Below, in pieces: positions 1-64,000 of a stretch of 64,000 nt of DNA. The DNA is from Deltaproteobacteria bacterium Ga0077539. GTDB lineage: Bacteria > Myxococcota_A > Polyangia > Polyangiales > Ga0077539. Position numbers and translations under genes: made by a program. Every line of letters starts with the position of its first letter. The first letter of the stretch is position 1. The notes below the pieces were generated by a model. It was not told the origin of the DNA, searched no databases, and saw only the letters and a program-made list of their open reading frames with translations. The stretch lies in assembly GCA_001465015.1 (NCBI GenBank), contig LNEO01000143.1, positions 62,864 through 126,863 of the forward strand, written 5' to 3'.

Positions 1-1750
1 GCCGGGCCGCGAGCGCGATCTCGTCGCGACGCTGCGCCGACGAGCGGACGTCGAGCTCGACGTGACCGAGAAGAAGCGCATGCTGCGCGAGGCTTCGAGC
101 GTGGCAGAGACGAAGCTGTCGTCGGTCGACGCTGCGGCGGACGTGATGAAGTCTCTGCTCGACGTCGACGACTCGGACGTCGAAGCCCTCGAGCAGCTCG
201 CCCGCCTGCGCTCGCTGCAGGGAAACCACGAGGAGGTCGCAGATCTCCTCGGGCGTCGCGCGCGGCTCGTCGACGATCCGACGCTCGCGGTCTCGCTGCG
301 GAGGCAAGTCGCCGAGCTCTACGCGGGTCCGATCAACGATCCGAAGCGAGCGATCGCGTCCTATCGCGAGATGCTCGAGTTCGACCCGTCCGACGCCGCG
401 GCGCGCGAGGCGGTCGAGAACCTGCTCGAGCGCACCGGACAGCTCAAGGATCTCGAAGAGGCCCTTCGTTCGCGCGTGGACAACGCGCTGACGGCGGACG
501 AACGCAACGCGACGCGGGTGCGCCTCGCGAGGCTCGCCGAGCAACACTTCAAGCAGACCGATCGAGCGATCGAGTATCTGCGCGAGGTGATCGAAGAGTC
601 TCCGACGCACGTCGCTGCAGGACAGGAGCTCGAGCGGCTCTACACCGCGTCGAAGCGCTGGAGCCAGCTGTCGGAGCTGCTCGAGCGTCGCGCGCAGGAC
701 TGCGCCGACGTCGGCGACTCTGCGGGTGAGCTCATGGCGCTCGTGCGTATCGGCGAGCTGTACGAGCGCGAGCTCAATCAGCGCGCGAAGGCGGTCGAGC
801 TGTACGAGCGCGTCCTCGAGCGTGAGCCGAATCACGCCGGGGCGCTGTCGGCGGTGGCGCGTCTCGCTGAGGCGGACTCGCAGTGGGAGCGCGCGGCCGA
901 GATGCTCGATCGCGTGCTTCTCTTGACCCAGCCGGGCGCCGATGGCGCGGCGGCGGCGCTTCGCCTCGCGGCGATCCGAAGCGAGAAGCTCAAGGACGAC
1001 GCGAAGGGCGAGGGGGCTTTGCGCCGCGCGCTCGAGCTCGACCGCGCCAATCGCACAGCGCTCGACAAGCTCAAGGCGCTCGCTCAGAAGCGAAACGACT
1101 CGACCATGCTCGCGGAGATCCTCGAGCACGACGTGTCGGTCGCGACCGAGTCTGCGAAGAAGGTCTCGCTCCACCGCGAGCTGGCCGTGGTCTATCGCGA
1201 CAAGCTCTCGGATCCGGGCCGCGCTGCTTCGCACTTCGAGCAGGCGCGCGCGCTGGCACCAGAGGACAAGGACCTCTTGCTTCCGCTCGTCGACGTGTAT
1301 ATCGCGGCGGGCCGCCAACGCGACGCGCTCCCCGTGATCGAGGCGATCATCGCCTCGTTCGGAACGCGCAGGAGCAAGGACCTCGCGACCTGGCACCACC
1401 GGCTGGGTCAGGCGCAAGAAGCGCTCGGCGACAACGCGGCGGCGCTCACGCAGTACGACGCGGCGTTCAAGATCGACCTGACCAACGTGTCGATTCTGCG
1501 CGACCTCGGGCTGCTTTGTTACAAGACGGGCGACCTCGAGCGCGCGCAGAAGACCTTCCGCGCGCTGCTCTTGCAGAAGCTCGACCCCAACGCCGGCATC
1601 ACGAAGGCGGACGTGTACTTCTACTTGGGAGACACGCTTCGTCAGCAGAACGACAACCCGAAGGCGATCGGCATGCTCGAGCGCGCGATCGAGGCCGAGA
1701 AGGGTCACCCGCGCGCGACCGAGCTCCTTGCGAAGCTGAAGGGCGGTTGA
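1..1750 (+). CDS. TPR-repeat protein; the 5' end lies outside the window
   Basis: ORF 62..1750 stays open in the same frame back to nt 2, so the N-terminus is upstream. It has repeated ~34-aa helical units such as AIASYREMLEFDPSD, AVELYERVLEREPNH, AASHFEQARALAPED and ALTQYDAAFKIDLTN. Confidence 0.7.
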   Translation, partial: PGRERDLVATLRRRADVELDVTEKKRMLREASSVAETKLSSVDAAADVMKSLLDVDDSDVEALEQLARLRSLQGNHEEVADLLGRRARLVDDPTLAVSLRRQVAELYAGPINDPKRAIASYREMLEFDPSDAAAREAVENLLERTGQLKDLEEALRSRVDNALTADERNATRVRLARLAEQHFKQTDRAIEYLREVIEESPTHVAAGQELERLYTASKRWSQLSELLERRAQDCADVGDSAGELMALVRIGELYERELNQRAKAVELYERVLEREPNHAGALSAVARLAEADSQWERAAEMLDRVLLLTQPGADGAAAALRLAAIRSEKLKDDAKGEGALRRALELDRANRTALDKLKALAQKRNDSTMLAEILEHDVSVATESAKKVSLHRELAVVYRDKLSDPGRAASHFEQARALAPEDKDLLLPLVDVYIAAGRQRDALPVIEAIIASFGTRRSKDLATWHHRLGQAQEALGDNAAALTQYDAAFKIDLTNVSILRDLGLLCYKTGDLERAQKTFRALLLQKLDPNAGITKADVYFYLGDTLRQQNDNPKAIGMLERAIEAEKGHPRATELLAKLKGG

Positions 1751-1784
1751 GCGGCGGACGTACGTTCGCGGCTCCCGACAGACG

Positions 1785-2645
1785 ATGCGCGATGTCGTGT
1801 TGATCGACGGAGCGGAGGTGGCTCCCGAGAGCGCGACGATCGCGCTGCGCGATCGATCGGTCCTGCACGGCGACAGCGTCTTCGAGGTGCTGCGCGCGTA
1901 CAACGGCCGTGTGTTCGCGGTCGAAGAGCACCTCGGCAGACTGCAGCGCTCGGCTCGAATTGTGGGGCGTGTATTTCCCTGCAGCGTTGGAAAGCTCGCG
2001 GGCGAGGTGCAGCGCGCCGTGCGCGAGTCTGGGCTACTCGACGCTCACGTCCGAGTCATGCTCACCCGCGGCGTCGGCTCTGACGGGCTGTCGCTCGAGG
2101 GCGTGCGCGGCGGCGTTCGCGTGGTGTGGGTGAGGGCGCTGCCCGCGCTCGACGCCGCGCGATACGGACAGGGGTTTGCGGCCTGTACGATCGAGTGCGG
2201 TTTCGATGGCGTCGCCGCGGAGCTCGCGCGCGCCAAGACCGGCAACTACCTCCCTCGTGTCGTAGCGCTCGATCGCGCGCGCGCTTCGGGCTTCGACGAC
2301 GCGCTGCTTCGCGATCGCGACGGAAGGATCTGGGAGGCCAGCGCCTCCAACCTCTTCATCGTGCTGCGCGGCGAGCTTCGAACACCGCCGACCTCGGGTC
2401 CGCTGCTCGACGGCGTGACTCGGCAGGCAGTGATCGACCTCGCGCGACACAACGCCATCTCGGTGCGCGAGGTCGAGGTGACTCACGACGATGTGTTCGC
2501 CGCGGACGAGGTGTTTCTCACGTCCACGATTCGTCAACTCGCGCCGGTCGTCCGCGTCGACGAGCACGAGGTTGGAACCGGGGTTCCCGGACCGATCTGG
2601 CGCAGGCTCAACGACGCGTTCTGTCGACTCGTTGGCGCGAGGTAG
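1785..2645 (+). CDS. Class IV (fold type IV) PLP aminotransferase: branched-chain/D-amino-acid aminotransferase or aminodeoxychorismate-lyase family
   Basis: 286 aa. The N-terminal RDRSVLHGDSVFEVLRAYNGRVFAVEEHLGRLQRSA and the C-terminal EASASNLFIV...LTSTIRQLAPV layout is typical of IlvE/PabC/Dat-like enzymes. Confidence 0.8.
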   Translation: MRDVVLIDGAEVAPESATIALRDRSVLHGDSVFEVLRAYNGRVFAVEEHLGRLQRSARIVGRVFPCSVGKLAGEVQRAVRESGLLDAHVRVMLTRGVGSDGLSLEGVRGGVRVVWVRALPALDAARYGQGFAACTIECGFDGVAAELARAKTGNYLPRVVALDRARASGFDDALLRDRDGRIWEASASNLFIVLRGELRTPPTSGPLLDGVTRQAVIDLARHNAISVREVEVTHDDVFAADEVFLTSTIRQLAPVVRVDEHEVGTGVPGPIWRRLNDAFCRLVGAR

Positions 2646-2711
2646 CTGGACCGCCACGCGGCGAACGCGCGAGGCGTCGAGGGCAGAGCAGGGCAGAAAA
2701 AATGACCCGGG

Positions 2712-3524
2712 TCAGCTTTGCAATACGGGAAGTCGAAGCAGCTCGTTGTGGCTGCCTTGTCGATACCCGTCGAGGTCGAGGGTCACGTACTGAAAGCCAG
2801 CGGCGCGGACAGCCGCAGACAGCTCTCGACGCATTTCGAACGCGCGACTGAGCTCCGCCTCAGCGATCTCGATTCGGGCGACCGCGTCGTGGAAACGAAC
2901 GCGCAGTTGTCGAAATCCGAGCTGTCGAATCGCTCGCTCTGCGCTTCCGATCTTGTTCAGTCGTTCGCGGGTCACGGCGGTGCCGTACGGAATGCGAGAG
3001 GAGAGGCAGGCCGACGCTGGCTTGTCCCAGAGCTCGAGCCCGATCGCTTGCGCGGTGTCTCGAACGTCCTGCTTGGACATCGCGAGCTCGACCATCGGTG
3101 AGCGGACGGCAGCTTCCTTCGCAGCCTCGAGGCCAGGTCGGTGATCGCCCAGGTCGTCCTGATTGGTTCCGTTGGCGATCACCTTGAAGTCATTGGCTTT
3201 CGCGACGCGAGCGGCGATCGCGTACAGCTCTGACTTGCAGAAGTAACAGCGGTTGACGGAATTCTCGGCGTATCGCGGGTCGTCGACCTCGGCCGACGAC
3301 TCGAAGAAGTGTCTCGCGCCAAGGCGGCGGCCGACTGTCTCTGCGAGCGCACGTTCTTCGTCGAGCAACGACGGCGAGACGGCGGTGAGGGCGGCGGCAC
3401 GATCGCCGAGCTGTTCGACGGCGACCGCTAGGACGAGGGCGCTGTCGACGCCCCCAGAGAAACACACGAGAACGGAACCGTAGTCGTGCAGCCGGGCGCG
3501 CAAGTCGGCGATCCGATTTGCCAT
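2712..3524 (-). CDS. PP-loop ATP pyrophosphatase, LarE-like (COG1606 family)
   Basis: SGGVDS PP-loop (VLVCFSGGVDSALV), the RCYFCKSELY motif and ASACLSSRIPYG. I chose the start at ATG 3524 (MANRIADL...) rather than the track start at 3605. Confidence 0.75.
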   Translation of the reverse strand: MANRIADLRARLHDYGSVLVCFSGGVDSALVLAVAVEQLGDRAAALTAVSPSLLDEERALAETVGRRLGARHFFESSAEVDDPRYAENSVNRCYFCKSELYAIAARVAKANDFKVIANGTNQDDLGDHRPGLEAAKEAAVRSPMVELAMSKQDVRDTAQAIGLELWDKPASACLSSRIPYGTAVTRERLNKIGSAERAIRQLGFRQLRVRFHDAVARIEIAEAELSRAFEMRRELSAAVRAAGFQYVTLDLDGYRQGSHNELLRLPVLQS

Positions 3525-3640
3525 AGGAGATCGAGGGTATAGCACCAGCGATCTGGGACGGCAGGTTTCGGGCGAACACGGCCATCGAGGAGGGAAGGAC
3601 CGCAACGAAACGGGTCGTCAAGTTGACGTGGAACGTGAAT

Positions 3641-3700
3641 CTGTAAACTAGACTATGAATAATAAATCAGACATATGTCATTTATGTTAATGCTGCGACG
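3641..3700. promoter_or_regulatory. AT-rich pocket 1, containing the perfect 10-bp palindrome GACATATGTC (3670-3679) flanked by ATAAAT/ATTTAT
   Basis: Read directly. It is a sharp local AT-rich stretch in GC-rich DNA, 117 bp upstream of the larE-like start on the minus strand. Confidence 0.3.
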
Positions 3701-4117
3701 CAGCAATGGCTTCCACAGGCCGTTGGGTGCTTCGGAGCTGGGGAGCGGCGTTGACCACAGGAGTCGGGCGGGATTTCTGGGGAAACGAGGGACGCTCGAC
3801 GCAGTCCACAGAGCCCGCGGAGCTCGAGGGAGCCGTCGGCGCGCCGCGGAGAGTTCAGGCGGGGATTCGCAGGCCGAGCGATCGAGTCGAGCGCGATCTC
3901 GTCGAGGTTGAATGCGATTTGCCGCTGTCACGCCGGTCCGGAGCCTCGAGTAGCTCGAGCGCTCGTCGCATCGGACTGGTGGGAATCAGCCAGTTGTCGG
4001 CGCCAGGCGCGTTTGCCGCTCGTCGCAGAGCTGGCTGGCCTTCGCCGCCATCCACAGAATTCTGTCCACTGAGCCTCGCGCTGATCGGCGCGATCCCAAC
4101 AGGCACCTGGATTCCGT

Positions 4118-4155
4118 TTGATCTACATAATACATATTATGCGAAGTGATAATGC
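4118..4155. promoter_or_regulatory. AT-rich pocket 2, with the near-palindrome CATAATACATATTATG (4126-4141). It shares TAATGCTG with pocket 1.
   Basis: Read directly. No gene start lies nearby. Confidence 0.25.
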
Positions 4156-4380
4156 TGGGGGTGCACGGGGGGCGTGGCCGTCGCGCCCGACGGTTTCGGT
4201 CCTGCCCCCGGGTTCCCGCCGACAGGACGCTGGCACCGAGCCGAGCCCCTGCCGTTCGTTCTGTCACTCGTTTCCGAGCACGCTGCCGATCCCAGTGTCG
4301 AACCAATCCCAGCCCCGACGCGACCGCAGCGCCGGCGTGACCCCAAAGGGGTTTCGGAATCCAGTCCTCGATTCGGGGCG

Positions 4381-4428
4381 CCCCAAACCCCAAGGCCCAC
4401 CCCAAGGCCCACCCCAAACCCCGCCCGT
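4381..4428. repeat. Tandem CCCCAA-type repeat: ccccaaa / ccccaaggccca x2 / ccccaaa / ccccgccc
   Basis: Read directly, in the non-coding island. Confidence 0.7.
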
Positions 4429-4566
4429 CTCGAGCTGGCGCGGATCAACGGGCTTGCGACCTTGTTCTCGGGTCGAGCGATCGCCGTCGGTCGGTCGCAT
4501 CACACCGTTTGGACTCCGAGCCAGGCGCTTACCCCCACGACTCCCGCAGTTGAGACGCCCTTGCCT

Positions 4567-4616
4567 TCATCGCGGGAGTCATCGCGGGTGTCATCACGGG
4601 TGTCATCACGGTGTCT
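4567..4616. repeat. About four tandem copies of a 12-mer, gtcatc(g/a)cggg(a/t)
   Basis: Read directly, in the non-coding island. Confidence 0.7.
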
Positions 4617-4797
4617 CAGAGCGAGCGGCCTTCGCCCAACCGCCCACCGCCCCTCATGGACAGAATTCTGTCACCACCGTGCCGGCGACGCCCATCGACA
4701 GCGAGCGGGGTTGTCCGCGACCTCGAGCATGGCTGCGAGTCGACGTAAGTCCGCCTGCTTTCGACGCGAATTGTTGCCCGACGATCGCCGCGAACTC

Positions 4798-5970
4798 TCA
4801 GCGCTCGAGGTCGAGCGCGTAGAGCACGTCGCCGTTCGAATGCACGAACAGCCGCGAATCCGCGGTCAACAACGCTGGAGCTGCGATCCCGCGGCCGGGC
4901 CGCAGCCCATCCAGCACCGTGCCATCTTCGCTTCGAACCACCCACAATCCGCGGTCAACAGAACTCACGATCATGCGACCCCTGGACACTGGAAGCATGT
5001 TCACCACGGCGCCCGCGTCGATCGACCGCGCCCAGATGACTCGTCCGTCGAACGGATCGACCCGAACGAGCCCGGCTTCGAGCGACGACGCAAAGAGCGC
5101 CCGCCCGTCGGTGCCGAGCGCACTGACCCCGGTCAGTCGTGCGTTGGTCCAGCGACGCGCGCCGCCGACCTTGTCGAGCGCGAGCAGCCCCACTGCCTGC
5201 GATGCCACGAACACCGTGTCGCGAATGACGACGGGCGTCGTGTCGATGTCGATCGCCTGGTGGCCCTCGTTCTGTCCATCGGCTGACTCGAACTCCGCAG
5301 CGGTGTCCTGCTCCCAGATGAGCGAGCCATCTGATGGGTCGAGGCAAACAACGTTTCCGTCGGCGAATCCTGTGAAGATTCGGTTGTCGTCGACCAGGAG
5401 TCCCGCGTGGCCAGTCGACGAAATTCCGCCTGGCGGTGAGCGCCGATAGGTCCACGCGCGTCGCCCGTCGCTCGCGTTGAGCGCGACGACCGCGTCTGCG
5501 CCAGTCACCACCACCACGACGGGACCGAATCGAACCGCAGCGTGAACCACCTCGGCGCCGACGACCGTTCGCCAACGGAGCCGCCCAGTCGCTGAGTCGA
5601 CAGAATAGACCGCGCCGTCTCCCGCGCCGAAGATCGTCGAGTCCTCGGTCATGATCGGCGTCGAGTCGATCCTCGCGAGCGCCTCGAATCGCCACAGCAG
5701 AGCGCCGTCCTCTGAGCGGATCGCGCGCAACCCGCGATCGACGCTGCCGACGATGATCCGATCACCCGCGTGATCGAACGCGACGCCGCCGCGAACGATG
5801 GGCGCCCAATCGAGCGCGGACGGCTCGACCAACGGCCGCTGCCATCGCAGCGAAAGCTCCGTCGTCCGAGGCGATCGCAGCGATCGGTCTCCTAGTTGAA
5901 TTCTGGCACACGAAACCAAGGAGAGTGTCAGCGCGACGAGCGCCGCGCCGCGCCGCTGGCGAACGGTCAC
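4798..5970 (-). CDS. bamB: BamB-like PQQ-type beta-propeller outer-membrane lipoprotein
   Basis: Repeated blades with G..Y..D..tG...W patterns (RAIRSEDGALLWRF, YSVDSATGRLRWRT, VALNASDGRRAWTY, VCLDPSDGSLIWEQ, WVVRSEDGTVL). Lipoprotein signal ALVALTLSLVSC. The GTG start at 5970 overlaps the upstream TGA stop (GTGA). Confidence 0.75.
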   Translation of the reverse strand: MTVRQRRGAALVALTLSLVSCARIQLGDRSLRSPRTTELSLRWQRPLVEPSALDWAPIVRGGVAFDHAGDRIIVGSVDRGLRAIRSEDGALLWRFEALARIDSTPIMTEDSTIFGAGDGAVYSVDSATGRLRWRTVVGAEVVHAAVRFGPVVVVVTGADAVVALNASDGRRAWTYRRSPPGGISSTGHAGLLVDDNRIFTGFADGNVVCLDPSDGSLIWEQDTAAEFESADGQNEGHQAIDIDTTPVVIRDTVFVASQAVGLLALDKVGGARRWTNARLTGVSALGTDGRALFASSLEAGLVRVDPFDGRVIWARSIDAGAVVNMLPVSRGRMIVSSVDRGLWVVRSEDGTVLDGLRPGRGIAAPALLTADSRLFVHSNGDVLYALDLER

Positions 5971-7142
5971 GGTGCGCCGCCCTGCCCCGGCCTGCGGATT
6001 TGCACGTTGCCGCCGAGCTGGCGCTGGAGCCGACGAATGAGCTCGTCGGTGTCCCCGGCGCCAGCGGGCTCGCGCCGACCGAGCGGATCTGCTGGGTCGA
6101 TCTCGTGCAAGAGCGCCTTCGCCTGCTCGACGATCGAACGCGAGCTGTTGGTCGCGTTTTCTTCGGGGCGCGCGCGCTCGATTCGTTCGATCAAACGACG
6201 GAGCACGTCCTTCGCGCGATCGTTGTTGTTCTGCCGGCGAAGCACGCGGGCCTGGTGGTACGCGCTCAGATCGCGCCAGCCGTCGCCTTCGAGCCGACCC
6301 AGCTCTTCGAAGCGCCTCAGCGCGCCGGGCAGGTCGTTGAGCGATTCGAGGCAATACGCCAGCACCTCGAGCGCGCGACCTTCGAGCCCCGCGAGGTCAG
6401 AGCCAACAACGCCCTCGATCGCGGTCTTTGCCTCTGCGTATCGCCCGAGATCGTACAGGGCGATGCCGCGCTGCAGCCGCGCGAGCGACGTCGTTCCCAA
6501 GTCCGCGGGGCCTTGCGTCGCGCGCTCAGCAGCGGCGAGCGCCGCCGTCGCGCGGGCGCGATGATCGGCGTACGGCTGAATGCGACGCGGCGGCATATTC
6601 GGCGGATCCGGCGGATCCTCCGAGCTTCGCACCGGCGCAAGTGACGCCTCTGCCGCTTCGACGACCTTTAGCGCCGCCGCTCCGCGGGTCGATGCGCGCT
6701 GCTGCAGGCCGTACGCGAGCCCGCCGCCGCCGATCACCAACACCGCAGCCGCAGCGAGCACCGTCGTGCGACGCTCAGAAATCCAGTCGCCGACGCTCTT
6801 TGCCCACGGCGGCACTTCCTCGACGTTGGCCGTCGATTTGCCGGTCACTGTCCGCGGCGGAACCTTCGGACGCACGACCGCCTTGTTGCGGTCGCGCTCC
6901 TTCACTTCGCCTTCGGGCGTCGCCTGCCCGCGCTTGACCTGCTTGGCAAGCTGACGGCGCTCAGCACGATTGCGCGGCTCTTGCGCGACGGATTCGTCGC
7001 CTTCGCCCTCGCCCTCGGATGGCTCGCGCTCGGCGGCGTCCTTCTCGCGCTCTTCGTCCTGCTCGTCGCGCTCGTCTTGCTCGTCGCGCTCGCCATCCGC
7101 GCGGTCTTCGCGCTGCTTGTCCTTGTCGTCGTCCGTGGCCAC
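5967..7142 (-). CDS. YfgM-like single-pass membrane protein with a TPR-like periplasmic domain and an acidic/basic N-terminal tail
   Basis: It has one TM helix (TVLAAAAVLVIGGGGLAYGL) followed by TPR-like helices (LYDLGRYAEAKTAIEGV, EVLAYCLESLNDLPGALRRFEEL). Its position directly upstream of bamB matches the E. coli yfgM-bamB order. The proposed GTG start at 7142 is preceded by AGGAG. Confidence 0.5.
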   Translation of the reverse strand: MATDDDKDKQREDRADGERDEQDERDEQDEEREKDAAEREPSEGEGEGDESVAQEPRNRAERRQLAKQVKRGQATPEGEVKERDRNKAVVRPKVPPRTVTGKSTANVEEVPPWAKSVGDWISERRTTVLAAAAVLVIGGGGLAYGLQQRASTRGAAALKVVEAAEASLAPVRSSEDPPDPPNMPPRRIQPYADHRARATAALAAAERATQGPADLGTTSLARLQRGIALYDLGRYAEAKTAIEGVVGSDLAGLEGRALEVLAYCLESLNDLPGALRRFEELGRLEGDGWRDLSAYHQARVLRRQNNNDRAKDVLRRLIERIERARPEENATNSSRSIVEQAKALLHEIDPADPLGRREPAGAGDTDELIRRLQRQLGGNVQIRRPGQGGAP

Positions 7143-7266
7143 CGCTGCTGTGCTCCTGCCGATTTCCCGTCGAAAGCCGCGGGACTCTACACGCCGCCCG
7201 CGCACCGTCAACCGAAGCGCGCGTCGAGCATCGCTCGACGGTGGTATATCCGCGACATTCCGACCG

Positions 7267-7824
7267 ATGCGAAGCCGTGCTGTTCGACCATTGCTCGCCT
7301 CGCGCCGCTGTTTCGGGGCGTCGATCGCCGTGGTCAGCGCTGTCCTCGTGCTTTCCAGTGAGGCGGCTGCGGGCGCCAGGCAGTGGCATGGCGGACCGGT
7401 CGGCGGCTTTGCGGGGCTCATGGGCACAGACATCGCCCTGGGCGGTTCTGTGTCGGGGCAGATCAACTACGGCATTTCGGACGCGTTTCGGTTCGGAGCC
7501 ACCCTCGATGTCCCGCTCGGCGCGCGGATTTCCACCGGCGTTGTTTCGAGTTGGCCGGGTGTTGCCCTCGGAATCGCGTACTCGCTCGATGTGGGAACGG
7601 TCGTTCCCTGGCTCGCCCTCGAAGCGCGCGCGCACGCGGTGTTCGCGAATGGATCCGCGCCGACCTGGCTCATCGGCGGCGGCGGGCGATTCGGGGTCGA
7701 CTGGCTGCCGCGCCGGTATTTGGGACTGACGTTTCAGGGCACATACTCAGCGTGCTTCTTCGAGGGCGGTCTGGCGCACATGTTCGGCGTGAGTATCGGG
7801 CCGCGCTGGACCCTCGACGTGTGA
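7267..7824 (+). CDS. Small secreted protein, possibly an outer-membrane beta-barrel
   Basis: ATG at 7267 is followed by a signal peptide (MRSRAVRPLLASRRCFGASIAVVSAVLVLSSEAAA). The rest is Gly/aromatic-rich with alternating-pattern segments (GQINYGISDAFRFGATLDV, LGLTFQGTYSACFFEGG). Confidence 0.45.
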   Translation: MRSRAVRPLLASRRCFGASIAVVSAVLVLSSEAAAGARQWHGGPVGGFAGLMGTDIALGGSVSGQINYGISDAFRFGATLDVPLGARISTGVVSSWPGVALGIAYSLDVGTVVPWLALEARAHAVFANGSAPTWLIGGGGRFGVDWLPRRYLGLTFQGTYSACFFEGGLAHMFGVSIGPRWTLDV

Positions 7825-8166
7825 GTCGAATCGAAGCAGCGGCGAAAGGCGTCGGAGCATCGCGGGCCCGACCCCTCGGATCGCGTCGAGGTCCGCGAGC
7901 GAACGAAACGACCCTCCGCGAGCGCGGGCTTCGATGATGCGACGAGCCAGCGCAGGACCGACTCCTGGCAGCGCCTCGAGCTCGCTCTGCGTCGCGTGAT
8001 TGATCGACAGCGTCCGCGGCGGACCGAGGGAGACGGGCGTCCTGTGCTCCGACGAGCGAGCGCTTCGATCGTCGGCGATGCTGGATTTTCTAAGGCGAAA
8101 CGCTGTGACCACGAGCAGCGCTAGCAGCGCGAGCGTCAGCGCCCGGTGGTGTCCCGACGACTTCAT
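7747..8166 (-). CDS. comEA: ComEA-like helix-hairpin-helix DNA-binding protein, membrane anchored
   Basis: N-terminal TM helix, then INHATQSELEALPGVGPALARRIIEAR...SLADLDAIRGVGPAMLRRL, which is two HhH motifs. The 3' end overlaps the convergent gene by 78 bp. Confidence 0.7.
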   Translation of the reverse strand: MKSSGHHRALTLALLALLVVTAFRLRKSSIADDRSARSSEHRTPVSLGPPRTLSINHATQSELEALPGVGPALARRIIEARARGGSFRSLADLDAIRGVGPAMLRRLSPLLRFDSHVEGPARPDTHAEHVRQTALEEAR

Positions 8167-8226
8167 GGGCGCGCTGATCCTGCACAGAGGACCGCTGTTG
8201 CGCGACGGTGGCGGAGCGAGTTGGAT

Positions 8227-8745
8227 TCAGTTGGCTGCGGGCGGGATCTGGACGAACTCGACGAGCGTCCCTCGATCGATGTGGTGCCGCTCCGTGAACC
8301 CTGCGTTGACCTCGAGAACGTACTGCGACTCGCCCTCGACCTGCCTGGGATCATCAGTCATGGGCGTCGCGTTGCGCACGACGCCGAGCACGCGCCGGTC
8401 GGACTTGATGAACACCATGTCCAACGGCAAAAACGTGTTTCGCATCCAAAAAGACTGCTGTTCGCTCTCGGCGAAGACGAAGAGCATTCCGTTGTTGGCG
8501 CCGAGGGAGGTGCGGTTCATCAAGCCCTCCATGCGAGCCGAGTGCGTCCGCGCGACCTCGACGCGAACGGTGACCGGCGGGTGTCCTTCTGGCCTCAGCA
8601 CGACGTGGGGTCCGCTGACCGAGGACGGCGGATCGCTGCCGCGGTCGCTGGGCGGGGTTGTAGGCTGCAACTGCGGCGTGTCACGACAGGACGCGAGCGC
8701 CAGGAACGAGATCGCCAGAATGATTCGCACAGGATGCGGTCCCAC
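8227..8745 (-). CDS. DUF192 (COG1430) family lipoprotein
   Basis: VEVARTHSARMEGLMNRTSLGANNGMLFVF...FWMRNTFLPLDMVFI...YVLEVNAG is the DUF192 signature. Lipobox LALASC. The start (GTG 8745 or 8730) is uncertain. Confidence 0.7.
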   Translation of the reverse strand: MGPHPVRIILAISFLALASCRDTPQLQPTTPPSDRGSDPPSSVSGPHVVLRPEGHPPVTVRVEVARTHSARMEGLMNRTSLGANNGMLFVFAESEQQSFWMRNTFLPLDMVFIKSDRRVLGVVRNATPMTDDPRQVEGESQYVLEVNAGFTERHHIDRGTLVEFVQIPPAAN

Positions 8746-8858
8746 GGGGTAGCGAACGCCGTTGGCGCTGTCAATTGCTGGGCCAACGCACAGAATCCAC
8801 CTCGGTGATCGTAGGGGTTCGTGCTTCGGCTCGGCCGCGGTAGGATCGCGCACCAAGG

Positions 8859-10391
8859 TTGGAAGCGCTGGTCTCGTTGGTTGGCGCTGGGCCGGGTGAC
8901 CCGATGCTGATCACCCTCGCCGGCGTGCGCGCATTAGCGCGAGCAGACGTGGTGTTGTTCGACGCGCTCGTGCACCCTGCGCTGCTCGCGCACGCGCGCC
9001 CGCAGGCCGAACGTGTGTTCGTGGGCAAGCGCGCCGGTCACGAGGGCATCCGCCAAGACGAGATCAACGCGCTCATGCTCTCGTACGTGAAGCGAGGGAT
9101 GGCGGTGTGTCGGCTCAAGGGCGGCGATCCTTTGCTGTTCGGACGCGGGTCGGAGGAGGCCGAATTTCTCGAGGCGAACGGGGTCTCGTTCGAGGTCGTG
9201 CCTGGCGTGAGCTCGGTGCTGGGCGCGACGGCCTACGCCGGAATCCCCCTCACCCATCGCGAGCACTCGTCCTCGGTCGCGTTCATCACGAGCAGCGAGC
9301 ACGCGAACAAGCAGGCGAGCGCGCACGACTGGACCAAGCTCGCGACCGCGACGCAGACGCTCGTGTTGTTCATGGGCGTTCGTCGCGTGCGCAGCGAGAT
9401 GCAGCGCCTTGTCGAGCACGGCCGCGATCCAAGCACGCCGGCCGCCGTCATCGAGCGGGGCACGTTCGCGCGGCAGCGCGTGGTCGTGGGGACCATCGCC
9501 GACCTCGCGGATCGCTGCGAGGCCGAAGACATCGGAGCGCCGGCGCTCGTGATCGTCGGCGCGGTCGTCACGCTCCGCGACGCGTTGCGGTGGTGGGATC
9601 GGCAGCCGTTGATCGGCGCGTGCGTGGCAGTTACGAGGCCCCGGGCGCAGAGAGCAGAGCTCTCATCGTTGCTCTCGGAGCGCGGCGCCGAGCCGCTCGA
9701 GCTTCCGGCGATCGAGCCGTGCGACGCTGACGTGAGCTCGTTGCGTGCCGCTGCGAAGCGCGCTGGCGAGTTCGACGTGATCGCGTTTTCGAGCGCGAAC
9801 GGCGTGGAGTATTTCTTTCGAGCGCTCGCCGAGCAGGACCTCGACGCGCGCGCGTTGGGCAAGGCGAAGGTGGCGTGCATCGGCGCGGCGACCGCGATGC
9901 GCCTTCGAACGTTTGGGGTCCGCGCAGATTCCGTGGCGACCGAGGCGGTGGGTGAAGGGTTGGTCGTCGCAGCGCGCGCTTTGCTCGGCGACAAGCTCGA
10001 GGGCGCTCGCGTGCTCGTTCCGCGGGCGGCGCGGGGTCGGGACATCGTCGTCCGCGCGTTGATCGACGCCGGCGCGTCGGTCGAGCTCGTGCGGGCATAC
10101 GACACGCGCGTCGACGCCGATGGGCTCGCCCCGTTGCGAGTCGCGCTCGAGTCCGGCGCGATCGACGCGATCACGTTTGCCTCGGGTTCTGCGGTGGACG
10201 CTGCGTTCGACACGCTCGGCGAAGACGCTGCGCAGCTGCTTTCGCCGGTGACGATCGCCACGATCGGTCCGGTCACGAGCGACGCGGTTCGCGCGCGTGG
10301 AGGGGTCGTTGGTTGCGAGGCCACCGAGGCGAGCGATCGTGGGATCGTCGCAGCGCTCGAAGCTCACTACCGCCTCGCCCGAGGCCCGTAG
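8859..10391 (+). CDS. cobA: Fused uroporphyrinogen-III C-methyltransferase (CobA/SUMT) and uroporphyrinogen-III synthase (HemD)
   Basis: N-terminal LVGAGPGDPMLITLAGVRALARADVVLFDALV...RLKGGDPLLFGRG is the SUMT signature. The C-terminal ~250 aa is HemD-like (two alpha/beta half-domains; FSSANGVEYFF, ITFASGSAV). Confidence 0.85.
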   Translation: MEALVSLVGAGPGDPMLITLAGVRALARADVVLFDALVHPALLAHARPQAERVFVGKRAGHEGIRQDEINALMLSYVKRGMAVCRLKGGDPLLFGRGSEEAEFLEANGVSFEVVPGVSSVLGATAYAGIPLTHREHSSSVAFITSSEHANKQASAHDWTKLATATQTLVLFMGVRRVRSEMQRLVEHGRDPSTPAAVIERGTFARQRVVVGTIADLADRCEAEDIGAPALVIVGAVVTLRDALRWWDRQPLIGACVAVTRPRAQRAELSSLLSERGAEPLELPAIEPCDADVSSLRAAAKRAGEFDVIAFSSANGVEYFFRALAEQDLDARALGKAKVACIGAATAMRLRTFGVRADSVATEAVGEGLVVAARALLGDKLEGARVLVPRAARGRDIVVRALIDAGASVELVRAYDTRVDADGLAPLRVALESGAIDAITFASGSAVDAAFDTLGEDAAQLLSPVTIATIGPVTSDAVRARGGVVGCEATEASDRGIVAALEAHYRLARGP

Positions 10392-10394
10392 ACT

Positions 10395-11534
10395 TCAGCG
10401 TGCGGCTCGGACTCTGGGGATCACGCGCTCGATCACCGTCGCTGCGTCGCCGAGCATCGCCTCGGTGGTCGACGGCGCAAGCGTGACGCGGAGCGCTCCT
10501 TGGAGCAGTCGCTCGAGGGCGGGAAACATCGCGACGAGCGCCTTGCTCACACCCGCGCGCCCCGACGAGCACGCCGGCCCGGACGACACGCACAGGCCGT
10601 CGAGGTCGAGCGCCGCGACGAGCTCTTCTCCTGCGATTTCGCTGACGATAAAGTGTGCGGCGGTCGCGGTGCGGACGATCGGCGCGGCCGTCGAGCGAAC
10701 GCCGTCGATCGCGAGGACGCGCGCTTCGAACGCGTCGCGCCGCCGCGCGAGCTCGGGCATCGCCGCGAGTCGTTGCGGGATCTCTTCCGCTGCGGCGCCG
10801 AACCCGATGATGCCGAGGGTGTTCTCAGTTCCGGCGCGGAGTCCGCGCTCCTGCGCGCCGCCTTCGGTGAGCGGCGCTGCTCGGCGATCGTGACGCAGCC
10901 ACGCGGCGCCGACGCCTGTCGGACCGCCGACCTTGTGCGCAGAGATCGCTGCGGCGACCGCCCCCGTTGCGCCCAGATCGACCGGGATTTTTCCAAGCGC
11001 TTGAACCGCGTCGAGCACGACGACCGCGCCGTGCTTCTGTGCGGCGTCGATGATCGAACGGATGTTCGCGATCGCGCCGAGCTCGTGCTGGACCCAGCTC
11101 ACTGCGACCAGCGCGGGCTGCGGCGCGTCGGCGAGCGCCGGGGCGAGGGCCTCGACGTCGACTGCCCCGAGCGCTGTCGGCGCGAGGGTCTGCGCCGTGG
11201 TGCCGAGCAATTTCGCTGCGCTTCGGCAGGCGGCTTCGAGCGCCGGGTGCGCTCCAGGGTCGACGAAGAACGCGCGAACGGGCGTCGTCGTCGCCGTCGA
11301 ATGAACGGCGAGGTGCAGCGCCTCGGTCCCTCCGCTGGTGAACACGAGCTCGCGCGCCATCGCGCCGCACCGCGATGCGATTCGAGAGCGCGCAGCTTCG
11401 ATGAGACCTCGCGTCGCGCGTCCCGCGCGGTGAATGCTCGAGGGATTGGCGAGCTCGCGCTCGAGGGCGCCGCGGATCGCGTCCTTCGCGGCGCTCGAGA
11501 GCGGCGTTGTCCCGTGGTGGTCCAGGTAGATCAT
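10395..11534 (-). CDS. Cysteine desulfurase (class V aminotransferase, NifS/IscS-like)
   Basis: MIYLDHHGTTP..., NPSSIHRAGR, FTSGGTEA, the PLP-lysine region AISAHKVGGPTGVGA, and the catalytic-loop region SSGPACSSG. Confidence 0.8.
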   Translation of the reverse strand: MIYLDHHGTTPLSSAAKDAIRGALERELANPSSIHRAGRATRGLIEAARSRIASRCGAMARELVFTSGGTEALHLAVHSTATTTPVRAFFVDPGAHPALEAACRSAAKLLGTTAQTLAPTALGAVDVEALAPALADAPQPALVAVSWVQHELGAIANIRSIIDAAQKHGAVVVLDAVQALGKIPVDLGATGAVAAAISAHKVGGPTGVGAAWLRHDRRAAPLTEGGAQERGLRAGTENTLGIIGFGAAAEEIPQRLAAMPELARRRDAFEARVLAIDGVRSTAAPIVRTATAAHFIVSEIAGEELVAALDLDGLCVSSGPACSSGRAGVSKALVAMFPALERLLQGALRVTLAPSTTEAMLGDAATVIERVIPRVRAAR

Positions 11535-11551
11535 CGACGTTCAGCGCTTGG

Positions 11552-12772
11552 TCAGAGAATGTCCAAGCTCTGCGGCTCCATCGGGGGTCTGGGGGCGCGC
11601 GCGACTTGGACTCGCACGAGCAGTCCGCCGAAGGCTTGTCCTGCCACGAGCTCTCGTCCGCCGAGCTCGGCGCTGACGCTTCCGCCGTGCGCCTCGACGA
11701 CGCGTCGAACGATGGCGAGGCCGACGCCCGCGCCTTCGTGCTGGCGCGTGGTCGAGCCATCGCCCTGAAAAAACGGCTCGAAGATCTTGCTGACGACGTC
11801 GGCTTTGACGCCTGGGCCGCTGTCGTTGACCAGCACCTCGCACGCCGATGCGTTGACGCGCAGCTCGATCGCGACGGCGCCGCCGGACGGCGTGAACTTG
11901 AGGGCGTTGTCGATCACGTGCGCGATTCCTCGTCGAACGCGCTCGGCGTCTCCGGTCGCTGCCGCCGGGGCCGCGGGGATCATCGCGTAGAGTCGGATGC
12001 CCTTCTGATCGAACACCGGCCGGTAGCTCTCGATCGCTCGCCGCAGGACCGCGGCGAAATCGTAGGGAGCGAACGCGAAGCGCATGCGCCCCGCCTCGAG
12101 CTGTGTGACGTCGAGCAGCGCGTCGATCGTCCCGCGCAAGCGCGTGAGGGCGTCGCTCATCGCGCTGAGCGCCTTGCGCTGCGCGAGCGACAACGAGCCG
12201 AGCTCTTCGTTGGTGAGCAGATTCATGTAGCCGACGATCGGCGTGAGCGGCGTCGCGAGCTCGTGGGTGACGTTGCGGTAGAACTCCTTTCGGAGCCGGT
12301 CGGCTTCGAGCAGGCGCTGATTGGCTTCTGACAGCTCGTGCACCTTGGTCTCGAGGTGCTCGGCCATGCGTTGCCCTTGCGACCGCAGGATGGTCGATGC
12401 CTCGCGGTCGGTACGCTCTCGATGACCGGCCAGGTACTCGTTGATCTGTCGGACGAATTGGCGAACGTCGATCGGTTTGAGCAAGAAGCCGTCGCAACCG
12501 ACCGCGAGCGATTGCGCCCTGTCTCCCTCTGCGGTGATGGCGACGATCGGAACGCCAGGCAGCCGCCCCCTGAGCAGCATCGCGACCTCGTATCCGTCCA
12601 GGTCGGGAATATTGATGTCGAGCAGGATCAGGTCGGGCTTCACCTCACCCGCGAGCCGGGCCCCTTCGAGTCCCGAAGACGTCTCGACGACGCGGTGGCC
12701 TGCGGCTTGGAGGAGCTTGCGGACGAGCAACAAGCTCTGCGGGTCGTCCTCGACGTGCAGGATGGTGGCCAC
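11552..12772 (-). CDS. Hybrid response-regulator receiver / histidine kinase
   Basis: N-terminal receiver domain (ILHVEDDP...DLILLDINIPDLDGY...KP). H-box HELATPLTPIVGY. HATPase N/G boxes (DNALKFT, DSGPGV, GAGVGLAIV). Confidence 0.85.
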   Translation of the reverse strand: MATILHVEDDPQSLLLVRKLLQAAGHRVVETSSGLEGARLAGEVKPDLILLDINIPDLDGYEVAMLLRGRLPGVPIVAITAEGDRAQSLAVGCDGFLLKPIDVRQFVRQINEYLAGHRERTDREASTILRSQGQRMAEHLETKVHELSEANQRLLEADRLRKEFYRNVTHELATPLTPIVGYMNLLTNEELGSLSLAQRKALSAMSDALTRLRGTIDALLDVTQLEAGRMRFAFAPYDFAAVLRRAIESYRPVFDQKGIRLYAMIPAAPAAATGDAERVRRGIAHVIDNALKFTPSGGAVAIELRVNASACEVLVNDSGPGVKADVVSKIFEPFFQGDGSTTRQHEGAGVGLAIVRRVVEAHGGSVSAELGGRELVAGQAFGGLLVRVQVARAPRPPMEPQSLDIL

Positions 12773-12891
12773 GACGGAAAGTTGCCAGAATGCGACCGCC
12801 GAAGAAAGGCGCGAGTTCGTCGGGCGGGAGACAAGATCACGATAGCGTCGCGGCCGCGGCGGCGTACGATGGAGGGCAGCGGCGGCGTGCC

Positions 12892-14145
12892 ATGGCGACG
12901 GACGTAGTGCGACGACTCGTATACGAGGGACTGCTCACCGAGGCGGAGGCTTCGGCGGTGGTCGCGCGACGTGCGATGTACGGAGAGCCAGCGCCGGTCG
13001 CGTTGGTCGCGACGGGCTCAGCTGCGGCAGGGACGCTGTCAGCGCTGTTCGAGCGGCTCGGATACATGCCAGCGTCGCGGCTGCGTCCGTCGAACCACGC
13101 GCGGCTCTTGCCGAAGGGCTTGCAGCGAACGCTGTGGGTCGTTCCGATCGGAGAGAGCCCGGAGGGCGTCGTCGTCGCGATGGTCGATCCGACCGACGCG
13201 CATGCGCTGCGAGAGCTGCGGTTTCACCTGCGGCGCGCGATCGATCCGCGCGTGGCTGAAATGGACGCGCTGCGCGCGGTGGTGTTCGAGATCGATCCGC
13301 CGGCCGAAGGAAAGGTCAACACGCGTCCGGCGCCCGGCGGCGCGCCCCCTGCGCAGGGCGACGACGCGCAATGGAGCGCGGGTTCGGTCGAGGTGTTCCA
13401 GCGCGAAGTGGTGGGGCTGGTCAGGCCGCGAGAGCGGGCGGTTACGCCTCCCTACGGGCAACCTGTGGTGCAGGGCCCGAACAGCTCCTGGGGCCGAGGC
13501 CGAAGCGACGTCGTGAAGATGGAAGACGCCTCCATCACGCTCGGGGCGACGCGTGCGCGAACCATGGTGTCATCGACGCCGAGTCGCGGCGTCGACAAGG
13601 CGATTCCGATTCGTCGCCGGTCGTCGAAGTCGCGGGCTGCTGTGGAGCTCCCGCGCGAGGCGCTGCACCCACTCGGAGAGTTGAAGGTCGCCGAGGATCG
13701 AGACGCGATCGCGCGGGTGTGCGTCAAGGCGCTGTCGCTGGTCGGCGAGCGAGCGGTGTTCTTCGTTGTGAAAAAGGGCGTCGTACAAGGGTGGGACGGC
13801 GCCTGCGCAAACGCATCTCTCGCAGGACTGTCGAAAGAAGCGCTGCAAAATCTCTGGATTCCGATCACGTCGCGGTCGGTCTTTCGTACGTGCGTCGAGG
13901 GCTCGGGTCGCTTCGAGGGCGCGCTGACGGACTCGAGCGCGGACTCGATCATCGCAGCGGCGCTCGGCGGTCGACCGTCCCGTGTGGTCGTCGCGGCGAT
14001 CGAAGTGCGCGGCCGGGTTGTGGCGTTTCTGTACGTCGACAACGCGGATGACGTCGACGCAGCGCGTGCGCGCGTGGGCGAGCTGTGCGCGGCCGCGGCA
14101 GACGCGTTCGAGCGATTGCTGCTCTCGACCCGCGGCGATCGCTGA
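12892..14145 (+). CDS. Protein with a GspE/MshE N-terminal-like (T2SSE_N) domain; the C-terminal half is unassigned
   Basis: LLTEAEASAVV...LWVVPIGESPEGVVVAMVDPTDAHALRELRFHLRRAIDPRVAEMDAL resembles the T2SSE_N fold signature. Start chosen at ATG 12892. Confidence 0.45.
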   Translation: MATDVVRRLVYEGLLTEAEASAVVARRAMYGEPAPVALVATGSAAAGTLSALFERLGYMPASRLRPSNHARLLPKGLQRTLWVVPIGESPEGVVVAMVDPTDAHALRELRFHLRRAIDPRVAEMDALRAVVFEIDPPAEGKVNTRPAPGGAPPAQGDDAQWSAGSVEVFQREVVGLVRPRERAVTPPYGQPVVQGPNSSWGRGRSDVVKMEDASITLGATRARTMVSSTPSRGVDKAIPIRRRSSKSRAAVELPREALHPLGELKVAEDRDAIARVCVKALSLVGERAVFFVVKKGVVQGWDGACANASLAGLSKEALQNLWIPITSRSVFRTCVEGSGRFEGALTDSSADSIIAAALGGRPSRVVVAAIEVRGRVVAFLYVDNADDVDAARARVGELCAAAADAFERLLLSTRGDR

Positions 14146-14364
14146 CGGCCAAGCGGCCCCTCGCCGGCTCCGCGCGGCGTCCTCCGTCGTTGCGCGGTCG
14201 GTGGACTCGCGTTCAACGACGCCGATCCCACGCGAGCATCGATCGTGCTGCAGCGGTGCTCCGCTGAAGCGCGCATTCGCTGCGCGGCGTGCGGTGGGCG
14301 AGCGATGAGGGGTGCCGCCGTCGCGCGGACAGAGGTACAACGCTCCGCGGAGAAGAGATCAGCG

Positions 14365-16053
14365 ATGACCGATCGAGAGCAGCAAAAGCGCGACGACAAC
14401 GAATTCGAAGCGGCGCTCGAGCAGTGGAAGACCGAGCGGCTCGACCCGCTCGAGAAGCAGAGCGCTCCGCGGAAGCGAGCGGGGTTGCTCGCGGGCGGCG
14501 CCGACACCGAGCTTCTGTACACAGCGTCGGACGTCGCGAAGATCGACCGCGTGCGTGACGTGGGATTTCCCGGACAGGCGCCGTTCGTTCGCGGAGTGCA
14601 GGCGAACATGTACCGCGGTCGTCTGTGGACGATGCGGCAGTACGCAGGATTCGGCACGGCCAAGGCGTCCAACGAGCGGTATCGAATGCTGCTCGCGAAG
14701 GGACAGACCGGACTGTCTGTGGCCTTCGACCTGCCGACGCAGATGGGTCGAGACAGCGACCACCCGATGTCGCTCGGCGAGGTCGGAAAGGTTGGAGTCG
14801 CGATCGATTCGATCGAGGACATGGAGGTGCTGCTCGACAGCATTCCGCTCGATCAGGTCTCGACGTCGATGACCATCAATTCAACCGCCGGCATCCTGCT
14901 CGCGCTGTACGTCGCCGTGGCGAAGCGGCGAGGGATCGCAGCGGAGAAGCTACGCGGCACGATCCAAAACGACCTGCTCAAAGAGTATATCGCGCGAGGG
15001 ACGTACATCTTTCCGCCGAAGCACTCGCTCGATCTGACCGGCGACATCTTTCGCTGGGCAAACACCGCGGTCCCGAAGTGGAACGTGATCTCTGTCTCCG
15101 GCTATCACATGCGCGAGGCCGGCTGCGACGCGATTCAAGAGGTCGCCTTCACGCTCGCGAACGGCGTCGAGTACGTCGAGACCGCGCTGCGTGCGGGGCT
15201 CAAAGCGGAGGCTTTCGCCTCGCAGCTGAGCTTCTTCTTCAACGTCCACAACAACCTGCTCGAAGAGGTCGCGAAGTTTCGCGCGGCGCGGCGGCTGTGG
15301 TCGGACTTGATGCACGAGCGCTTCGGCGTGACCAGCGATCGAGCGCGAGCGCTGAAGTTTCACTGCCAGACCGCGGGCGCGACGCTCACCGCGCAGCAGC
15401 CGCTCAACAACGTCGTGCGCGTGACGATCCAAGCGCTCGCGGCGGTGCTCGGCGGTTGCCAATCGCTGCACACCAACAGCTTCGACGAGGCGCTCGGCCT
15501 GCCTACGGAGCAGTCGGCGACGATCGCGCTGCGCACCCAGCAGATCATCGGCGCAGAGTCCGGGGCGGCGGACACCGTCGATCCGCTGGGCGGCAGCTTC
15601 GCGATCGAGTCGCTCACGCAGCGCATCTACGACGGCGCGCGCAAGTACCTCGAGCAGGTCCGCGAGATGGGCGGAATGGTCATCGCGATCGAGCGCGGCT
15701 TCGTGCAGCGCGAGATCCAGGACGCGAGCTACCGATACCAGCTCGAGATCGAAGACGGTCGTCGGCCGATCGTCGGGCTCAACGTGCACAAGGGCAGCGA
15801 TCAACCAGTTCCGGTGATGAAGATCGACCCCGCGCTCGAACGCGAGCAGGTCGCCCGGGTTCAGGCGGTCAGGGCCAACCGCGACGCGCAGAATGCGTCG
15901 GCGGCGGTGGCCGAGGTCGAACGCCGCGCGAGGCAGGGCGAATCGGTCATGCCGGCCATCTTGGACGCCGTCGAAGCGCGATGCACCGTCGGCGAAGTCT
16001 CCGACGCCCTGCGCAGAGTCTTCGGCGAACACGTCGAAATCCGCACCGTCTGA
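14365..16053 (+). CDS. Methylmalonyl-CoA mutase family, large (substrate-binding TIM-barrel) subunit; it has no B12-binding domain
   Basis: [61 protein letters not shown]...GKVGVAIDS is the canonical MCM signature. The protein ends before any DxHxxG B12 domain. Confidence 0.85.
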
Positions 16054-16067
16054 GGCTCGATGCCACC

Positions 16068-16083
16068 GCGGTCAGGACCGCGA
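16068..16083 (+). terminator. Possible intrinsic terminator hairpin after the mutase gene: CGCGGT-CAGG-ACCGCG followed by ATTCATTTCTCTC
   Basis: Read directly. The stem is short and the T-tract is imperfect. Confidence 0.3.
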
Positions 16084-16340
16084 TTCATTTCTCTCGAACG
16101 CCGTCGCTGGTCCGTCTTCGAGGTCGATCGCTGTCGCGGGACCATGTGGGGTGGGCGCGCACCGCGGCAGAGCAGCGGTGCCAGTCGTTGAAACGGGCGC
16201 TGAATTGCTGGTGATTCAGCGAAACAACCCTCGCGTTCGATCGGGTGAGCGACGTGCTCGCCCCGGCGGTTCGTCTTCTGTGAACTGCCCTTCGTGAGCG
16301 GTTGGTGAGCTCGCAATGCGGGCGAGCTCTTTCTGCTTTC

Positions 16341-16370
16341 TTGACACTCGCGCTCGTACGCCGATACAAA
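16341..16370 (+). promoter_or_regulatory. Sigma70-like promoter candidate: TTGACA, 18-nt spacer, TACAAA
   Basis: It has a perfect -35 hexamer and a 4/6 -10 hexamer, about 57 nt upstream of the response-regulator start. Confidence 0.3.
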
Positions 16371-16426
16371 GCGAAAAACATGCGGCAAAATCGTTGTGGG
16401 GAAGGTGTTCGGAACCCAACGGTTCG

Positions 16427-17425
16427 ATGCTCGCGCGGACGGAGGCTGAGCCCGTGACCAAGACCCTGCTCGTGGTCGATGACAGCGCCACGATGCGCAA
16501 GGTGTTCGAATTGACCCTCCTCGGTGAGGAGGTCACCCTCGTCACCCACGATGGAAGCGAGTCGCTTCTTGCGCGAGCGCGGGACGTTCGTCCCTCGGCA
16601 GCGATCGTTGATGTGAGCCTCGGCGCGACGACCGGCTACGACATCTGTCGTGCGCTCAAGTCGGACGCCGTCGTTGGGCGCATTCCGGTCCTCTTGCTCT
16701 TCAGCGAGCAAAACCCGATCGACGAAGCGAAGCTGAAGGACTGTGGCGCTGAAGGGTCGCTCTCCAAGCCGTTCGAGACGCAAGCGCTCATCGATCGGGT
16801 CAAGCAGCTATTGTCGACGAGCCAATCGCAGCTCTCTGCGGTGCAGGCCCCTGCTCCGAAGCAGACGGCGACGATCGGCTCTGCGACGGTCGGAGTAGGT
16901 GCGCCTGCTCCGCCAACGACTGCCGCGCCTGTGAGCCCTCCGGCCGTCGGTGTTGCCAAGCCAGCGAGCGTCGGAGTGCCCTCGGGCATCCCGACCCCTG
17001 GAACGGCACGGCCCAAGGCGACGCAGATGTTCGCGCCCAACGTGGTTCCACCGGCCGCAGCGCCGACGCCACCCGCGGCGCCGACGCCACCCGCGGCGCC
17101 GACGCCGCCGATCGTTGCACCCTCACCCATCGCGGCGCCCAAGCCCGTCGTCGCCCCGCCGAGCGCCATCGTTGCACCGAAGCTGCCTGCTCCGGTGGCG
17201 AGCCCGCCCGAAGCCGCCCCTGCGCCTGCGGTTGCTGCCGCGCCCGCGATCAAGCTGCCCGCGGACCTCGAAAGTAAAGTGGCCGCGCTCGGACTCACCC
17301 CGGTGCAGGTCGAAGCGGTCGCGGCGCTCACCCGCGAGGTCGTCGAGCGCGTCGTGTGGGAGGTCGTTCCCCAGTTGGCCGAGTCGATGATTCGCGAAGA
17401 GCTTCGACGGCTGACGGCGAGCTGA
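16427..17425 (+). CDS. CheY-like response regulator with a Pro/Ala-rich linker and a conserved C-terminal helical segment
   Basis: Receiver domain (LLVVDDSATMRKV...AAIVDVSLG...SKPF). A ~130-aa P/A-rich region follows. The C-terminus reads LTREVVERVVWEVVPQLAESMIREELRRL. Confidence 0.75.
   Translation: MLARTEAEPVTKTLLVVDDSATMRKVFELTLLGEEVTLVTHDGSESLLARARDVRPSAAIVDVSLGATTGYDICRALKSDAVVGRIPVLLLFSEQNPIDEAKLKDCGAEGSLSKPFETQALIDRVKQLLSTSQSQLSAVQAPAPKQTATIGSATVGVGAPAPPTTAAPVSPPAVGVAKPASVGVPSGIPTPGTARPKATQMFAPNVVPPAAAPTPPAAPTPPAAPTPPIVAPSPIAAPKPVVAPPSAIVAPKLPAPVASPPEAAPAPAVAAAPAIKLPADLESKVAALGLTPVQVEAVAALTREVVERVVWEVVPQLAESMIREELRRLTAS
17060..17113 (+). repeat. 18-bp tandem repeat gcgccgacgccacccgcg, two perfect copies and one degenerate copy, encoding (APTPPA)n
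   Basis: Read directly, inside the response-regulator linker. Confidence 0.8.
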
Positions 17426-17510
17426 CCGGGCGCGGTCGATTCAACGGCGGGGGACGAAGCGTCGAACAACGGTTGTGTCGCGCGCGCCGTGGAGTTATGG
17501 CGCTCTCGTC

Positions 17511-20333
17511 ATGACGATCGAGCTCTCGAAGGGATACGACCCCACCGACGTGGAGCCCCGCTGGTACGCGGAGTGGATCCGCGCCGGCCACTTCAACGCC
17601 GAGGACACGGGCGACGCTTCCAACGCGTACTGCATCGCGATCCCGCCGCCCAACGTCACCGGCTCGCTCCACATGGGGCACGCGCTGTTCTCGACGATTC
17701 AGGACGCGCTCATTCGAACCGCCCGAATGCGAGGCTTCAACACGCTGTGGCAGCCAGGCGTCGACCACGCCGGCATCGCGACGGAGGTCGTGGTGTCACG
17801 GTTGCTGGCGACCGAAGGAACGTCTCGCAAAGAGCTCGGGCGCGAGCGCTTTCTTCAGCGCGTCTGGCAGTGGAGGGAGCAGTCCGGCGGTCGCATCACC
17901 GAGCAGCTGCGGACGATGGGCGCCTCGCCCGACTGGAAGCGCGAGCGCTTCACGATGGACGAGCAGTGCTCGCGCGCGGTGCGCGAAGCCTTCGTGCGGC
18001 TGCACGAGGAGGGGCTCATCTACCGCGGCGAGCGTCTGGTGAACTGGAGCGTAAAGGCGCAAACGGTGATCTCGGACCTCGAGGTCGAGCGCGCGGAGGA
18101 AGACGGCGAGCTGTTCTCCTTCGCCTATCCGTTCGCTGACGGGTCGGGAGAGATCGTGGTGGCGACGACGCGGCCCGAGACGATCCTCGGCGACACGGCG
18201 GTCGCGGTGCACCCCGACGATCCTCGATACAAGGACGCCATCGGAAAGCAGCTGAAATGCCCCTTCCACGATCGCACGATCCCCGTGATCGCCGACAGCG
18301 TGCTGGTGGACATGGCCTTCGGCACCGGCGCGGTGAAGGTCACTCCCGCACACGATTTCAACGACTACGAGACGGGCAGGCGACACTCCCTGCCCTTCAT
18401 CAACATCCTCGAGCTCGACGGGACGCTCAACGCGCAGTGCGCGCAGTTCGCTGGCAAAGACCGCTTCGACGCGCGCCGGGCCGTCAAGAAGGCGCTCGAC
18501 GCGATGGGCCTCGCGCGCGGCGCCAAGCAGCACCGACTCTCGATCGCGCGCGAGGCGCGCACGGCGGACGTGCTCGAGCCGATGCTCTTGCCGCAGTGGT
18601 ACGTGCACGCCAAGCCGCTGGCGGACAAGGCGCTGGCGGCCGTGCGCGAGGGCAAGACCACGATCGAGCCCGTCGAGTGGGTGAAGACCTGGGAGCACTG
18701 GCTCACCAATATTCAAGACTGGTGCATCTCGAGGCAGCTCTGGTGGGGCCACCAGATCCCCGCGTGGTACTGCGACGCGTGCAAAGAGATCACGGTCGCG
18801 CGCGAGGAGCCTGGGCGCTGCAGCAAGTGCGGGCACACGTCGCTCACGCAAGAGAGCGACGTCCTGGACACGTGGTTTTCGAGCGCGCTATGGCCGTTCA
18901 GCACGCTGGGTTGGCCGGACAAGACCAAGGCGCTCGAGACCTTCTATCCGACGAGCGTGATGGAGACGGGCCACGACATCCTCTTCTTCTGGGTGGCCCG
19001 CATGATGATGTTCGGCGTGCACTTCATGGGCGATGTCCCGTTCAAGCGAGTGCTCTTGCACGGAATGGTGCAGGACGAGCGCGGTGATAAGATGTCCAAA
19101 GTGAAGGGCAATGTGATCGACCCCCTTCACTTGATTCATGGTGCGTCACTCGACACCGTTGTCGAGGCGGCGAGCCAGAAGGGGACCTCGAAGGAAGACG
19201 CGCTGAAGAAATTCAAGCTGTGCTATCCGAGCTACGCCGAGCGTGGCGAAGGGTTCGCGGCGTTCGGCGCGGACGCGGTGCGGTTCTACCTCGCCACGAA
19301 TCCGCCGCAGGCGAAGTCGATCAAGCTTCAGCTTCGACAGGTCGAGCGCGCCCGCAATTTCGCGAACAAGCTGTGGAACGCGACGCGCTTCGCCCTCCCC
19401 TACCTCGAGCCCCTCTTTGCGGACGGCGCTGATGGGTCCATGCCCAGCGTGGCCGAAATGTCGCCGGCTGATCGATGGATCGTGTCGCGGCTCTCGGCCG
19501 CAGCGGGCGAAGTGAACAGCGGGCTCGACGAGTTTCGCTTGGACGAGTGCACGACGGCGGCGCGAAGGTTCTTCTGGGACGAGCTGTGCGATTGGTACCT
19601 CGAGCTCACCAAGCCTGTGTTCAATGGCGAGGACGAGCGGGCGAAGTCGATCACGCGTCGAGTGCTGGCGCGGTGCCTCGAGGCGTCGTTCAGGCTCTTG
19701 CACCCGTTCATGCCGTTTGTGACCGAAGAGCTTTGGCAGAAGCTCCCGGCGTCGGTGCGCTCGCCTCGCGCCAACGGCACCGAGGCACCGCACTTGTGCG
19801 TGGCCAAATTCCCAGTGGCCGGTGATTTCGCTGGGGACCTTGAGTCCGAGCGGCCGCTCGTGTTCTTGCAGGGCGTGATCTCCGCGGCGCGAAACATCCG
19901 TGGTGAGCTCGGAATCAAGCAGAAGGACGCCATCGCGCTTCGTATTCGCGGCGCGAACGAGGCGCAGCGGACGCTGCTCGCGCAGTACGACGCTCAAGTG
20001 CGGTGGCTCACCATCGCGAGCGGCGTCACCGTCGAAGAGCCCGGACCGCGGCCGAAGGGCGTGGGCTACGCGGTCGTGGAGGGGGTCGAGGTGATCGTTC
20101 CGCTGGCGGGGTTGATCGACCCCAAGGCCGAGCAGGCGAGGCTCGAAAAGGAGATCGCGAAGGGCAAAAAGGACCTCGAAAAGGTGAACAAGCAGCTCAC
20201 GAATGAGAATTTCGTCTCTCGCGCCGCAGCCGAGGCCGTGCAAGCCGCGCGCGAGGAGGCCTCGACCCTCACCTCGCGGCTGGCCAAGCTCGAAGCTGCG
20301 GTCGCGGTGGTTCGAGAGGCCGAATCAGGCTGA
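17511..20333 (+). CDS. valS: Valine--tRNA ligase
   Basis: PPPNVTGSLHMGHAL (HIGH motif), KMSKVKGN (KMSKS motif), a CP1 editing insert, and the C-terminal coiled coil typical of ValRS. 940 aa from ATG 17511. Confidence 0.95.
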   Translation: MTIELSKGYDPTDVEPRWYAEWIRAGHFNAEDTGDASNAYCIAIPPPNVTGSLHMGHALFSTIQDALIRTARMRGFNTLWQPGVDHAGIATEVVVSRLLATEGTSRKELGRERFLQRVWQWREQSGGRITEQLRTMGASPDWKRERFTMDEQCSRAVREAFVRLHEEGLIYRGERLVNWSVKAQTVISDLEVERAEEDGELFSFAYPFADGSGEIVVATTRPETILGDTAVAVHPDDPRYKDAIGKQLKCPFHDRTIPVIADSVLVDMAFGTGAVKVTPAHDFNDYETGRRHSLPFINILELDGTLNAQCAQFAGKDRFDARRAVKKALDAMGLARGAKQHRLSIAREARTADVLEPMLLPQWYVHAKPLADKALAAVREGKTTIEPVEWVKTWEHWLTNIQDWCISRQLWWGHQIPAWYCDACKEITVAREEPGRCSKCGHTSLTQESDVLDTWFSSALWPFSTLGWPDKTKALETFYPTSVMETGHDILFFWVARMMMFGVHFMGDVPFKRVLLHGMVQDERGDKMSKVKGNVIDPLHLIHGASLDTVVEAASQKGTSKEDALKKFKLCYPSYAERGEGFAAFGADAVRFYLATNPPQAKSIKLQLRQVERARNFANKLWNATRFALPYLEPLFADGADGSMPSVAEMSPADRWIVSRLSAAAGEVNSGLDEFRLDECTTAARRFFWDELCDWYLELTKPVFNGEDERAKSITRRVLARCLEASFRLLHPFMPFVTEELWQKLPASVRSPRANGTEAPHLCVAKFPVAGDFAGDLESERPLVFLQGVISAARNIRGELGIKQKDAIALRIRGANEAQRTLLAQYDAQVRWLTIASGVTVEEPGPRPKGVGYAVVEGVEVIVPLAGLIDPKAEQARLEKEIAKGKKDLEKVNKQLTNENFVSRAAAEAVQAAREEASTLTSRLAKLEAAVAVVREAESG

Positions 20334-20445
20334 TCCGCCAGCGTTGACGCGGGGCGACAGCGGTCTGGTCGCCGTCGCTCGGAGCAAACCGGCGCTGACA
20401 ATGGGGAGAGACTCCGCCGTCCGTCGCGTACTATGCGAGAACTCC

Positions 20446-20976
20446 ATGCGTTCGATCCGATCGCTCACGATGACCGCTCTCGGGATGTGCTCCGCGCTCG
20501 CGGCGTGCGAACCCAGCTTGATGGGCGACTGGAACCAACGCTCCCCACAACAAAGCGGTCAGAGCAGCGGAAACAACACGTGGAACTCGCCGCGCTGGGC
20601 GTCGAACAATCCACAGCCGCCGCAGACGCCGGCGCAGACGCCGCCTACCAGACCGCAGACCAACACGGCGGGCAGCGTTCAGCAGGCCGCTCCGTGGGGC
20701 GGCGGCGCGCAAAACCCGGCCAACCCCGCTGCAGGCCAGGGCGCGAATCCCGCCGTCACTCAAGCGAACGCGCAGCCGCAAGTAATCAACGGAGGTCCAG
20801 CTCCGGTGTGTGAAGACACCCAGCCGCGCGCGTTGGCGATGCCCGGCGAGAGCTGCGCCCGCCCCTGTCGCGCGACCTGGCAGCGATGCTTCGATGGCTG
20901 CAGCGCGGGGCAGGACCGCGCCTGTGTCGCGCAGTGTGACGACACGTTTCGCGAGTGCATGCGCGGCTGCTACTGA
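20446..20976 (+). CDS. Lipoprotein with a Q/P/N-rich low-complexity region and a Cys-rich C-terminus
   Basis: Lipobox LGMCSALAAC. The C-terminal 55 aa carry 9 Cys (CEDT...CARPCRATWQRCFDGCSAGQDRACVAQCDDTFRECMRGCY). Confidence 0.5.
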   Translation: MRSIRSLTMTALGMCSALAACEPSLMGDWNQRSPQQSGQSSGNNTWNSPRWASNNPQPPQTPAQTPPTRPQTNTAGSVQQAAPWGGGAQNPANPAAGQGANPAVTQANAQPQVINGGPAPVCEDTQPRALAMPGESCARPCRATWQRCFDGCSAGQDRACVAQCDDTFRECMRGCY

Positions 20977-20997
20977 GCGTCGCCGCTCATCGCCCGA

Positions 20998-22896
20998 TCA
21001 GCCGCGGAGCGCGTCGAACAGGTCGTGATCGATGTACGGAATCGCGACGCGCGCATGGCGAACACCGACGCCGTGTTCGTCCATCCAGCGCGCCAGGAGC
21101 TGACCGTCGATCAGCGTAACCGTGGCGGCTTCGGGGGCGTTCGCCTCTTCGCGCGCTCCTGAGAGCACGCTGCCCGTTGTGACGATCCACGCAGCGCGCG
21201 CGTGGTTGAAGTGGTGCATCGAGCCTCGCAGCTCGATCACGCGCTCGCGGCCGATCTCTCCGCCGCGCTTGAGCAGGACCGCCGCGGGCATCTCTTCGCC
21301 AGCCACTCGCGCGGTGCCCGTGACGAACAGCTCTCCCTGATTGGCGCCGGCGCGGCGAATCGAACGAAGGTTCGACAGGCCCACGCGCTCGAGCGTCAGC
21401 GCGATGAGCTCGACGAACGCCGACTGCGGAAGCTCGTTGAGCTTTCGAACGAGCTGCCTTCGCGCTGCGTCTCGAACGCGCTCGAGCGCGACGAGCGCGT
21501 CGTCTTCAGCGCGACCGAGCTCGCCGCCGAGCGACCACTCGACGAGCGAGACGCGCGATCCCTGCACGCGCAGCCGCGCTCGCTCGCCCCGACCCTCGCG
21601 TCGCGCCGTGTCCGCGCGGGCGGAGGCTGCGAGCGATGCTGCCAGCACGTTGGGGTCGCCCGCGAGTCGACCAGCGCGAATCGCGTCGTCGACCAGCGCT
21701 CGAAACGGAACCGCCGCTCTCTCTTCCCGTCGCTGCAGCAGCGACACGACGAGGTCTGCGGCGTCTCTTCCCGCTTCGATCGTGGTGTCTTCGGTCGGCG
21801 GACGCTCGGCGCGATCACCGCGATCGCGGTCACGATCACGGTCACGATCACCGCGACGCTCGCCACGGTCTCCGCGTTCACCACGATCTGCGCGACGCTC
21901 GCCGCCGCGATCGGCGCGATCTGCGCTGCGCTCGCCGCGCTCGCCACCGCGCTCTGCGCCACGCTCACCGCCGCGCTCGCCACTGCGCTCTCCGCCACGG
22001 TCGCCACCACGGTCACCGCCACGGTCACCGCCACGGTCGCCGCCACGGTCGCCGCCACGGTCGCCGCCACGGTCGCCGCCACGGTCGCCGCCACGGTCGC
22101 CGCGGTCTGCGCGATCGGCGCCGCGCTCGGGGCGGTCGCGTCGTGCTTCGCGTGGCTCGCGAGGCTCTGCGCCCTCGGCGGGCTCTTCGCCAGACTCGCG
22201 AGGCTCTGCGCCCTCGGCGTTGTCGTCCCGCTCTGCGCCTTCGTCCAACGCGCCGCGCTCACCGCGCTCTTCGCCGTCGCCGGCCTCTGCTCGCAGCTCG
22301 GGCTCGCTGTCGGATTCTTCGTCGCCCTCGACGAAGTCGCCTTCGGCTCCCGCTGCGCCCTCGGGCCGATCGCCGCCGCGACGGCGACGACGACGACGAC
22401 GACGACCTCCGCGACTGGCATCGCCTCCGGCGTCTGCGGAAGCAGCGACAACCGCGGGGGCTGGCTTCGGCGGCGGCTCGGCGAGCACCGGAAGATCGTC
22501 GTCGTCTTCGGCCGCGAAAATCGTTTGCGCGATCGTGAGCAGGTCCTCGCGCTCGCGCTCTTCGGCGGAGGGAGGAGGCATCTCTTCGCGCTCGACCTCT
22601 TCTTCGGCGCCCTCGGGAAGCACGGGCTCTTCGGTCTCTTCGACGTCAGCGGCAGCGGCCACGGCGGCCTCGCCCCACACGCGCAGGGCGAAGACGCCGG
22701 GCTTCACGCGGACGATGGGGGTGTCGTTTCGGTCCCGCTTGATCATCGTGGTGAGCCGGGTCGACATCGTGATCTCCGGCGTCTTGCCCACGTGCGACAG
22801 CAGGTTCTGCTCGATTGCGAGCTGAGTAATCTTCTTGAAGTGCAGGGGCTTGCCGACCTGGCGAAGCACGACTTCAGCAGCTTCGGTGAACGTCAT
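20998..22896 (-). CDS. Protein with an N-terminal HARE-HTH, a ~300-aa D/E/R/G polyampholyte linker and a C-terminal Mrr-like (PD-(D/E)xK) restriction-endonuclease domain
   Basis: N-terminus: MTFTEAAEVVLRQVGKPLHFKKITQLAIEQNLLSHVGKTPEITMSTRLTTMIKRD...VKPGVFALRVW. C-terminus: FVELIALTLERVG...ELFVTGTARV...AAVLLKRGG...VIELRGSMHHFNHARAAWIVTTGSV. Start at ATG 22896. Confidence 0.7.
   Translation of the reverse strand: MTFTEAAEVVLRQVGKPLHFKKITQLAIEQNLLSHVGKTPEITMSTRLTTMIKRDRNDTPIVRVKPGVFALRVWGEAAVAAAADVEETEEPVLPEGAEEEVEREEMPPPSAEEREREDLLTIAQTIFAAEDDDDLPVLAEPPPKPAPAVVAASADAGGDASRGGRRRRRRRRRGGDRPEGAAGAEGDFVEGDEESDSEPELRAEAGDGEERGERGALDEGAERDDNAEGAEPRESGEEPAEGAEPREPREARRDRPERGADRADRGDRGGDRGGDRGGDRGGDRGGDRGGDRGGDRGGDRGGERSGERGGERGAERGGERGERSADRADRGGERRADRGERGDRGERRGDRDRDRDRDRGDRAERPPTEDTTIEAGRDAADLVVSLLQRREERAAVPFRALVDDAIRAGRLAGDPNVLAASLAASARADTARREGRGERARLRVQGSRVSLVEWSLGGELGRAEDDALVALERVRDAARRQLVRKLNELPQSAFVELIALTLERVGLSNLRSIRRAGANQGELFVTGTARVAGEEMPAAVLLKRGGEIGRERVIELRGSMHHFNHARAAWIVTTGSVLSGAREEANAPEAATVTLIDGQLLARWMDEHGVGVRHARVAIPYIDHDLFDALRG
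21994..22101. repeat. Nine tandem copies of the 12-mer gccacggt(c/g)(g/a)cc, which encodes (GGDR)n on the minus strand
   Basis: I counted the units directly: six are identical and the others differ at 1-2 positions. Degenerate GGER/GDRGER variants lie downstream in the protein (lower coordinates). Confidence 0.9.
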
Positions 22897-23251
22897 GAAT
22901 GAATGGTTGGTCCTTTCGGGGCGCTCGACGGCAGCGATGCTCGGGCTTCGGATCCCCTTCGAAGCCCCTTCGCGCGCACGGGATGGACGCGAAGGGCAGC
23001 GACGGCGGGGTGAGCGAACGAGGTCGCAGACTGAAGAGCTTCTTTGCGAACGAGGCCTGCGGCCCAAGGCGCGCTTGCGCGTCGAGGACGACTGGCGGGC
23101 GAACCGTACACGGGCGAGGTTCGACACAGCAAGGCAGCGTTTTGCTCGGGAACAACCGGGGCAATTCGAAGGTTGCCGCGGAATGTGGTTGCGCAGACGC
23201 TCGCCAGCGCGCCGGCAACTGCGGTAATCCACTGGCGCATCCGGGAGATCC

Positions 23252-23911
23252 ATGGCGAAGAGCGCGAAGAACAAGACGGACGAACGCGACGAAGACGAGC
23301 GCGACGAAGACGAGGGTTCCAAAGGGCGTCCGGCGCCAGATTCACCGGAGGAGCTCGCGCGCGTTCGAAAGCGCAACACCGCGATCGCGTCGGTGTTTGT
23401 CGCGATCACCTCCGCGTCGATCGGCTTCGTCGCGTGGCATCGACCACGCGACCCCGGACGCGTGTGGTTCAAGAGCGTCGAGACGCGGCACGAACAGCGG
23501 ATCACGGCGAAGCTGACGACGTGCTTCGGCGGCGCGAGCGCCGCGCAGATTCGCACGAACGTCGCGGGCATTCGCCGCGGCACGTTGCCGGACTCGATCA
23601 AGAACTGTCGCGGCGCTTCGCTCACGGAGCTGATGGCGCTTCCGCTGGCGGTCGCGGCGGACCTCGGCGTTCCGCCGGGCTATGCCGAGAACGGAAAGCG
23701 CCGCGCCTGGGACGCCTACGGACGCCTGCAAGTGTCGCTTCGGGCCTACGAGCGCGCGTTGAACGCGGTTCCCGAGGGCGCCGCGGTGCCCGAGAGCGCG
23801 CGCGACGCGCTCGCGAGCGCGATCGACGACGTGGCGTCCGACGCCGAGTCCGCGAAGAACGCGATCATCGATCTACGCAACGTCGTCGAGGACAACGCGA
23901 GCTGGTACTGA
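23252..23911 (+). CDS. Hypothetical single-pass membrane protein with an acidic N-terminal tail
   Basis: ATG start. It has one TM helix (AIASVFVAITSASIGFVAW). I recognised no family. Confidence 0.45.
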   Translation: MAKSAKNKTDERDEDERDEDEGSKGRPAPDSPEELARVRKRNTAIASVFVAITSASIGFVAWHRPRDPGRVWFKSVETRHEQRITAKLTTCFGGASAAQIRTNVAGIRRGTLPDSIKNCRGASLTELMALPLAVAADLGVPPGYAENGKRRAWDAYGRLQVSLRAYERALNAVPEGAAVPESARDALASAIDDVASDAESAKNAIIDLRNVVEDNASWY

Positions 23912-23924
23912 GCGTTTCGCTCAG
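23908..23924. terminator. 17-nt perfect hairpin CTGAGCG-TTT-CGCTCAG whose arms contain the stop codons of both convergent genes
   Basis: Read directly: plus-strand TGA at 23909-23911, minus-strand TGA at 23921-23923. Confidence 0.3.
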
Positions 23925-25150
23925 GGCTTCGCGGGAAGGGCCTTGTCGAGCGCGTCGGACGAGATGGTGGTGAGCAGCGACTCGCGGTTTTTCGCGACGG
24001 TCGCGTCGAGCAGCGCCACGGCGTCGCCGCGTCGGTCATAGAGCCTTCGAAACGGACGCGCGCGGTCTTGCTTGGACAGCAGCGCGTACGTGACCCAGGG
24101 AAACACCGCGGTTACGTCGGCGTGGCAGTAGACCGAACGAGCGACGCCTTCGGGCGACACCTTGCCCCAGGTGTGTCCCTCCGATGCTGGGCACGACGAG
24201 AGCGCGCCGTTGTCCACTGGATCGACGCAGAACTGCACGTCGATGTCGAAGCCGTCCGTCTCGACCTCGAGGATCTGCGAGAGCAGCGGCTCGCCCTGCA
24301 ACGTGTAGTTCTTGGGGACGCCGCCGCCGAGGATGAAGATCGCCATCTTCTTCTCGAGGCCGTGGAGGCAGAAATTCTGCATCGCGCTCATCTCGTACAC
24401 GTCGTCGTTGACGTCGATCTCGAGCTTGAACGTCTCGGGGAAGAGTCGCTTGAGCTTCACGATGTTCAAGAAGATCGAGCCGTCTTGCACAGCGCCGACG
24501 AAGATCGGAACCCCGCGCTTGTACGCCGTCGCCAACAGCGACGGGCGCTTGACGCCCAGGGCGTCTTCGATGCGCGCGATGTACATCCCGAGCAAGTAGT
24601 GCAGCTCGGGCGTCGTCATGCGCTTCTGAAACTCGGGCTGCAGCAGGATCGCGCTGAACAGCTTGTCGGTCTCGAGCAGCGTCTCTTCCCAGAACCCCAG
24701 GTCGTAGATGCGAATGATGCGCGCGAGGCGCAGCGCGAGGTCGCCCGCGTTGGGATCGATCTCGCGGATGCGATGCCCGATGATTCGGTGGGCGTCGTGA
24801 TAGAGGTTGGCGCCCGTCGTCGTGATGCAGTCGATCAGACCGCGCTCGATCAGCGGGATCAGGCAGCTCTGGTGCAGACCCGCCGGCGTCATGGCGCCAG
24901 AAAACGTCAAGAACGTGGCGTAATCCTGGTCGACCGCGCGAGCCATCAGCTCGAACGCGGTTCGCTCCTGCCTTCCCACAAACGCGGGAAACCGATCGCG
25001 AAAGATCTCCTCCGGCGACTCGCGTCCCGTGATCCCGAAGGGCTCGACGTCCCGCGCGAGGTCGAAGTCCTTGCGCATCTCCTCGGTGCTCGCCTCGTCC
25101 TGAGGCTCGTCTTGGGTTTCGTTTTCGGCGCTCTTGGGTCCGTCACTCAT
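23921..25150 (-). CDS. Deoxyhypusine synthase-like (DHS family) protein
   Basis: TFSGAMTPAGL...LIDCITTTGANLYHD...GVPIFVGAVQDGSIFLN...AIFILGGGVPKN...VDPVDNGALSSCPASEGHTWGK. The start is either ATG 25150 or ATG 25198. Confidence 0.8.
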   Translation of the reverse strand: MSDGPKSAENETQDEPQDEASTEEMRKDFDLARDVEPFGITGRESPEEIFRDRFPAFVGRQERTAFELMARAVDQDYATFLTFSGAMTPAGLHQSCLIPLIERGLIDCITTTGANLYHDAHRIIGHRIREIDPNAGDLALRLARIIRIYDLGFWEETLLETDKLFSAILLQPEFQKRMTTPELHYLLGMYIARIEDALGVKRPSLLATAYKRGVPIFVGAVQDGSIFLNIVKLKRLFPETFKLEIDVNDDVYEMSAMQNFCLHGLEKKMAIFILGGGVPKNYTLQGEPLLSQILEVETDGFDIDVQFCVDPVDNGALSSCPASEGHTWGKVSPEGVARSVYCHADVTAVFPWVTYALLSKQDRARPFRRLYDRRGDAVALLDATVAKNRESLLTTISSDALDKALPAKP

Positions 25151-25262
25151 GGCGCTGGGATCTCTACCAGAGTCCGCGCTGCGCTGTCGAAAGACCATCG
25201 AACCTCCGCGCCATCGTTGCCCGTCGCGATGGTGCGGCAGATCGAGTAGCGTCCGTCGAGCG

Positions 25263-26063
25263 ATGAGCGTTCGATCGATGATTCCTGCGCCGCCAGGGTT
25301 TCGAGGCTGTTTCGGGCACCGCGGAGCGGCCGGGATTTTCCCTGAGAACACGCTCGAGGGCTTCGCGCTGGCCGCGCGGATCGGCGTGGATGTCGTCGAG
25401 ACCGACGCCCACATTACGCGCGACGGACGCGTCGTGCTCATCCACGACCCCACTGTGGATCGGACGACCGACGGCGTCGGCGAGGTCGCCGCGATGACCT
25501 TCGCAGAGCTGCAAGCGCTCGACGCCGGGGCGCGATTCGTCGACCGCCACGGCTCGACGCCGTTCGCTGGGCGCGGATTGCGCGTCCCCGCGCTCGACGA
25601 AGTGCTCGCTGCGTTGCCGAACACGCGGTTCAACATCGAGCTCAAGAGCGACGTCGATGGCGCGCCTGAAATTCTCGCGGCGACGCTCGACCGCGGCCGT
25701 GCGCAGGGACGCATCTTGCTCGCGTCCGAAGGGGGAGATCGAATGATCGCGCTGCGACGCGCGGTTCCTTGGGCGCCGACGAGCTTCAGCGCGCCGGAGG
25801 TCTTCGGGTTCATCTCGGGGCTGCACGAGGACGCCTACGAGCCGCCCCCGGCGTGCGCGCTGCAGGTCCCGGACGTCTTCGACTCGTTCGAGGTCGTCAC
25901 AGAGCGCTTCGTGGCTCGGGCAAGAGAGCTCGATATCGCGGTCCACGTGTGGACGATCAACGATCCGGCGCAGTCGGCGCGGCTGCTCGAGATGGGATGC
26001 GATGGGTTGATTACTGATCACCCCGAGCGGTGGGCAGCGGTGCAACGACGATCGCGCCCGTGA
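25263..26063 (+). CDS. Glycerophosphodiester phosphodiesterase (GDPD family)
   Basis: GHRGAAGIFPENTLEGFALA...VVETDAHITRDGRVVLIHDPTVDRTTDG...NIELK...HVWTIND. Confidence 0.85.
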   Translation: MSVRSMIPAPPGFRGCFGHRGAAGIFPENTLEGFALAARIGVDVVETDAHITRDGRVVLIHDPTVDRTTDGVGEVAAMTFAELQALDAGARFVDRHGSTPFAGRGLRVPALDEVLAALPNTRFNIELKSDVDGAPEILAATLDRGRAQGRILLASEGGDRMIALRRAVPWAPTSFSAPEVFGFISGLHEDAYEPPPACALQVPDVFDSFEVVTERFVARARELDIAVHVWTINDPAQSARLLEMGCDGLITDHPERWAAVQRRSRP

Positions 26064-26400
26064 TCGTCGCGCCCGGGCAGCGCTCGACCCGAAGGGACCT
26101 CGACGCTCTCGCGAGCGAAACGCGCGTCGCGCGCAGGGTCGCGGTGAGCTCGACGTCCGCGCCCCCGATCCGCGCGACGCACGGCTCTGTGGATCGAGCC
26201 TCGAGCCACAGCATCGCCGCGCCCCGCGGCGTCGCGCGGTCGAGCGTCACCGTTGCTCGACGCCCCTCGACCACCGTCGTCTCGAGCGAGTGAGCTACGG
26301 TCGCCCGCTCGGGGCCGAGCGCGCGCAGGATCGCGAAAGGATCGGTCAACAGCGGCTCGCGCGCGAGCGCGTCGCGAAAGAGCTCTCCCGCGTCGCGAGC
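26011..26400 (-). CDS. Either the C-terminal continuation of the upstream sulfatase/HEAT protein in another frame, or a separate small ORF
   Basis: This frame reads as natural protein (ARDAGELFRDALAREPLLTDPFAILRALGPE...). The last 15 codons of the sulfatase frame (TRESSFATRSRASRC*) look like out-of-frame composition. There is no ATG at the junction. Confidence 0.35.
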   Translation of the reverse strand, partial: ARDAGELFRDALAREPLLTDPFAILRALGPERATVAHSLETTVVEGRRATVTLDRATPRGAAMLWLEARSTEPCVARIGGADVELTATLRATRVSLARASRSLRVERCPGATITGAIVVAPLPTARGDQ

Positions 26401-28895
26401 GCGAGAAGCGACGCGTTGCGCGTCAGCGCGTACGGGGTCGTCCTCGTGAGCGTCTCGAGCGGCACGACCGCTCGCGGGTCTCCGAGCTCGCGTAGCGCCG
26501 CGGCTCCGACCGGCGCGAGCCGCGGGTCTTCGAGCAGATCGACCCACGTCGAAAACGATCGCGGATCGCGGAGCGATCGCAGCGCTTCGATCGCAGCGTC
26601 ACGGTCGGAGTCGGTCGCGGATCGATCGATCGCCCACGCAGCGAGCACCGAGGCTCCGTCGCGTTCACCGACGATCGCGAGGCCGAGCGCGGCGGACCGG
26701 CTGAGCGCCAGGTGTGGCGAGGGCAGAGCGTCACGCGCAGCTCCGATGCCGCGGCGATCTCCGAGTCTGGTGAGGGCGACGCCTGCTTCGAGCGAGAGGT
26801 CGCGAGCGTTTCTCGTGGTTGCGCGCGCGAGGGCGCTGCGGATCGACTCGTCGCGCACTCCGAGCGCGGCGAGCGCGCGCACCGCGAGGATCGCCTTTCG
26901 GGCGTCCAGTCGTTCGATCGCCGCCGCCGCGCTGGCGGCCGCCGCGCGGTCTCCCTGAATCGCGCGCTCGACGGACGGCGGCAGGTCGTCTGCGACGTGG
27001 GTGAGGCTCGTGCCTTCGCGCTCGAACGCTGCGTGCGATGCGTCCCAGCCGGCGATCAAGGGTCGCAGCCGCTGGAGCAAGTCGCCTCGCGCGTCGGCGA
27101 GGTTGTTGCGTTCGCGAGGATCTGCGGCGAGGTCGAAGAGCTCGCACGTCTGCTCGGCGACGTCGCAGAGGAGCTTGTTTCGCCCGTCGAACACCATGCG
27201 CTCGGAGGCGACGCTCGCGAACACATAGCGCGCAGGCGGTCCTCCGTTCGCGAGGGGTCCAAAATCGCGACCGCGAAGCCGCGGAGGACGCGCTCGTCCG
27301 ACGCCAGCGAGCAGCGTGGGCAAAAGATCGACGTGCGAGATCGGGCCTTGGACTCGGCGCGGCGTGAGTCCCGGCACAGAGAACACGAACGGGACGCGAA
27401 TCTGCTCGTCGTACACCGTGGTGCCGTGAAAGCGCCCGCCGTGCTCTCCGAACTCTTCGCCGTGGTCCGCGGTGAGAAAGAACGCCGCGCGCCGACCGCT
27501 GCGCGCGAAGCCCTCGACGAGTAAGCGAACCGCGTCGTCGACGGCGGCGACCTCCGCGTCGTATCGGCTCTGTGCAGAGGCCCCGCCGACGACGCGAGAG
27601 CCTGGGTGTGTTTCGTACGACTCGTGTGGCTCGAACAGATGCACCCACAAGAACGTGCGCTTCTCGCGTGGCTGCGAGTCGACCCACGCCAGCGCGTCTC
27701 GAACGCGGGGCTCGGCGGCCTGATAGCTCTCGACGCGGTGCTCGAAGCCGAACCCGCGCGCGCGAAGGTCGCCGATTCGATCGGCGTCCACTGCGAACAC
27801 CGCGGTCGGAAAGAACGCCGCCGTCGCGTATCCGGCCGCGCGAAGCTCTGCGGCGATCGTCGTGTGCGGCGTCGCGGGGCGCCCCAGCGCGCTGACGCCG
27901 CGAAAGTACTTTCCCGTCATGAGCGACGCGAGCGAGTACGACGTGTGCGGCGTCGTGCAGTACGCGCGCTCGACGACGATTCCTTGCCTTGCCATGGCGT
28001 CGATCGCTGGCGTCAATCCGCCGCGATGTCCGTAGGTCCCGAGGCGATCCCAGCGGAGCGCGTCGACCGTGACGAGGACGATGTCGACTCCTTCGAGGTC
28101 GAGGCTCGGGCCGCGCGCGACGCGATCGTCGTCGACCACGACTCGGACGGGCTGTCGCGGCAACAGCCGTGAAGCAGCGCGAACGACGTACGACGAAAAC
28201 GGGGCGTGTTGCCGCGCCCTCGCCCTCGCCCGTTGTGATCCGAGGAGCGCCGCCGTAGATCCGAGCGAGACGATCATCGCCGCGACGAGCGCGACGACCG
28301 TTTGGCGTGCGACGAGTGCGCGAGCCTGAAGCGCGATCGCGCTGACCAACGCCGCTGTGGCGGTCAGCGCGGCGATCGCGTGCAGGGCGGGATACAACCG
28401 AACGAGCAACGCTGCGTGGGCATACCCGAGCCCCGCCGCGGCCAGCGCGAGCGCGAGCGCGAAGACTCCACGATGCCGCGCGACTCGCTCTCGAAGCCAA
28501 GGAGCCGCAGATGCGATGAGCGCTGCCGCGACGGCGCCTCCCGTGATCGTGGCCGCGATGAGCGCGGGCCGAAGCGGCGAGCTCTTCATCGCGGATCCCG
28601 AGAAGGCCGCGAGCCCGAGCGCTCCGCCGGCGCCCGCCCCGACGACGAGCCCCAGAACGACGCGCGCGAGTCGCTGCAACGAGAGCGCCCACTGCCCGAG
28701 CCGCGCGACGATCGCGCTCGCGGGCACCATGACCACCACGAGCGCGCCGATCGCAGCGACGACGAAGAGCGCTGACTCGACGGCCGGAGCTGGGCTTCGT
28801 CCAAGGGCGAAGCTCGCGTCGACGAGCCCGAGCAACGCCGCTGCCCCGAGCGCTGCTCGAGCTGCGTGGAGAGGAGAAAGGGGGCGGTCTGTCAC
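26346..28895 (-). CDS. Membrane-anchored sulfatase-like enzyme (alkaline-phosphatase superfamily) with C-terminal HEAT-like repeats
   Basis: About 7 N-terminal TM helices. Catalytic core: IVLVTVDALRWDRLG...YCTTPHTSYSLASLMTG...HLFEPHESY...FLTADHGEEFGEHG. HEAT-like repeats (ALGVRDESIRSALA..., LRSLRDPRS..., LRELGDPRAVVPL). The GTG start at 28895 overlaps the recG stop (GTGA). Confidence 0.75.
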   Translation of the reverse strand: MTDRPLSPLHAARAALGAAALLGLVDASFALGRSPAPAVESALFVVAAIGALVVVMVPASAIVARLGQWALSLQRLARVVLGLVVGAGAGGALGLAAFSGSAMKSSPLRPALIAATITGGAVAAALIASAAPWLRERVARHRGVFALALALAAAGLGYAHAALLVRLYPALHAIAALTATAALVSAIALQARALVARQTVVALVAAMIVSLGSTAALLGSQRARARARQHAPFSSYVVRAASRLLPRQPVRVVVDDDRVARGPSLDLEGVDIVLVTVDALRWDRLGTYGHRGGLTPAIDAMARQGIVVERAYCTTPHTSYSLASLMTGKYFRGVSALGRPATPHTTIAAELRAAGYATAAFFPTAVFAVDADRIGDLRARGFGFEHRVESYQAAEPRVRDALAWVDSQPREKRTFLWVHLFEPHESYETHPGSRVVGGASAQSRYDAEVAAVDDAVRLLVEGFARSGRRAAFFLTADHGEEFGEHGGRFHGTTVYDEQIRVPFVFSVPGLTPRRVQGPISHVDLLPTLLAGVGRARPPRLRGRDFGPLANGGPPARYVFASVASERMVFDGRNKLLCDVAEQTCELFDLAADPRERNNLADARGDLLQRLRPLIAGWDASHAAFEREGTSLTHVADDLPPSVERAIQGDRAAAASAAAAIERLDARKAILAVRALAALGVRDESIRSALARATTRNARDLSLEAGVALTRLGDRRGIGAARDALPSPHLALSRSAALGLAIVGERDGASVLAAWAIDRSATDSDRDAAIEALRSLRDPRSFSTWVDLLEDPRLAPVGAAALRELGDPRAVVPLETLTRTTPYALTRNASLLALATRESSFATRSRASRC

Positions 28896-30982
28896 CCAGC
28901 GTCCTCTGCGGTGGGATGTTGCCCTCGGGCGAGCAGGCGCTTTGCGGCCCGATCGAGCGCTGGGTGCGCCGCGAGCGTCGGGTCGCGCTCGAGCAGCTCG
29001 CGCGCGGCCTCGACGGCGCGAAGAACGAGCGCGCGATCGCGAAGCGGGTCGGCGAAGCAGAAGCTGCGATCGCGTCCTGATTGTTCCTCGCCGAACCACT
29101 CGCCCGCGCCGCGCCGTTCGAGGTCGCGTTCAGCGAGCGCAAAGCCATCGGAGCAGGCGGCGACCTCGTCGAGTCGCTCGCGCGCGGCGGGCTCGGATGA
29201 CTCGGGGACCATCACGCACCCTGCCCGCTGGCCTCCGCGGCCGACGCGCCCCCTGAGCTGATGGAGTTGCGCGATGCCAAAGTGTTCGGCGCCGAGGATC
29301 ACGATCAGGTTCGCGTCGGGGACGTCGAGACCGACCTCGATCACGGACGTTCCCAGCAGGATCGGATGGGAGCCCGATCGAAAGGCGTGAAGCGCCTCGC
29401 GCTGAGCGTCCGCGCCGAGCTGACCGTGCAGGACGACGATGCGATCGCGTGGAAAATGCTTGGACAACATCGCGTCCGCCTCCGCGATGGTCACCGCGCT
29501 CGCGTCGTCGGCCTCGATCCTCGGCACGACGACGAACACACGCCCGCGCCCTTCGTTCGCCTCGAGGGCGCGGCGGATGGTGTTCGCGATGAACGCGTGG
29601 TCGCCCGGCTCGATTACGCGCGAGGTGATGGGCTGCCTCGAAGACGGTCCCTTCTGCATCGTGACGACGTCGAGGTCGCCGTACTGCGCGAGCGCGAGCG
29701 TCCTGGGAATCGGCGTCGCCGACACAACCAGCATGTGCGCTGAGCGATCCTTCACCATCGCCATTCGTTGCGCGACGCCGAATCGATGTTGCTCGTCGAT
29801 CACAGCGAGGCCGAGGTCCGGCGGGAGCGAGTCTTCTTCGAGCAGCGCGTGCGTCCCTACTACGAGCCGAATTTGCCCGCGCGCGATGGCTTTGCGAGCC
29901 GCGGTTCGCGCGCGTTTGGGAGTCGATCCGAGGAGCACTGCGATCGGCGCACCCTCGCCGCCGAGCGCCCGCGCGAGGGTGTTGGCGTGTTGTTCTGCCA
30001 CGATCGATGTTGGAACGAGCCAGGCGACCGATCGCCCTGCGCGAAGCGTCGCGAGCGAGGCGGCAGCAGCGACGAGGGTCTTGCCCGAGCCGACGTCGCC
30101 GACGAGCAAACGACGCATGGGCTGGTCGATCGTCATCGAGCGCAGGATCGCGTCGATCGCCTCGGCTTGCGACGGAGTGAGCTCGAACCCGAGGCGCTTT
30201 GCGATGTGCGGTCCGACGCTGAGGTCGAACGGGATCGGGTGCGCGTGGCCCGCGTGTTTGCGCGCGCGCTCGAGCGCGACCGACGCCGCGAGAAGCTCTT
30301 CGAACGCGAGTCGCTGGTGCGCCCAGGACGTTCCTCGCTGGAGGGCGATGAGCTGATCGACTGCGATGTTCGACGGAGGCCGATGAATCGTTCGCAGCGA
30401 GTCTTGCGACGAGCGGAGCTTCATCGCGCGCGCGAGCTCGACGGGTACAGGGTCCGCCCACTCGTCGACGCGCTCGAGCGCCGACTGTACGATCCTCGCG
30501 ATCGTCGCGGGCGCGAGCGTCGATACGCCGCCATACACCGCCTCGATCGGCGCGAATTTCGCGTCTGGCGCGAGCACGCGAGGCTGGTGCAGCTCGAGCT
30601 CGCCGCGGCCTTCTCTGAGCGAGCCGATCACGCGAATCCTGGCGCCGAGCGGAGTGCGCGCGGCCATCCCAGGCGGCGCATGGAAGAACACCACGCGCAA
30701 AACGCCTCTTCCGTCGGGCTGTCGGAGCAGCAGCGAGACGCCTCCGCCGCGCAGCGGGCCGATTCGCCGCGTGTCTACGACGGTGCCCAGAAGCGCGACG
30801 GTGGCCCCGGTGACTCGCTCGTTGACCAGCTGCCAGTCGTCGGCCGCGCGAAGATCCAGATATCTCCGCGGCGCCCGCGCAAGGAGGTCACCTGCGGTGT
30901 GAACCGATCGTCCGCGGAGGATCGCAGCGGCTTGCAGCCCCACGTGCTTCACCTCGGCGACGGGCAGGTCCTGCAGGTCCAT
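28892..30982 (-). CDS. recG: ATP-dependent DNA helicase RecG
   Basis: Wedge/OB N-terminal domain; helicase motif I GDVGSGKT; motif II VIDEQHRFGV; later motifs QLHQLRGRVGRG. Start at ATG 30982 (MDLQDLPV...). Confidence 0.9.
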   Translation of the reverse strand: MDLQDLPVAEVKHVGLQAAAILRGRSVHTAGDLLARAPRRYLDLRAADDWQLVNERVTGATVALLGTVVDTRRIGPLRGGGVSLLLRQPDGRGVLRVVFFHAPPGMAARTPLGARIRVIGSLREGRGELELHQPRVLAPDAKFAPIEAVYGGVSTLAPATIARIVQSALERVDEWADPVPVELARAMKLRSSQDSLRTIHRPPSNIAVDQLIALQRGTSWAHQRLAFEELLAASVALERARKHAGHAHPIPFDLSVGPHIAKRLGFELTPSQAEAIDAILRSMTIDQPMRRLLVGDVGSGKTLVAAAASLATLRAGRSVAWLVPTSIVAEQHANTLARALGGEGAPIAVLLGSTPKRARTAARKAIARGQIRLVVGTHALLEEDSLPPDLGLAVIDEQHRFGVAQRMAMVKDRSAHMLVVSATPIPRTLALAQYGDLDVVTMQKGPSSRQPITSRVIEPGDHAFIANTIRRALEANEGRGRVFVVVPRIEADDASAVTIAEADAMLSKHFPRDRIVVLHGQLGADAQREALHAFRSGSHPILLGTSVIEVGLDVPDANLIVILGAEHFGIAQLHQLRGRVGRGGQRAGCVMVPESSEPAARERLDEVAACSDGFALAERDLERRGAGEWFGEEQSGRDRSFCFADPLRDRALVLRAVEAARELLERDPTLAAHPALDRAAKRLLARGQHPTAEDAG

Positions 30983-31026
30983 GGGTGCGCTCCGAGCGCC
31001 TCGCGCCCTGTTGGCGTCGCTGCTTC

Positions 31027-31515
31027 TCAGTCGTTGAACGCCAAGGCGAGCACCTCGTACACGCGGGTGCCGTTCGGCGTAACGAGCTTGATCTCGTCGC
31101 CGACCTCCTTGCCGATCATCGCTTTGCCGATCGGCGAGGAAACAGATACGCGGCCGTGGTCGATGTCTGCTTCCATGGGACCGACGAGCTGATACTTCAC
31201 CTCGTCGCCGGTGTTGGTGTTCGACAGCGTCACGTAGGCGCCGAACGCGATCTTGTCGCCGGCCACGCGAGACGCCGGGATCACTTCGCCCCGCGCGAGC
31301 GCGTCCTCGATGAGGGCGATGCGTCCCTCGATGAAGCCCTGCTTCTCTTTCGCCGCGTGATACTCGGCGTTTTCGCGCAGGTCGCCGTGCTCGCGGGCGG
31401 TGGCGATCTCCTTGATGACCTTGGGCCGCTCGACGGACTTGAGCTGTTCGAGCTCTTCTTTGAGCCGCTTGTGGCCCGCGGGCGTCATTGGAACACTCGA
31501 CGGAAGATTCGCCAT
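31027..31515 (-). CDS. greA: Transcription elongation factor GreA
   Basis: [58 protein letters not shown]...[15 protein letters not shown] matches GreA almost motif for motif. Confidence 0.92.
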
Positions 31516-31570
31516 GGCAGAACGCGGTTCGTAGCAGGCTCCGCACGGCGCGCACAACGGCGAATCACTG

Positions 31571-32872
31571 TCATCTTGGGCAGCGCGCGCGGAGGACGCC
31601 CGGCTCACCGGCGGGACCCCAGGCCGCGACGGTCGGCTCGATCGCGGTACCACCGACTGGGAGCTGCCCGACCAGCGCTGGCTCGTCGCGCGACGGGCCG
31701 ATCAGCCTGCCATCGCGATCGACCGACCGCCGAACGGTCACGAGGTCTTCGCCGCGCCGTTCGGTCCAATACACGTCCGCCCGATCTCCCTCGGAGACGA
31801 TCGCGATTCGTCCAGCGGGAACAACGTCGAGGTCCGTCAGGTATTCTGGCGTTCTGAGCGGGCGGAGGTCTTCGCCGAGCGCGACGACCGCGACGCGACC
31901 GCCGTCGCCGAGGCCGAGGTGATCGGAGTCCGACGCGAGCCGCCAGGCGATCCACCGACCCGCGCCGGTCACATGCATCGCGACGCCGAATCGCGTCTTG
32001 GGCCGAGGGGTCAGGACGATCGGCTCGCCGCGGGGCGACCCGTCGGGGGCGAGAGAACGAACGACGATGTCTGCTGCGCTCTGGTTGGCGATTTCGACGT
32101 CGACCTCTTGGAGCGCGAGGTACGCGACGATCGCACCTCCGTCCGGCAGCGCCGCGAGAACCGGGTCCGAGGCGTCGTGTTCGGGAGCGCTCACCGTCAG
32201 GGTGGCTGGCTCGCGTCGCTCGTCGCCAGTCCAGCGCTGCACTCGGACTGCGCTGCGTCCCTCCCGGACGGCCTCGTCCCACGCGACCAGCGCCGCGCCC
32301 CGAACGGCGCAAGCGGCGATGTTGAGCGCGTCGTCGGCGACCCCTCGACGCGTCGCGAGCAAGCGCAGCGCAGATCCTTCGGTCACGTAGGCTCGCTGAA
32401 GGCGAGCTCCGTCGTCGGTGGCCACGGAAAACGCGAGTGTTCGCTCCGGAGAAAGCTCGATGGCGCGAAGCGCGCGAACAGACTCGAGCCCGACGGCGAT
32501 GCGCGTCGTGTTGTTTGCCGCGCGCGTGAGCCGAAGCGTCGAGGTCGAGCGGTCGACGAAGGCCGCGAACGCGCCGCGCGATCCCCATTCGAGCGACGGC
32601 GTTTCGAAGCGCTCGAGCGCAGCGTCACCGACATTGTCTGCGAGGGACGTGCGCGGCCCGACCGTGCAGGGATTCGCCGCGGGCCTCGTGTCCCCACCTG
32701 CGTCGTCGAAGCCTTCGAAGTCCGGCTCCTCCCCAGGGCGCGGCTGCATCGGAAGCGGAGTTCGAGTCGGGGTCGCCGAGCTGTTACATCGGCACGCGGA
32801 AAGGAGCGCCGCGAGCGCTGCCAGCGCGCTTCGGGCGACGAGACGATTCGGGTTGAAACAAGAGCGAAGCAT
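31571..32872 (-). CDS. Hypothetical lipoprotein
   Basis: ATG start, lipobox ALLSAC. I recognised no family. It is divergent from the hydrolase lipoprotein gene. Confidence 0.5.
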
Positions 32873-32990
32873 CGTAGGGATGCGGGCGATCGGGGGCGGT
32901 GGGTGCTGGCGCGCCGAGCTGCTGGTGGAGCGCAGCCCTGTTGTGGCGCATCACGAGCGAAAAGACGAAGAACCGAGTACGATTCGCGCC

Positions 32991-35057
32991 ATGAAGTTTC
33001 GCTTCGTTGGACGAGCGGCGTTGGTGTTGGCGGTGTCGAGCGTCTCGATTGGTTGCTCGACGCCCCGTCCCCCGGCGGACGCAGGCGACTCATCGGTGCT
33101 GTCGGATATTTCGCAGCCCGACTCGATGCTCGACGACGTTCCCGTGGTTGATACGGGCGTGGACACAGGGGTCGACGTCGCTCCCGACGTGCTGACGCCC
33201 ACCGAGCCGGTGATCGCGCGCTTCGAGATTCCCGCGATGGGTCCAGCGCCGAACCAGTTTCTCCTTCCCTGGCCGTCCGACCTCGCGGTCGACAGCATGG
33301 GAAAGGTCGATCTTCGATACATCCCTGGCGTCATGGCGGGCGGGCTCGCGCGCACGTACGTCGAGCAGATGGCGGGCAAGCTCGACGGGTTTTCTCCGGC
33401 CGGCGCCACGTATTTTCGCTTCAGCGCGATCATCGATCCGCGCTCTCTCCCTGCGACGCCCGGCGCGTCGGTCCTGCCCGACGCGAGCGTGCAGATCGTC
33501 AACGTGGACCCGCGCAGCTCGGAGGTCGGGCGGTCGATCCCGGCCATCTTCCAGTTTCGGATCTTTGCGTCACGGTACTGGCCTGCCAACACGCTCGCCG
33601 TCGCGCCTGCGCCTGGCTTTCCGCTCCGTCCGCGAACCCGTTACGCGGTCATCGTGACCGATCGACTTCGCGGCGGCGACGGCACTCCTGTGCGTCGCGA
33701 CGCGGACTTTACGAGCGCGATCGGCGAGACGGTTCCTGCGAGGCTGATGCGGGTCGCTGACGTCTACAAGCCTGCGCTCATGGCGTTGCCCGAGGCGCTT
33801 CGCTCTCGCGTCGCGTCGATGGCGGTCTTCACGACGTCTGATCCCACTGAGCAGTTCTTTCGCGCCGTCGACGTGACGCTCGCGTCCGCGCGCGAGCCCG
33901 CGGTGCGCATGGTGATGCCCTCGGGATCCAACGAGTTCTACGCGATCTATCGCGGGACCTTCGGACCCAACCCGGTCTTTCAGTCTGGTCCAGCGCCCTA
34001 CGACGCCGAAGGCTCCGGGGACTTTGTCGCGGATGGCGCTGGAGCGCCGATCATTCAACGCTACGAAGAGAGCATCGCCTTCGCGCTCACGGTCCCTGCG
34101 GGACCGATGCCCACCAACGGTTGGCCCATCGCGATCTACGCCCATGGAACGGGCGGCGACTCCGACTCGTTTATCTCCGACGGAACAGCGCGCTCGCTCG
34201 CCGCGCAGGGCATCGCGTGCCTCGGCTTCGATCAGCTCTTCAACGGCGCGAGGACTGTCGCCGGCGGGTCGCCCGAGGGACAGTTCTTCAACTTCGCCAA
34301 TCCGCTCGCTGCGCGGTCGAACAATCGCCAGGCGGGCATCGACCTCGTTCAGGCCGGTCGACTCGTTCGAACGCTCACGCTCAGCGCGATGGTGTCTGGC
34401 GGCGCCGAGGTTCGTTTCGACGGCGCTAACGTGATGTTCTACGGCCATTCTCAGGGCGGATTGAACGGGCCGCTCTGGCTCGCCGCCGCGCAGGGGCCTG
34501 CCGCCGCGGTGCTCTCTGGCGCTGGTGGTTGGCTCTCGCTCTCGCTCGTGCTCAAGACGCAGCCCGTAAACATCCCCGGCATCGTCGCGGGGCTCCTCTC
34601 TGTTCCTCCGAGCGAGCTGACGCCGTTGCACCCGGCGATCACGCTGGCGCAGACGATCGCGGACCCGGCCGATCCCGCGCACTACGGTCGATACATCGTG
34701 AACGAGCCGCGCATGGGCGGCGCGCCGCGACACGTGTTTTTGACGCAGGGTTTCCTCGACCGATACACGCCTCCTCCGGCGATCGCCGCGCTCGCGACGT
34801 CCATTGGTCTGCCGCTCATCGAGCCGGTGACACACCCCGACGTCGCCGCTCCGCTCGCCGACTGGCCGCGGGTGCGCGCGCCCTTCTCACGCAACCTGGC
34901 GATGGGCGCAGCGACTGGCGGCTGGTCTCAGTACAACGCGCCTGGTCGCACCGACGGTCACTTCGTGATCTTCAATGTCCCAGAGGCGACGTTGCGCGCG
35001 GCGAGGTTTCTGTCGACGTACGTCGCCAACCGCGCGACCGGCCCGCGAGTCGAGTAG
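32991..35057 (+). CDS. Secreted alpha/beta-hydrolase-fold lipoprotein (serine hydrolase)
   Basis: Lipobox VSSVSIGC at ATG 32991. IAIYAHGTGGDSDSF sits in the oxyanion region, and the GHSQG nucleophile elbow is in VMFYGHSQGGLNG. Confidence 0.6.
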   Translation: MKFRFVGRAALVLAVSSVSIGCSTPRPPADAGDSSVLSDISQPDSMLDDVPVVDTGVDTGVDVAPDVLTPTEPVIARFEIPAMGPAPNQFLLPWPSDLAVDSMGKVDLRYIPGVMAGGLARTYVEQMAGKLDGFSPAGATYFRFSAIIDPRSLPATPGASVLPDASVQIVNVDPRSSEVGRSIPAIFQFRIFASRYWPANTLAVAPAPGFPLRPRTRYAVIVTDRLRGGDGTPVRRDADFTSAIGETVPARLMRVADVYKPALMALPEALRSRVASMAVFTTSDPTEQFFRAVDVTLASAREPAVRMVMPSGSNEFYAIYRGTFGPNPVFQSGPAPYDAEGSGDFVADGAGAPIIQRYEESIAFALTVPAGPMPTNGWPIAIYAHGTGGDSDSFISDGTARSLAAQGIACLGFDQLFNGARTVAGGSPEGQFFNFANPLAARSNNRQAGIDLVQAGRLVRTLTLSAMVSGGAEVRFDGANVMFYGHSQGGLNGPLWLAAAQGPAAAVLSGAGGWLSLSLVLKTQPVNIPGIVAGLLSVPPSELTPLHPAITLAQTIADPADPAHYGRYIVNEPRMGGAPRHVFLTQGFLDRYTPPPAIAALATSIGLPLIEPVTHPDVAAPLADWPRVRAPFSRNLAMGAATGGWSQYNAPGRTDGHFVIFNVPEATLRAARFLSTYVANRATGPRVE

Positions 35058-35169
35058 CGACCTGCCTCGCGCGGCGCCTCCATCAACGGGAAGCAGCGCG
35101 AGATCGATACAGCACATGTATTCAATGTGCGCGCGATCTACCGTGTCATGGACGGCTGTCCGAGCCGCG

Positions 35170-35802
35170 CTACGGCGCGAGCGGACGCTCTCGGTTGGGG
35201 CGCTGGCCGAGGTCGCACTCCCAGATCTGAACGTCTGCGTGCTCCCGCCGCGGGTCTTCAACTTGCTGGGCGAAGGGCACCGCGGCGCTCAGCCGCCATC
35301 CGCCCTCGGTCAACACGAGGCCCTCGATCCAGGCTCCCCACAGGCTGTCGCGCTCGGCGCCGACGACCAGCAGCCGATCGACGATCAGCGCGGACTCGCG
35401 CAAGCCGTCGGGGCCGTTGCGCTCAGCGATCCTGGCGCCCCTGGCGCAAAACCCAACGAGAGGCGTCGCGCCGAGCGAGCGAAAATGCACCCAGCGCGAC
35501 TCTCCGTCGGTGGACTCGGAGCCGACCTGCGCGTTTTGAATTCGTGTGATCGCAGACGCGGCGTAGAGCTGCGTGATCTCGTCGGGGCGAAGCCTCGCTG
35601 CGCGGTGCGCCTCCGCGCCGCGCGCGGCGAAGGCGGCTCGCAGCGACACCGTAGCGTCTCGCAGCTGCGCCAGCGCCCAGTCGGCGTCTGGGCGCTCACC
35701 AGCTCCGACGGGCGCGATTGGCCGAAGGCCGGGCGCGATCGAGGTGTTGGTGCAGCTCGTGAGGGCGAACGTGACGATCGCCGAGCGAAGCGCGCGGTTC
35801 AT
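35170..35802 (-). CDS. Hypothetical lipoprotein; third gene of the coupled three-gene operon
   Basis: The ATG at 35802 overlaps the upstream stop (ATGA). Lipobox FALTSC. Confidence 0.5.
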   Translation of the reverse strand: MNRALRSAIVTFALTSCTNTSIAPGLRPIAPVGAGERPDADWALAQLRDATVSLRAAFAARGAEAHRAARLRPDEITQLYAASAITRIQNAQVGSESTDGESRWVHFRSLGATPLVGFCARGARIAERNGPDGLRESALIVDRLLVVGAERDSLWGAWIEGLVLTEGGWRLSAAVPFAQQVEDPRREHADVQIWECDLGQRPNRERPLAP

Positions 35803-37541
35803 GGCGGGGTCCCTCCGGTCTCGGCGAGCCGTTCGGTGTCGACCCGTTCGAATCTTTGCCACACGGCGTCGCGCTCGGGTTCACGCTGATCGAGCTCGAC
35901 CTCGAATCGAACGCGGGTTGGAAGCACCACGCAGTGGGTCAGCCGCGACGAGCCGAAGCCCGATCCGCGCGCGAGCTCTGCGCCGGTCGGACCGCGAAGG
36001 GTCGTCGAGAGGGGCGCGAACGGTCTGCCCAGAGACGCGACCACACGCGTGCAGGTGCCGGCGGCGAGATCGAACTCACGGGCGCGAGCCGAAGCCGCGC
36101 CGACTCGAATTCGTTCGGGCGTTGCGATCGCCCTCCACGGTGCGCCGTGCGAGAGCTGCTGCGAGAAGACCTCCGAAACGAGCAGCCGCTCGAGTCCCTG
36201 AGTCCAAGAGGGCGTCGGCGTCGTGGCTGTGACGAGCGCGAGCTCTCCGCCGCCGACCTCGACGCGCTGCCTCGCGAGGACGCGCTCGCGGCTCGACGAA
36301 CACAAGACCGTCGCGGCGATTCCGTCCGCGTACGATCCGCGAGCGAGCAGTTCTCCGGCGTCGTCGAAGATCGAGAGCGCGTTGCGTCCGACGCCCCGAC
36401 CTGCCACCGATGCGACGAGCGTGCAGCGCGACGACTCGAGCTGAAGGGCGCTCTCGCGGGACTCGGACATGGAGAACGCGACCGGCGCGAGCGGGTTCGA
36501 CATGGTGAAACCCTGGCTCGAATACCGCGCGCGCGCAGCGGCCGTTCGCTGGTCGATCGGCGTCGGAGAAAGCGCGATGGACGTGCGCTCTCCGAGCCAC
36601 AACGTGTTGGATCCGCCAAAGGACGCTGCGTCCGCGGCGAACGCGAGCACGACCACGGTGCCTGCGGCTTGCCCTCGAACCTCGACGCGCATCGAGCCTT
36701 GCGCGCTCGGGCAGAGCTGCGCTGCGGCGTCGCGGTCGGGACGTGTGTCGGAGGCTTGGAGCTCTCCCTCCGCGTCGAACACGCGGAGATCGACGCTCGA
36801 TGCGTCGCTGTCCGAGATCGCCGCGAACGTGTAGCAGCGGTCGGGCGTCACCGCGACCGGAACGTTGACCGCGCCGCCAGGCACGACCGAGAGCCGCGTG
36901 GCGTCGTTGAGCGCGGCGAATCCCCGACGCGCAAGGCTCGCGCGCAGGTCGCTCGCTCGCCGCTCGGCGTCGCTCGCGCTGTTGCGCGTGGAGACCGCCG
37001 CGCCTGGGCGACCGCCCACGATGCGCGCGATCGCTTCCATCGCGCGACGGTCGCCCGTGAAGAGCGCGAGCGCGTAGGCGCCCTCGCCCTCGAACGCCTG
37101 CGCGACGTGAAACACACGTCGTGCCTCGTCCGCGCAGAGCTGGACGGTGGGGTGCGAGTCTGGCTCGAGGTCTTCGACGAGCAGCTCGCCCTCGGCGTCG
37201 TAGACGCGCGCGTCGAGGTCGCCGACGCCCGGAGACGCTACGGCCACGAGCGTGACGCAGGTCGCCGCTGGAACATCCACGCCGTGCGTGATGCTCTGCT
37301 TCTCTGTGAGAAATCCGTGCCCGAGATAGCGCACGAATCGCGCTCCCGAGGGCGCTGCGCTGCGGACGATGGCCTCGACGCGCTGAGCGAGGACCGCGGG
37401 TGGCGCCTCGGTGGACGACGGGACTCGGTCGGGCCGCGACTGGACGCGCGGCGTCGCGGTGCACGGCGGACAGCGGGTCGTCTGCGTGTGTTGCACGCAC
37501 GCGCTCAGCGCGACCGCGAGGGCCGCTCGAGACCGCATCAT
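35799..37541 (-). CDS. Lipoprotein made of four tandem ~110-140-aa Cys-pair modules (PPC-like by pattern)
   Basis: Lipobox VALSAC. Four repeats each have C-x(20-25)-[DL]x[RI][VF]D-x2-GE[L]-x(15-20)-C, for example CYTFAAISDSDASSVDLRVFDAEGELQASDTRPDRDAAAQLC. The ATGA overlap with the upstream gene fixes the start at 37541. Confidence 0.55.
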   Translation of the reverse strand: MMRSRAALAVALSACVQHTQTTRCPPCTATPRVQSRPDRVPSSTEAPPAVLAQRVEAIVRSAAPSGARFVRYLGHGFLTEKQSITHGVDVPAATCVTLVAVASPGVGDLDARVYDAEGELLVEDLEPDSHPTVQLCADEARRVFHVAQAFEGEGAYALALFTGDRRAMEAIARIVGGRPGAAVSTRNSASDAERRASDLRASLARRGFAALNDATRLSVVPGGAVNVPVAVTPDRCYTFAAISDSDASSVDLRVFDAEGELQASDTRPDRDAAAQLCPSAQGSMRVEVRGQAAGTVVVLAFAADAASFGGSNTLWLGERTSIALSPTPIDQRTAAARARYSSQGFTMSNPLAPVAFSMSESRESALQLESSRCTLVASVAGRGVGRNALSIFDDAGELLARGSYADGIAATVLCSSSRERVLARQRVEVGGGELALVTATTPTPSWTQGLERLLVSEVFSQQLSHGAPWRAIATPERIRVGAASARAREFDLAAGTCTRVVASLGRPFAPLSTTLRGPTGAELARGSGFGSSRLTHCVVLPTRVRFEVELDQREPERDAVWQRFERVDTERLAETGGTPP

Positions 37542-38890
37542 GGCGTGCCTCCGTCGTCGAACACGACGAGCGCAAATTCGCCTCGGTTGATCGCGGCGCG
37601 CGCCGTCACGCGCAGGCGTCGAGCGCGGTCGGCGCAAAACCACACGCGCGGTGTCGCGGTGCCCCCGGTGTCCGACGCGACGAGCGCGCCTCGCTCGTCC
37701 GAGAGCGCGAGCTCGACGGGCGTTCCTGCGGTTGCGACTCCCACCATCGCGCATTGGTGCTCGGCGAGCTCGAGCCGAAGGGTCAGGGGCGCGACGGTCG
37801 CGGCCACGCGCAGGAGCGTGTTGTTGTGGAAGAGCGATCGGCTCAGCGCTTCGCCGTGCAGCTCGAGCACGCCAGCGCGCACCTCGCCGACGATGTCTGG
37901 CGGCAGCGGCGCGCGTTCATCGAGCAGCAGCGATTGCAGCGCGAACCGCGCGCTGTGCCGGGTGCTGAGTCGCAGCTGGTAGGTTCCGCTGCGCACGACG
38001 CAGCCGCGAACGAGCGGATCGCGCTCGATCGTGCGGGGCGGTACCAGCGCGCGGCCGTCGGGATCGCGGAGCTCGAGCGTCAGCGGTTCGTTGTCAGCGT
38101 CGGTCGTGACGAGCACGCCGTAACAGCGACCCGCCTCGAGCTCGACGCGTTCGATCGTCGGAGAGCGGGCGTCGACTTCGCCCGTCACGGACTCGGTCAG
38201 CTGGCGGTAACCGAGCTGTGCGAGGCGGCTTCGGTGCCTCGCGAGCGCGTCGATCGCGAGCTCGACCGCCGGGTCTGCCCCGACCGCTGCGCGCGGCGTT
38301 CGCGGGCCGGTCAGGCTCCCGTCGCGCGCATCTCCCAACACACGCGCGAGATCGGGCGCGACCACGGGCGGCTGCGCGACCACGAGGAACACCAGCTGTC
38401 CTTGTCCCTCGATCGCACGCAACACGACCGAGAGGGACGTGTCGCCGCGGGTGCACAGGCGCAGGTACGGCGTGGCGTCATTGGCGTTTTCGCCCAGCAA
38501 AACGCCGGACGAATCGTGGACACGCAGCCCCACCTTTCGCAGCGCGCGCACCCCCACCGCGACGAACCCGAGGCACTGCGCGCGCCGCACGCGAACCGTG
38601 GAGATCCGCGCGTCGCCCGGAGGAACAAACGCGCTCCACTCAGTGTCGATCGCGCGACCTCCTCGCTCGCGAAACGCCTCGGCGACAGCGTCGACTCGAG
38701 TCCGCAGCGCCGCGGAAATGGGCTCGGCGTTGGCGAGGATGGCCGCTCGTCGGGGCGCGCCACCGCTCGACGCCTCGACCGGTAGCACCGATGGGGCGAC
38801 GCGATCTTCGCCTGTGACTTGCGCGGCGCGACACGCGACGAACGTGAGCGCCAGCAGGGCGAATGATCCGTGTGAGCGACGAAGAAACAC
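37538..38890 (-). CDS. Lipoprotein made of three tandem Cys-pair modules; paralogous to the downstream gene
   Basis: GTG start at 38890. The signal peptide ends FVAC. There are three repeats of the same module, for example CYGVLVTTDADNEPLTLELRDPDGRALVPPRTIERDPLVRGC. Confidence 0.55.
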   Translation of the reverse strand: MFLRRSHGSFALLALTFVACRAAQVTGEDRVAPSVLPVEASSGGAPRRAAILANAEPISAALRTRVDAVAEAFRERGGRAIDTEWSAFVPPGDARISTVRVRRAQCLGFVAVGVRALRKVGLRVHDSSGVLLGENANDATPYLRLCTRGDTSLSVVLRAIEGQGQLVFLVVAQPPVVAPDLARVLGDARDGSLTGPRTPRAAVGADPAVELAIDALARHRSRLAQLGYRQLTESVTGEVDARSPTIERVELEAGRCYGVLVTTDADNEPLTLELRDPDGRALVPPRTIERDPLVRGCVVRSGTYQLRLSTRHSARFALQSLLLDERAPLPPDIVGEVRAGVLELHGEALSRSLFHNNTLLRVAATVAPLTLRLELAEHQCAMVGVATAGTPVELALSDERGALVASDTGGTATPRVWFCADRARRLRVTARAAINRGEFALVVFDDGGTP

Positions 38891-39009
38891 CGGGGACGAA
38901 TACCGAAGCGCTTTCTACCCGCGCGCATCGCGCACGGTCAATCGAAGCGCACCCCGCGCCTCGCGTTGCTTGACCGATCAACGCTGGCAATGCTCGACTG
39001 CGCGGTGAA

Positions 39010-39906
39010 ATGCGCGGTGAGCGGATCGTTTCGATACTCGCGTTGGTCGTTTCGACGGCGACCGTCGGCGAGGTTCGAGCGCAGAATCGGCCCGATGGCG
39101 GCTCGGCAGACGCGGGTAGCGTTGGCGCTGGGGTCGTCGACGGCGGCGCCAGCGCGGGCCCCGCCGCCTTTCGTCCCGCGGCGGGCGGGGCCGATCCGCG
39201 ATTTGCAACGCTCCCGGAGTTGACGTTTCGCGCGATCAACACCCGTGAGACGGTTCGCGCGAGGCTCTATCGCGCGGACGGGACGGTGGATCCGCAGGTC
39301 GTCGACCGCCTCTCGCGGCTGCTGAGAGACGTTCCGACGGGCGAGAACTCTCCGGTGGTCGTCCGGACGATTCAGCTGCTCGTGAAGATCGCGACGCACT
39401 TCGACGCGCGCGAGATCGAAGTTGTTTCGGCGTATCGAACCGGGCGGACGGCGAGCGGACGGCGTGTGCGTCGCGAGGGCTACCACGGCGTCGGGAGCGC
39501 GATCGACTTTCGGATTCCCACCGTCGAACCAGCGCTCGTGGCCGCGTTTGCCCGGACGTTTGCGCACGTGGGCGTCGGCTTGTATCCGCGGCTGGGGTTT
39601 GTGCATCTCGATTCGCGAGAGCAGTCGTTCTTCTGGGTGAACCGCGCAGGACGCAGCCACCACGGCTCGGACCGTGCGCTCGTTCGAGACGGCGTCGCCG
39701 ACCGCGAGCGCGCGTGGAGCGCGGAGGCCGACCTGCCCTGGGATCCCGCGGGGGTGACGATCACCCTCGACACCCACCTGCGAACGATTCCAGGCGCGCG
39801 TCACAGCCGGCACCACCGCCGTCGCAGACACCATCGCTCTCATCGCCGCCGCCATCTGCCACTGCATGTTTTTGGCGGCGCTCGATCCGACGCGGCCGCT
39901 CGCTGA
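39010..39906 (+). CDS. Peptidase M15A / DUF882 (YcbK/MepK-like) secreted peptidoglycan peptidase
   Basis: Signal peptide, then EGYHGVGSAIDF (HxxGxAxD) and GFVHLD zinc-ligand motifs. The His/Arg-rich C-terminal tail is of doubtful reality. Confidence 0.7.
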   Translation: MRGERIVSILALVVSTATVGEVRAQNRPDGGSADAGSVGAGVVDGGASAGPAAFRPAAGGADPRFATLPELTFRAINTRETVRARLYRADGTVDPQVVDRLSRLLRDVPTGENSPVVVRTIQLLVKIATHFDAREIEVVSAYRTGRTASGRRVRREGYHGVGSAIDFRIPTVEPALVAAFARTFAHVGVGLYPRLGFVHLDSREQSFFWVNRAGRSHHGSDRALVRDGVADRERAWSAEADLPWDPAGVTITLDTHLRTIPGARHSRHHRRRRHHRSHRRRHLPLHVFGGARSDAAAR

Positions 39907-39945
39907 ACCGCGACTCGAGCGCTCGTCGAGCCGCTCGCCGTCGAT

Positions 39946-41742
39946 TCAGAGCGGCGCCGCTGCGATCGATCCCTGGAGCACACGCCGCGCCGAAGGAAAC
40001 TCGCTCAGGTGAGCGCCGATCGCCGAGGACGCCTCGTTGAGCTCCTCGAAGATCGACGCGTTTTGCGCGCCAAACTCGCCGACGCGATCGCGGAGCGCGC
40101 CGATCTCGTGCTCGACCTCAGCGTTGAGCGCGCCGAGCCTTCCCTTGAGCTGGCTGACTTGAAAGCGAAGATCCTCGGCCCCTGCCGTGCGCGACTCTCG
40201 AAGCGAGTGGCACTCGGTGAGCTCGAGCTGCGCCTGACGCCACGCCGTCGCGCGGCGCGCCGCGGTCTCGACGGACTGGGCGGCCTCGACGGACGTCAAC
40301 GCGCCGTCGCCGACCATGCGCCGCGCGTCGTCCCAAGCCATCTTGAATTCTTGTGCGCTCTGTTCAGCGCGGTGCACCGCGCGATCGAGCCGGCGATTGA
40401 CCTCTTCGAGCTGGCGCTTGAGGGCGCTCTCGTCCCGAGACAGCTCGTCGAGCGCCCGGCCGATACGATCGCGCGCCCCGCTCGCGTCCGTCTCTCGCTC
40501 GGCGAGCTGCCGACCGAGCCGTTCGAGCTCGGACTCGATTCGTACGGCGCGATCGACGAGCGACTCGAATCGACCAAACTGGTTGGTGAGCCACTCGGGC
40601 GCGTCCTTTCGCGGGTACGCCAGCGCGATGGCTTCGCGAAACACCGTTCGACGCTCGACCCAATGCCGCGTACCAGCGGCCACTGCCGTCGGGTGCTCGG
40701 CTGCCTTCGGGCTCGAGTGTTGCTCGCCCGATCGCTCGTGCTCGATGCGAGCGAGGGCCTCGACGAACGCCTCCGCAGGGAGCGTGAGCGAGACCTGCGG
40801 TGTCGGCGAAGAGTTCGGCTCGGCGAAGAGCGCGAGCAGCGCCTGAAGCTCCTCGAGCAGGTGGTAGGCGTCTCGGTGGCGCTGCGCTGGATCCTTCGAC
40901 AGCAGCTTGGCGACCACGGCGTCGATTTCTGGTGGAATGCTCGGCACGTACTGCGACGGCGCGGGCGGCGTCGCCCGCAGGTGCTTCACGATCAGCTCTG
41001 CTGTCGAGCCCTCGAACGGCAGGCGCGTCGTGAGCATCTCGAACATCACCACGCCCAGCGCGTACAGGTCCGCTGCGGGACCGACGTTCGGCGCGCCACG
41101 CGCTTGTTCGGGTGAGAGGTACTCGGGCGTTCCGAAGACCGAGCCCGCGACGGTGAGACGCATCTCGTCGTTGACGCGAGCGAGCCCGAAATCGAGCAGC
41201 TTTGCGTGGGTCTTTCCGTCGCGCTGCGTGAGAAAGATGTTCTCTGGCTTCAGGTCGCGGTGGATCACCTCGAGCTCGTGCGCTCGAGCGAGGGCCCGGC
41301 AGACCTGCATGAGCAGCTCGAGCACCTCGCGCGGCGGCATCGGGCCGCGGGCGATCTTGTGATTGAGCGGCTCGCCTTCGAGCAGCTCCATCACGAGATA
41401 GACGAGCTTGCCCTCGTGTCCGTAGTCCGTGATGTCGACGATGTGCTCGTGCCGGATTCGGTTCGTCGCCCGGGCTTCCCGCAAGAATCGCTGGCGCTGC
41501 GTCTCATCGGACGCCAGGTCCGGCGCCAGAAACTTGATCGCGACCTTGCGTCCGAGCACGTCGTTCGACGCCCGATACACCGACGCCATTCCCCCGGCCC
41601 CGATCTTCGATTCGACGCGATATCGCCCGCCGATCGTTCGACCGATCAGCGGATCAGGCATGTCGACGAGCGGCGCTCCATCGACAGGACACGTCGTCGC
41701 GTGGCCCATCAATCGAAGACCGCACTGCGAGCAAACTTTCAC
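39946..41742 (-). CDS. Ser/Thr protein kinase with an N-terminal zinc-ribbon and a C-terminal coiled-coil region
   Basis: CSQCG...CPVDG; GAGGMASVYRA...VAIK; HRDLKPENIFL; DFGLA; GTPEYLSPE. The long C-terminus is heptad-like. I propose the start at GTG 41742. Confidence 0.85.
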   Translation of the reverse strand: MKVCSQCGLRLMGHATTCPVDGAPLVDMPDPLIGRTIGGRYRVESKIGAGGMASVYRASNDVLGRKVAIKFLAPDLASDETQRQRFLREARATNRIRHEHIVDITDYGHEGKLVYLVMELLEGEPLNHKIARGPMPPREVLELLMQVCRALARAHELEVIHRDLKPENIFLTQRDGKTHAKLLDFGLARVNDEMRLTVAGSVFGTPEYLSPEQARGAPNVGPAADLYALGVVMFEMLTTRLPFEGSTAELIVKHLRATPPAPSQYVPSIPPEIDAVVAKLLSKDPAQRHRDAYHLLEELQALLALFAEPNSSPTPQVSLTLPAEAFVEALARIEHERSGEQHSSPKAAEHPTAVAAGTRHWVERRTVFREAIALAYPRKDAPEWLTNQFGRFESLVDRAVRIESELERLGRQLAERETDASGARDRIGRALDELSRDESALKRQLEEVNRRLDRAVHRAEQSAQEFKMAWDDARRMVGDGALTSVEAAQSVETAARRATAWRQAQLELTECHSLRESRTAGAEDLRFQVSQLKGRLGALNAEVEHEIGALRDRVGEFGAQNASIFEELNEASSAIGAHLSEFPSARRVLQGSIAAAPL

Positions 41743-41831
41743 GGACCACCTCGGGTGCGCATCGCTTGAACGCGAGGGATCGTACGCCAACCGCCGCTCT
41801 CGGCGCAGCAATCCGCGGGATGCGTCATTGC

Positions 41832-41860
41832 TTGACAGGTCTTCCGGCGTTTTTCATAAG
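41832..41860 (+). promoter_or_regulatory. Sigma70-like promoter candidate: TTGACA, 17-nt spacer, CATAAG
   Basis: Perfect -35 hexamer, 17-nt spacer and a 4/6 -10 hexamer, 14 nt before the proposed GTG start of cysK at 41874. Confidence 0.3.
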
Positions 41861-41873
41861 CAACACCCTCCCC

Positions 41874-42824
41874 GTGGCGATCGTCGAGAACCTGCTCGAG
41901 CTGGTTGGAAGCACGAGCCTGCTCAAGTTGCGCACCGTGAGCGAGCGCGGCTGCGCTGAGCTTTGGGTCAAGCTCGAGCAGCAAAACCCTGGCGGAAGCG
42001 TAAAAGACCGGATCGCTCTGGCGATGCTCGATCGCGCCGAACGCGAGGGACGCCTCGCGAAAGGCGGCACGGTCATCGAGCCGACCAGCGGAAATACAGG
42101 CATCGGACTCGCCCTCGCATGTGCGGTCAAGGGCTACAAGCTGGTGCTCACGATGCCCGAGAGCATGAGCCTCGAGCGCCGCGCCCTCTTGAGCGCCTAC
42201 GGGGCCGAGCTGGTGCTGACGCCAGAGCAGCTGCAAATGGACGGGGCGATCGCCCGTGCAAACGAGCTCGCCGCCGAACGAGAAGGCGCTTTCGTGCCGT
42301 CGCAGTTTCGAAACACGGCCAACCCCGACTCTCACGAACAGCACACCGGACCCGAGATCGTCCGCGCTCTCGGCGGCGCCCCGGACGCCTTCGTCGCTGG
42401 CGTCGGAACGGGCGGAACGATCAGCGGCGTCGGTCGATTCTTTCGAGCCAGCGGATTCGCCACGCGCATGGTCGCGGTCGAGCCCGAGTCCTGCCCGACG
42501 CTGTCGCGCGGTGAGCGCGGACCGACCAAGATCCAGGGAATCGGCGCTGGTTTCGTCCCCGACAACCTCGATCGCTCGGTCGTGCACGAGGTGCGAACCG
42601 TGTCCGACGACCGCGCGTGGGAGACCAAGGTCCGCCTCGCTCGATCCGAAGGGCTGCTCGTCGGGATCTCCGCGGGAGCAAACGTCGCCGTCGCGTTGGA
42701 CGTCGCGCGCGACCTCGGTGAAGGAAAGCGCGTCGTCACCGTGCTCTGCGATACGGGCGAGCGCTACTTCTCGCTCGCGGCCCACTTCGATGCCGCCCTC
42801 GCGGATCGAGCTCCTTCGCGATGA
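41874..42824 (+). CDS. cysK: Cysteine synthase (O-acetylserine sulfhydrylase, CysK-like PLP enzyme)
   Basis: LLELVGSTSLLKL...KLEQQNPGGSVKDRIA...EPTSGNTGIGLA...GVGTGGTISG. The start is either GTG 41874 or ATG 41820. Confidence 0.85.
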   Translation: MAIVENLLELVGSTSLLKLRTVSERGCAELWVKLEQQNPGGSVKDRIALAMLDRAEREGRLAKGGTVIEPTSGNTGIGLALACAVKGYKLVLTMPESMSLERRALLSAYGAELVLTPEQLQMDGAIARANELAAEREGAFVPSQFRNTANPDSHEQHTGPEIVRALGGAPDAFVAGVGTGGTISGVGRFFRASGFATRMVAVEPESCPTLSRGERGPTKIQGIGAGFVPDNLDRSVVHEVRTVSDDRAWETKVRLARSEGLLVGISAGANVAVALDVARDLGEGKRVVTVLCDTGERYFSLAAHFDAALADRAPSR

Positions 42825-43537
42825 GCGCCAACGTCCTGCTCGTGGGCGTCGGGGGTATCGGTCATCCGTGCGCCCTCGCCCTCGCGACGCGGGAGGACAT
42901 CCGACTCACGCTGCTCGATGACGATCGCGTCGAGCGCACGAATCTCCACCGATTGCTCGCGTTCGACGAGCAGCACGTCGGTCGAACCAAGGCCGAAGCC
43001 CTCGCCGATCACGTCGAGCGATCGCTCGGCGCGCGCCGGCCCGAGGTGATCGTCGATCGCGCCTCGCCGGACACCGTGGCCGATTTGGTCGATCGCGCCG
43101 ACGTAGTCGTCGAAGGCAGCGACAATTTCGCGACGAAGTTCCTCGTGGCCGACGCCTGCGCCCTGGCGAACAAGCGGTCGGTGCACGGCTCCGCCGTTGG
43201 CTGGACCGGCACCGTTCTGTCCGTCGTTCCGTCGAAGAGCGCGTGCTACCGGTGCGTGTTCGAGGACGTTCCGGACGGCGAAGCTGTGGACTGCGCAACC
43301 GCAGGGGTATTCGCCGCCGTCACGTCGATGATCGGCGCTGTCATGGCCAGCCACGTCCGCTGGATGCTCCGACCCGACGCCGAACAGGAGGCGAAGCTGT
43401 CGCACTTCGACGCGACAACTGGCATGTTTCGGCACCGAACCATGAAGAGAAGACCGGACTGCGCGCTCTGTCGCGAGGCTCGCGTCATCACGGCGATCGA
43501 CGCGAGCCGGTATTCAGCGCCGCTCTGCTCGCACTAA
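42821..43537 (+). CDS. ThiF/MoeB-family E1-like adenylyltransferase; no rhodanese domain and no N-terminal RYxRQ segment
   Basis: VLLVGVGGIGHP (nucleotide loop), DDDRVERTNLHR, SDNFATKF, and two CxxC pairs (CYRC, CALC). The ATG overlaps the cysK stop (ATGA). Confidence 0.8.
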   Translation: MSANVLLVGVGGIGHPCALALATREDIRLTLLDDDRVERTNLHRLLAFDEQHVGRTKAEALADHVERSLGARRPEVIVDRASPDTVADLVDRADVVVEGSDNFATKFLVADACALANKRSVHGSAVGWTGTVLSVVPSKSACYRCVFEDVPDGEAVDCATAGVFAAVTSMIGAVMASHVRWMLRPDAEQEAKLSHFDATTGMFRHRTMKRRPDCALCREARVITAIDASRYSAPLCSH

Positions 43538-43555
43538 CCGGAGACCATTTCTTCC

Positions 43556-43831
43556 ATGACCATCTCGATCCGCATCCCTGCAAACCTCCGCACGCTGACC
43601 CAGGCGAAAGAAGAAGTCACCGTCGACGGCGCGACCGTTCGCGCAGCGCTCGCTGACCTCGACGCGAGGTATCCGGGCTTCAACGACCGCCTGCTCGACG
43701 CCAAGGGACTGAAGCGCTTCATGAACGTCTACCTCGGCGACGAGGACATCCGCTTCCTCGACGGGCTCGACACGCCGGTCAAGGACGGAGACTCGCTCAC
43801 GATCGTCCCCGCGATCGCTGGCGGCCGTTGA
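43556..43831 (+). CDS. ThiS/MoaD/CysO-type ubiquitin-fold sulfur-carrier protein ending ...AIAGGR
   Basis: 91 aa with a beta-grasp-like pattern (VTVDGATVRAALADL...VYLGDEDIRFLDGLDTPVKDGDSLTIVPAIAGG). One Arg follows the di-Gly. Confidence 0.75.
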   Translation: MTISIRIPANLRTLTQAKEEVTVDGATVRAALADLDARYPGFNDRLLDAKGLKRFMNVYLGDEDIRFLDGLDTPVKDGDSLTIVPAIAGGR

Positions 43832-43852
43832 AGCGAGGCGGCGTTCTCTCGC

Positions 43853-44224
43853 ATGGACTACGAGCGATACGGTCGGCAGATCGCGCTCGCTGAGCTCGGC
43901 GTCGACGGGCAGGCGAAGCTCGCCTCGCGTGCCGTTCGCTTCGTCGGAGAGCCCGCCGTCGTCGAGCTCGCCCAACGCCTCTGGACCCACGCGGGCGGCG
44001 TGTTGCCAAACGCGAATGCAGCCCCGAACGACCCCGACTCGCGCGTCGTCGAGATCGCGGTTGAGCGAGTGTCCGCTGGCGATGCGCCGGCCGCCATGGC
44101 GTCGGCCTCGTGGGCCGCCCTCGCAGCGATGCGCGCGCTGCTCGGCTGGCCTGCGCACACGCCCTCGAAGGACCTCGCCGCGCTCTTTTCGGGAGATCGA
44201 CAAGAGGAGCACACCTCGCCATGA
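43853..44224 (+). CDS. Small ORF carrying the E1 N-terminal motif (YERYGRQIALAELGVDGQAKL) but no nucleotide-binding loop
   Basis: ATG at 43853. Its stop overlaps the cysM ATG (ATGA). The first 25 aa match the RYxRQ...G..GQ.KL start of ThiF/MoeB; the rest is unassignable. Confidence 0.4.
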   Translation: MDYERYGRQIALAELGVDGQAKLASRAVRFVGEPAVVELAQRLWTHAGGVLPNANAAPNDPDSRVVEIAVERVSAGDAPAAMASASWAALAAMRALLGWPAHTPSKDLAALFSGDRQEEHTSP

Positions 44225-45162
44225 CCGCTTTTGTTCGACCTGCGCGCCTCGACTCCATCGTCGACGCGATCGGCAACACACCCCTGCTCCGCCTGCGAAG
44301 CCTCGAGCCAGAAGGCGTGGAGATCTACGGCAAGCTCGAGTTCATGAACCCCGGCGGATCCGTGAAGGACCGCGCGGCGCGGCAGATCTTTCTGGACGCG
44401 ATCGCCCGAGGCGACCTGACCAAGGACAAGGTCCTCATCGACTCGACCTCGGGCAACACCGGCGTCGCGTACTCGCTCATGGGCGCGGCGCTCGGCTATC
44501 GCGTCGCGCTCGTCATGCCGAAGAACGTCTCGCAGGCGCGTAAGGACATCACGCGCGGCTTCGGGACCGAGCTCGTCTACTCCGATCCGCTCGAAGGATC
44601 AGACGGAGCCATTCGGCTGGTTCGCGAGATCGTCAGCAAAAATCCAGAGAAATACTACTACCCAGACCAGTACTCCAACGCCTCGAACTGGCGCGGTCAC
44701 TACCTCGGCACCGCGCCGGAGATCCTCGCGGACGTCGGCGATCGACTCACGCACTTCGTCACAGGTCTGGGAACCTCGGGGACGATGATGGGGGTCACTC
44801 GAAGGCTGAAAGAGCACTCGCGTCCGATCACGTGCTTCGCCATGGAGCCAGCGGAGGCCGCGCACGGGCTCGAGGGTCTCAAGCACATGGACAGCTCGAT
44901 CGTTCCGCCGATCTATGATCGCTCGATCCACGATGGAACGGTGACGGTCGACACCGACGCCGGTTGGGACATGTCCGATCGACTCGTCGCCGAGCTCGGA
45001 CTGCACGTCGGTCACTCCGCGGGAGCCAACGTGTTCGCCGCCTGGCGGCTCGCAAAGGAGCTGCACGCGCGCGGCGAACGGGGCTGCGTCGTGACCATCC
45101 TGTGCGATCGCGGAGATCGCTATTTCGCGCCCATGAAATGGGAGAAGCAGTACCGCTGGTAG
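44221..45162 (+). CDS. cysM: CysM-like cysteine synthase (sulfur-carrier-dependent type, judged by gene context)
   Basis: IGNTPLLRL...KLEFMNPGGSVKDRAA...DSTSGNTGVAYS...GLGTSGTMMG...SAGANV. Confidence 0.85.
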   Translation: MTAFVRPARLDSIVDAIGNTPLLRLRSLEPEGVEIYGKLEFMNPGGSVKDRAARQIFLDAIARGDLTKDKVLIDSTSGNTGVAYSLMGAALGYRVALVMPKNVSQARKDITRGFGTELVYSDPLEGSDGAIRLVREIVSKNPEKYYYPDQYSNASNWRGHYLGTAPEILADVGDRLTHFVTGLGTSGTMMGVTRRLKEHSRPITCFAMEPAEAAHGLEGLKHMDSSIVPPIYDRSIHDGTVTVDTDAGWDMSDRLVAELGLHVGHSAGANVFAAWRLAKELHARGERGCVVTILCDRGDRYFAPMKWEKQYRW

Positions 45163-45186
45163 CCTCGCAAACAAGGAGCTCAGTCG

Positions 45187-45678
45187 ATGAACGAACACCC
45201 ATGGCTTGCTGACGCGCTCGAGATCGACCGAGCTGTCCTCGACGACGTCGACGCCCATTCGGTCGCCGAATACCCCAACGAATCGTGCGGCTTTCTCGTG
45301 GGTCCCGCGTCGACGCCGGCCGTGATCGACCAGTCGATTCGCGCCGTCAACCTCGCAGACAAGTATCACAAGGCCGACCCCGAGACCTTTCCTCGCACCG
45401 CGCGCGAGTACTACACGATCGACGCGCGCGTGATTCAGCGCACGTTCGAAGCCGGCGTTCGAGACGCGCGGCCTGTGAAGCTCATCTACCACTCGCACTG
45501 CGACTGCGGCGCGTACTTCTCGAAGACCGATCAAGACGCGGCCGCGCCCGACGGACAGCTCGCGTACCCGGTCGCGTTTCTCGTCACCAGCGTCCTCGAA
45601 GGAAAGGTCGCCGACCGAAAGGTCTTCACCCTGCGCGACGGACGTTGGGACGAGCTGCCGTTTACCGTTCGCGGCTGA
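45187..45678 (+). CDS. JAMM/MPN+ metalloprotease (Mec+-like)
   Basis: EYPNESCGFLVG (E-x-x-G) and IYHSHCDCGAYFSKTD (HxH-x7-S-x2-D) form the complete JAMM motif. Confidence 0.8.
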   Translation: MNEHPWLADALEIDRAVLDDVDAHSVAEYPNESCGFLVGPASTPAVIDQSIRAVNLADKYHKADPETFPRTAREYYTIDARVIQRTFEAGVRDARPVKLIYHSHCDCGAYFSKTDQDAAAPDGQLAYPVAFLVTSVLEGKVADRKVFTLRDGRWDELPFTVRG

Positions 45679-45713
45679 GCGCGAGCGCCCTTCACGCGAT
45701 GGTCGCTGCGCTC

Positions 45714-46448
45714 TCAGTCCATTCCCAAGAACGCGCGCGTCCGCGGGTCTTTCGGCGACCCGAGCACCTCGTGCGGCGCGCCTCGCTCGACGATCGATCC
45801 GCCGTGCAGGACGCACACTTCGTCGCTGATCGCGCGGACGAAGGACATCTCGTGGCTGACGATCACCAGCGCGAGCCCCTCGCTCACGATCGCCTTCAGC
45901 AGCTCGGTGACGTCTTGAACGCGCTCTGGATCGAGCGCGCTCGTCGGCTCGTCCATGAGCAACACTTCGGGCTTCATCGCGAGCGCCCTCGCGATCGCGA
46001 CGCGCTGCTGCTGCCCGCCCGAGAGCTCGTGCGGATACTTCGCGCCGTGCTCCTCCATGCCCACCTTCGCGAGAAGCTGCGCCGCGTGCTCGGTGGCGTG
46101 CTTCACTGACTCGCCGCGGACGTGGACGGGCGCCTCGATGATGTTTCCGACCGCGGTGCGATGGGCGAAGAGGTTCCACTGCTGAAACACGAACCCGACC
46201 CGTCCGCGGAGCCTCGCGAGCATCGCGCGATTGTGCCGCTCTCCTCCCGCGCGAATCGTCACGCCAGAAATCGTAATCGAGCCGCTGTCGAAGGACTCGA
46301 GGCCGTTGAGGCAGCGCAAGAGCGTCGTCTTGCCTCCGCCGGATGGACCGACGAGGGACACCACGGATTTCGCGGCGAACGTCGCGGTGATTCCGTTGAG
46401 CACCGTTCGGTCGCCGAAGGCCTTCGTCACTGTGTCGAGCTCGATCAT
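45714..46448 (-). CDS. Polar amino-acid ABC transporter ATP-binding protein
   Basis: Walker A GPSGGGKTT, Q-loop, signature LSGGQQQRVAIARAL, Walker B LLMDEPTSALD. The ATG overlaps the permease stop (ATGA). Confidence 0.9.
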   Translation of the reverse strand: MIELDTVTKAFGDRTVLNGITATFAAKSVVSLVGPSGGGKTTLLRCLNGLESFDSGSITISGVTIRAGGERHNRAMLARLRGRVGFVFQQWNLFAHRTAVGNIIEAPVHVRGESVKHATEHAAQLLAKVGMEEHGAKYPHELSGGQQQRVAIARALAMKPEVLLMDEPTSALDPERVQDVTELLKAIVSEGLALVIVSHEMSFVRAISDEVCVLHGGSIVERGAPHEVLGSPKDPRTRAFLGMD

Positions 46449-47923
46449 GATCTCGCCAGCCGCTTCTCGAGGTTTCGTGACAGGCGCGAGAGCGGATAGC
46501 TCATCGCGAAGTACATGGCCGCGCACGCGAGCCCCGGCAAGAGCCACGATCGCACGTCCACGGCGGTGATCGTCATCTGCTTGGTGAGCTCGACCACGGT
46601 GATCACCGACACGAGCGAGCTGTCCTTGAGCAGCGCGATGAAGTCGTTGGTCACCCCGGGCAGCGCCATGCGAAACGCCTGCGGAACGATCACTCGCCGC
46701 AGCGCCAATCCCCTCGTCATCCCCAGCGCGAGGGCGGCTTCCATTTGCCCCTTCGGAACCGCCTGCAGCCCAGCGCGATAGACCTCTGCTTCGTACGCCG
46801 CGTAGTTGAGCCCGAGGCCCACGATCGCCGCCGTCATCGGCGAGAGCTGCACGTAGCGAGACAGACCAAAGTAGAAGAGATAGAGCTGCAGGAGCACGGG
46901 CGTCCCGCGAAAGACCTCGACGTAGCTCGTGCAAAGCACGCCGATCGGTCGCGGGCCGTACTCGCGGGACAGCGCCAGGAGCATTCCCAGGACGATCGCG
47001 AGGATCATCGCGCCCGCGCTCACGCGCACCGTCACCCACGCGCCGCGCGCGAAGAGCGCGAGGTGCGGGGTCCCGAAGGTGGCGCGCTCGGTGGTTCGAA
47101 GCAGCTGCGCCTGGTTTTCGTCAGTCCATCGGACGATCGTGTCGAGCCTGGGGTCGTCGATCTGCCATCGAGCCATGATGCGACGCAGCTCTCCAGTGCG
47201 CGAGATGCGCTCGAGTGCCTGATCGATCGCGCGCCCGAGGTCCTCGTCTCCGGGCCGCACCGCCGCAGCGTAGTAGCCGTCGCCGAGATCTCCGACGACG
47301 CGCAGCGAGTCTTTCACCACGCCGTACCGCGTCGCGATGATGTCATCGAGCAGCACGGCGTCGGTGCGCCCGCGCTCGAGGTCGACGTAGGGTTCTTCTT
47401 GTCCTTCGTAGAGCACGGCCTCGATGCCGTTGCGCCGAAGGAGGTCGTGGGACTGGGAGTTTCCGAGCGTTCCGACGCGCAGGCCGCGCAGCGCGTTGAC
47501 GTCGGCTCGCACTCTTCTGTCTCCAGCGCGCGCCATCAGCCGCATTCGGTACAGGTAGTACGGTCGCGTGAATCGAACGCGCCCCGTTCGGGCCGGCGTC
47601 ACCTCGAGCCCGTTGAGGGCGACGTCGAACGTCCCGCGCTCGAGCGACGGAACGAGGTTCGCCCAGTCGTTTTGCACGAAGGTCGCGCGGACGTTGAGCT
47701 CCCTGGCGATGGCCGAAGCGAGGTCGACTTCGAAGCCAACGAGCGTGTCGGCGTTGTGGGGATCGCGAAACACGTACGGCTCTCCGCCCTGCGTGTCGCC
47801 TCCCCACCTGAGCTCTCCCCTCGCCCGCACCGCCGCGAGGCCGGTCGGCGCGCGCTGGCACGACAACAGTCCGAACGCGAGGCACATCCAGATCAACCAC
47901 CACCGCACGTTCGTCGCTCTCAC
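46445..47923 (-). CDS. Fused family-3 substrate-binding protein and permease of an amino-acid ABC transporter
   Basis: SBP part: LRWGGDTQGGEPYVF...GFEVDLASAIAREL...WANLVPSLERGTFDVALNG. Permease part includes the EAA-like region EAALALGMTRGLALRRVIVPQA. The start is uncertain (47887-47923). Confidence 0.8.
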   Translation of the reverse strand: MRATNVRWWLIWMCLAFGLLSCQRAPTGLAAVRARGELRWGGDTQGGEPYVFRDPHNADTLVGFEVDLASAIARELNVRATFVQNDWANLVPSLERGTFDVALNGLEVTPARTGRVRFTRPYYLYRMRLMARAGDRRVRADVNALRGLRVGTLGNSQSHDLLRRNGIEAVLYEGQEEPYVDLERGRTDAVLLDDIIATRYGVVKDSLRVVGDLGDGYYAAAVRPGDEDLGRAIDQALERISRTGELRRIMARWQIDDPRLDTIVRWTDENQAQLLRTTERATFGTPHLALFARGAWVTVRVSAGAMILAIVLGMLLALSREYGPRPIGVLCTSYVEVFRGTPVLLQLYLFYFGLSRYVQLSPMTAAIVGLGLNYAAYEAEVYRAGLQAVPKGQMEAALALGMTRGLALRRVIVPQAFRMALPGVTNDFIALLKDSSLVSVITVVELTKQMTITAVDVRSWLLPGLACAAMYFAMSYPLSRLSRNLEKRLARS

Positions 47924-47999
47924 GGGCGCGAGTGTCGCGCGAATCTCGCTGCGGTCACAGCGCGACAGCACGTCGGCGGCCGAGGGGCAAAACGCCTCG

Positions 48000-49136
48000 T
48001 CACATGTAGCTCAGCCACCAGTCGGTTCGTCGCCGCTTCAGCGCCGCGAACCAAACGCACGCCGGATAGAGCGCGGCGAGGACGAGCGCCCACACGAGGA
48101 ACACGAGCGGCAGCGAGAGCCCGGTGCCGCGCCCAGAAGCGAGCGCCGCTTCGATCGCCGCGACGCCGCCGCGCGCGAGGAGAAAGAGCCCGGCGCTCAG
48201 CTGCAACAGCGGCAAATGCACGACATAGAAGAACAGCGGAACGCGCCCGAGCGTCGCGAGACGATCGCCGAGGGCGGCGCGCTCGTGCGTCCACCAGGCC
48301 AAGAGCAGAAACAGCGGGCCGACGGTCATCAGGAGGTACGCGAGCGACGGGGGGTACTTCGCGGTGTTCAGCACCGCGAGCGCAGAGAATCCTGCGCGGG
48401 CGACCGGTCGCCATGGCGTCGGATCGCCGTACAAGTTTGGGACTCGAAGCGCGACGAACGCGGCGAGGCACGCGACGCCGATCGCCGCCAGGGTCCGCCG
48501 CTGCTCTCGCTCGGGGCGCTCGAACACCGGTCCGATCGCGTACCCGAGCGCCATGAGCCCCACCCACGGAACGAGCGGATACAGCACGAACACCCGGATC
48601 GGCCCCAGCGCGAAGCGCCGCGACTCGTGCGCGATCGCCCACAGTGAACTCGAAAAGTGAACACCGTCGAGCGCGTTGTGTCCGATGCAGACAACGGCGC
48701 CGAACAGCGCGATCGCCCAGCGAGGAAGGGCCCGTAGCGCCCCCAACGCCACCATCGACCACCCGAGCGCCCAGATCACCTGCAGCGTCACCCGGGGCAT
48801 GTGCACGGCAAACGACCAACCTGCCCGCACGATCGTGAGCTCGAGCACGATCAACCAGAGGCCGCGCGTGACGAGAAAGCGAGACAGCTCCGCGCCGCTC
48901 AGTCGTCGGCCGTGCAGGTACGCTGATGTGCCGGCGAGCAGGACGAACGTCGGCGCGCAAAAGTGCGTGATCCAGCGGGTGAAGAACAGCGGGGCCGAGG
49001 CCTGAGTGAGGTCCGTGGCGCGAATCGAGTGATCGCCGAAATAGTCTCGCGTGTGGTCGAGCGCCATGAGCGCCATGGCCAACCCGCGAGCGCGATCGAG
49101 GGCGGCGAGGCGCGGGGCCTTCGAGGGGGCCGTCAT
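48000..49136 (-). CDS. DUF1624 / heparan-alpha-glucosaminide N-acetyltransferase-like integral membrane acyltransferase
   Basis: RLAALDRARGLAMALMALDHTRDYF...FFTRWITHFCAPTFVLLAG, with about 9-10 TM helices. Start at ATG 49136. Confidence 0.65.
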   Translation of the reverse strand: MTAPSKAPRLAALDRARGLAMALMALDHTRDYFGDHSIRATDLTQASAPLFFTRWITHFCAPTFVLLAGTSAYLHGRRLSGAELSRFLVTRGLWLIVLELTIVRAGWSFAVHMPRVTLQVIWALGWSMVALGALRALPRWAIALFGAVVCIGHNALDGVHFSSSLWAIAHESRRFALGPIRVFVLYPLVPWVGLMALGYAIGPVFERPEREQRRTLAAIGVACLAAFVALRVPNLYGDPTPWRPVARAGFSALAVLNTAKYPPSLAYLLMTVGPLFLLLAWWTHERAALGDRLATLGRVPLFFYVVHLPLLQLSAGLFLLARGGVAAIEAALASGRGTGLSLPLVFLVWALVLAALYPACVWFAALKRRRTDWWLSYM

Positions 49137-49157
49137 CGCGCGACGATACTGCCTTTT

Positions 49158-49229
49158 CGGGACTGTTCTGATTTGCCGAACGCCGCGGCTCTGCGCGGCG
49201 TGAGGGAGGACGAAATCAGGACAGTCCCG
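49158..49229 (+). promoter_or_regulatory. Nested hairpin element: a 17-bp outer stem with one U-G wobble on the plus strand, plus an inner 7-bp GC stem
   Basis: CGGGACTGTTCTGATTT (49158-49174) pairs with AAATCAGGACAGTCCCG (49213-49229). Inner stem: CGCCGCG (49181-87) / CGCGGCG (49194-200). Confidence 0.4.
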
Positions 49230-49414
49230 CCCTTTGCGAGGGTGAAGACCCACGTACGCCCGCGCGAAATCTCTTGGATTGCTTCGGACTTCTGCAATTT
49301 GGGCGCTGTTGCTACCTTCGCGGTGATGCCTCGCCTCAAGTTCGCGCGCCATTGTGCTCAGCGATCGCCGAACGTCGCGCAGGCACACGTTGACGGACGG
49401 GAAGTCGTCGACCC

Positions 49415-52177
49415 ATGAGCTCGATCGTCCCTGGCGAGCGCGTGGGGCCGTACGAGATCGTCGCGGAGGTTCGCGGCGGCGGAATGGCCTCGCTGTTTCT
49501 CGGACGCCGCCTCGGCCCCGAGGGCTTCTCGCGGATCGTGGCGATCAAGGTCATTCATTCGCATCTGTCGTCGGATCGCGCGTTCGTCGAGATGTTTCTC
49601 GACGAGGCGCGGCTGTCGTCGCGCATCGTGCACCCCAACGTCGTGCGCGTCGAAGAGCTCGGCGAGCACGACGGGACCTACTTTCTCGCGATGGAGTTCG
49701 TCCAGGGCGCGACCCTGGCCGCGCTGATGTCCGCTCTTCATCGCGCGAACGCCGTGCTTCCCGTCGAGATCGCCTGCGCCATTGCGATGCGAACCGCGGA
49801 CGGCCTTCACGCGGCGCACGAAGTGACCGATGACGACGGCGTCTCGCTCGAGGTGATCCACCGCGACGTATCCCCGCAGAACATCCTGCTCAGCGACAAA
49901 GGGCACGTGAAGCTGATCGACTTCGGCGTCGCGCGGGCCCGCGGCCGCCGGCAAGCGTCCGAAGCAGGCGCGCTCAAAGGCAAGCTCGGCTACATGGCTC
50001 CCGAGCAAGCGTGGGGGCGGGAGATCGACCGTCGCGCCGACGTCTACGCGCTCGGCGTCGTGCTGTGGGAGATGCTCACGCGCAGGCGCCTGCTCACGGG
50101 CGACAACGAGATCGCGGTCCTCGAAGCTGCCAGGGCGCCTCGCGTCACACCCCCGCACGACCTCGATCCGTCCATCACGACCGCGCTGAGCAACGTCGTC
50201 ATGACCGCGCTCGCGATCGATCCCGGCGAGCGCTTTCAGACCGCAAACGCCTTTCGCCGAGCGATCGGCAACGCCTGTCCGGACGCCATCAAGGTCGAGC
50301 CCGACGCGATCGCAAAGCTCCTTTCGTCGGTGCTCGCGACCGAGCTCGCGCGCGAGCGAGAGCTGGTCCAGTCCGAGCCGCGCATGTCCCACGTGCCGCG
50401 GACCTCATCGGCCGCCCTCGCGCCGGACGTCGAGACGGTCGCGTCGACGCCGTCGGCCGTGAGCGAGAGAACGAGCAGCGGCCCCGCGGAGTCTGCGACG
50501 AGCCTCTCGTCTGCTACCGCGGTCAACAGCGCTTCATCGTCGAGGGCGAAGTCTGGGACGTCGCTGCTCGTCTCGGCAGCGGCGCTCATGGCGCTCGGCG
50601 CCCTTGGATCGATCGCCGTCAAGAAGCTCCGCGCGCCGCTCGTGACCACGGTCGTGCGGCCTGTCGTCCGCTCGCTCTGCGACGAGAAGATCGCGATCGA
50701 CGCGCCCGAGGGACGTCCCGCGAGCGTCGACCTCGACACACGAAATCGAGCGGGCGGGAGATTCGATCTCGGGCCGCTGCGCATCGCGCCGTCTCCAGAG
50801 GCCATCGTCGAGCTGAGAGTCCTCGGGGTCGGGCCGCGATCGATCGATCTCTCGACGGTCAACACCGGCACGGACGTGCGCTTCGACACGATTCTGGCCG
50901 TGTTTCGAGGCCCGTGCGACGCCGGGCTCACGTCGCGCCCGCCGGACGTCGTTGGCGACGATCAGCCAGCGGAGCGCGAGTTTCGCGCGCGAACGACGCT
51001 CCGCGCGAACGGCGGGGATGTCCTCACGGTTGTCGTCGCTGGGTTCGGAGGTGTGTTCGGAGGTCGCGTCGATCGAGGGCTCGTCCAGCTCGACGTGAGC
51101 AACAACCTCAGCCGCGCGCCCACGATTCAGTCGGTTCGCCTGGTCGCCGGCGAGCGCCGACTCGTGGCGATCGTGCGTGGCGGCGACGAGGATGGCGATC
51201 TCTCGTCGATGAGGGTGCGTTTGTTCGGCGAGGACGGCGCTGCGCTCCAGCGACTCGGCGTGGAGTCGAGGGTCGCGCTCGCCTTCGATGGTCCCTTGGA
51301 CGATCCGAGCTACAGCGGCAGCGCGTCGAGCGACGTCGGAGAGGAAGTCCCGCTCGAAGCGGCGAGGTCCGCAGAGGTGGTGCTCGTCGATCGACCCGGA
51401 AACGAGAGCGCGTCGCTCCGAGTCCCCGTCGAGCGCGTCGCCATCGTCGGACCCAACGAGCGATGCGACGATCGACGCCTCTGCGCGCCGAACCTCGCGT
51501 GCGACGTCGGTCGATGTCGAGCGACGACCGATCAGGTCGCGGCGTGTCGCGACGCCTCGCCGGTCGAGTTCGTTCGAGGCGACGACGGCGTTCTTCGAGC
51601 GTCGTTCAGCGGCAGGGTCATGCCGGGTCCAGGGTTGTTCGACGGAGCGTGCTTTCGCGCTGCGACGCAGGCTCGAGAGCAGATCGTCCGCCTCGTGATT
51701 CCGCAGGGACGGTGGCGGCTCGTCGCCAGCACCGACGAGGGGGCGAGCGGCGCTGTCACTCGCCCAGACCCGGACACCATCCTCTACTTTCGACGATCGT
51801 GCCTCGACTCGTCGCGCGCCTCGGCGCCAGTCGAGTGGTGCAACGACGACGTCGCGTTTCGTCGCATCCAGCGCTCGACCGTCGAGATCCCAGAGATCAC
51901 CGGCGGCGAGCTGTTCGGCTTCGTCGAGATCTGGGGCAGCAGCCTCGCGGACGGGCACGGCTCGCGCTACACGCTGTCGCTCGAGCTGCGGCCGGTCACC
52001 GCCGACGCGCCCCGCGCGCGAGACGCTCGATGCCCCGCCGAAATGCCAGCCGACGATGCGCTTTGCGCGTTCGAACGACTCGCGTGCACCTACCCTGCCT
52101 CGGGCGTCGCTCGCCGCTGCGCGTGCATCCACACGCTCGCGAACCCTGATTTGTTCACCTGGCACTGCGAGCGGTGA
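49415..52177 (+). CDS. Ser/Thr protein kinase with one TM segment and a large Cys-containing extracytoplasmic domain
   Basis: [10 protein letters not shown]...VAIKV; [11 protein letters not shown]; DFGVA; GYMAPEQ. TM helix [20 protein letters not shown] ~500-aa C-terminal region follows. Confidence 0.85.
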
Positions 52178-52181
52178 GCGC

Positions 52182-53198
52182 TCAGCCGGCGCGACGACGC
52201 GCGTCGGCTGCGTCGCTCGTGGCGAGCTCGCCCTCGTCTTCGCTCGAGGACGAGGCGGTCGTGTCGATTCGCACGCCGGTTTGCTGCTCTTCGACGCCGG
52301 CGACCTTTTTGGCCGCGCCGGTGAGAAAGGGGCGCATGAGCAGCGCGAGCAAGACCGCAGGGATGGCCGCAGAAGCGATGGGCGAGTTGGCCACGGTCCC
52401 GAACGCGAGGTCCATCGTCGTGCCGGTGGCTTGAATGGATGTGTCGCCGAGGGCGACAGCGCTGGCGCCGGCCGCGGCGACGGTGGCGCCTCCCGCGAGC
52501 ATTCCCCAGGTCTTCTGGCGGTAGAGCCCGAGCATCGCGAGCGCCGCGAGAGGCAGCACAGCGGTCGCGGCGGCGAACGTCTTCATCCCGTCCAAGAGCT
52601 GAAACGAGTGATCGACCAGCGACATCGCGGCCATCGCGAGCCAGCCGAGCCCGATCGCTCCGCCCATCACCCTCGCCTTGTTGTTGTCGGCGAGCGCGCC
52701 CCACCCGGCCAGCGCGCCCTTGCCCTTGGCGAGGATCATGGCGGGCAGCATCGTGACCGCGAAGAAGAGCATCGCGATCGAGCCGAGCCCGCGCCCCGCG
52801 CTCCAGTCGTTTGCGAACTCGAAGTACCAGACGACCTGCGGCGCGAGCACGCCGAACAGCGTCAAGATCGAGAGCGCCTTGGCGTCCGACGCGCCCTGGC
52901 GAAGCTTCTTCGCCGACGAGAAGAGCAGCTTCGCCGTGATCATCGCGAGCACGAGCCGCCACGGCGACAGCCACGTAATCAAGTAGTCGTTCACCGGGAC
53001 AGACACGCCGGGCATCCCGACGGTCACGGGCGTGTCGCGCCCGAGGAACTTGAACCAGTCGTGCCAGAAGTACCATCCCGACACGAGCGGATACGCCAGC
53101 GACAGCGCTGTCATCGCGCCCGCCCCCAGCAGTCGACTCGCTTTCTCTGCGCGCTGTTGCTCGGCTTCGGGTCGCGGCTCGTCCATCACCATGAACAC
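52182..53198 (-). CDS. Hypothetical polytopic membrane protein
   Basis: About 8 hydrophobic helices and an acidic Ser-rich C-terminal tail. I recognised no family. Confidence 0.5.
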   Translation of the reverse strand: MFMVMDEPRPEAEQQRAEKASRLLGAGAMTALSLAYPLVSGWYFWHDWFKFLGRDTPVTVGMPGVSVPVNDYLITWLSPWRLVLAMITAKLLFSSAKKLRQGASDAKALSILTLFGVLAPQVVWYFEFANDWSAGRGLGSIAMLFFAVTMLPAMILAKGKGALAGWGALADNNKARVMGGAIGLGWLAMAAMSLVDHSFQLLDGMKTFAAATAVLPLAALAMLGLYRQKTWGMLAGGATVAAAGASAVALGDTSIQATGTTMDLAFGTVANSPIASAAIPAVLLALLMRPFLTGAAKKVAGVEEQQTGVRIDTTASSSSEDEGELATSDAADARRRAG

Positions 53199-53303
53199 TC
53201 TAGCGCGATCGTCTGCGTCGCGCCGGTCGCCGCGCGCGGCGCGGTGGTTCGCGGTGGTTCGCGGGTTGTCCGTCGCTCACCCACCCGCGCACACACAGAG
53301 ACT

Positions 53304-54299
53304 TCAGCCCATTTCGCCGGCCCAGCTTCGGGCAAACGCGTCCCTCGCCGTTCGCACTCGCCCGTCGGTCTCCGCGCGACCGAGCACGATCATCAGCTTC
53401 GCGAGCGCGGCCTCGGTGGTCATGTCACCCGCTGAAATCGCTCCTGCCGCCGCTGCGGCGACGCCGCCTTCGTATCGCTTGAGGTCGACGCTGCCGCGCG
53501 GGCACTGGCTCACGATCACGACGGGAACGTCCATCGCGCGCGCCTTCTCGATCACGCCGACCAGCGAGTTCTCGATGCGCGGAATGTTTCCCGCGCCAAA
53601 GGCCTCGATCACCATTCCGCGCACGCCGGCGTCGAGCGCACCAGAAATCAACCTCGGGTCCAACCCAGGAAAGGTCCTCGTGGCAAGCACCCTCGCCTCG
53701 AGCCGCCCATCGAACGGCTCGGCCTCGCGCCTGGCGAGCACGTGCGGCCCGAACTGCACCCCCAAGCCCAGCTCGGCGAGCGGCGGACACGCAGGCGATC
53801 CGAAGGCGCTCATGCCCCAAGCGTCCATCTTCGTCGCGCGACATCCTCGCAACAGCCGCGAGTCGAAAACGATCCCCACCTCGGGCGGGCCGACCACGGC
53901 CAGGTGACAAGCGTCCACGAGGTTCGAGCGCGCGTCGGTGCGCACGTCTTGCAGCGGTTTTTGCGCGCCGGTCATCACGACTGGCCGATCCAGTCCGGTG
54001 AGCAAAAACGCGAGCGCGCTCGCCGTGTAGGCCATCGTGTCCGTGCCGTGCACGATCACGACGCCGTCGTAGCTCGGCAGCGACGAGTGCACGAGCTGGC
54101 CGAGCGACGCCCAGTGATGCGGCTGCATGTCGGACGAGTCCAGGTTGCTGAAGATCCTCGTCTCGATGTCGGCGATCTTCTTGAGCACCGGCAGCTCGGT
54201 CAACAGGTCCTGGGTGTACACGTCCGGCGCGAGCGGCGAAGGGTCACCGCCGCGCATCATGAGCGTCCCTCCGGTGTGCACGAGCAAGAGCTTGGGCAT
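53304..54299 (-). CDS. L-asparaginase, type I (AnsA-like)
   Basis: LLLVHTGGTLMM (catalytic Thr motif), IVHGTDTMAYTA, VVMTGAQKPL. Start at ATG 54299. Confidence 0.85.
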   Translation of the reverse strand: MPKLLLVHTGGTLMMRGGDPSPLAPDVYTQDLLTELPVLKKIADIETRIFSNLDSSDMQPHHWASLGQLVHSSLPSYDGVVIVHGTDTMAYTASALAFLLTGLDRPVVMTGAQKPLQDVRTDARSNLVDACHLAVVGPPEVGIVFDSRLLRGCRATKMDAWGMSAFGSPACPPLAELGLGVQFGPHVLARREAEPFDGRLEARVLATRTFPGLDPRLISGALDAGVRGMVIEAFGAGNIPRIENSLVGVIEKARAMDVPVVIVSQCPRGSVDLKRYEGGVAAAAAGAISAGDMTTEAALAKLMIVLGRAETDGRVRTARDAFARSWAGEMG

Positions 54300-54371
54300 A
54301 GGTTGCGGGCAACCATAGTACGCGCGGGCAAATCGCTCCGCATTCGCTACGATGTCGCCGCGGTGTCGCTC

Positions 54372-54635
54372 ATGTCCAAGCCTCGATGCCCCCAATGCGG
54401 ACTGGACCTCGATCCTCTGGACGCCAGTCCCTCGCCCAAAGGATCGGTGCATAGGGCGTGCGTCGAGGCCGCCACCCTTCTGGTCTCGAAGCCGCCGACC
54501 GACGAGTCGCCGTATCGATTGAAACCCATGTACGGCGGCCCTCGTCCGCCGCAGTCGAGCAACAAGCGATGGGTCGCCTTCGCGCTCGTCACGGTGACGG
54601 TGGTGGTCCTGGCGTTGGTGCTCGCCAGACGCTGA
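54372..54635 (+). CDS. Small tail-anchored CCHC zinc-ribbon protein (87 aa), paralog 1
   Basis: MSKPRCPQCGLDLDPLDASPSPKGSVHRACV...MYGGPRP...; C-terminal TM helix WVAFALVTVTVVVLALVLA. Confidence 0.5.
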   Translation: MSKPRCPQCGLDLDPLDASPSPKGSVHRACVEAATLLVSKPPTDESPYRLKPMYGGPRPPQSSNKRWVAFALVTVTVVVLALVLARR

Positions 54636-54694
54636 GCGCGAACGCGTTGGCGAGCCAGTCGACACGAGGAGCAGTCTCGCGCATCGTCTCGTCA

Positions 54695-54934
54695 ATGGCG
54701 CCGACTTGTCCCCGCTGTGGACTCCCGCTCGACCCGATGGAAGCTCGGCCGTCGCGCTCCGGCGCCGTTCACGCAGGATGCGTTCGAGACGAAGACGCCG
54801 AGCCCCCTCCGCACATCGACCGGATCGAACGCGCCGCGCCGAAGTATGGTGGCCCGCCCATTCGTCGCTACGGTTGCTCGATCGTGTTGATCCTGCTGAT
54901 CGTGACCTCGATCATTCTTCTTCGTCGCTTGTGA
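54695..54934 (+). CDS. Small tail-anchored CCHC zinc-ribbon protein (79 aa), paralog 2
   Basis: MAPTCPRCGLPLDPMEARPSRSGAVHAGCV...KYGGPPI...; C-terminal TM helix CSIVLILLIVTSIILL. Its stop overlaps the GTG of the next gene (GTGA). Confidence 0.5.
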   Translation: MAPTCPRCGLPLDPMEARPSRSGAVHAGCVRDEDAEPPPHIDRIERAAPKYGGPPIRRYGCSIVLILLIVTSIILLRRL

Positions 54935-55845
54935 CCTTCGTGCGAACCCGCGCTTCGACCCTCGCGCTCATCGCTCTGGCGGGCTGCAGAACGCTGCAGA
55001 TGGACAGCGATCTTCGGTCGGAGTTGCTTCGAGCGCAGAGCGACCGTTCGCTGTGCCGTCGCCGCGAGAGCGAGCTCCTCGCGATGCTCGAACCCACGGT
55101 GACGGTGCGCGTCGCGCGCCCCGATGAGCTCGATCGTTCGTTGGCTCGAAGCTCCGCGGCGGCGCTCCATCGACGCGCGGTGCTCGTGCACGTCGAGACG
55201 AGCACCGCGGTCGTCGAGGACGACGACGCTCGCGTCGAGACCGGCTTCGAAGTGCATGGTCGTCCGTCGCGTCTGGTGCTTCCGGCAGACTTCGCGCTGG
55301 CCGATTTTACCGCAGTGGATCGGGCGCGGCCGACCGACGACAGCGAGCCGATCGTCAACGACATCAACGTCACGCCGCTGCCGGGAGCGCTTCAGTCCTT
55401 CGCGGACGGGGTCCGCGTGGGCTACGCGACGTTTATCGTTCCGTTCGTGCTCATGACTTCGGTCGCCGGTCGCGGGCTGCCAGTCGTCGAGCAGGGTCAG
55501 CAGTCCGGCTCGAGCGCAAACGCGACGCACTCGCGCAGCGAGTGGGCCTTCCTCGGCTCGGTGCTCGAACGCGGCGGCTGTCAGCTCATGGCCGGCGGCG
55601 GGTGCCGGCGATGGTTCGTCGTTCCGCGTCCAGACGACGAAGCGACGGCGCCAGTCGCGCTGACGTTCTCCGTCCGCATCGCCGAGGGCAGCGCGCCGGT
55701 GCTGAGCGTCGAGCTGCCGAGCGACCCTTCAGCGAGCACGATCGAACAGCGAATTCACCGGCGATTTCCGCACAACACGCCGCTCGTTCTCTCGCGCGCC
55801 GAGGGCGTTCGTCACGCGAGCATCTGCGAGCGTCGCGCGAGGTAG
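54931..55845 (+). CDS. Hypothetical lipoprotein, translationally coupled to the zinc-ribbon mini-proteins
   Basis: GTG start at 54931, lipobox LIALAGC. I recognised no family. The 3' end overlaps convergent carB by 34 bp. Confidence 0.5.
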   Translation: MTFVRTRASTLALIALAGCRTLQMDSDLRSELLRAQSDRSLCRRRESELLAMLEPTVTVRVARPDELDRSLARSSAAALHRRAVLVHVETSTAVVEDDDARVETGFEVHGRPSRLVLPADFALADFTAVDRARPTDDSEPIVNDINVTPLPGALQSFADGVRVGYATFIVPFVLMTSVAGRGLPVVEQGQQSGSSANATHSRSEWAFLGSVLERGGCQLMAGGGCRRWFVVPRPDDEATAPVALTFSVRIAEGSAPVLSVELPSDPSASTIEQRIHRRFPHNTPLVLSRAEGVRHASICERRAR

Positions 55846-58800
55846 CTCTGCCAGTCGTGCATCTCGAGGTCGTCGAGCGAGAGCTTCTCGATCGCTTCGA
55901 CCACGGCTCGCGCGAGCTGCATGTTCGTGATGAGAGGAATGTTGCGGTCCACGGCGCGACGACGAATCAAGTACCCGTCGGGTCGTCCGTCACCGTCGTA
56001 CGAGCGAGGGATGTTGATCACCAGGTCGATCTTGTCCTGGTTCATCAGGTCGACGGCCGCGGGCGACTTGTTGTCGCTGTGTTTGTAGGCGATTTCGCAC
56101 TCGATCCCGTTCTCGCGAAGGACGTCGTACGTGCCCGGCGTGGCGTAGAGCAAGAGGCCCATCGAGCGCAGGATCTTGGCGTCCTCGAGGAAGCGCAGCT
56201 TCTCTGCCGCCGGACCGAGCGACAACAAAACGCCCTTCTTGGGAAACTTGAATCCCGTCGCGACCAGCGCCTTGAGCAGCGCCTCGTTGAGGTCGTTGCC
56301 GAAGCAGCCGACCTCGCCGGTCGACGCCATCTCGACGCCGAGCGTGGGGTCCGCGCCCGCGAGCCGCGAGAACGAGAACTGAGCGGCCTTCACCGCGACG
56401 TAGTCGAGGTCGAGCGCGCGGTTCTGCACGGGCCCACGAACGCCGAGCATCCTCCGCGTCGCCTCGCGAATGAAGTTGTTGCCGGTCACCTTCGACACGA
56501 AAGGAAAGGACCTCGACGCGCGAAGGTTGCACTCGATCACCTTCACCTCGTTGTGGCGCGCGAGAAACTGCATGTTGAAGGGGCCCGTGATCTTCAGCGC
56601 AGCGGCGACGTCACGGGCGATCTTCTTGATGCGACGAATCGTCTCGATATACAGCTTCTGCGGGGGCAGAACCAAGGTCGCGTCACCCGAGTGAACGCCG
56701 GCGTTCTCGATGTGCTCCGAGATCGCCCAAAGGACGATTTCGCCCTCGTCGGCGACCGCGTCGATCTCGACCTCCTTCGAGTTCAGCCACCACCGGGTGC
56801 TCGGGGCTCACGTCCGTCGCGCGAGTCAGGTAGTTGCGCAGGTGCTCGCGCTCGTGCGCCACGGTCATCGCCGCGCCCGAGAGCACATAGGATGGTCGAA
56901 CGAGCACCGGGTAGCCGCCCAACGACTCGGCGATCGCCTCGGCGTCCTCGAGCTTTCCTGTGCTGGTCCACCTGGGTTGATCGATGCCGAGCTTGTCGAG
57001 AAGGCCGCTGAATTTCTCGCGGTCCTCCGCGCCGTCGATGCTCTCGGGGCTGGTGCCGAGGATCTTCACCCCGGCGCGGTGCAACCGAATCGCGATGTTG
57101 TTGGCGACCTGACCGCCCATCGAGACGATCACGCCGTACGGGCGCTCGCGCTCCCACAGCTCGAGCACGTTCTCGAAGGTGATCTCGTCGAACACGAGCG
57201 AGTCCGAGACGTCGTAGTCCGTGCTCACCGTCTCGGGATTGTAGTTGAGCACGATCGTCTCGAAGCCGAGTTCGCGCGCGGCGAGGATCGCGCTGACGCA
57301 ACACCAATCGAACTCGACCGAGCTGCCGATACGATACGCGCCCGAGCCGAGGACGAGCACCTTCTTGCGCCAGGACGGCTGAACGTCGTCTGCTTGCGCG
57401 TGGTACGTGAGGTACAGGTAGTTGGTCTCCGCGGGATACTCCGCGGCCAACGTGTCGATCTGCGCGACGTGGGGGCGGATCCCGTTGCGGCGGCGCAGGT
57501 CGCGCACGATGTCCTCGGTCGTGCCTGTGCGCTTCGCGATGCCCTTGTCCGAGAACCCCTGCTTCTTGGCGCGCCCGAGAGTCTCCGCGCTGAGCTCTTT
57601 GCCGGCGTGGTCTTCGAGCTCGCGACCGAGCCGCACGGTGTCGGCGATTTCGCTCAAGAAAAACTCGTCGATCCGCGACAGGGCGTGGACCTCGTCGATC
57701 GTCATCCCCTCGTGCAGCGCCCGCGCGACGGCGAACATGCGCCGTTGGGACGGCTCCTTGAGCTCCTTGCGGATGTCGGTGAACTTGAATTTATGTGGGT
57801 CGATGCCGTCGACGCCGATGTCGATCATCCGAAGCGCCTTTTGCAGCGCTTCAGCGAAGGTCTTGCCGATCGACATGACCTCGCCGACCGACTTCATCTC
57901 CGAGCCGATCTTGTGCTCGACGCCCACGAATTTCTCTAGGTCCCAGCGAGGAACCTTGCAGACCACGTAGTCCAGCGCTGGCTCGAAGAACGCGCTCGTC
58001 CGCCGCGTGATGGCGTTGGGCAGGTCGGGTAGCATATACCCGAGCGCGAGCTTCGCCGCGACGTACGCGAGCGGATAACCTGTCGCCTTCGACGCGAGCG
58101 CCGAGGAGCGCGACAGCCGCGCGTTGACCTCGATGACGCGGTAGTCCAGCGAGTTGGGGTCGAGCGCGTACTGAATGTTGCACTCGCCGACGATGCCCAG
58201 GTGGCGGATCGTCTTGATCGCGATCGTGCGAAGGAGCTGGTACTCCTCGTTGTTGAGCGTCTGCGAAGGGGCCACGACGATCGACTCGCCCGTGTGAATC
58301 CCGAGCGGATCGACGTTCTCCATGTTGCAGACGGTGATGCAGTTGTCGCGGGCGTCGCGGACGACCTCGTACTCGATCTCCTTCCAGCCGCGCAGCGACT
58401 CTTCGACGAGCACCTGCGGCAGGCCCGAGGCGAACAGCTTGGGCAGGGCCGACTCAACGTCGTCGTTGGTCTCGCAGATGCGCGAGCCCTTGCCGCCCAG
58501 CGCGTACGCCGCGCGAAGGATCACCGGGAGGCCGATGCGACCCACCGCGGCGCGCACCTCGTCTTCGCTGTGGCACGCCTCGGCGCGGGCGGACTTGACG
58601 TTGATCTCGTCGAGCCGCTGGACGAAGCGCCGGCGATCCTCGGTGTCGCGGACGGCCTCGATCGGCGTTCCGAGCACGCGGACGCCGTATTTCTCGAAGA
58701 CCCCGGCGGCGTCGAGCGCGACACCACAATTCAACGCCGTCTGTCCGCCGAAGGACACGGTAATGGCGTCGATGTCCTCGCGGACGATCACCTTCTCGAC

Positions 58801-59028
58801 GAAGTACGGGTCGACGGGGTGGAAGTACACCTTGTCCGCGAGCTGGTCGCTCGTCTGGATCGTGGCGATGTTTGGGTTGATCAGGACCGTGTAGAGGCCC
58901 TCTTCTTTGAGAGCTTTGATCGCCTGCGAGCCCGAGTAGTCGAACTCGCCCGCCTCGCCGATCTTGAGCGCGCCAGACCCGAGGATCAGCACGCGTCGCG
59001 GCTTTTTCGGAAGATATTGACCGAACAT
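55812..59028 (-). pseudogene. carB: Carbamoyl-phosphate synthase large subunit, split into two frames (781-aa and 287-aa ORFs) by a frame break near 56781-56793. This could be a real frameshift or an assembly indel.
   Basis: The N-terminal ORF reads ...SPEHPVV and then turns into nonsense ([15 protein letters not shown]...). The other frame is open from 56806 and reads [46 protein letters not shown]..., which continues CarB. The combined length of ~1068 aa equals a normal CarB. Confidence 0.85.
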
Positions 59029-59043
59029 CGTGTGCTCCCTCTC

Positions 59044-60150
59044 TCAGACCCGCGTCGAGCCGACGAGGCGCAAGAAGTCATCGAACAAGAACGCCGCGTC
59101 CTCGGGACCCGGCGCAGCCTCGGGGTGAAACTGCACGCTCGCCCAGGGCCTGGTGCGGCAGCGAATGCCCTCGTTGGACCCGTCGTTGACGTTGACGAAC
59201 CACGGCTCCCACTCGGCGGGAAGCGACTCGTCGTCGACGACGTAGCCGTGGTTCTGCGAGGTCACGTAGCAGCGTCGCGTGAGCAGATCCTGGACGGGCT
59301 GGTTCTGCGAGCGATGGCCGTACTTGAGCTTCACGGTGTTGCCCCCGGCTGCGAGGCCGAGGAGCTGGTTGCCCATGCACACGCCGAAGATCGGCTTTCC
59401 CGAGGGAAACACCGCGGTCTTCAGCTGCTCGACCGTGCTCAGCATGTCCTTGGGGTCGCCCGGTCCGTTCGAGAGCAGAACGCCGTCGCACTCCTTCAGA
59501 TACGGCCGCAGGTCCTTGTGAAACGGAACCCGGATCACGCTCGCGCCCCTCGCCACGATCGACCGAACGATCGAGTCCTTCGCGCCCGTATCCACCAGCA
59601 AGATCTTGAGCGGACCGCCCTCGTAGCGAATCACGTCCGGCACCGTCGTCATCGCGCACACGCGCGCCATCTCGACGTGCTCGGTCTTCGCCCGGGCGTC
59701 GACCGGGCTCGTCTTCTGATCGACCAGAAAGCCCTCCACCGTCCCGTGCTCGCGCAACTTTCGCGTCAGCGCCCGGGTGTCTACGCACTCGATCGCCGGG
59801 ACACCCTCGCTCGCGAGCCACTGTCCGAGCGTCCGCACGTTGTCGTAGTGCGACGGGTTGGGGCTGTGCCGCAACACCACGAGCCCCTGCACTTGAACGC
59901 GTCCGCTCTCGTACTTGTCGCGCAGCTCCGCGAGGGGTTCGATCTTTCGCGGCGCCGGGACCCCATAGTTTCCCTGGAGCGGGTAGGTCAGAACCAGAAT
60001 CTGCCCTTTGTAGCTCGGGTCAGTCAGCGTCTCGACGTAGCCCGACATTCCGGTGTTGAACACCACTTCGCCCGAGACCTCGCGGGCTGCTCCAAATGAG
60101 CGTCCCTCGTACACGGTTCCGTCAGCGAGCAGCAGCTTCATCGCCTGCAT
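59044..60150 (-). CDS. carA: Carbamoyl-phosphate synthase small (glutaminase) subunit
   Basis: [39 protein letters not shown]; catalytic [22 protein letters not shown]. Confidence 0.92.
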   Translation of the reverse strand: [368 protein letters not shown]

Positions 60151-60283
60151 CGACGTCCTCGCGCGATCGGCGGCGGTGCGAGAGAGATTGGGAGGTCCGC
60201 CGAAAGGCGGCGCGGTCGTACACCATCGCGACGCGCCGCGCTACGAATTGGCGACGACCATCCCTATACTCGCGCCCCACACC

Positions 60284-61342
60284 ATGCACGACCGGTTTTT
60301 ACGCGCCTGTCGACGGGAGCCCGTCGACGTCACCCCCGTTTGGTTCATGCGTCAGGCAGGCCGCTATATGCCCGAGTATCGAGCGCTTCGAAGCAAGTAC
60401 TCGATGCTCGAACTCTGCCGAACGCCCGAGCTCGCCGCGGGCGTCACGCTCCAGCCCGTTCGCGCGCTGGCTGTCGACGCGGCGATCTTGTTCGCAGACA
60501 TCCTTCTGCCGCTCGAGCCGATGGGCGCGCCGTTCGACTTCGCCAAGGGCGAAGGTCCGGTGATCTTCGAGCCCGTCCGCCGTGTCGAAGACGTCGAGCG
60601 CCTCCGCGTGTTCGAGATCGAAGAAGGTCTCGGATATGTCCTGCAGACGATTCGGTTGCTTCGAACCGAGCTAGAGGGGCGCTGTCCTCTCATCGGCTTC
60701 GCCGGCGCGCCGTTCACGCTGGCCAGCTACCTGATCGAGGGCGGCAAGAGCTCGCACTTCGAGAAGACCAAGTCGTTCATGTACTCCGAGCCCGCCGCGT
60801 GGAACGCGCTGCTCGACAAGCTCGCCGAGGTCACGCGCCGCTATCTCCGCGCGCAAATCGAAGCGGGCGCCGAGTGCGTGCAGCTCTTCGACTCGTGGGT
60901 CGGCCAGCTCTCGCTCGATGACTACCAGACGTTCGTCGCGCCTCACGTCAAGAGCGTGCTCGAGGACGTTCAGCGCACGGGCGTTCCGGTGATCCACTTC
61001 GGCACCGGCACGGCGACGCTGCTCGAAGCGATGCGAGACGCCGGCGGGACGGTCATCGGCGTCGATTGGCGCCAGCCGCTCTCGACCGCGTGGAGCAAGA
61101 TCGGCCACGACCGCGCGGTTCAGGGCAACCTCGACCCATGCGCGCTCTTCGCCCCCTGGCCCATCGTCGAGGCGCGCGTCAAAGCGATCCTGGACGACGT
61201 CGCGTCGAGGCCCGGCCACATATTCAACTTGGGCCACGGAATCCTGCCGACAACGCCGGTCGACACCGTCAAGCGCGTCGCGGATTTCGTGCACGCCTAC
61301 GCCGGTCAACGCACGGACGGCTCCGCCGAAGCGACGACGTGA
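60284..61342 (+). CDS. hemE: Uroporphyrinogen decarboxylase
   Basis: RFLRACRREPVDVTPVWFMRQAGRYMPEYRALR is the canonical HemE N-terminus. ...IFNLGHGI lies near the C-terminus. Confidence 0.92.
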   Translation: MHDRFLRACRREPVDVTPVWFMRQAGRYMPEYRALRSKYSMLELCRTPELAAGVTLQPVRALAVDAAILFADILLPLEPMGAPFDFAKGEGPVIFEPVRRVEDVERLRVFEIEEGLGYVLQTIRLLRTELEGRCPLIGFAGAPFTLASYLIEGGKSSHFEKTKSFMYSEPAAWNALLDKLAEVTRRYLRAQIEAGAECVQLFDSWVGQLSLDDYQTFVAPHVKSVLEDVQRTGVPVIHFGTGTATLLEAMRDAGGTVIGVDWRQPLSTAWSKIGHDRAVQGNLDPCALFAPWPIVEARVKAILDDVASRPGHIFNLGHGILPTTPVDTVKRVADFVHAYAGQRTDGSAEATT

Positions 61343-62729
61343 GCAGTTCGGTTCGACCCTCAGCTCCGCCCGGCGCCCGTTCGATCGCCATCATCGGCGG
61401 CGGTATCGCTGGGCTCACCAGCGCCTACCGCGCGACGAAGAAGTGGCCGTCGCACAGGGTCACGCTCTTCGAGGCCTCCGAGCGCGTGGGCGGCCCGATC
61501 GAAACGAGCTTCGAGCAGGGTTTTCTCCTCGAGCGCGGGCCCGACGGCTTCGTGCGCTCCAAGGGCAGCGCGGAGGCGCTCGCCCGCGAGCTGGGCCTCG
61601 GCGACGAGCTCATCGAGACGCGGCCCGAGTATCGCAAGCTGTACCTCTTCAAGGACAACGAGCTTCGCGCGGTTCCCGACGGGCTATCGCTGGTGATTCC
61701 GTCGGACGTGGGCTCGTGGCTCCGCTCGCCGCTCGCGACGAGCCGAGGCAAGGCCTCTGGGACCTCGTTCTTCCGCGAAGGACCACGAGCGGCGAAGAGA
61801 CCATCGCGTCCTTCGTGCGAAGACGCCTCGGCGACGAGGTCTCGTCGCTCTTCGCCGAGAGCGTGCTCGCCGGCATTCACTCTGGCGACCCCGATCGACT
61901 CAGCATCGACGCGACGTTTCCGCAGCTCGTCGCGATGGAGCGCGATCAGCGCTCGCTGATCCTCGCCGCGCGCAAAGCTCGGCTCTCTCGTGGGTCGAGC
62001 GCGCCCGTGAGCGCGTTTCTCTCGCTCGCTCGAGGGATGGGATCGCTCGTCGACGCCCTCGTCGCGAAGCTCCCAGCAGGGACGCTGCGCCTGCGCGCGC
62101 CGGTTCGCGCGCTCTCGATCGTCGGCAAGCGATGGCTCGTGCACACCGAGCGCGGCGCCGAGTCGTTCGACGCCGTGCACCTCGCGCTGCCGCCTCGCGC
62201 TGCGGCGCCATTGCTCTCGCAGATCGCGCCGGACGCCGCGCGGCTGCTCGCAGCGGTTCGCCACGTGAGCTCTGCGGTCGTGCTGCTCGGGTATCACCAA
62301 CGACAGCTCGAGCGCACCCTCGATGCGTCGGGCTTCGTCGTCCCTCCCGGCGAGGACTGCGAGCTCACCGCGTCGACGTGGCTGTCGCACAAATGGCCCG
62401 GCCGCGCGCCGCAAGACCACGTCCTTCTCCGCGGATTTCTCGGAGGAACGCGCGACCCCGAAGCGCACACGCTCCCCGACGACGAGCTGATCGCCCGCGC
62501 GAAGAAGGGCTTCGCTCGCACCGTCGGGGCCCATGGTGAGCCGGTGCTCTCGCGGGTGGTTCGCTATCCCGTCGCCAGCCCGCAGATGGAGCTCGGACAC
62601 CGCGCTCGCATCGAGCGCGTCGCGCGCCTCGTGGCAGAGCTTCCCGCGGAGCTTCACCTCGCGGCCGCCGGCTTCAACGGCGTGGGAATCCCCGACACGA
62701 TCCGCCAGGCCCAGAGCGTCTGGCCGTAG
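61339..62729 (+). pseudogene. hemY: Protoporphyrinogen/coproporphyrinogen oxidase (HemY family, FAD) with a single frame break near 61750-61760. This could be a real frameshift or an assembly indel.
   Basis: The N-terminal frame begins at GTG 61339, which overlaps the hemE stop (GTGA), and reads IAIIGGGIAGLTSAY...LFEASERVGGPI...WLRSPLATSRGKA. The second frame continues LWDLVLPRRTTSGEETIASFVRRRLGDEV...GIHSGDPDRLS...FNGVGIPD. One missing nt in aaggcctctgg would join them. Confidence 0.8.
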
Positions 62730-62738
62730 CCATCGCCG

Positions 62739-63329
62739 TCAGGCGCTGCCGCCGCCCGAGCGCACGAACGCTCCCGGAGCGACCCCGATCGAGCGTCGAT
62801 ACGCCCTGTCCCACAGCTCGCTCAGCTCGCCGCCGAAGAGCAGCTCTTCGTCGAGGTCGCACGGGAGCCAAGCGCCTTCGCTCACCTCGCCCTCGAGTTG
62901 CAACGGGCCCCAGCCCGCGTAGCCGAGCAACAGGTGAAAGTCTCTCGGCTCGGCGCCGGCGAGCACGGCGCGAAATGCATCGACGTCACCGCTGACCGCG
63001 ACGTTGGTTCCGATCGCGATTTCACCGGGAATCTCCACGTCGATCCCGCGCCGTCGATACAGCATCCAGCCCGAGCTCGGCGTGACCGGGCCGCCCCGAC
63101 GCGCCTCGCGCTCGAACGCAGGAGACCTCGGGAGCTTCGACACGTCGCTCACCAGCTTCGATTCGACGAGGAGCTCGCCGACGACGCCGCACTCTTCGCC
63201 GTTGACCACCCAGCCGAGCGCGCCGTCGTCCGAATGTCGGCCGAGAATCACGACGCTCTTTTCGAAATTCGGATCGCCGAGCCGAGGCGCAGCGAGGAGC
63301 AGTCCGGGAGCAAGCGATCGTAGGCTCAT
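62739..63329 (-). CDS. YqgE/AlgH family protein (UPF0301/DUF179)
   Basis: LLLAAPRLGDPNFEKSVVILGRHSDDGALGWVVN...GGPV...LLLGYAGWGPLQLEGEVSEGAWL. Start at ATG 63329. Confidence 0.8.
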   Translation of the reverse strand: MSLRSLAPGLLLAAPRLGDPNFEKSVVILGRHSDDGALGWVVNGEECGVVGELLVESKLVSDVSKLPRSPAFEREARRGGPVTPSSGWMLYRRRGIDVEIPGEIAIGTNVAVSGDVDAFRAVLAGAEPRDFHLLLGYAGWGPLQLEGEVSEGAWLPCDLDEELLFGGELSELWDRAYRRSIGVAPGAFVRSGGGSA

Positions 63330-63462
63330 GGGGTGAAAGCGGGGCCTCCGTGCGACGAACCCGAGGATACCCCGGCTCGCCGCCGCTCGCTCGTCCACAG
63401 CGCGCGATCCGTCACGTTGGTCGGTGACGCTCGGTGTCCCGGCGTTATAGAACTCGCGCGTC

Positions 63463-64000
63463 ATGGCGAACGAGTTCGTGTTCACGATGCACGATGTGCG
63501 AAAGGCGTACCCCCCGAACCGCGAGGTTCTCAAGGGCATCACGCTCGCGTTTCTGCCAGGCGCCAAGATCGGCGTCCTCGGCAACAACGGCAGCGGCAAG
63601 AGCACGCTGCTCCGAATCATGGCCGGCGTCGACAAGGACTTCGCTGGCGAGGCAAAGCCGACCGCCGGGATCCGGGTCGGCTACCTCCCGCAGGAGCCTG
63701 CCCTCGACGAGAGCAAGGACGTCAAAGGCAACGTCGAGCTCGCGGTCGCGCACATCCGCGCGTTGCTCGTGCGCTTCGAAGAGCTCGGCAACAAGCTCGG
63801 CGAGGCGATGAGCGAGGCCGAGTCCGACAAGGTCATGGCCGAGTACTCGCGCGTTCAAGAAGAGATCGACCGCAACAACGCGTGGGAGCTCGACCGCCAG
63901 CTCGAGATCGCCATGGACGCGCTGCGGCTTCCGCCTGGAGACGCGCAGGTCAAGACGCTTTCGGGCGGCGAGCGCAGGCGCGTTGCCCTCTGCCGAATCC
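63463..64000 (+). CDS. ettA: ABC-F ATPase, EttA-like translational throttle; the 3' end lies outside the window
   Basis: I translated this by hand from ATG 63463: MANEFVFTMHDVRKAYPPNREVLKGITLAFLPGAKIGVLGNNGSGKSTLLRIMAGVDKDFAGEA...LSGGERRRVALCRI. It is collinear with E. coli EttA as I recall it. It is absent from the ORF track because there is no stop before the window ends. Confidence 0.85.
   Translation, partial: MANEFVFTMHDVRKAYPPNREVLKGITLAFLPGAKIGVLGNNGSGKSTLLRIMAGVDKDFAGEAKPTAGIRVGYLPQEPALDESKDVKGNVELAVAHIRALLVRFEELGNKLGEAMSEAESDKVMAEYSRVQEEIDRNNAWELDRQLEIAMDALRLPPGDAQVKTLSGGERRRVALCRI

Follow-up and report, generated by a model that had tools for sequence, protein, structure and literature searches.

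Cysteine can be made from a protein-bound sulfur donor: the CysM of Mycobacterium tuberculosis takes as its substrates the thiocarboxylate of the carrier protein CysO and O-phosphoserine (PMC9547175, PMC12910592). Operons that combine a ThiS/MoaD-type carrier, an E1, a JAB peptidase and a cysteine synthase were already catalogued in 2006 (PMC1779556), so the pathway considered here is not itself new. JAMM peptidases can trim carriers in which further residues follow the Gly-Gly: this has been described for QbsE/QbsD, and the same is proposed for CxnE/CxnF (PMC5925218). The E1-like enzymes ThiF and MoeB have an arginine finger (Arg11 and Arg14, respectively) that is contributed by the neighbouring subunit (PMC13139853). 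The novelty of the locus described here is its E1, which lacks the usual N-terminal arginine finger, a motif found instead on a small, conserved and unannotated partner protein.

The window, a 64,000-nucleotide stretch of the genome of Deltaproteobacteria bacterium Ga0077539, holds six tightly packed ORFs on the plus strand, all of them where the initial annotation had placed them, and an ABC transporter convergent to them:

41874..42824, + strand: CysK-type O-acetylserine sulfhydrylase, 316 aa from GTG, first gene of the operon
42821..43537, + strand: short ThiF/MoeB-type E1 adenylyltransferase core (E1s), 238 aa
43556..43831, + strand: CysO-type ThiS/MoaD-fold sulfur-carrier protein, 91 aa
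43853..44224, + strand: ORF4, "mini-E1", 123 aa
44221..45162, + strand: CysM-like PLP-dependent cysteine synthase, 313 aa
45187..45678, + strand: JAMM/MPN+ metallopeptidase, 163 aa, closing the operon
45714-46466, - strand: polar-amino-acid ABC transporter ATPase, convergent (context)
46445-47971, - strand: fused substrate-binding/permease protein of the same transporter (span 45714..47971), convergent

The two ATGA overlaps annotated earlier are present, the cysK stop with the E1 start at 42821-42824 and the ORF4 stop with the cysM start at 44221-44224. The remaining intergenic gaps are 18, 21 and 24 nt, and no promoter-like or terminator-like site was found on the plus strand inside the operon. 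The GTG start of cysK at 41874 follows the initial annotation; in-frame alternatives are ATG 41820, the start chosen in the public gene call of a 99%-identical relative, and TTG 41766. An identical six-gene order, with CysK as the leading synthase and JAMM as the final gene, is found in 53 of 83 distinct loci. Almost all of these carry a Polyangia/Myxococcota label, and E1 identity falls as low as ~40%; the arrangement is therefore far beyond chance. Its conservation, in 53 or more species-level genomes, is that of a housekeeping-like unit. Orthologous operons have an Rrf2 (IscR/CymR-like) regulator upstream in 47 loci and an ATP-sulfurylase/APS-kinase (Sat/CysC) downstream in eight, including those of Sorangium cellulosum and Minicystis rosea.

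The E1s protein consists of a ThiF domain only (Pfam, E=4.4e-47), and, as annotated earlier, lacks a rhodanese domain, for which it has no room. The core keeps every catalytic and zinc-binding residue: strand beta-1 and the G9-x-G-G-x-G14 loop form its very start, and it retains R44 (ThiF R70), K57 and D101, the zinc ligands C142/C145 and C214/C217, and the crossover-loop cysteine C158 (ThiF C184). Its AF2 model (pLDDT 92.9, pTM 0.91) matches ThiF and MoeB closely in Foldseek (TM 0.81, rmsd 1.9-2.3 Å). The N-terminal RYxRQ helix is missing. The alignment covers profile positions 21-236 and E. coli ThiF residues 29-244; the best 120 homologues all begin just before GxGGxG, none with RYxRQ, and the motif is absent upstream in frame in 83 of 83 loci. 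A family-specific conserved C-terminal tail, ...IDASRYSAPLCSH (RY..P.C), might substitute for the helix.

ORF4, a "hypothetical protein" in public records that matched no Pfam family, aligns through residues 2-32 with ThiF 5-35, which equates its R8 with ThiF Arg11; R8 also corresponds to MoeB Arg14. TIGR02356 detects it at E=5.5e-4 over profile positions 1-39, and the match takes in just the first ~35 residues of the ThiF/MoeB models. Three parts can be told apart in the protein: an N-terminal helix that bears the arginine-finger motif of E1s, R5-Y-G-R8-Q9, followed by G16..G19-Q20; a degenerate Rossmann beginning in which VRFVGEPAVV replaces GxGGxG, then ...AGG; and a C-terminal helix similar to the E1 helix past the crossover loop. 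The earlier description of an extra ORF carrying the E1 N-terminal motif thus holds, but the protein is a conserved partner and "fragment" the wrong word. The initial annotation had overlooked that the N-terminal segment matched by ORF4 is exactly the one missing from the E1 gene.

Long spurious ORFs abound in high-GC DNA, and with no Pfam family and one genome in which it is missing (the operon of locus L017), ORF4 could be thought a chance ORF or the functionless leftover of a second E1 gene that has decayed. The probability of this is practically negligible. A profile search of 1.84 billion proteins returned 44 matches, some 40 of which are 96-135 aa long, and ORF4 represents a real protein family of about 40 representative clusters. 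Across the family, where mean column identity is 29%, conservation reaches at least 90% at R5, R8, Q9, L12, G16, Q20, A40, A47 and L97, and G19 and G48 never vary. ORF4 stands alongside E1s in 68 of the 69 loci with enough sequence downstream of E1s, and the motif residues stay near-invariant where identity drops to its lowest, ~25-30%. Its codon-position GC (0.76/0.54/0.81) is coding-like and resembles that of the neighbouring genes, which it overlaps or abuts in the manner of translationally coupled genes. The AF2 model is confident (pLDDT 84.8, pTM 0.77) except for the N-terminal 20 residues, the finger helix, at 58-72.

From this we infer that the short E1 and ORF4 are the two pieces of one E1. 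The split is complementary (ThiF 29-244 in E1s, 5-35 in ORF4); RYxRQ is absent from E1s and near-invariant in an ORF4 family that otherwise shows ~29% identity; and the co-occurrence of the two extends to about nine stand-alone pairs that lie outside any cysteine operon and lack carrier, CysM and JAMM genes. Further support comes from the confident fold of ORF4 outside the finger helix, whose best Foldseek matches are E1s, the inactive subunits SAE1 and NAE1 among them, and from one contig on which a natural in-frame carrier-ORF4 fusion adjoins an E1s. Against this, the fold matches are weak, the best being ThiF (E=0.026, prob 0.92, TM 0.39), and the L017 operon does without ORF4. A precedent is the yeast Tcd1-Tcd2 pair, an E1-like heterodimer in which the defective subunit supplies the finger. 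E1s and ORF4 would associate physically, with R8 as the finger; we regard the chances that ORF4 acts as such an arginine-finger subunit in trans as evenly balanced.

Alternatively, ORF4 might not be an E1 subunit at all but an adaptor or regulator of the carrier or of the CysM-like synthase, an E1 relic retained for binding that could, for example, escort the thiocarboxylated carrier to CysM or gate the E1. The overlap of its stop with the cysM start and the carrier-ORF4 fusion suit such a role, and the arginine fingers of ThiF and MoeB are reported to be dispensable. In two loci carrier and CysM adjoin a mini or degenerate E1, and a short E1 is missing from the immediate neighbourhood: L087 reads CysK-carrier-miniE1-CysM-JAMM with no E1s in between, and L085 has a longer degenerate E1 after carrier-CysM and lacks an active E1 within 8.6 kb, so a carrier- or CysM-directed role fits these loci as well. 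However, L087 is a contig of only 2 kb and its E1s may lie just outside. The stand-alone E1s-ORF4 pairs offer an adaptor no carrier, CysM or JAMM to serve, the strongest constraint in ORF4 falls exactly on the ATP-contacting RxxRQ motif, and ORF4, with N-terminal elements and one helix only, has no counterpart of the E1 region to which the globular domain of the carrier binds. We consider the adaptor role unlikely.

The solved structures closest to the carrier (Pfam ThiS, 4.7e-16) are those of Amycolatopsis CysO (4n6e_B, E=1.1e-22) and, from M. tuberculosis, CysO (3dwg_C, E=6.9e-22); both align with it over the full length, and the carrier is a clear CysO orthologue. It had been said not to end in GG, which is literally correct but overstated: the C-terminus is ...VPAIAGG-R, in which the diglycine (residues 89-90) is followed by a single arginine, R91. 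Among 70 orthologous carriers, 38 end in GG and 32 carry one to six residues after it (GGR in 12 of the 32); extended carriers being this common, trimming by the JAMM peptidase is implied. That peptidase (Pfam Prok-JAB, 3.5e-14; closest PDB entry 2kcq, E=2e-5) has a complete motif, E32 and H102-S-H-x7-S112-x2-D115. It is presumably a Mec+-like hydrolase of the carrier-cysteine adduct that also trims R91.

E1, ubiquitin-like and JAMM genes are also found together in conjugation-type, tagging and anti-phage systems, as the initial annotation pointed out, and the cluster could be one of these (Bil, CBASS Cap2/Cap3 or 6A-MBL-like) with the PLP enzymes as bystanders. E1s does match PADLOC E1-E2 (Cap2), BilD and NCBIfam 6A-MBL cap2_3 weakly, but these matches are confined to the generic Rossmann core and reach 47 bits at most, compared with 161 bits for ThiF. 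The cluster has no E2 and no E1-E2 fusion, PADLOC finds nothing in the carrier, ORF4, JAMM or either synthase, the carrier is a CysO orthologue, and in relatives the neighbouring genes point to sulfur assimilation. A tagging or defence role is highly improbable.

Cysteine synthesis by the CysO/CysM/Mec+ route, the reading first given to these genes, is instead very likely the function of the operon. The CysO orthologue, the intact JAMM, the complete ThiF-like E1 core and the two cysteine synthases support it, as do the recurring gene order and the Rrf2 and Sat/CysC neighbours. We think it probable that the cluster works as a single operon for cysteine, with a protein-thiocarboxylate route beside a conventional CysK. 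The leading gene, annotated as CysK-type from the outset, is a bona fide CysK (Pfam PALP 6.4e-79; TIGR01139 385 bits, cut-off 351), with CysK enzymes as its closest solved structures (E=1e-102) and K44, within SVKDR, as the PLP lysine. Comparison of active-site residues, proposed earlier as a check on the two synthases, finds Gln in CysK where CysM enzymes have Arg or Lys. The CysM-like enzyme (PALP 8e-60; PLP lysine K49) has K221 there, aligned with R220 of the verified M. tuberculosis CysM sequence and R210 of E. coli CysM, and its orthologues share an invariant H215-G-L-E-G-L-K221-H and the C-terminal tail PMKWEKxYxW; the Lys/Arg position and the tail are its points of likeness to M. tuberculosis CysM. 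Yet it is nearly equidistant from M. tuberculosis CysM (37% identity, E=1.5e-52), E. coli CysM (39%, 4e-60) and the neighbouring CysK (38%), and it scores below the cut-offs of TIGR01138 cysM (317 bits, cut-off 394) and NCBIfam cysKM. Its presumed role as a thiocarboxylate-accepting synthase therefore rests on context, and orthology to M. tuberculosis CysM is not demonstrable from these comparisons.

The same distances would allow the carrier thiocarboxylate to feed another product, be it a different beta-substituted alanine or the product of a natural-product or cofactor pathway. Among the matches are members of this fold family with other products, namely SbnA, O-ureido-serine synthase and cysteate synthase. 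Co-option of CysO-type carriers is known, the closest PDB match of the carrier (4n6e) being such a complex, and Polyangia are rich in secondary metabolism. The operon nevertheless contains no biosynthetic tailoring genes, a canonical CysK leads it, its relatives are linked to Rrf2 regulation and sulfate activation, and the housekeeping-like distribution and the CysM-like residues and tail also speak for cysteine. A non-cysteine product is very unlikely.

In the cysteine pathway as we picture it, the JAMM peptidase would first cut off R91 to expose the Gly-Gly carboxylate of the carrier, which the short E1 would then adenylate together with ORF4. ORF4, on this view a shrunken, catalytically dead E1 paralogue, would stand in for the second protomer or at a minimum dock its N-terminal helix, and its R8 would provide in trans the arginine finger lost from the short E1. 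The acyl-adenylate would become a thiocarboxylate through sulfide, or through a persulfide from a donor encoded outside the window; a rhodanese or cysteine-desulfurase partner had been suggested, and neither these nor a serine acetyltransferase is found among the scanned ORFs of the window. The CysM-like enzyme would convert O-phosphoserine or O-acetylserine to aminoacrylate and add the thiocarboxylate; once the acyl group has shifted from S to N, the JAMM peptidase would release cysteine and regenerate the carrier. CysK would make cysteine from free sulfide in parallel.

The convergent ABC transporter is probably outside this system. Its best NCBIfam matches, L-cystine TcyN (278 bits, cut-off 406) and a cystine permease (171, cut-off 300), are both sub-threshold, and its synteny with the operon is confined to the window's own lineage (the window, L001, L002, L006, L007 and L009).

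The cluster noted in the initial annotation holds up as six plus-strand reading frames between 41.8 and 45.7 kb, all with the codon-position GC of coding DNA, in a window of ~67% G+C:

41874–42824, plus strand, CysK-like protein, 316 aa
42821–43537, plus strand, E1-like protein, 238 aa
43556–43831, plus strand, carrier protein, 91 aa
43853–44224, plus strand, ORF4, 123 aa
44221–45162, plus strand, CysM-like protein, 313 aa
45187–45678, plus strand, JAMM peptidase, 163 aa

The ATGA overlaps seen at the outset are present between cysK and the E1 gene and between ORF4 and cysM, and the remaining spacers are only 18–24 nt. The start of cysK is ambiguous: it could be GTG 41874, as first chosen, or ATG 41820, which the public annotation of a 99%-identical metagenomic relative uses, or the gene could use the full ORF that opens at TTG 41766. 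No promoter-like sites were found, terminator-like sites occurred at chance level only and both on the minus strand, and the plus strand of the six-gene block contained neither kind; an Rfam search of the window gave zero matches. On the 5′ side the operon is bordered by a divergent Ser/Thr kinase (39946–41811, minus strand) and on the 3′ side by an ABC transporter for polar amino acids in convergent orientation; its top matches, below threshold, are cystine transporter components. A second large Ser/Thr protein kinase (49415–52177, plus strand) lies on the other side of the region.

The carrier is a CysO orthologue, aligning over its whole length (residues 1–90) with the CysO structures from Amycolatopsis (4n6e_B, E=1.1e-22) and M. 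tuberculosis (3dwg_C, E=6.9e-22). It had been described as not ending in GG, which is true of its terminal residue, R91, but the Gly-Gly itself is present at 89–90. This variation is common in the family, as 38 of 70 orthologues end in GG and 32 carry 1–6 extra residues (GGR in 12; also GGL, GGA, GGC, GGSSFDR and others). The JAMM protein (Prok-JAB, 3.5e-14) has an intact E32 and H102-S-H-x7-S-x2-D motif, and is the final operon gene in 53 loci. HcyS-Ala and HcyD, of methionine synthesis in Wolinella succinogenes, are reportedly another carrier/JAMM pair in which the carrier is trimmed beforehand. Trimming by a cluster-encoded JAMM has been described for QbsE/QbsD and proposed for CxnE/CxnF (PMC5925218). 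Those systems share with this operon residues beyond the Gly-Gly of the carrier and a JAMM gene in the same cluster, but the extension here is a single Arg and is absent from many orthologues. With this precedent and the extended carriers, the JAMM protein probably has two duties, predicted by analogy to be carrier maturation and cysteine release. Because so many orthologues have no extension, trimming would be a lineage-variable extra duty and not the defining step.

The operon opens with a CysK-type synthase, as first proposed: the protein passes the curated cysK equivalog cut-off (385 vs 351 bits) and matches solved CysK enzymes with E=1e-102. The fifth gene encodes a cysteine-synthase-fold PLP enzyme that has CysM as its nearest models and scores below the TIGR01138 and TIGR01136 cut-offs. 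It is 37% identical to M. tuberculosis CysM (sequence checked against PDB 3dwg_A before alignment), 39% to E. coli CysM and 38% to the operon’s own CysK. M. tuberculosis CysM is specific for O-phosphoserine and the carrier thiocarboxylate, and the features that go with this are R220, with a role that Agren et al. reportedly described in 2008, and a C-terminal tail. The CysM-like enzyme has K221 at that position (E. coli CysM has R210; CysK has Gln), invariant in 5 orthologues, and a conserved C-terminal tail with a sequence unlike that of M. tuberculosis CysM. In a PDB search with its orthologue profile, E. coli CysM comes out ahead of the M. tuberculosis enzyme, and taken together the single-sequence and profile rankings and the Lys counterpart of R220 favour neither O-phosphoserine nor O-acetylserine clearly. 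A 2022 review describes mycobacterial CysM as “found only in actinobacteria” (PMC9547175); in contrast, synthases linked to CysO are clearly a regular feature of Polyangia.

Gene neighbourhoods support a role in cysteine metabolism. An Rrf2-family (IscR/CymR-like) regulator lies 5′ of the operon on the same strand in 47 loci, and a bifunctional ATP-sulfurylase/APS-kinase lies 3′ of it in 8 loci. The lineage of the window has lost the Rrf2 gene and has instead the divergent kinase, at the position that Rrf2 occupies in most Polyangia, and the cystine-like transporter. This context, the CysO-orthologous carrier and the intact JAMM motif all lend support to the original assignment to thiocarboxylate-dependent cysteine synthesis. 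The alternative raised with it, that these genes form a ubiquitin-like conjugation or anti-phage system (Bil, CBASS Cap2–Cap3 or 6A-MBL), finds an echo in PADLOC matches of up to 47 bits, all of them confined to the Rossmann core of the E1; the other five proteins have none, the operon encodes no E2 or E1–E2 fusion, and we reject this reading.

A route from carrier thiocarboxylate to cysteine is not in itself new. Operons of ThiS/MoaD, rhodanese-fused E1, JAB and cysteine synthase genes were catalogued in 2006 by Iyer, Burroughs and Aravind (PMC1779556), so the operon type is long established, and the M. tuberculosis Mec+–CysO–CysM pathway is well characterised (PMC9547175, PMC12910592). The M. 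tuberculosis system, with MoeZ as its E1, and operon types 4c/4d share with this operon a CysO-orthologous carrier, an adjoining CysK/M-fold PLP synthase, a JAMM with an intact motif, an E1 and a sulfur-assimilation context, but ClpS and the actinobacterial helical protein are missing here. The operon further differs from the M. tuberculosis system in having its E1 inside the operon, without a rhodanese domain and without the N-terminal arginine-finger helix, in having ORF4 as an additional gene and a canonical CysK at its head, in a carrier one residue longer than GG, and in the low identity and R220-to-Lys change of its CysM-like enzyme. What is new in a pathway of known kind is that the E1 is split and has a miniature, inactive E1-like protein as its partner, an arrangement apparently fixed across Polyangia.

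The 238-aa protein, which we call the short E1, is a ThiF-family domain alone (Pfam ThiF over residues 3–214) with no rhodanese match, in agreement with the initial annotation. The nucleotide loop G9xGGxG14, R44 (ThiF R70), K57, D101, the Zn ligands of both CxxC pairs (C142/C145 and C214/C217) and the crossover-loop C158 (ThiF C184) are all present, and all are invariant in 66 homologues. The AF2 model (pLDDT 92.9) superposes on ThiF and MoeB with a TM score of 0.81. Fold, nucleotide loop, Arg/Lys/Asp set, Zn site and crossover-loop Cys are thus those of the E. coli enzymes, which likewise have no rhodanese domain. The start of the protein is different. Each ThiF or MoeB subunit has its own N-terminal RYxRQ helix bearing the arginine finger, whereas the short E1 begins at strand β1: it aligns with E. 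coli ThiF residues 29–244, and its Pfam ThiF match starts at profile position 21. All of the best 120 homologues start just before GxGGxG and have no RYxRQ, and this motif was found in frame upstream of the gene in 0 of 83 distinct loci. The other end also departs from canonical ThiF and MoeB, which stop shortly past the CxxC: in 63 of the 83 loci the short E1 continues after its second CxxC with a conserved tail of ~20 residues, I..ID..RY..P.C, in cysteine operons and stand-alone pairs with ORF4 alike. In the window this tail spans residues 219–238, with R230, Y231 and C236, and confidence in the AF2 model extends as far as residue 230. Possible roles for the tail are to provide a persulfide-relay cysteine or to substitute in cis for the lost helix.

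The counterpart of that helix is found on ORF4. The initial annotation had described an ORF between the carrier and CysM genes that carries the E1 N-terminal motif only, and this is confirmed by the alignment of ORF4 residues 2–32 with ThiF residues 5–35, in which R8 corresponds to ThiF Arg11 and MoeB Arg14. Past the motif comes a degenerate Rossmann start, with VRFVGEPAVV where E1 enzymes have GxGGxG, followed by AGG, and the C-terminal end is the helix ASWAALAAMRALLGWP. In distant relatives the final helix still resembles the E1 helix that follows the crossover loop, for example AAAAVETIKAILG. ORF4 belongs to no Pfam family. A word-seeded search found four homologues (62–94% identity), and a profile search of 1.84 billion representatives gave 44 matches, of which about 40 are proteins of 96–135 aa. 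The alignment of these 44 sequences has a mean column identity of 29%; G19 and G48 are invariant, and R5, R8, Q9, L12, G16, Q20, A40, A47 and L97 are ≥90% conserved. The AF2 model is a small α/β domain (pLDDT 84.8, pTM 0.77). Confidence is clearly lower over the finger helix, formed by residues 1–20 (58–72), as would be expected of a segment that docks on a partner. With its homologues, invariant residues and confident fold, ORF4 is a real, conserved protein.

Foldseek matches to the model are nearly all E1 enzymes at the top (ThiF, MoeB, Uba4, Tcd1 and the inactive subunits SAE1 and NAE1), with weak scores (best E=0.026, TM 0.39), and distant members of the ORF4 family still clear the 28.1-bit cut-off of Pfam ThiF (P0167 with 32.8 bits, P0161 with 39.2 bits). 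The alignment to ThiF, the GEPAVV loop and these relatives, together with the weak fold matches, mark ORF4 as an E1-derived protein lacking a functional nucleotide site. We also considered whether a single E1 gene had been split by a frameshift or mis-assembly and rejected this, because the N-terminal piece sits downstream of the carrier gene, because dozens of independent assemblies, complete genomes included, show this same arrangement, and because ORF4 has a conserved C-terminal half of its own.

Scanning one genome per species with the E1 alignment yielded at least 583 loci. Nearly all of the 80 top-ranked ones come from Polyangia, and Sorangium cellulosum So ceGT47 and Minicystis rosea DSM 24000 are represented among them by complete genomes. 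We scored 83 distinct loci with HMMs built from our own alignments. The full order CysK, short E1, carrier, ORF4, CysM, JAMM is present in 53 of them, and ORF4 is present in 68 of the 69 loci with at least 1.3 kb of sequence downstream of the short E1. At about 9 loci the short E1 and ORF4 occur without carrier, CysM or JAMM; in one of these, L022, the ORF4 match is weak and overlaps the E1 gene. The constant partner of ORF4 is thus the short E1 and not the cysteine genes. Stand-alone pairs of this type (L010, L020, L027, L034, L043, L045, L062, L074 and L078, at about 4480–5650 in each) frequently have genes with a short overlap and lie away from any carrier, synthase or JAMM gene, and several are followed by a 430–460-aa protein of secreted appearance. 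The pairs may serve Moco or thiamin synthesis.

The sole locus with a cysteine operon and no ORF4 is L017 (4423–6487, on a 5.4-Mb contig of a Polyangiaceae MAG), where the E1 is extended at its N-terminus by 28 residues of low complexity that do not include RYxRQ. Two other clusters, which like L017 are exceptions to the pairing of short E1 and ORF4, may be evolutionary intermediates of the mini-E1. L087, a 2-kb ENA contig, has the order CysK, carrier (ending in GGK), mini-E1 (110 aa), CysM, JAMM, with no short E1 in between. The more distant L085 (GCA_964528465.1, 2710–5886) has a carrier, a CysM-like enzyme and then a 219-aa degenerate E1 with GDDPVV and one CxxC, followed by a radical-SAM-like 409-aa protein and a Na/sulfate-type symporter. 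Directly downstream of a short E1 in L088 (GCA_964586305.1, 1.7-kb contig), a 204-aa ORF (1056–1670) joins in frame a full CysO-like carrier (...AVAGG), an 11-residue linker and an ORF4-like mini-E1. Unless the contig is misassembled, the carrier must be released by cleavage behind its GG, in the manner of ubiquitin fusions.

In ThiF and MoeB the arginine finger is inserted into the active site of the neighbouring subunit, where it is reported to be dispensable for catalysis, and in the yeast Tcd1–Tcd2 heterodimer the finger comes from the defective subunit (PMC13139853). The co-occurrence in 68 of 69 loci and the near-invariance of R5, R8 and Q9 make ORF4 a candidate to associate with the short E1 and complete its site with R8. 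The mechanistic role that we infer for ORF4 draws on sequence complementarity, conservation, co-occurrence and fold. Tentatively, and as a reading that we place somewhat short of probable, we propose that the two proteins form an obligate bacterial heterodimeric E1, in which ORF4 is a minimal inactive adenylation domain of ~120 residues that retains only dimer-facing elements and a trans arginine finger, that this enzyme is fixed across Polyangia in cysteine operons and stand-alone modules, and that the short E1, through its conserved C-terminal Cys tail, might have a persulfide relay in place of a rhodanese.

Such an enzyme would mean that prokaryotes have independently arrived at the asymmetry of active and inactive domains known from eukaryotic E1 enzymes. 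SAE1–UBA2, NAE1–UBA3, the halves of UBA1 and Tcd1–Tcd2 each likewise consist of two different E1-derived polypeptides, one of them without the nucleotide loop and with a finger that would complete the other’s site, and SAE1 and NAE1 chains occur among the fold matches of ORF4. However, ORF4 proteins have about 100–135 aa, compared with >300, and most of the Rossmann fold is gone; E2 and thioester chemistry are absent, the product would be a thiocarboxylate, and the pairing is putative. A whole bacterial class appears to run a ThiF/MoeB-type activating enzyme as two genes, one for a catalytic core that lacks the finger helix and one for an unannotated mini-protein that bears it. Should the proteins associate in this way, no inactive E1 protomer smaller than ORF4 would be known, and the pair would offer a simple bacterial model for how asymmetric E1 enzymes arise from symmetric ThiF/MoeB dimers, as well as a natural experiment on the function of a supposedly dispensable arginine finger. 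A family of hypothetical proteins found in hundreds of myxobacterial genomes, among them those of the cultivable S. cellulosum and M. rosea, would thereby gain a function. Neither the Polyangia variant nor a ThiF/MoeB in two pieces was described in the literature searched, although absence there is no proof.

In the mechanism we envisage, the JAMM protein would first trim the carrier, and the holoenzyme of short E1 and ORF4 would adenylate it. Sulfide or persulfide would then attack the adenylate to give the carrier thiocarboxylate, which the CysM-like enzyme would add to its own aminoacrylate intermediate, and after an S-to-N acyl shift the JAMM protein would free cysteine. In parallel, CysK would act on free sulfide. 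The initial annotation had suggested looking for a rhodanese or cysteine desulfurase partner; Pfam scans of 27 further window ORFs contained neither, nor a serine acetyltransferase, these scans covering the window outside the stretches at about 2.6–6.0, 25.8–31.0 and 35.1–37.5 kb, where no ORF passed the coding filter. An external sulfur donor is usual for E1 enzymes without a rhodanese domain, such as E. coli ThiF and MoeB, so dependence on one would be normal for the class to which the short E1 belongs.

Elsewhere in the window, at 8859–10391 (plus strand), a uroporphyrinogen-III C-methyltransferase is fused to a uroporphyrinogen-III synthase (TP_methylase and HEM4), and a uroporphyrinogen decarboxylase is at 60053–61342; the TP_methylase part suggests the siroheme branch, a pathway with a bearing on sulfite reduction but no link to the operon. 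A 630-aa protein (23921–25813, minus strand) has a deoxyhypusine-synthase-family domain in residues 277–576 only, its N-terminal ~270 residues having no Pfam match. The carbamoyl-phosphate synthase large subunit is encoded in two adjoining ORFs (minus strand, 55812–59028), one of 781 aa (56683–59028) and one of 287 aa (55812–56675) with the MGS domain preceded by the last part of the second ATP-grasp, an arrangement that is either a genuine split carB or a frameshift; the small subunit is at 59044–60150.
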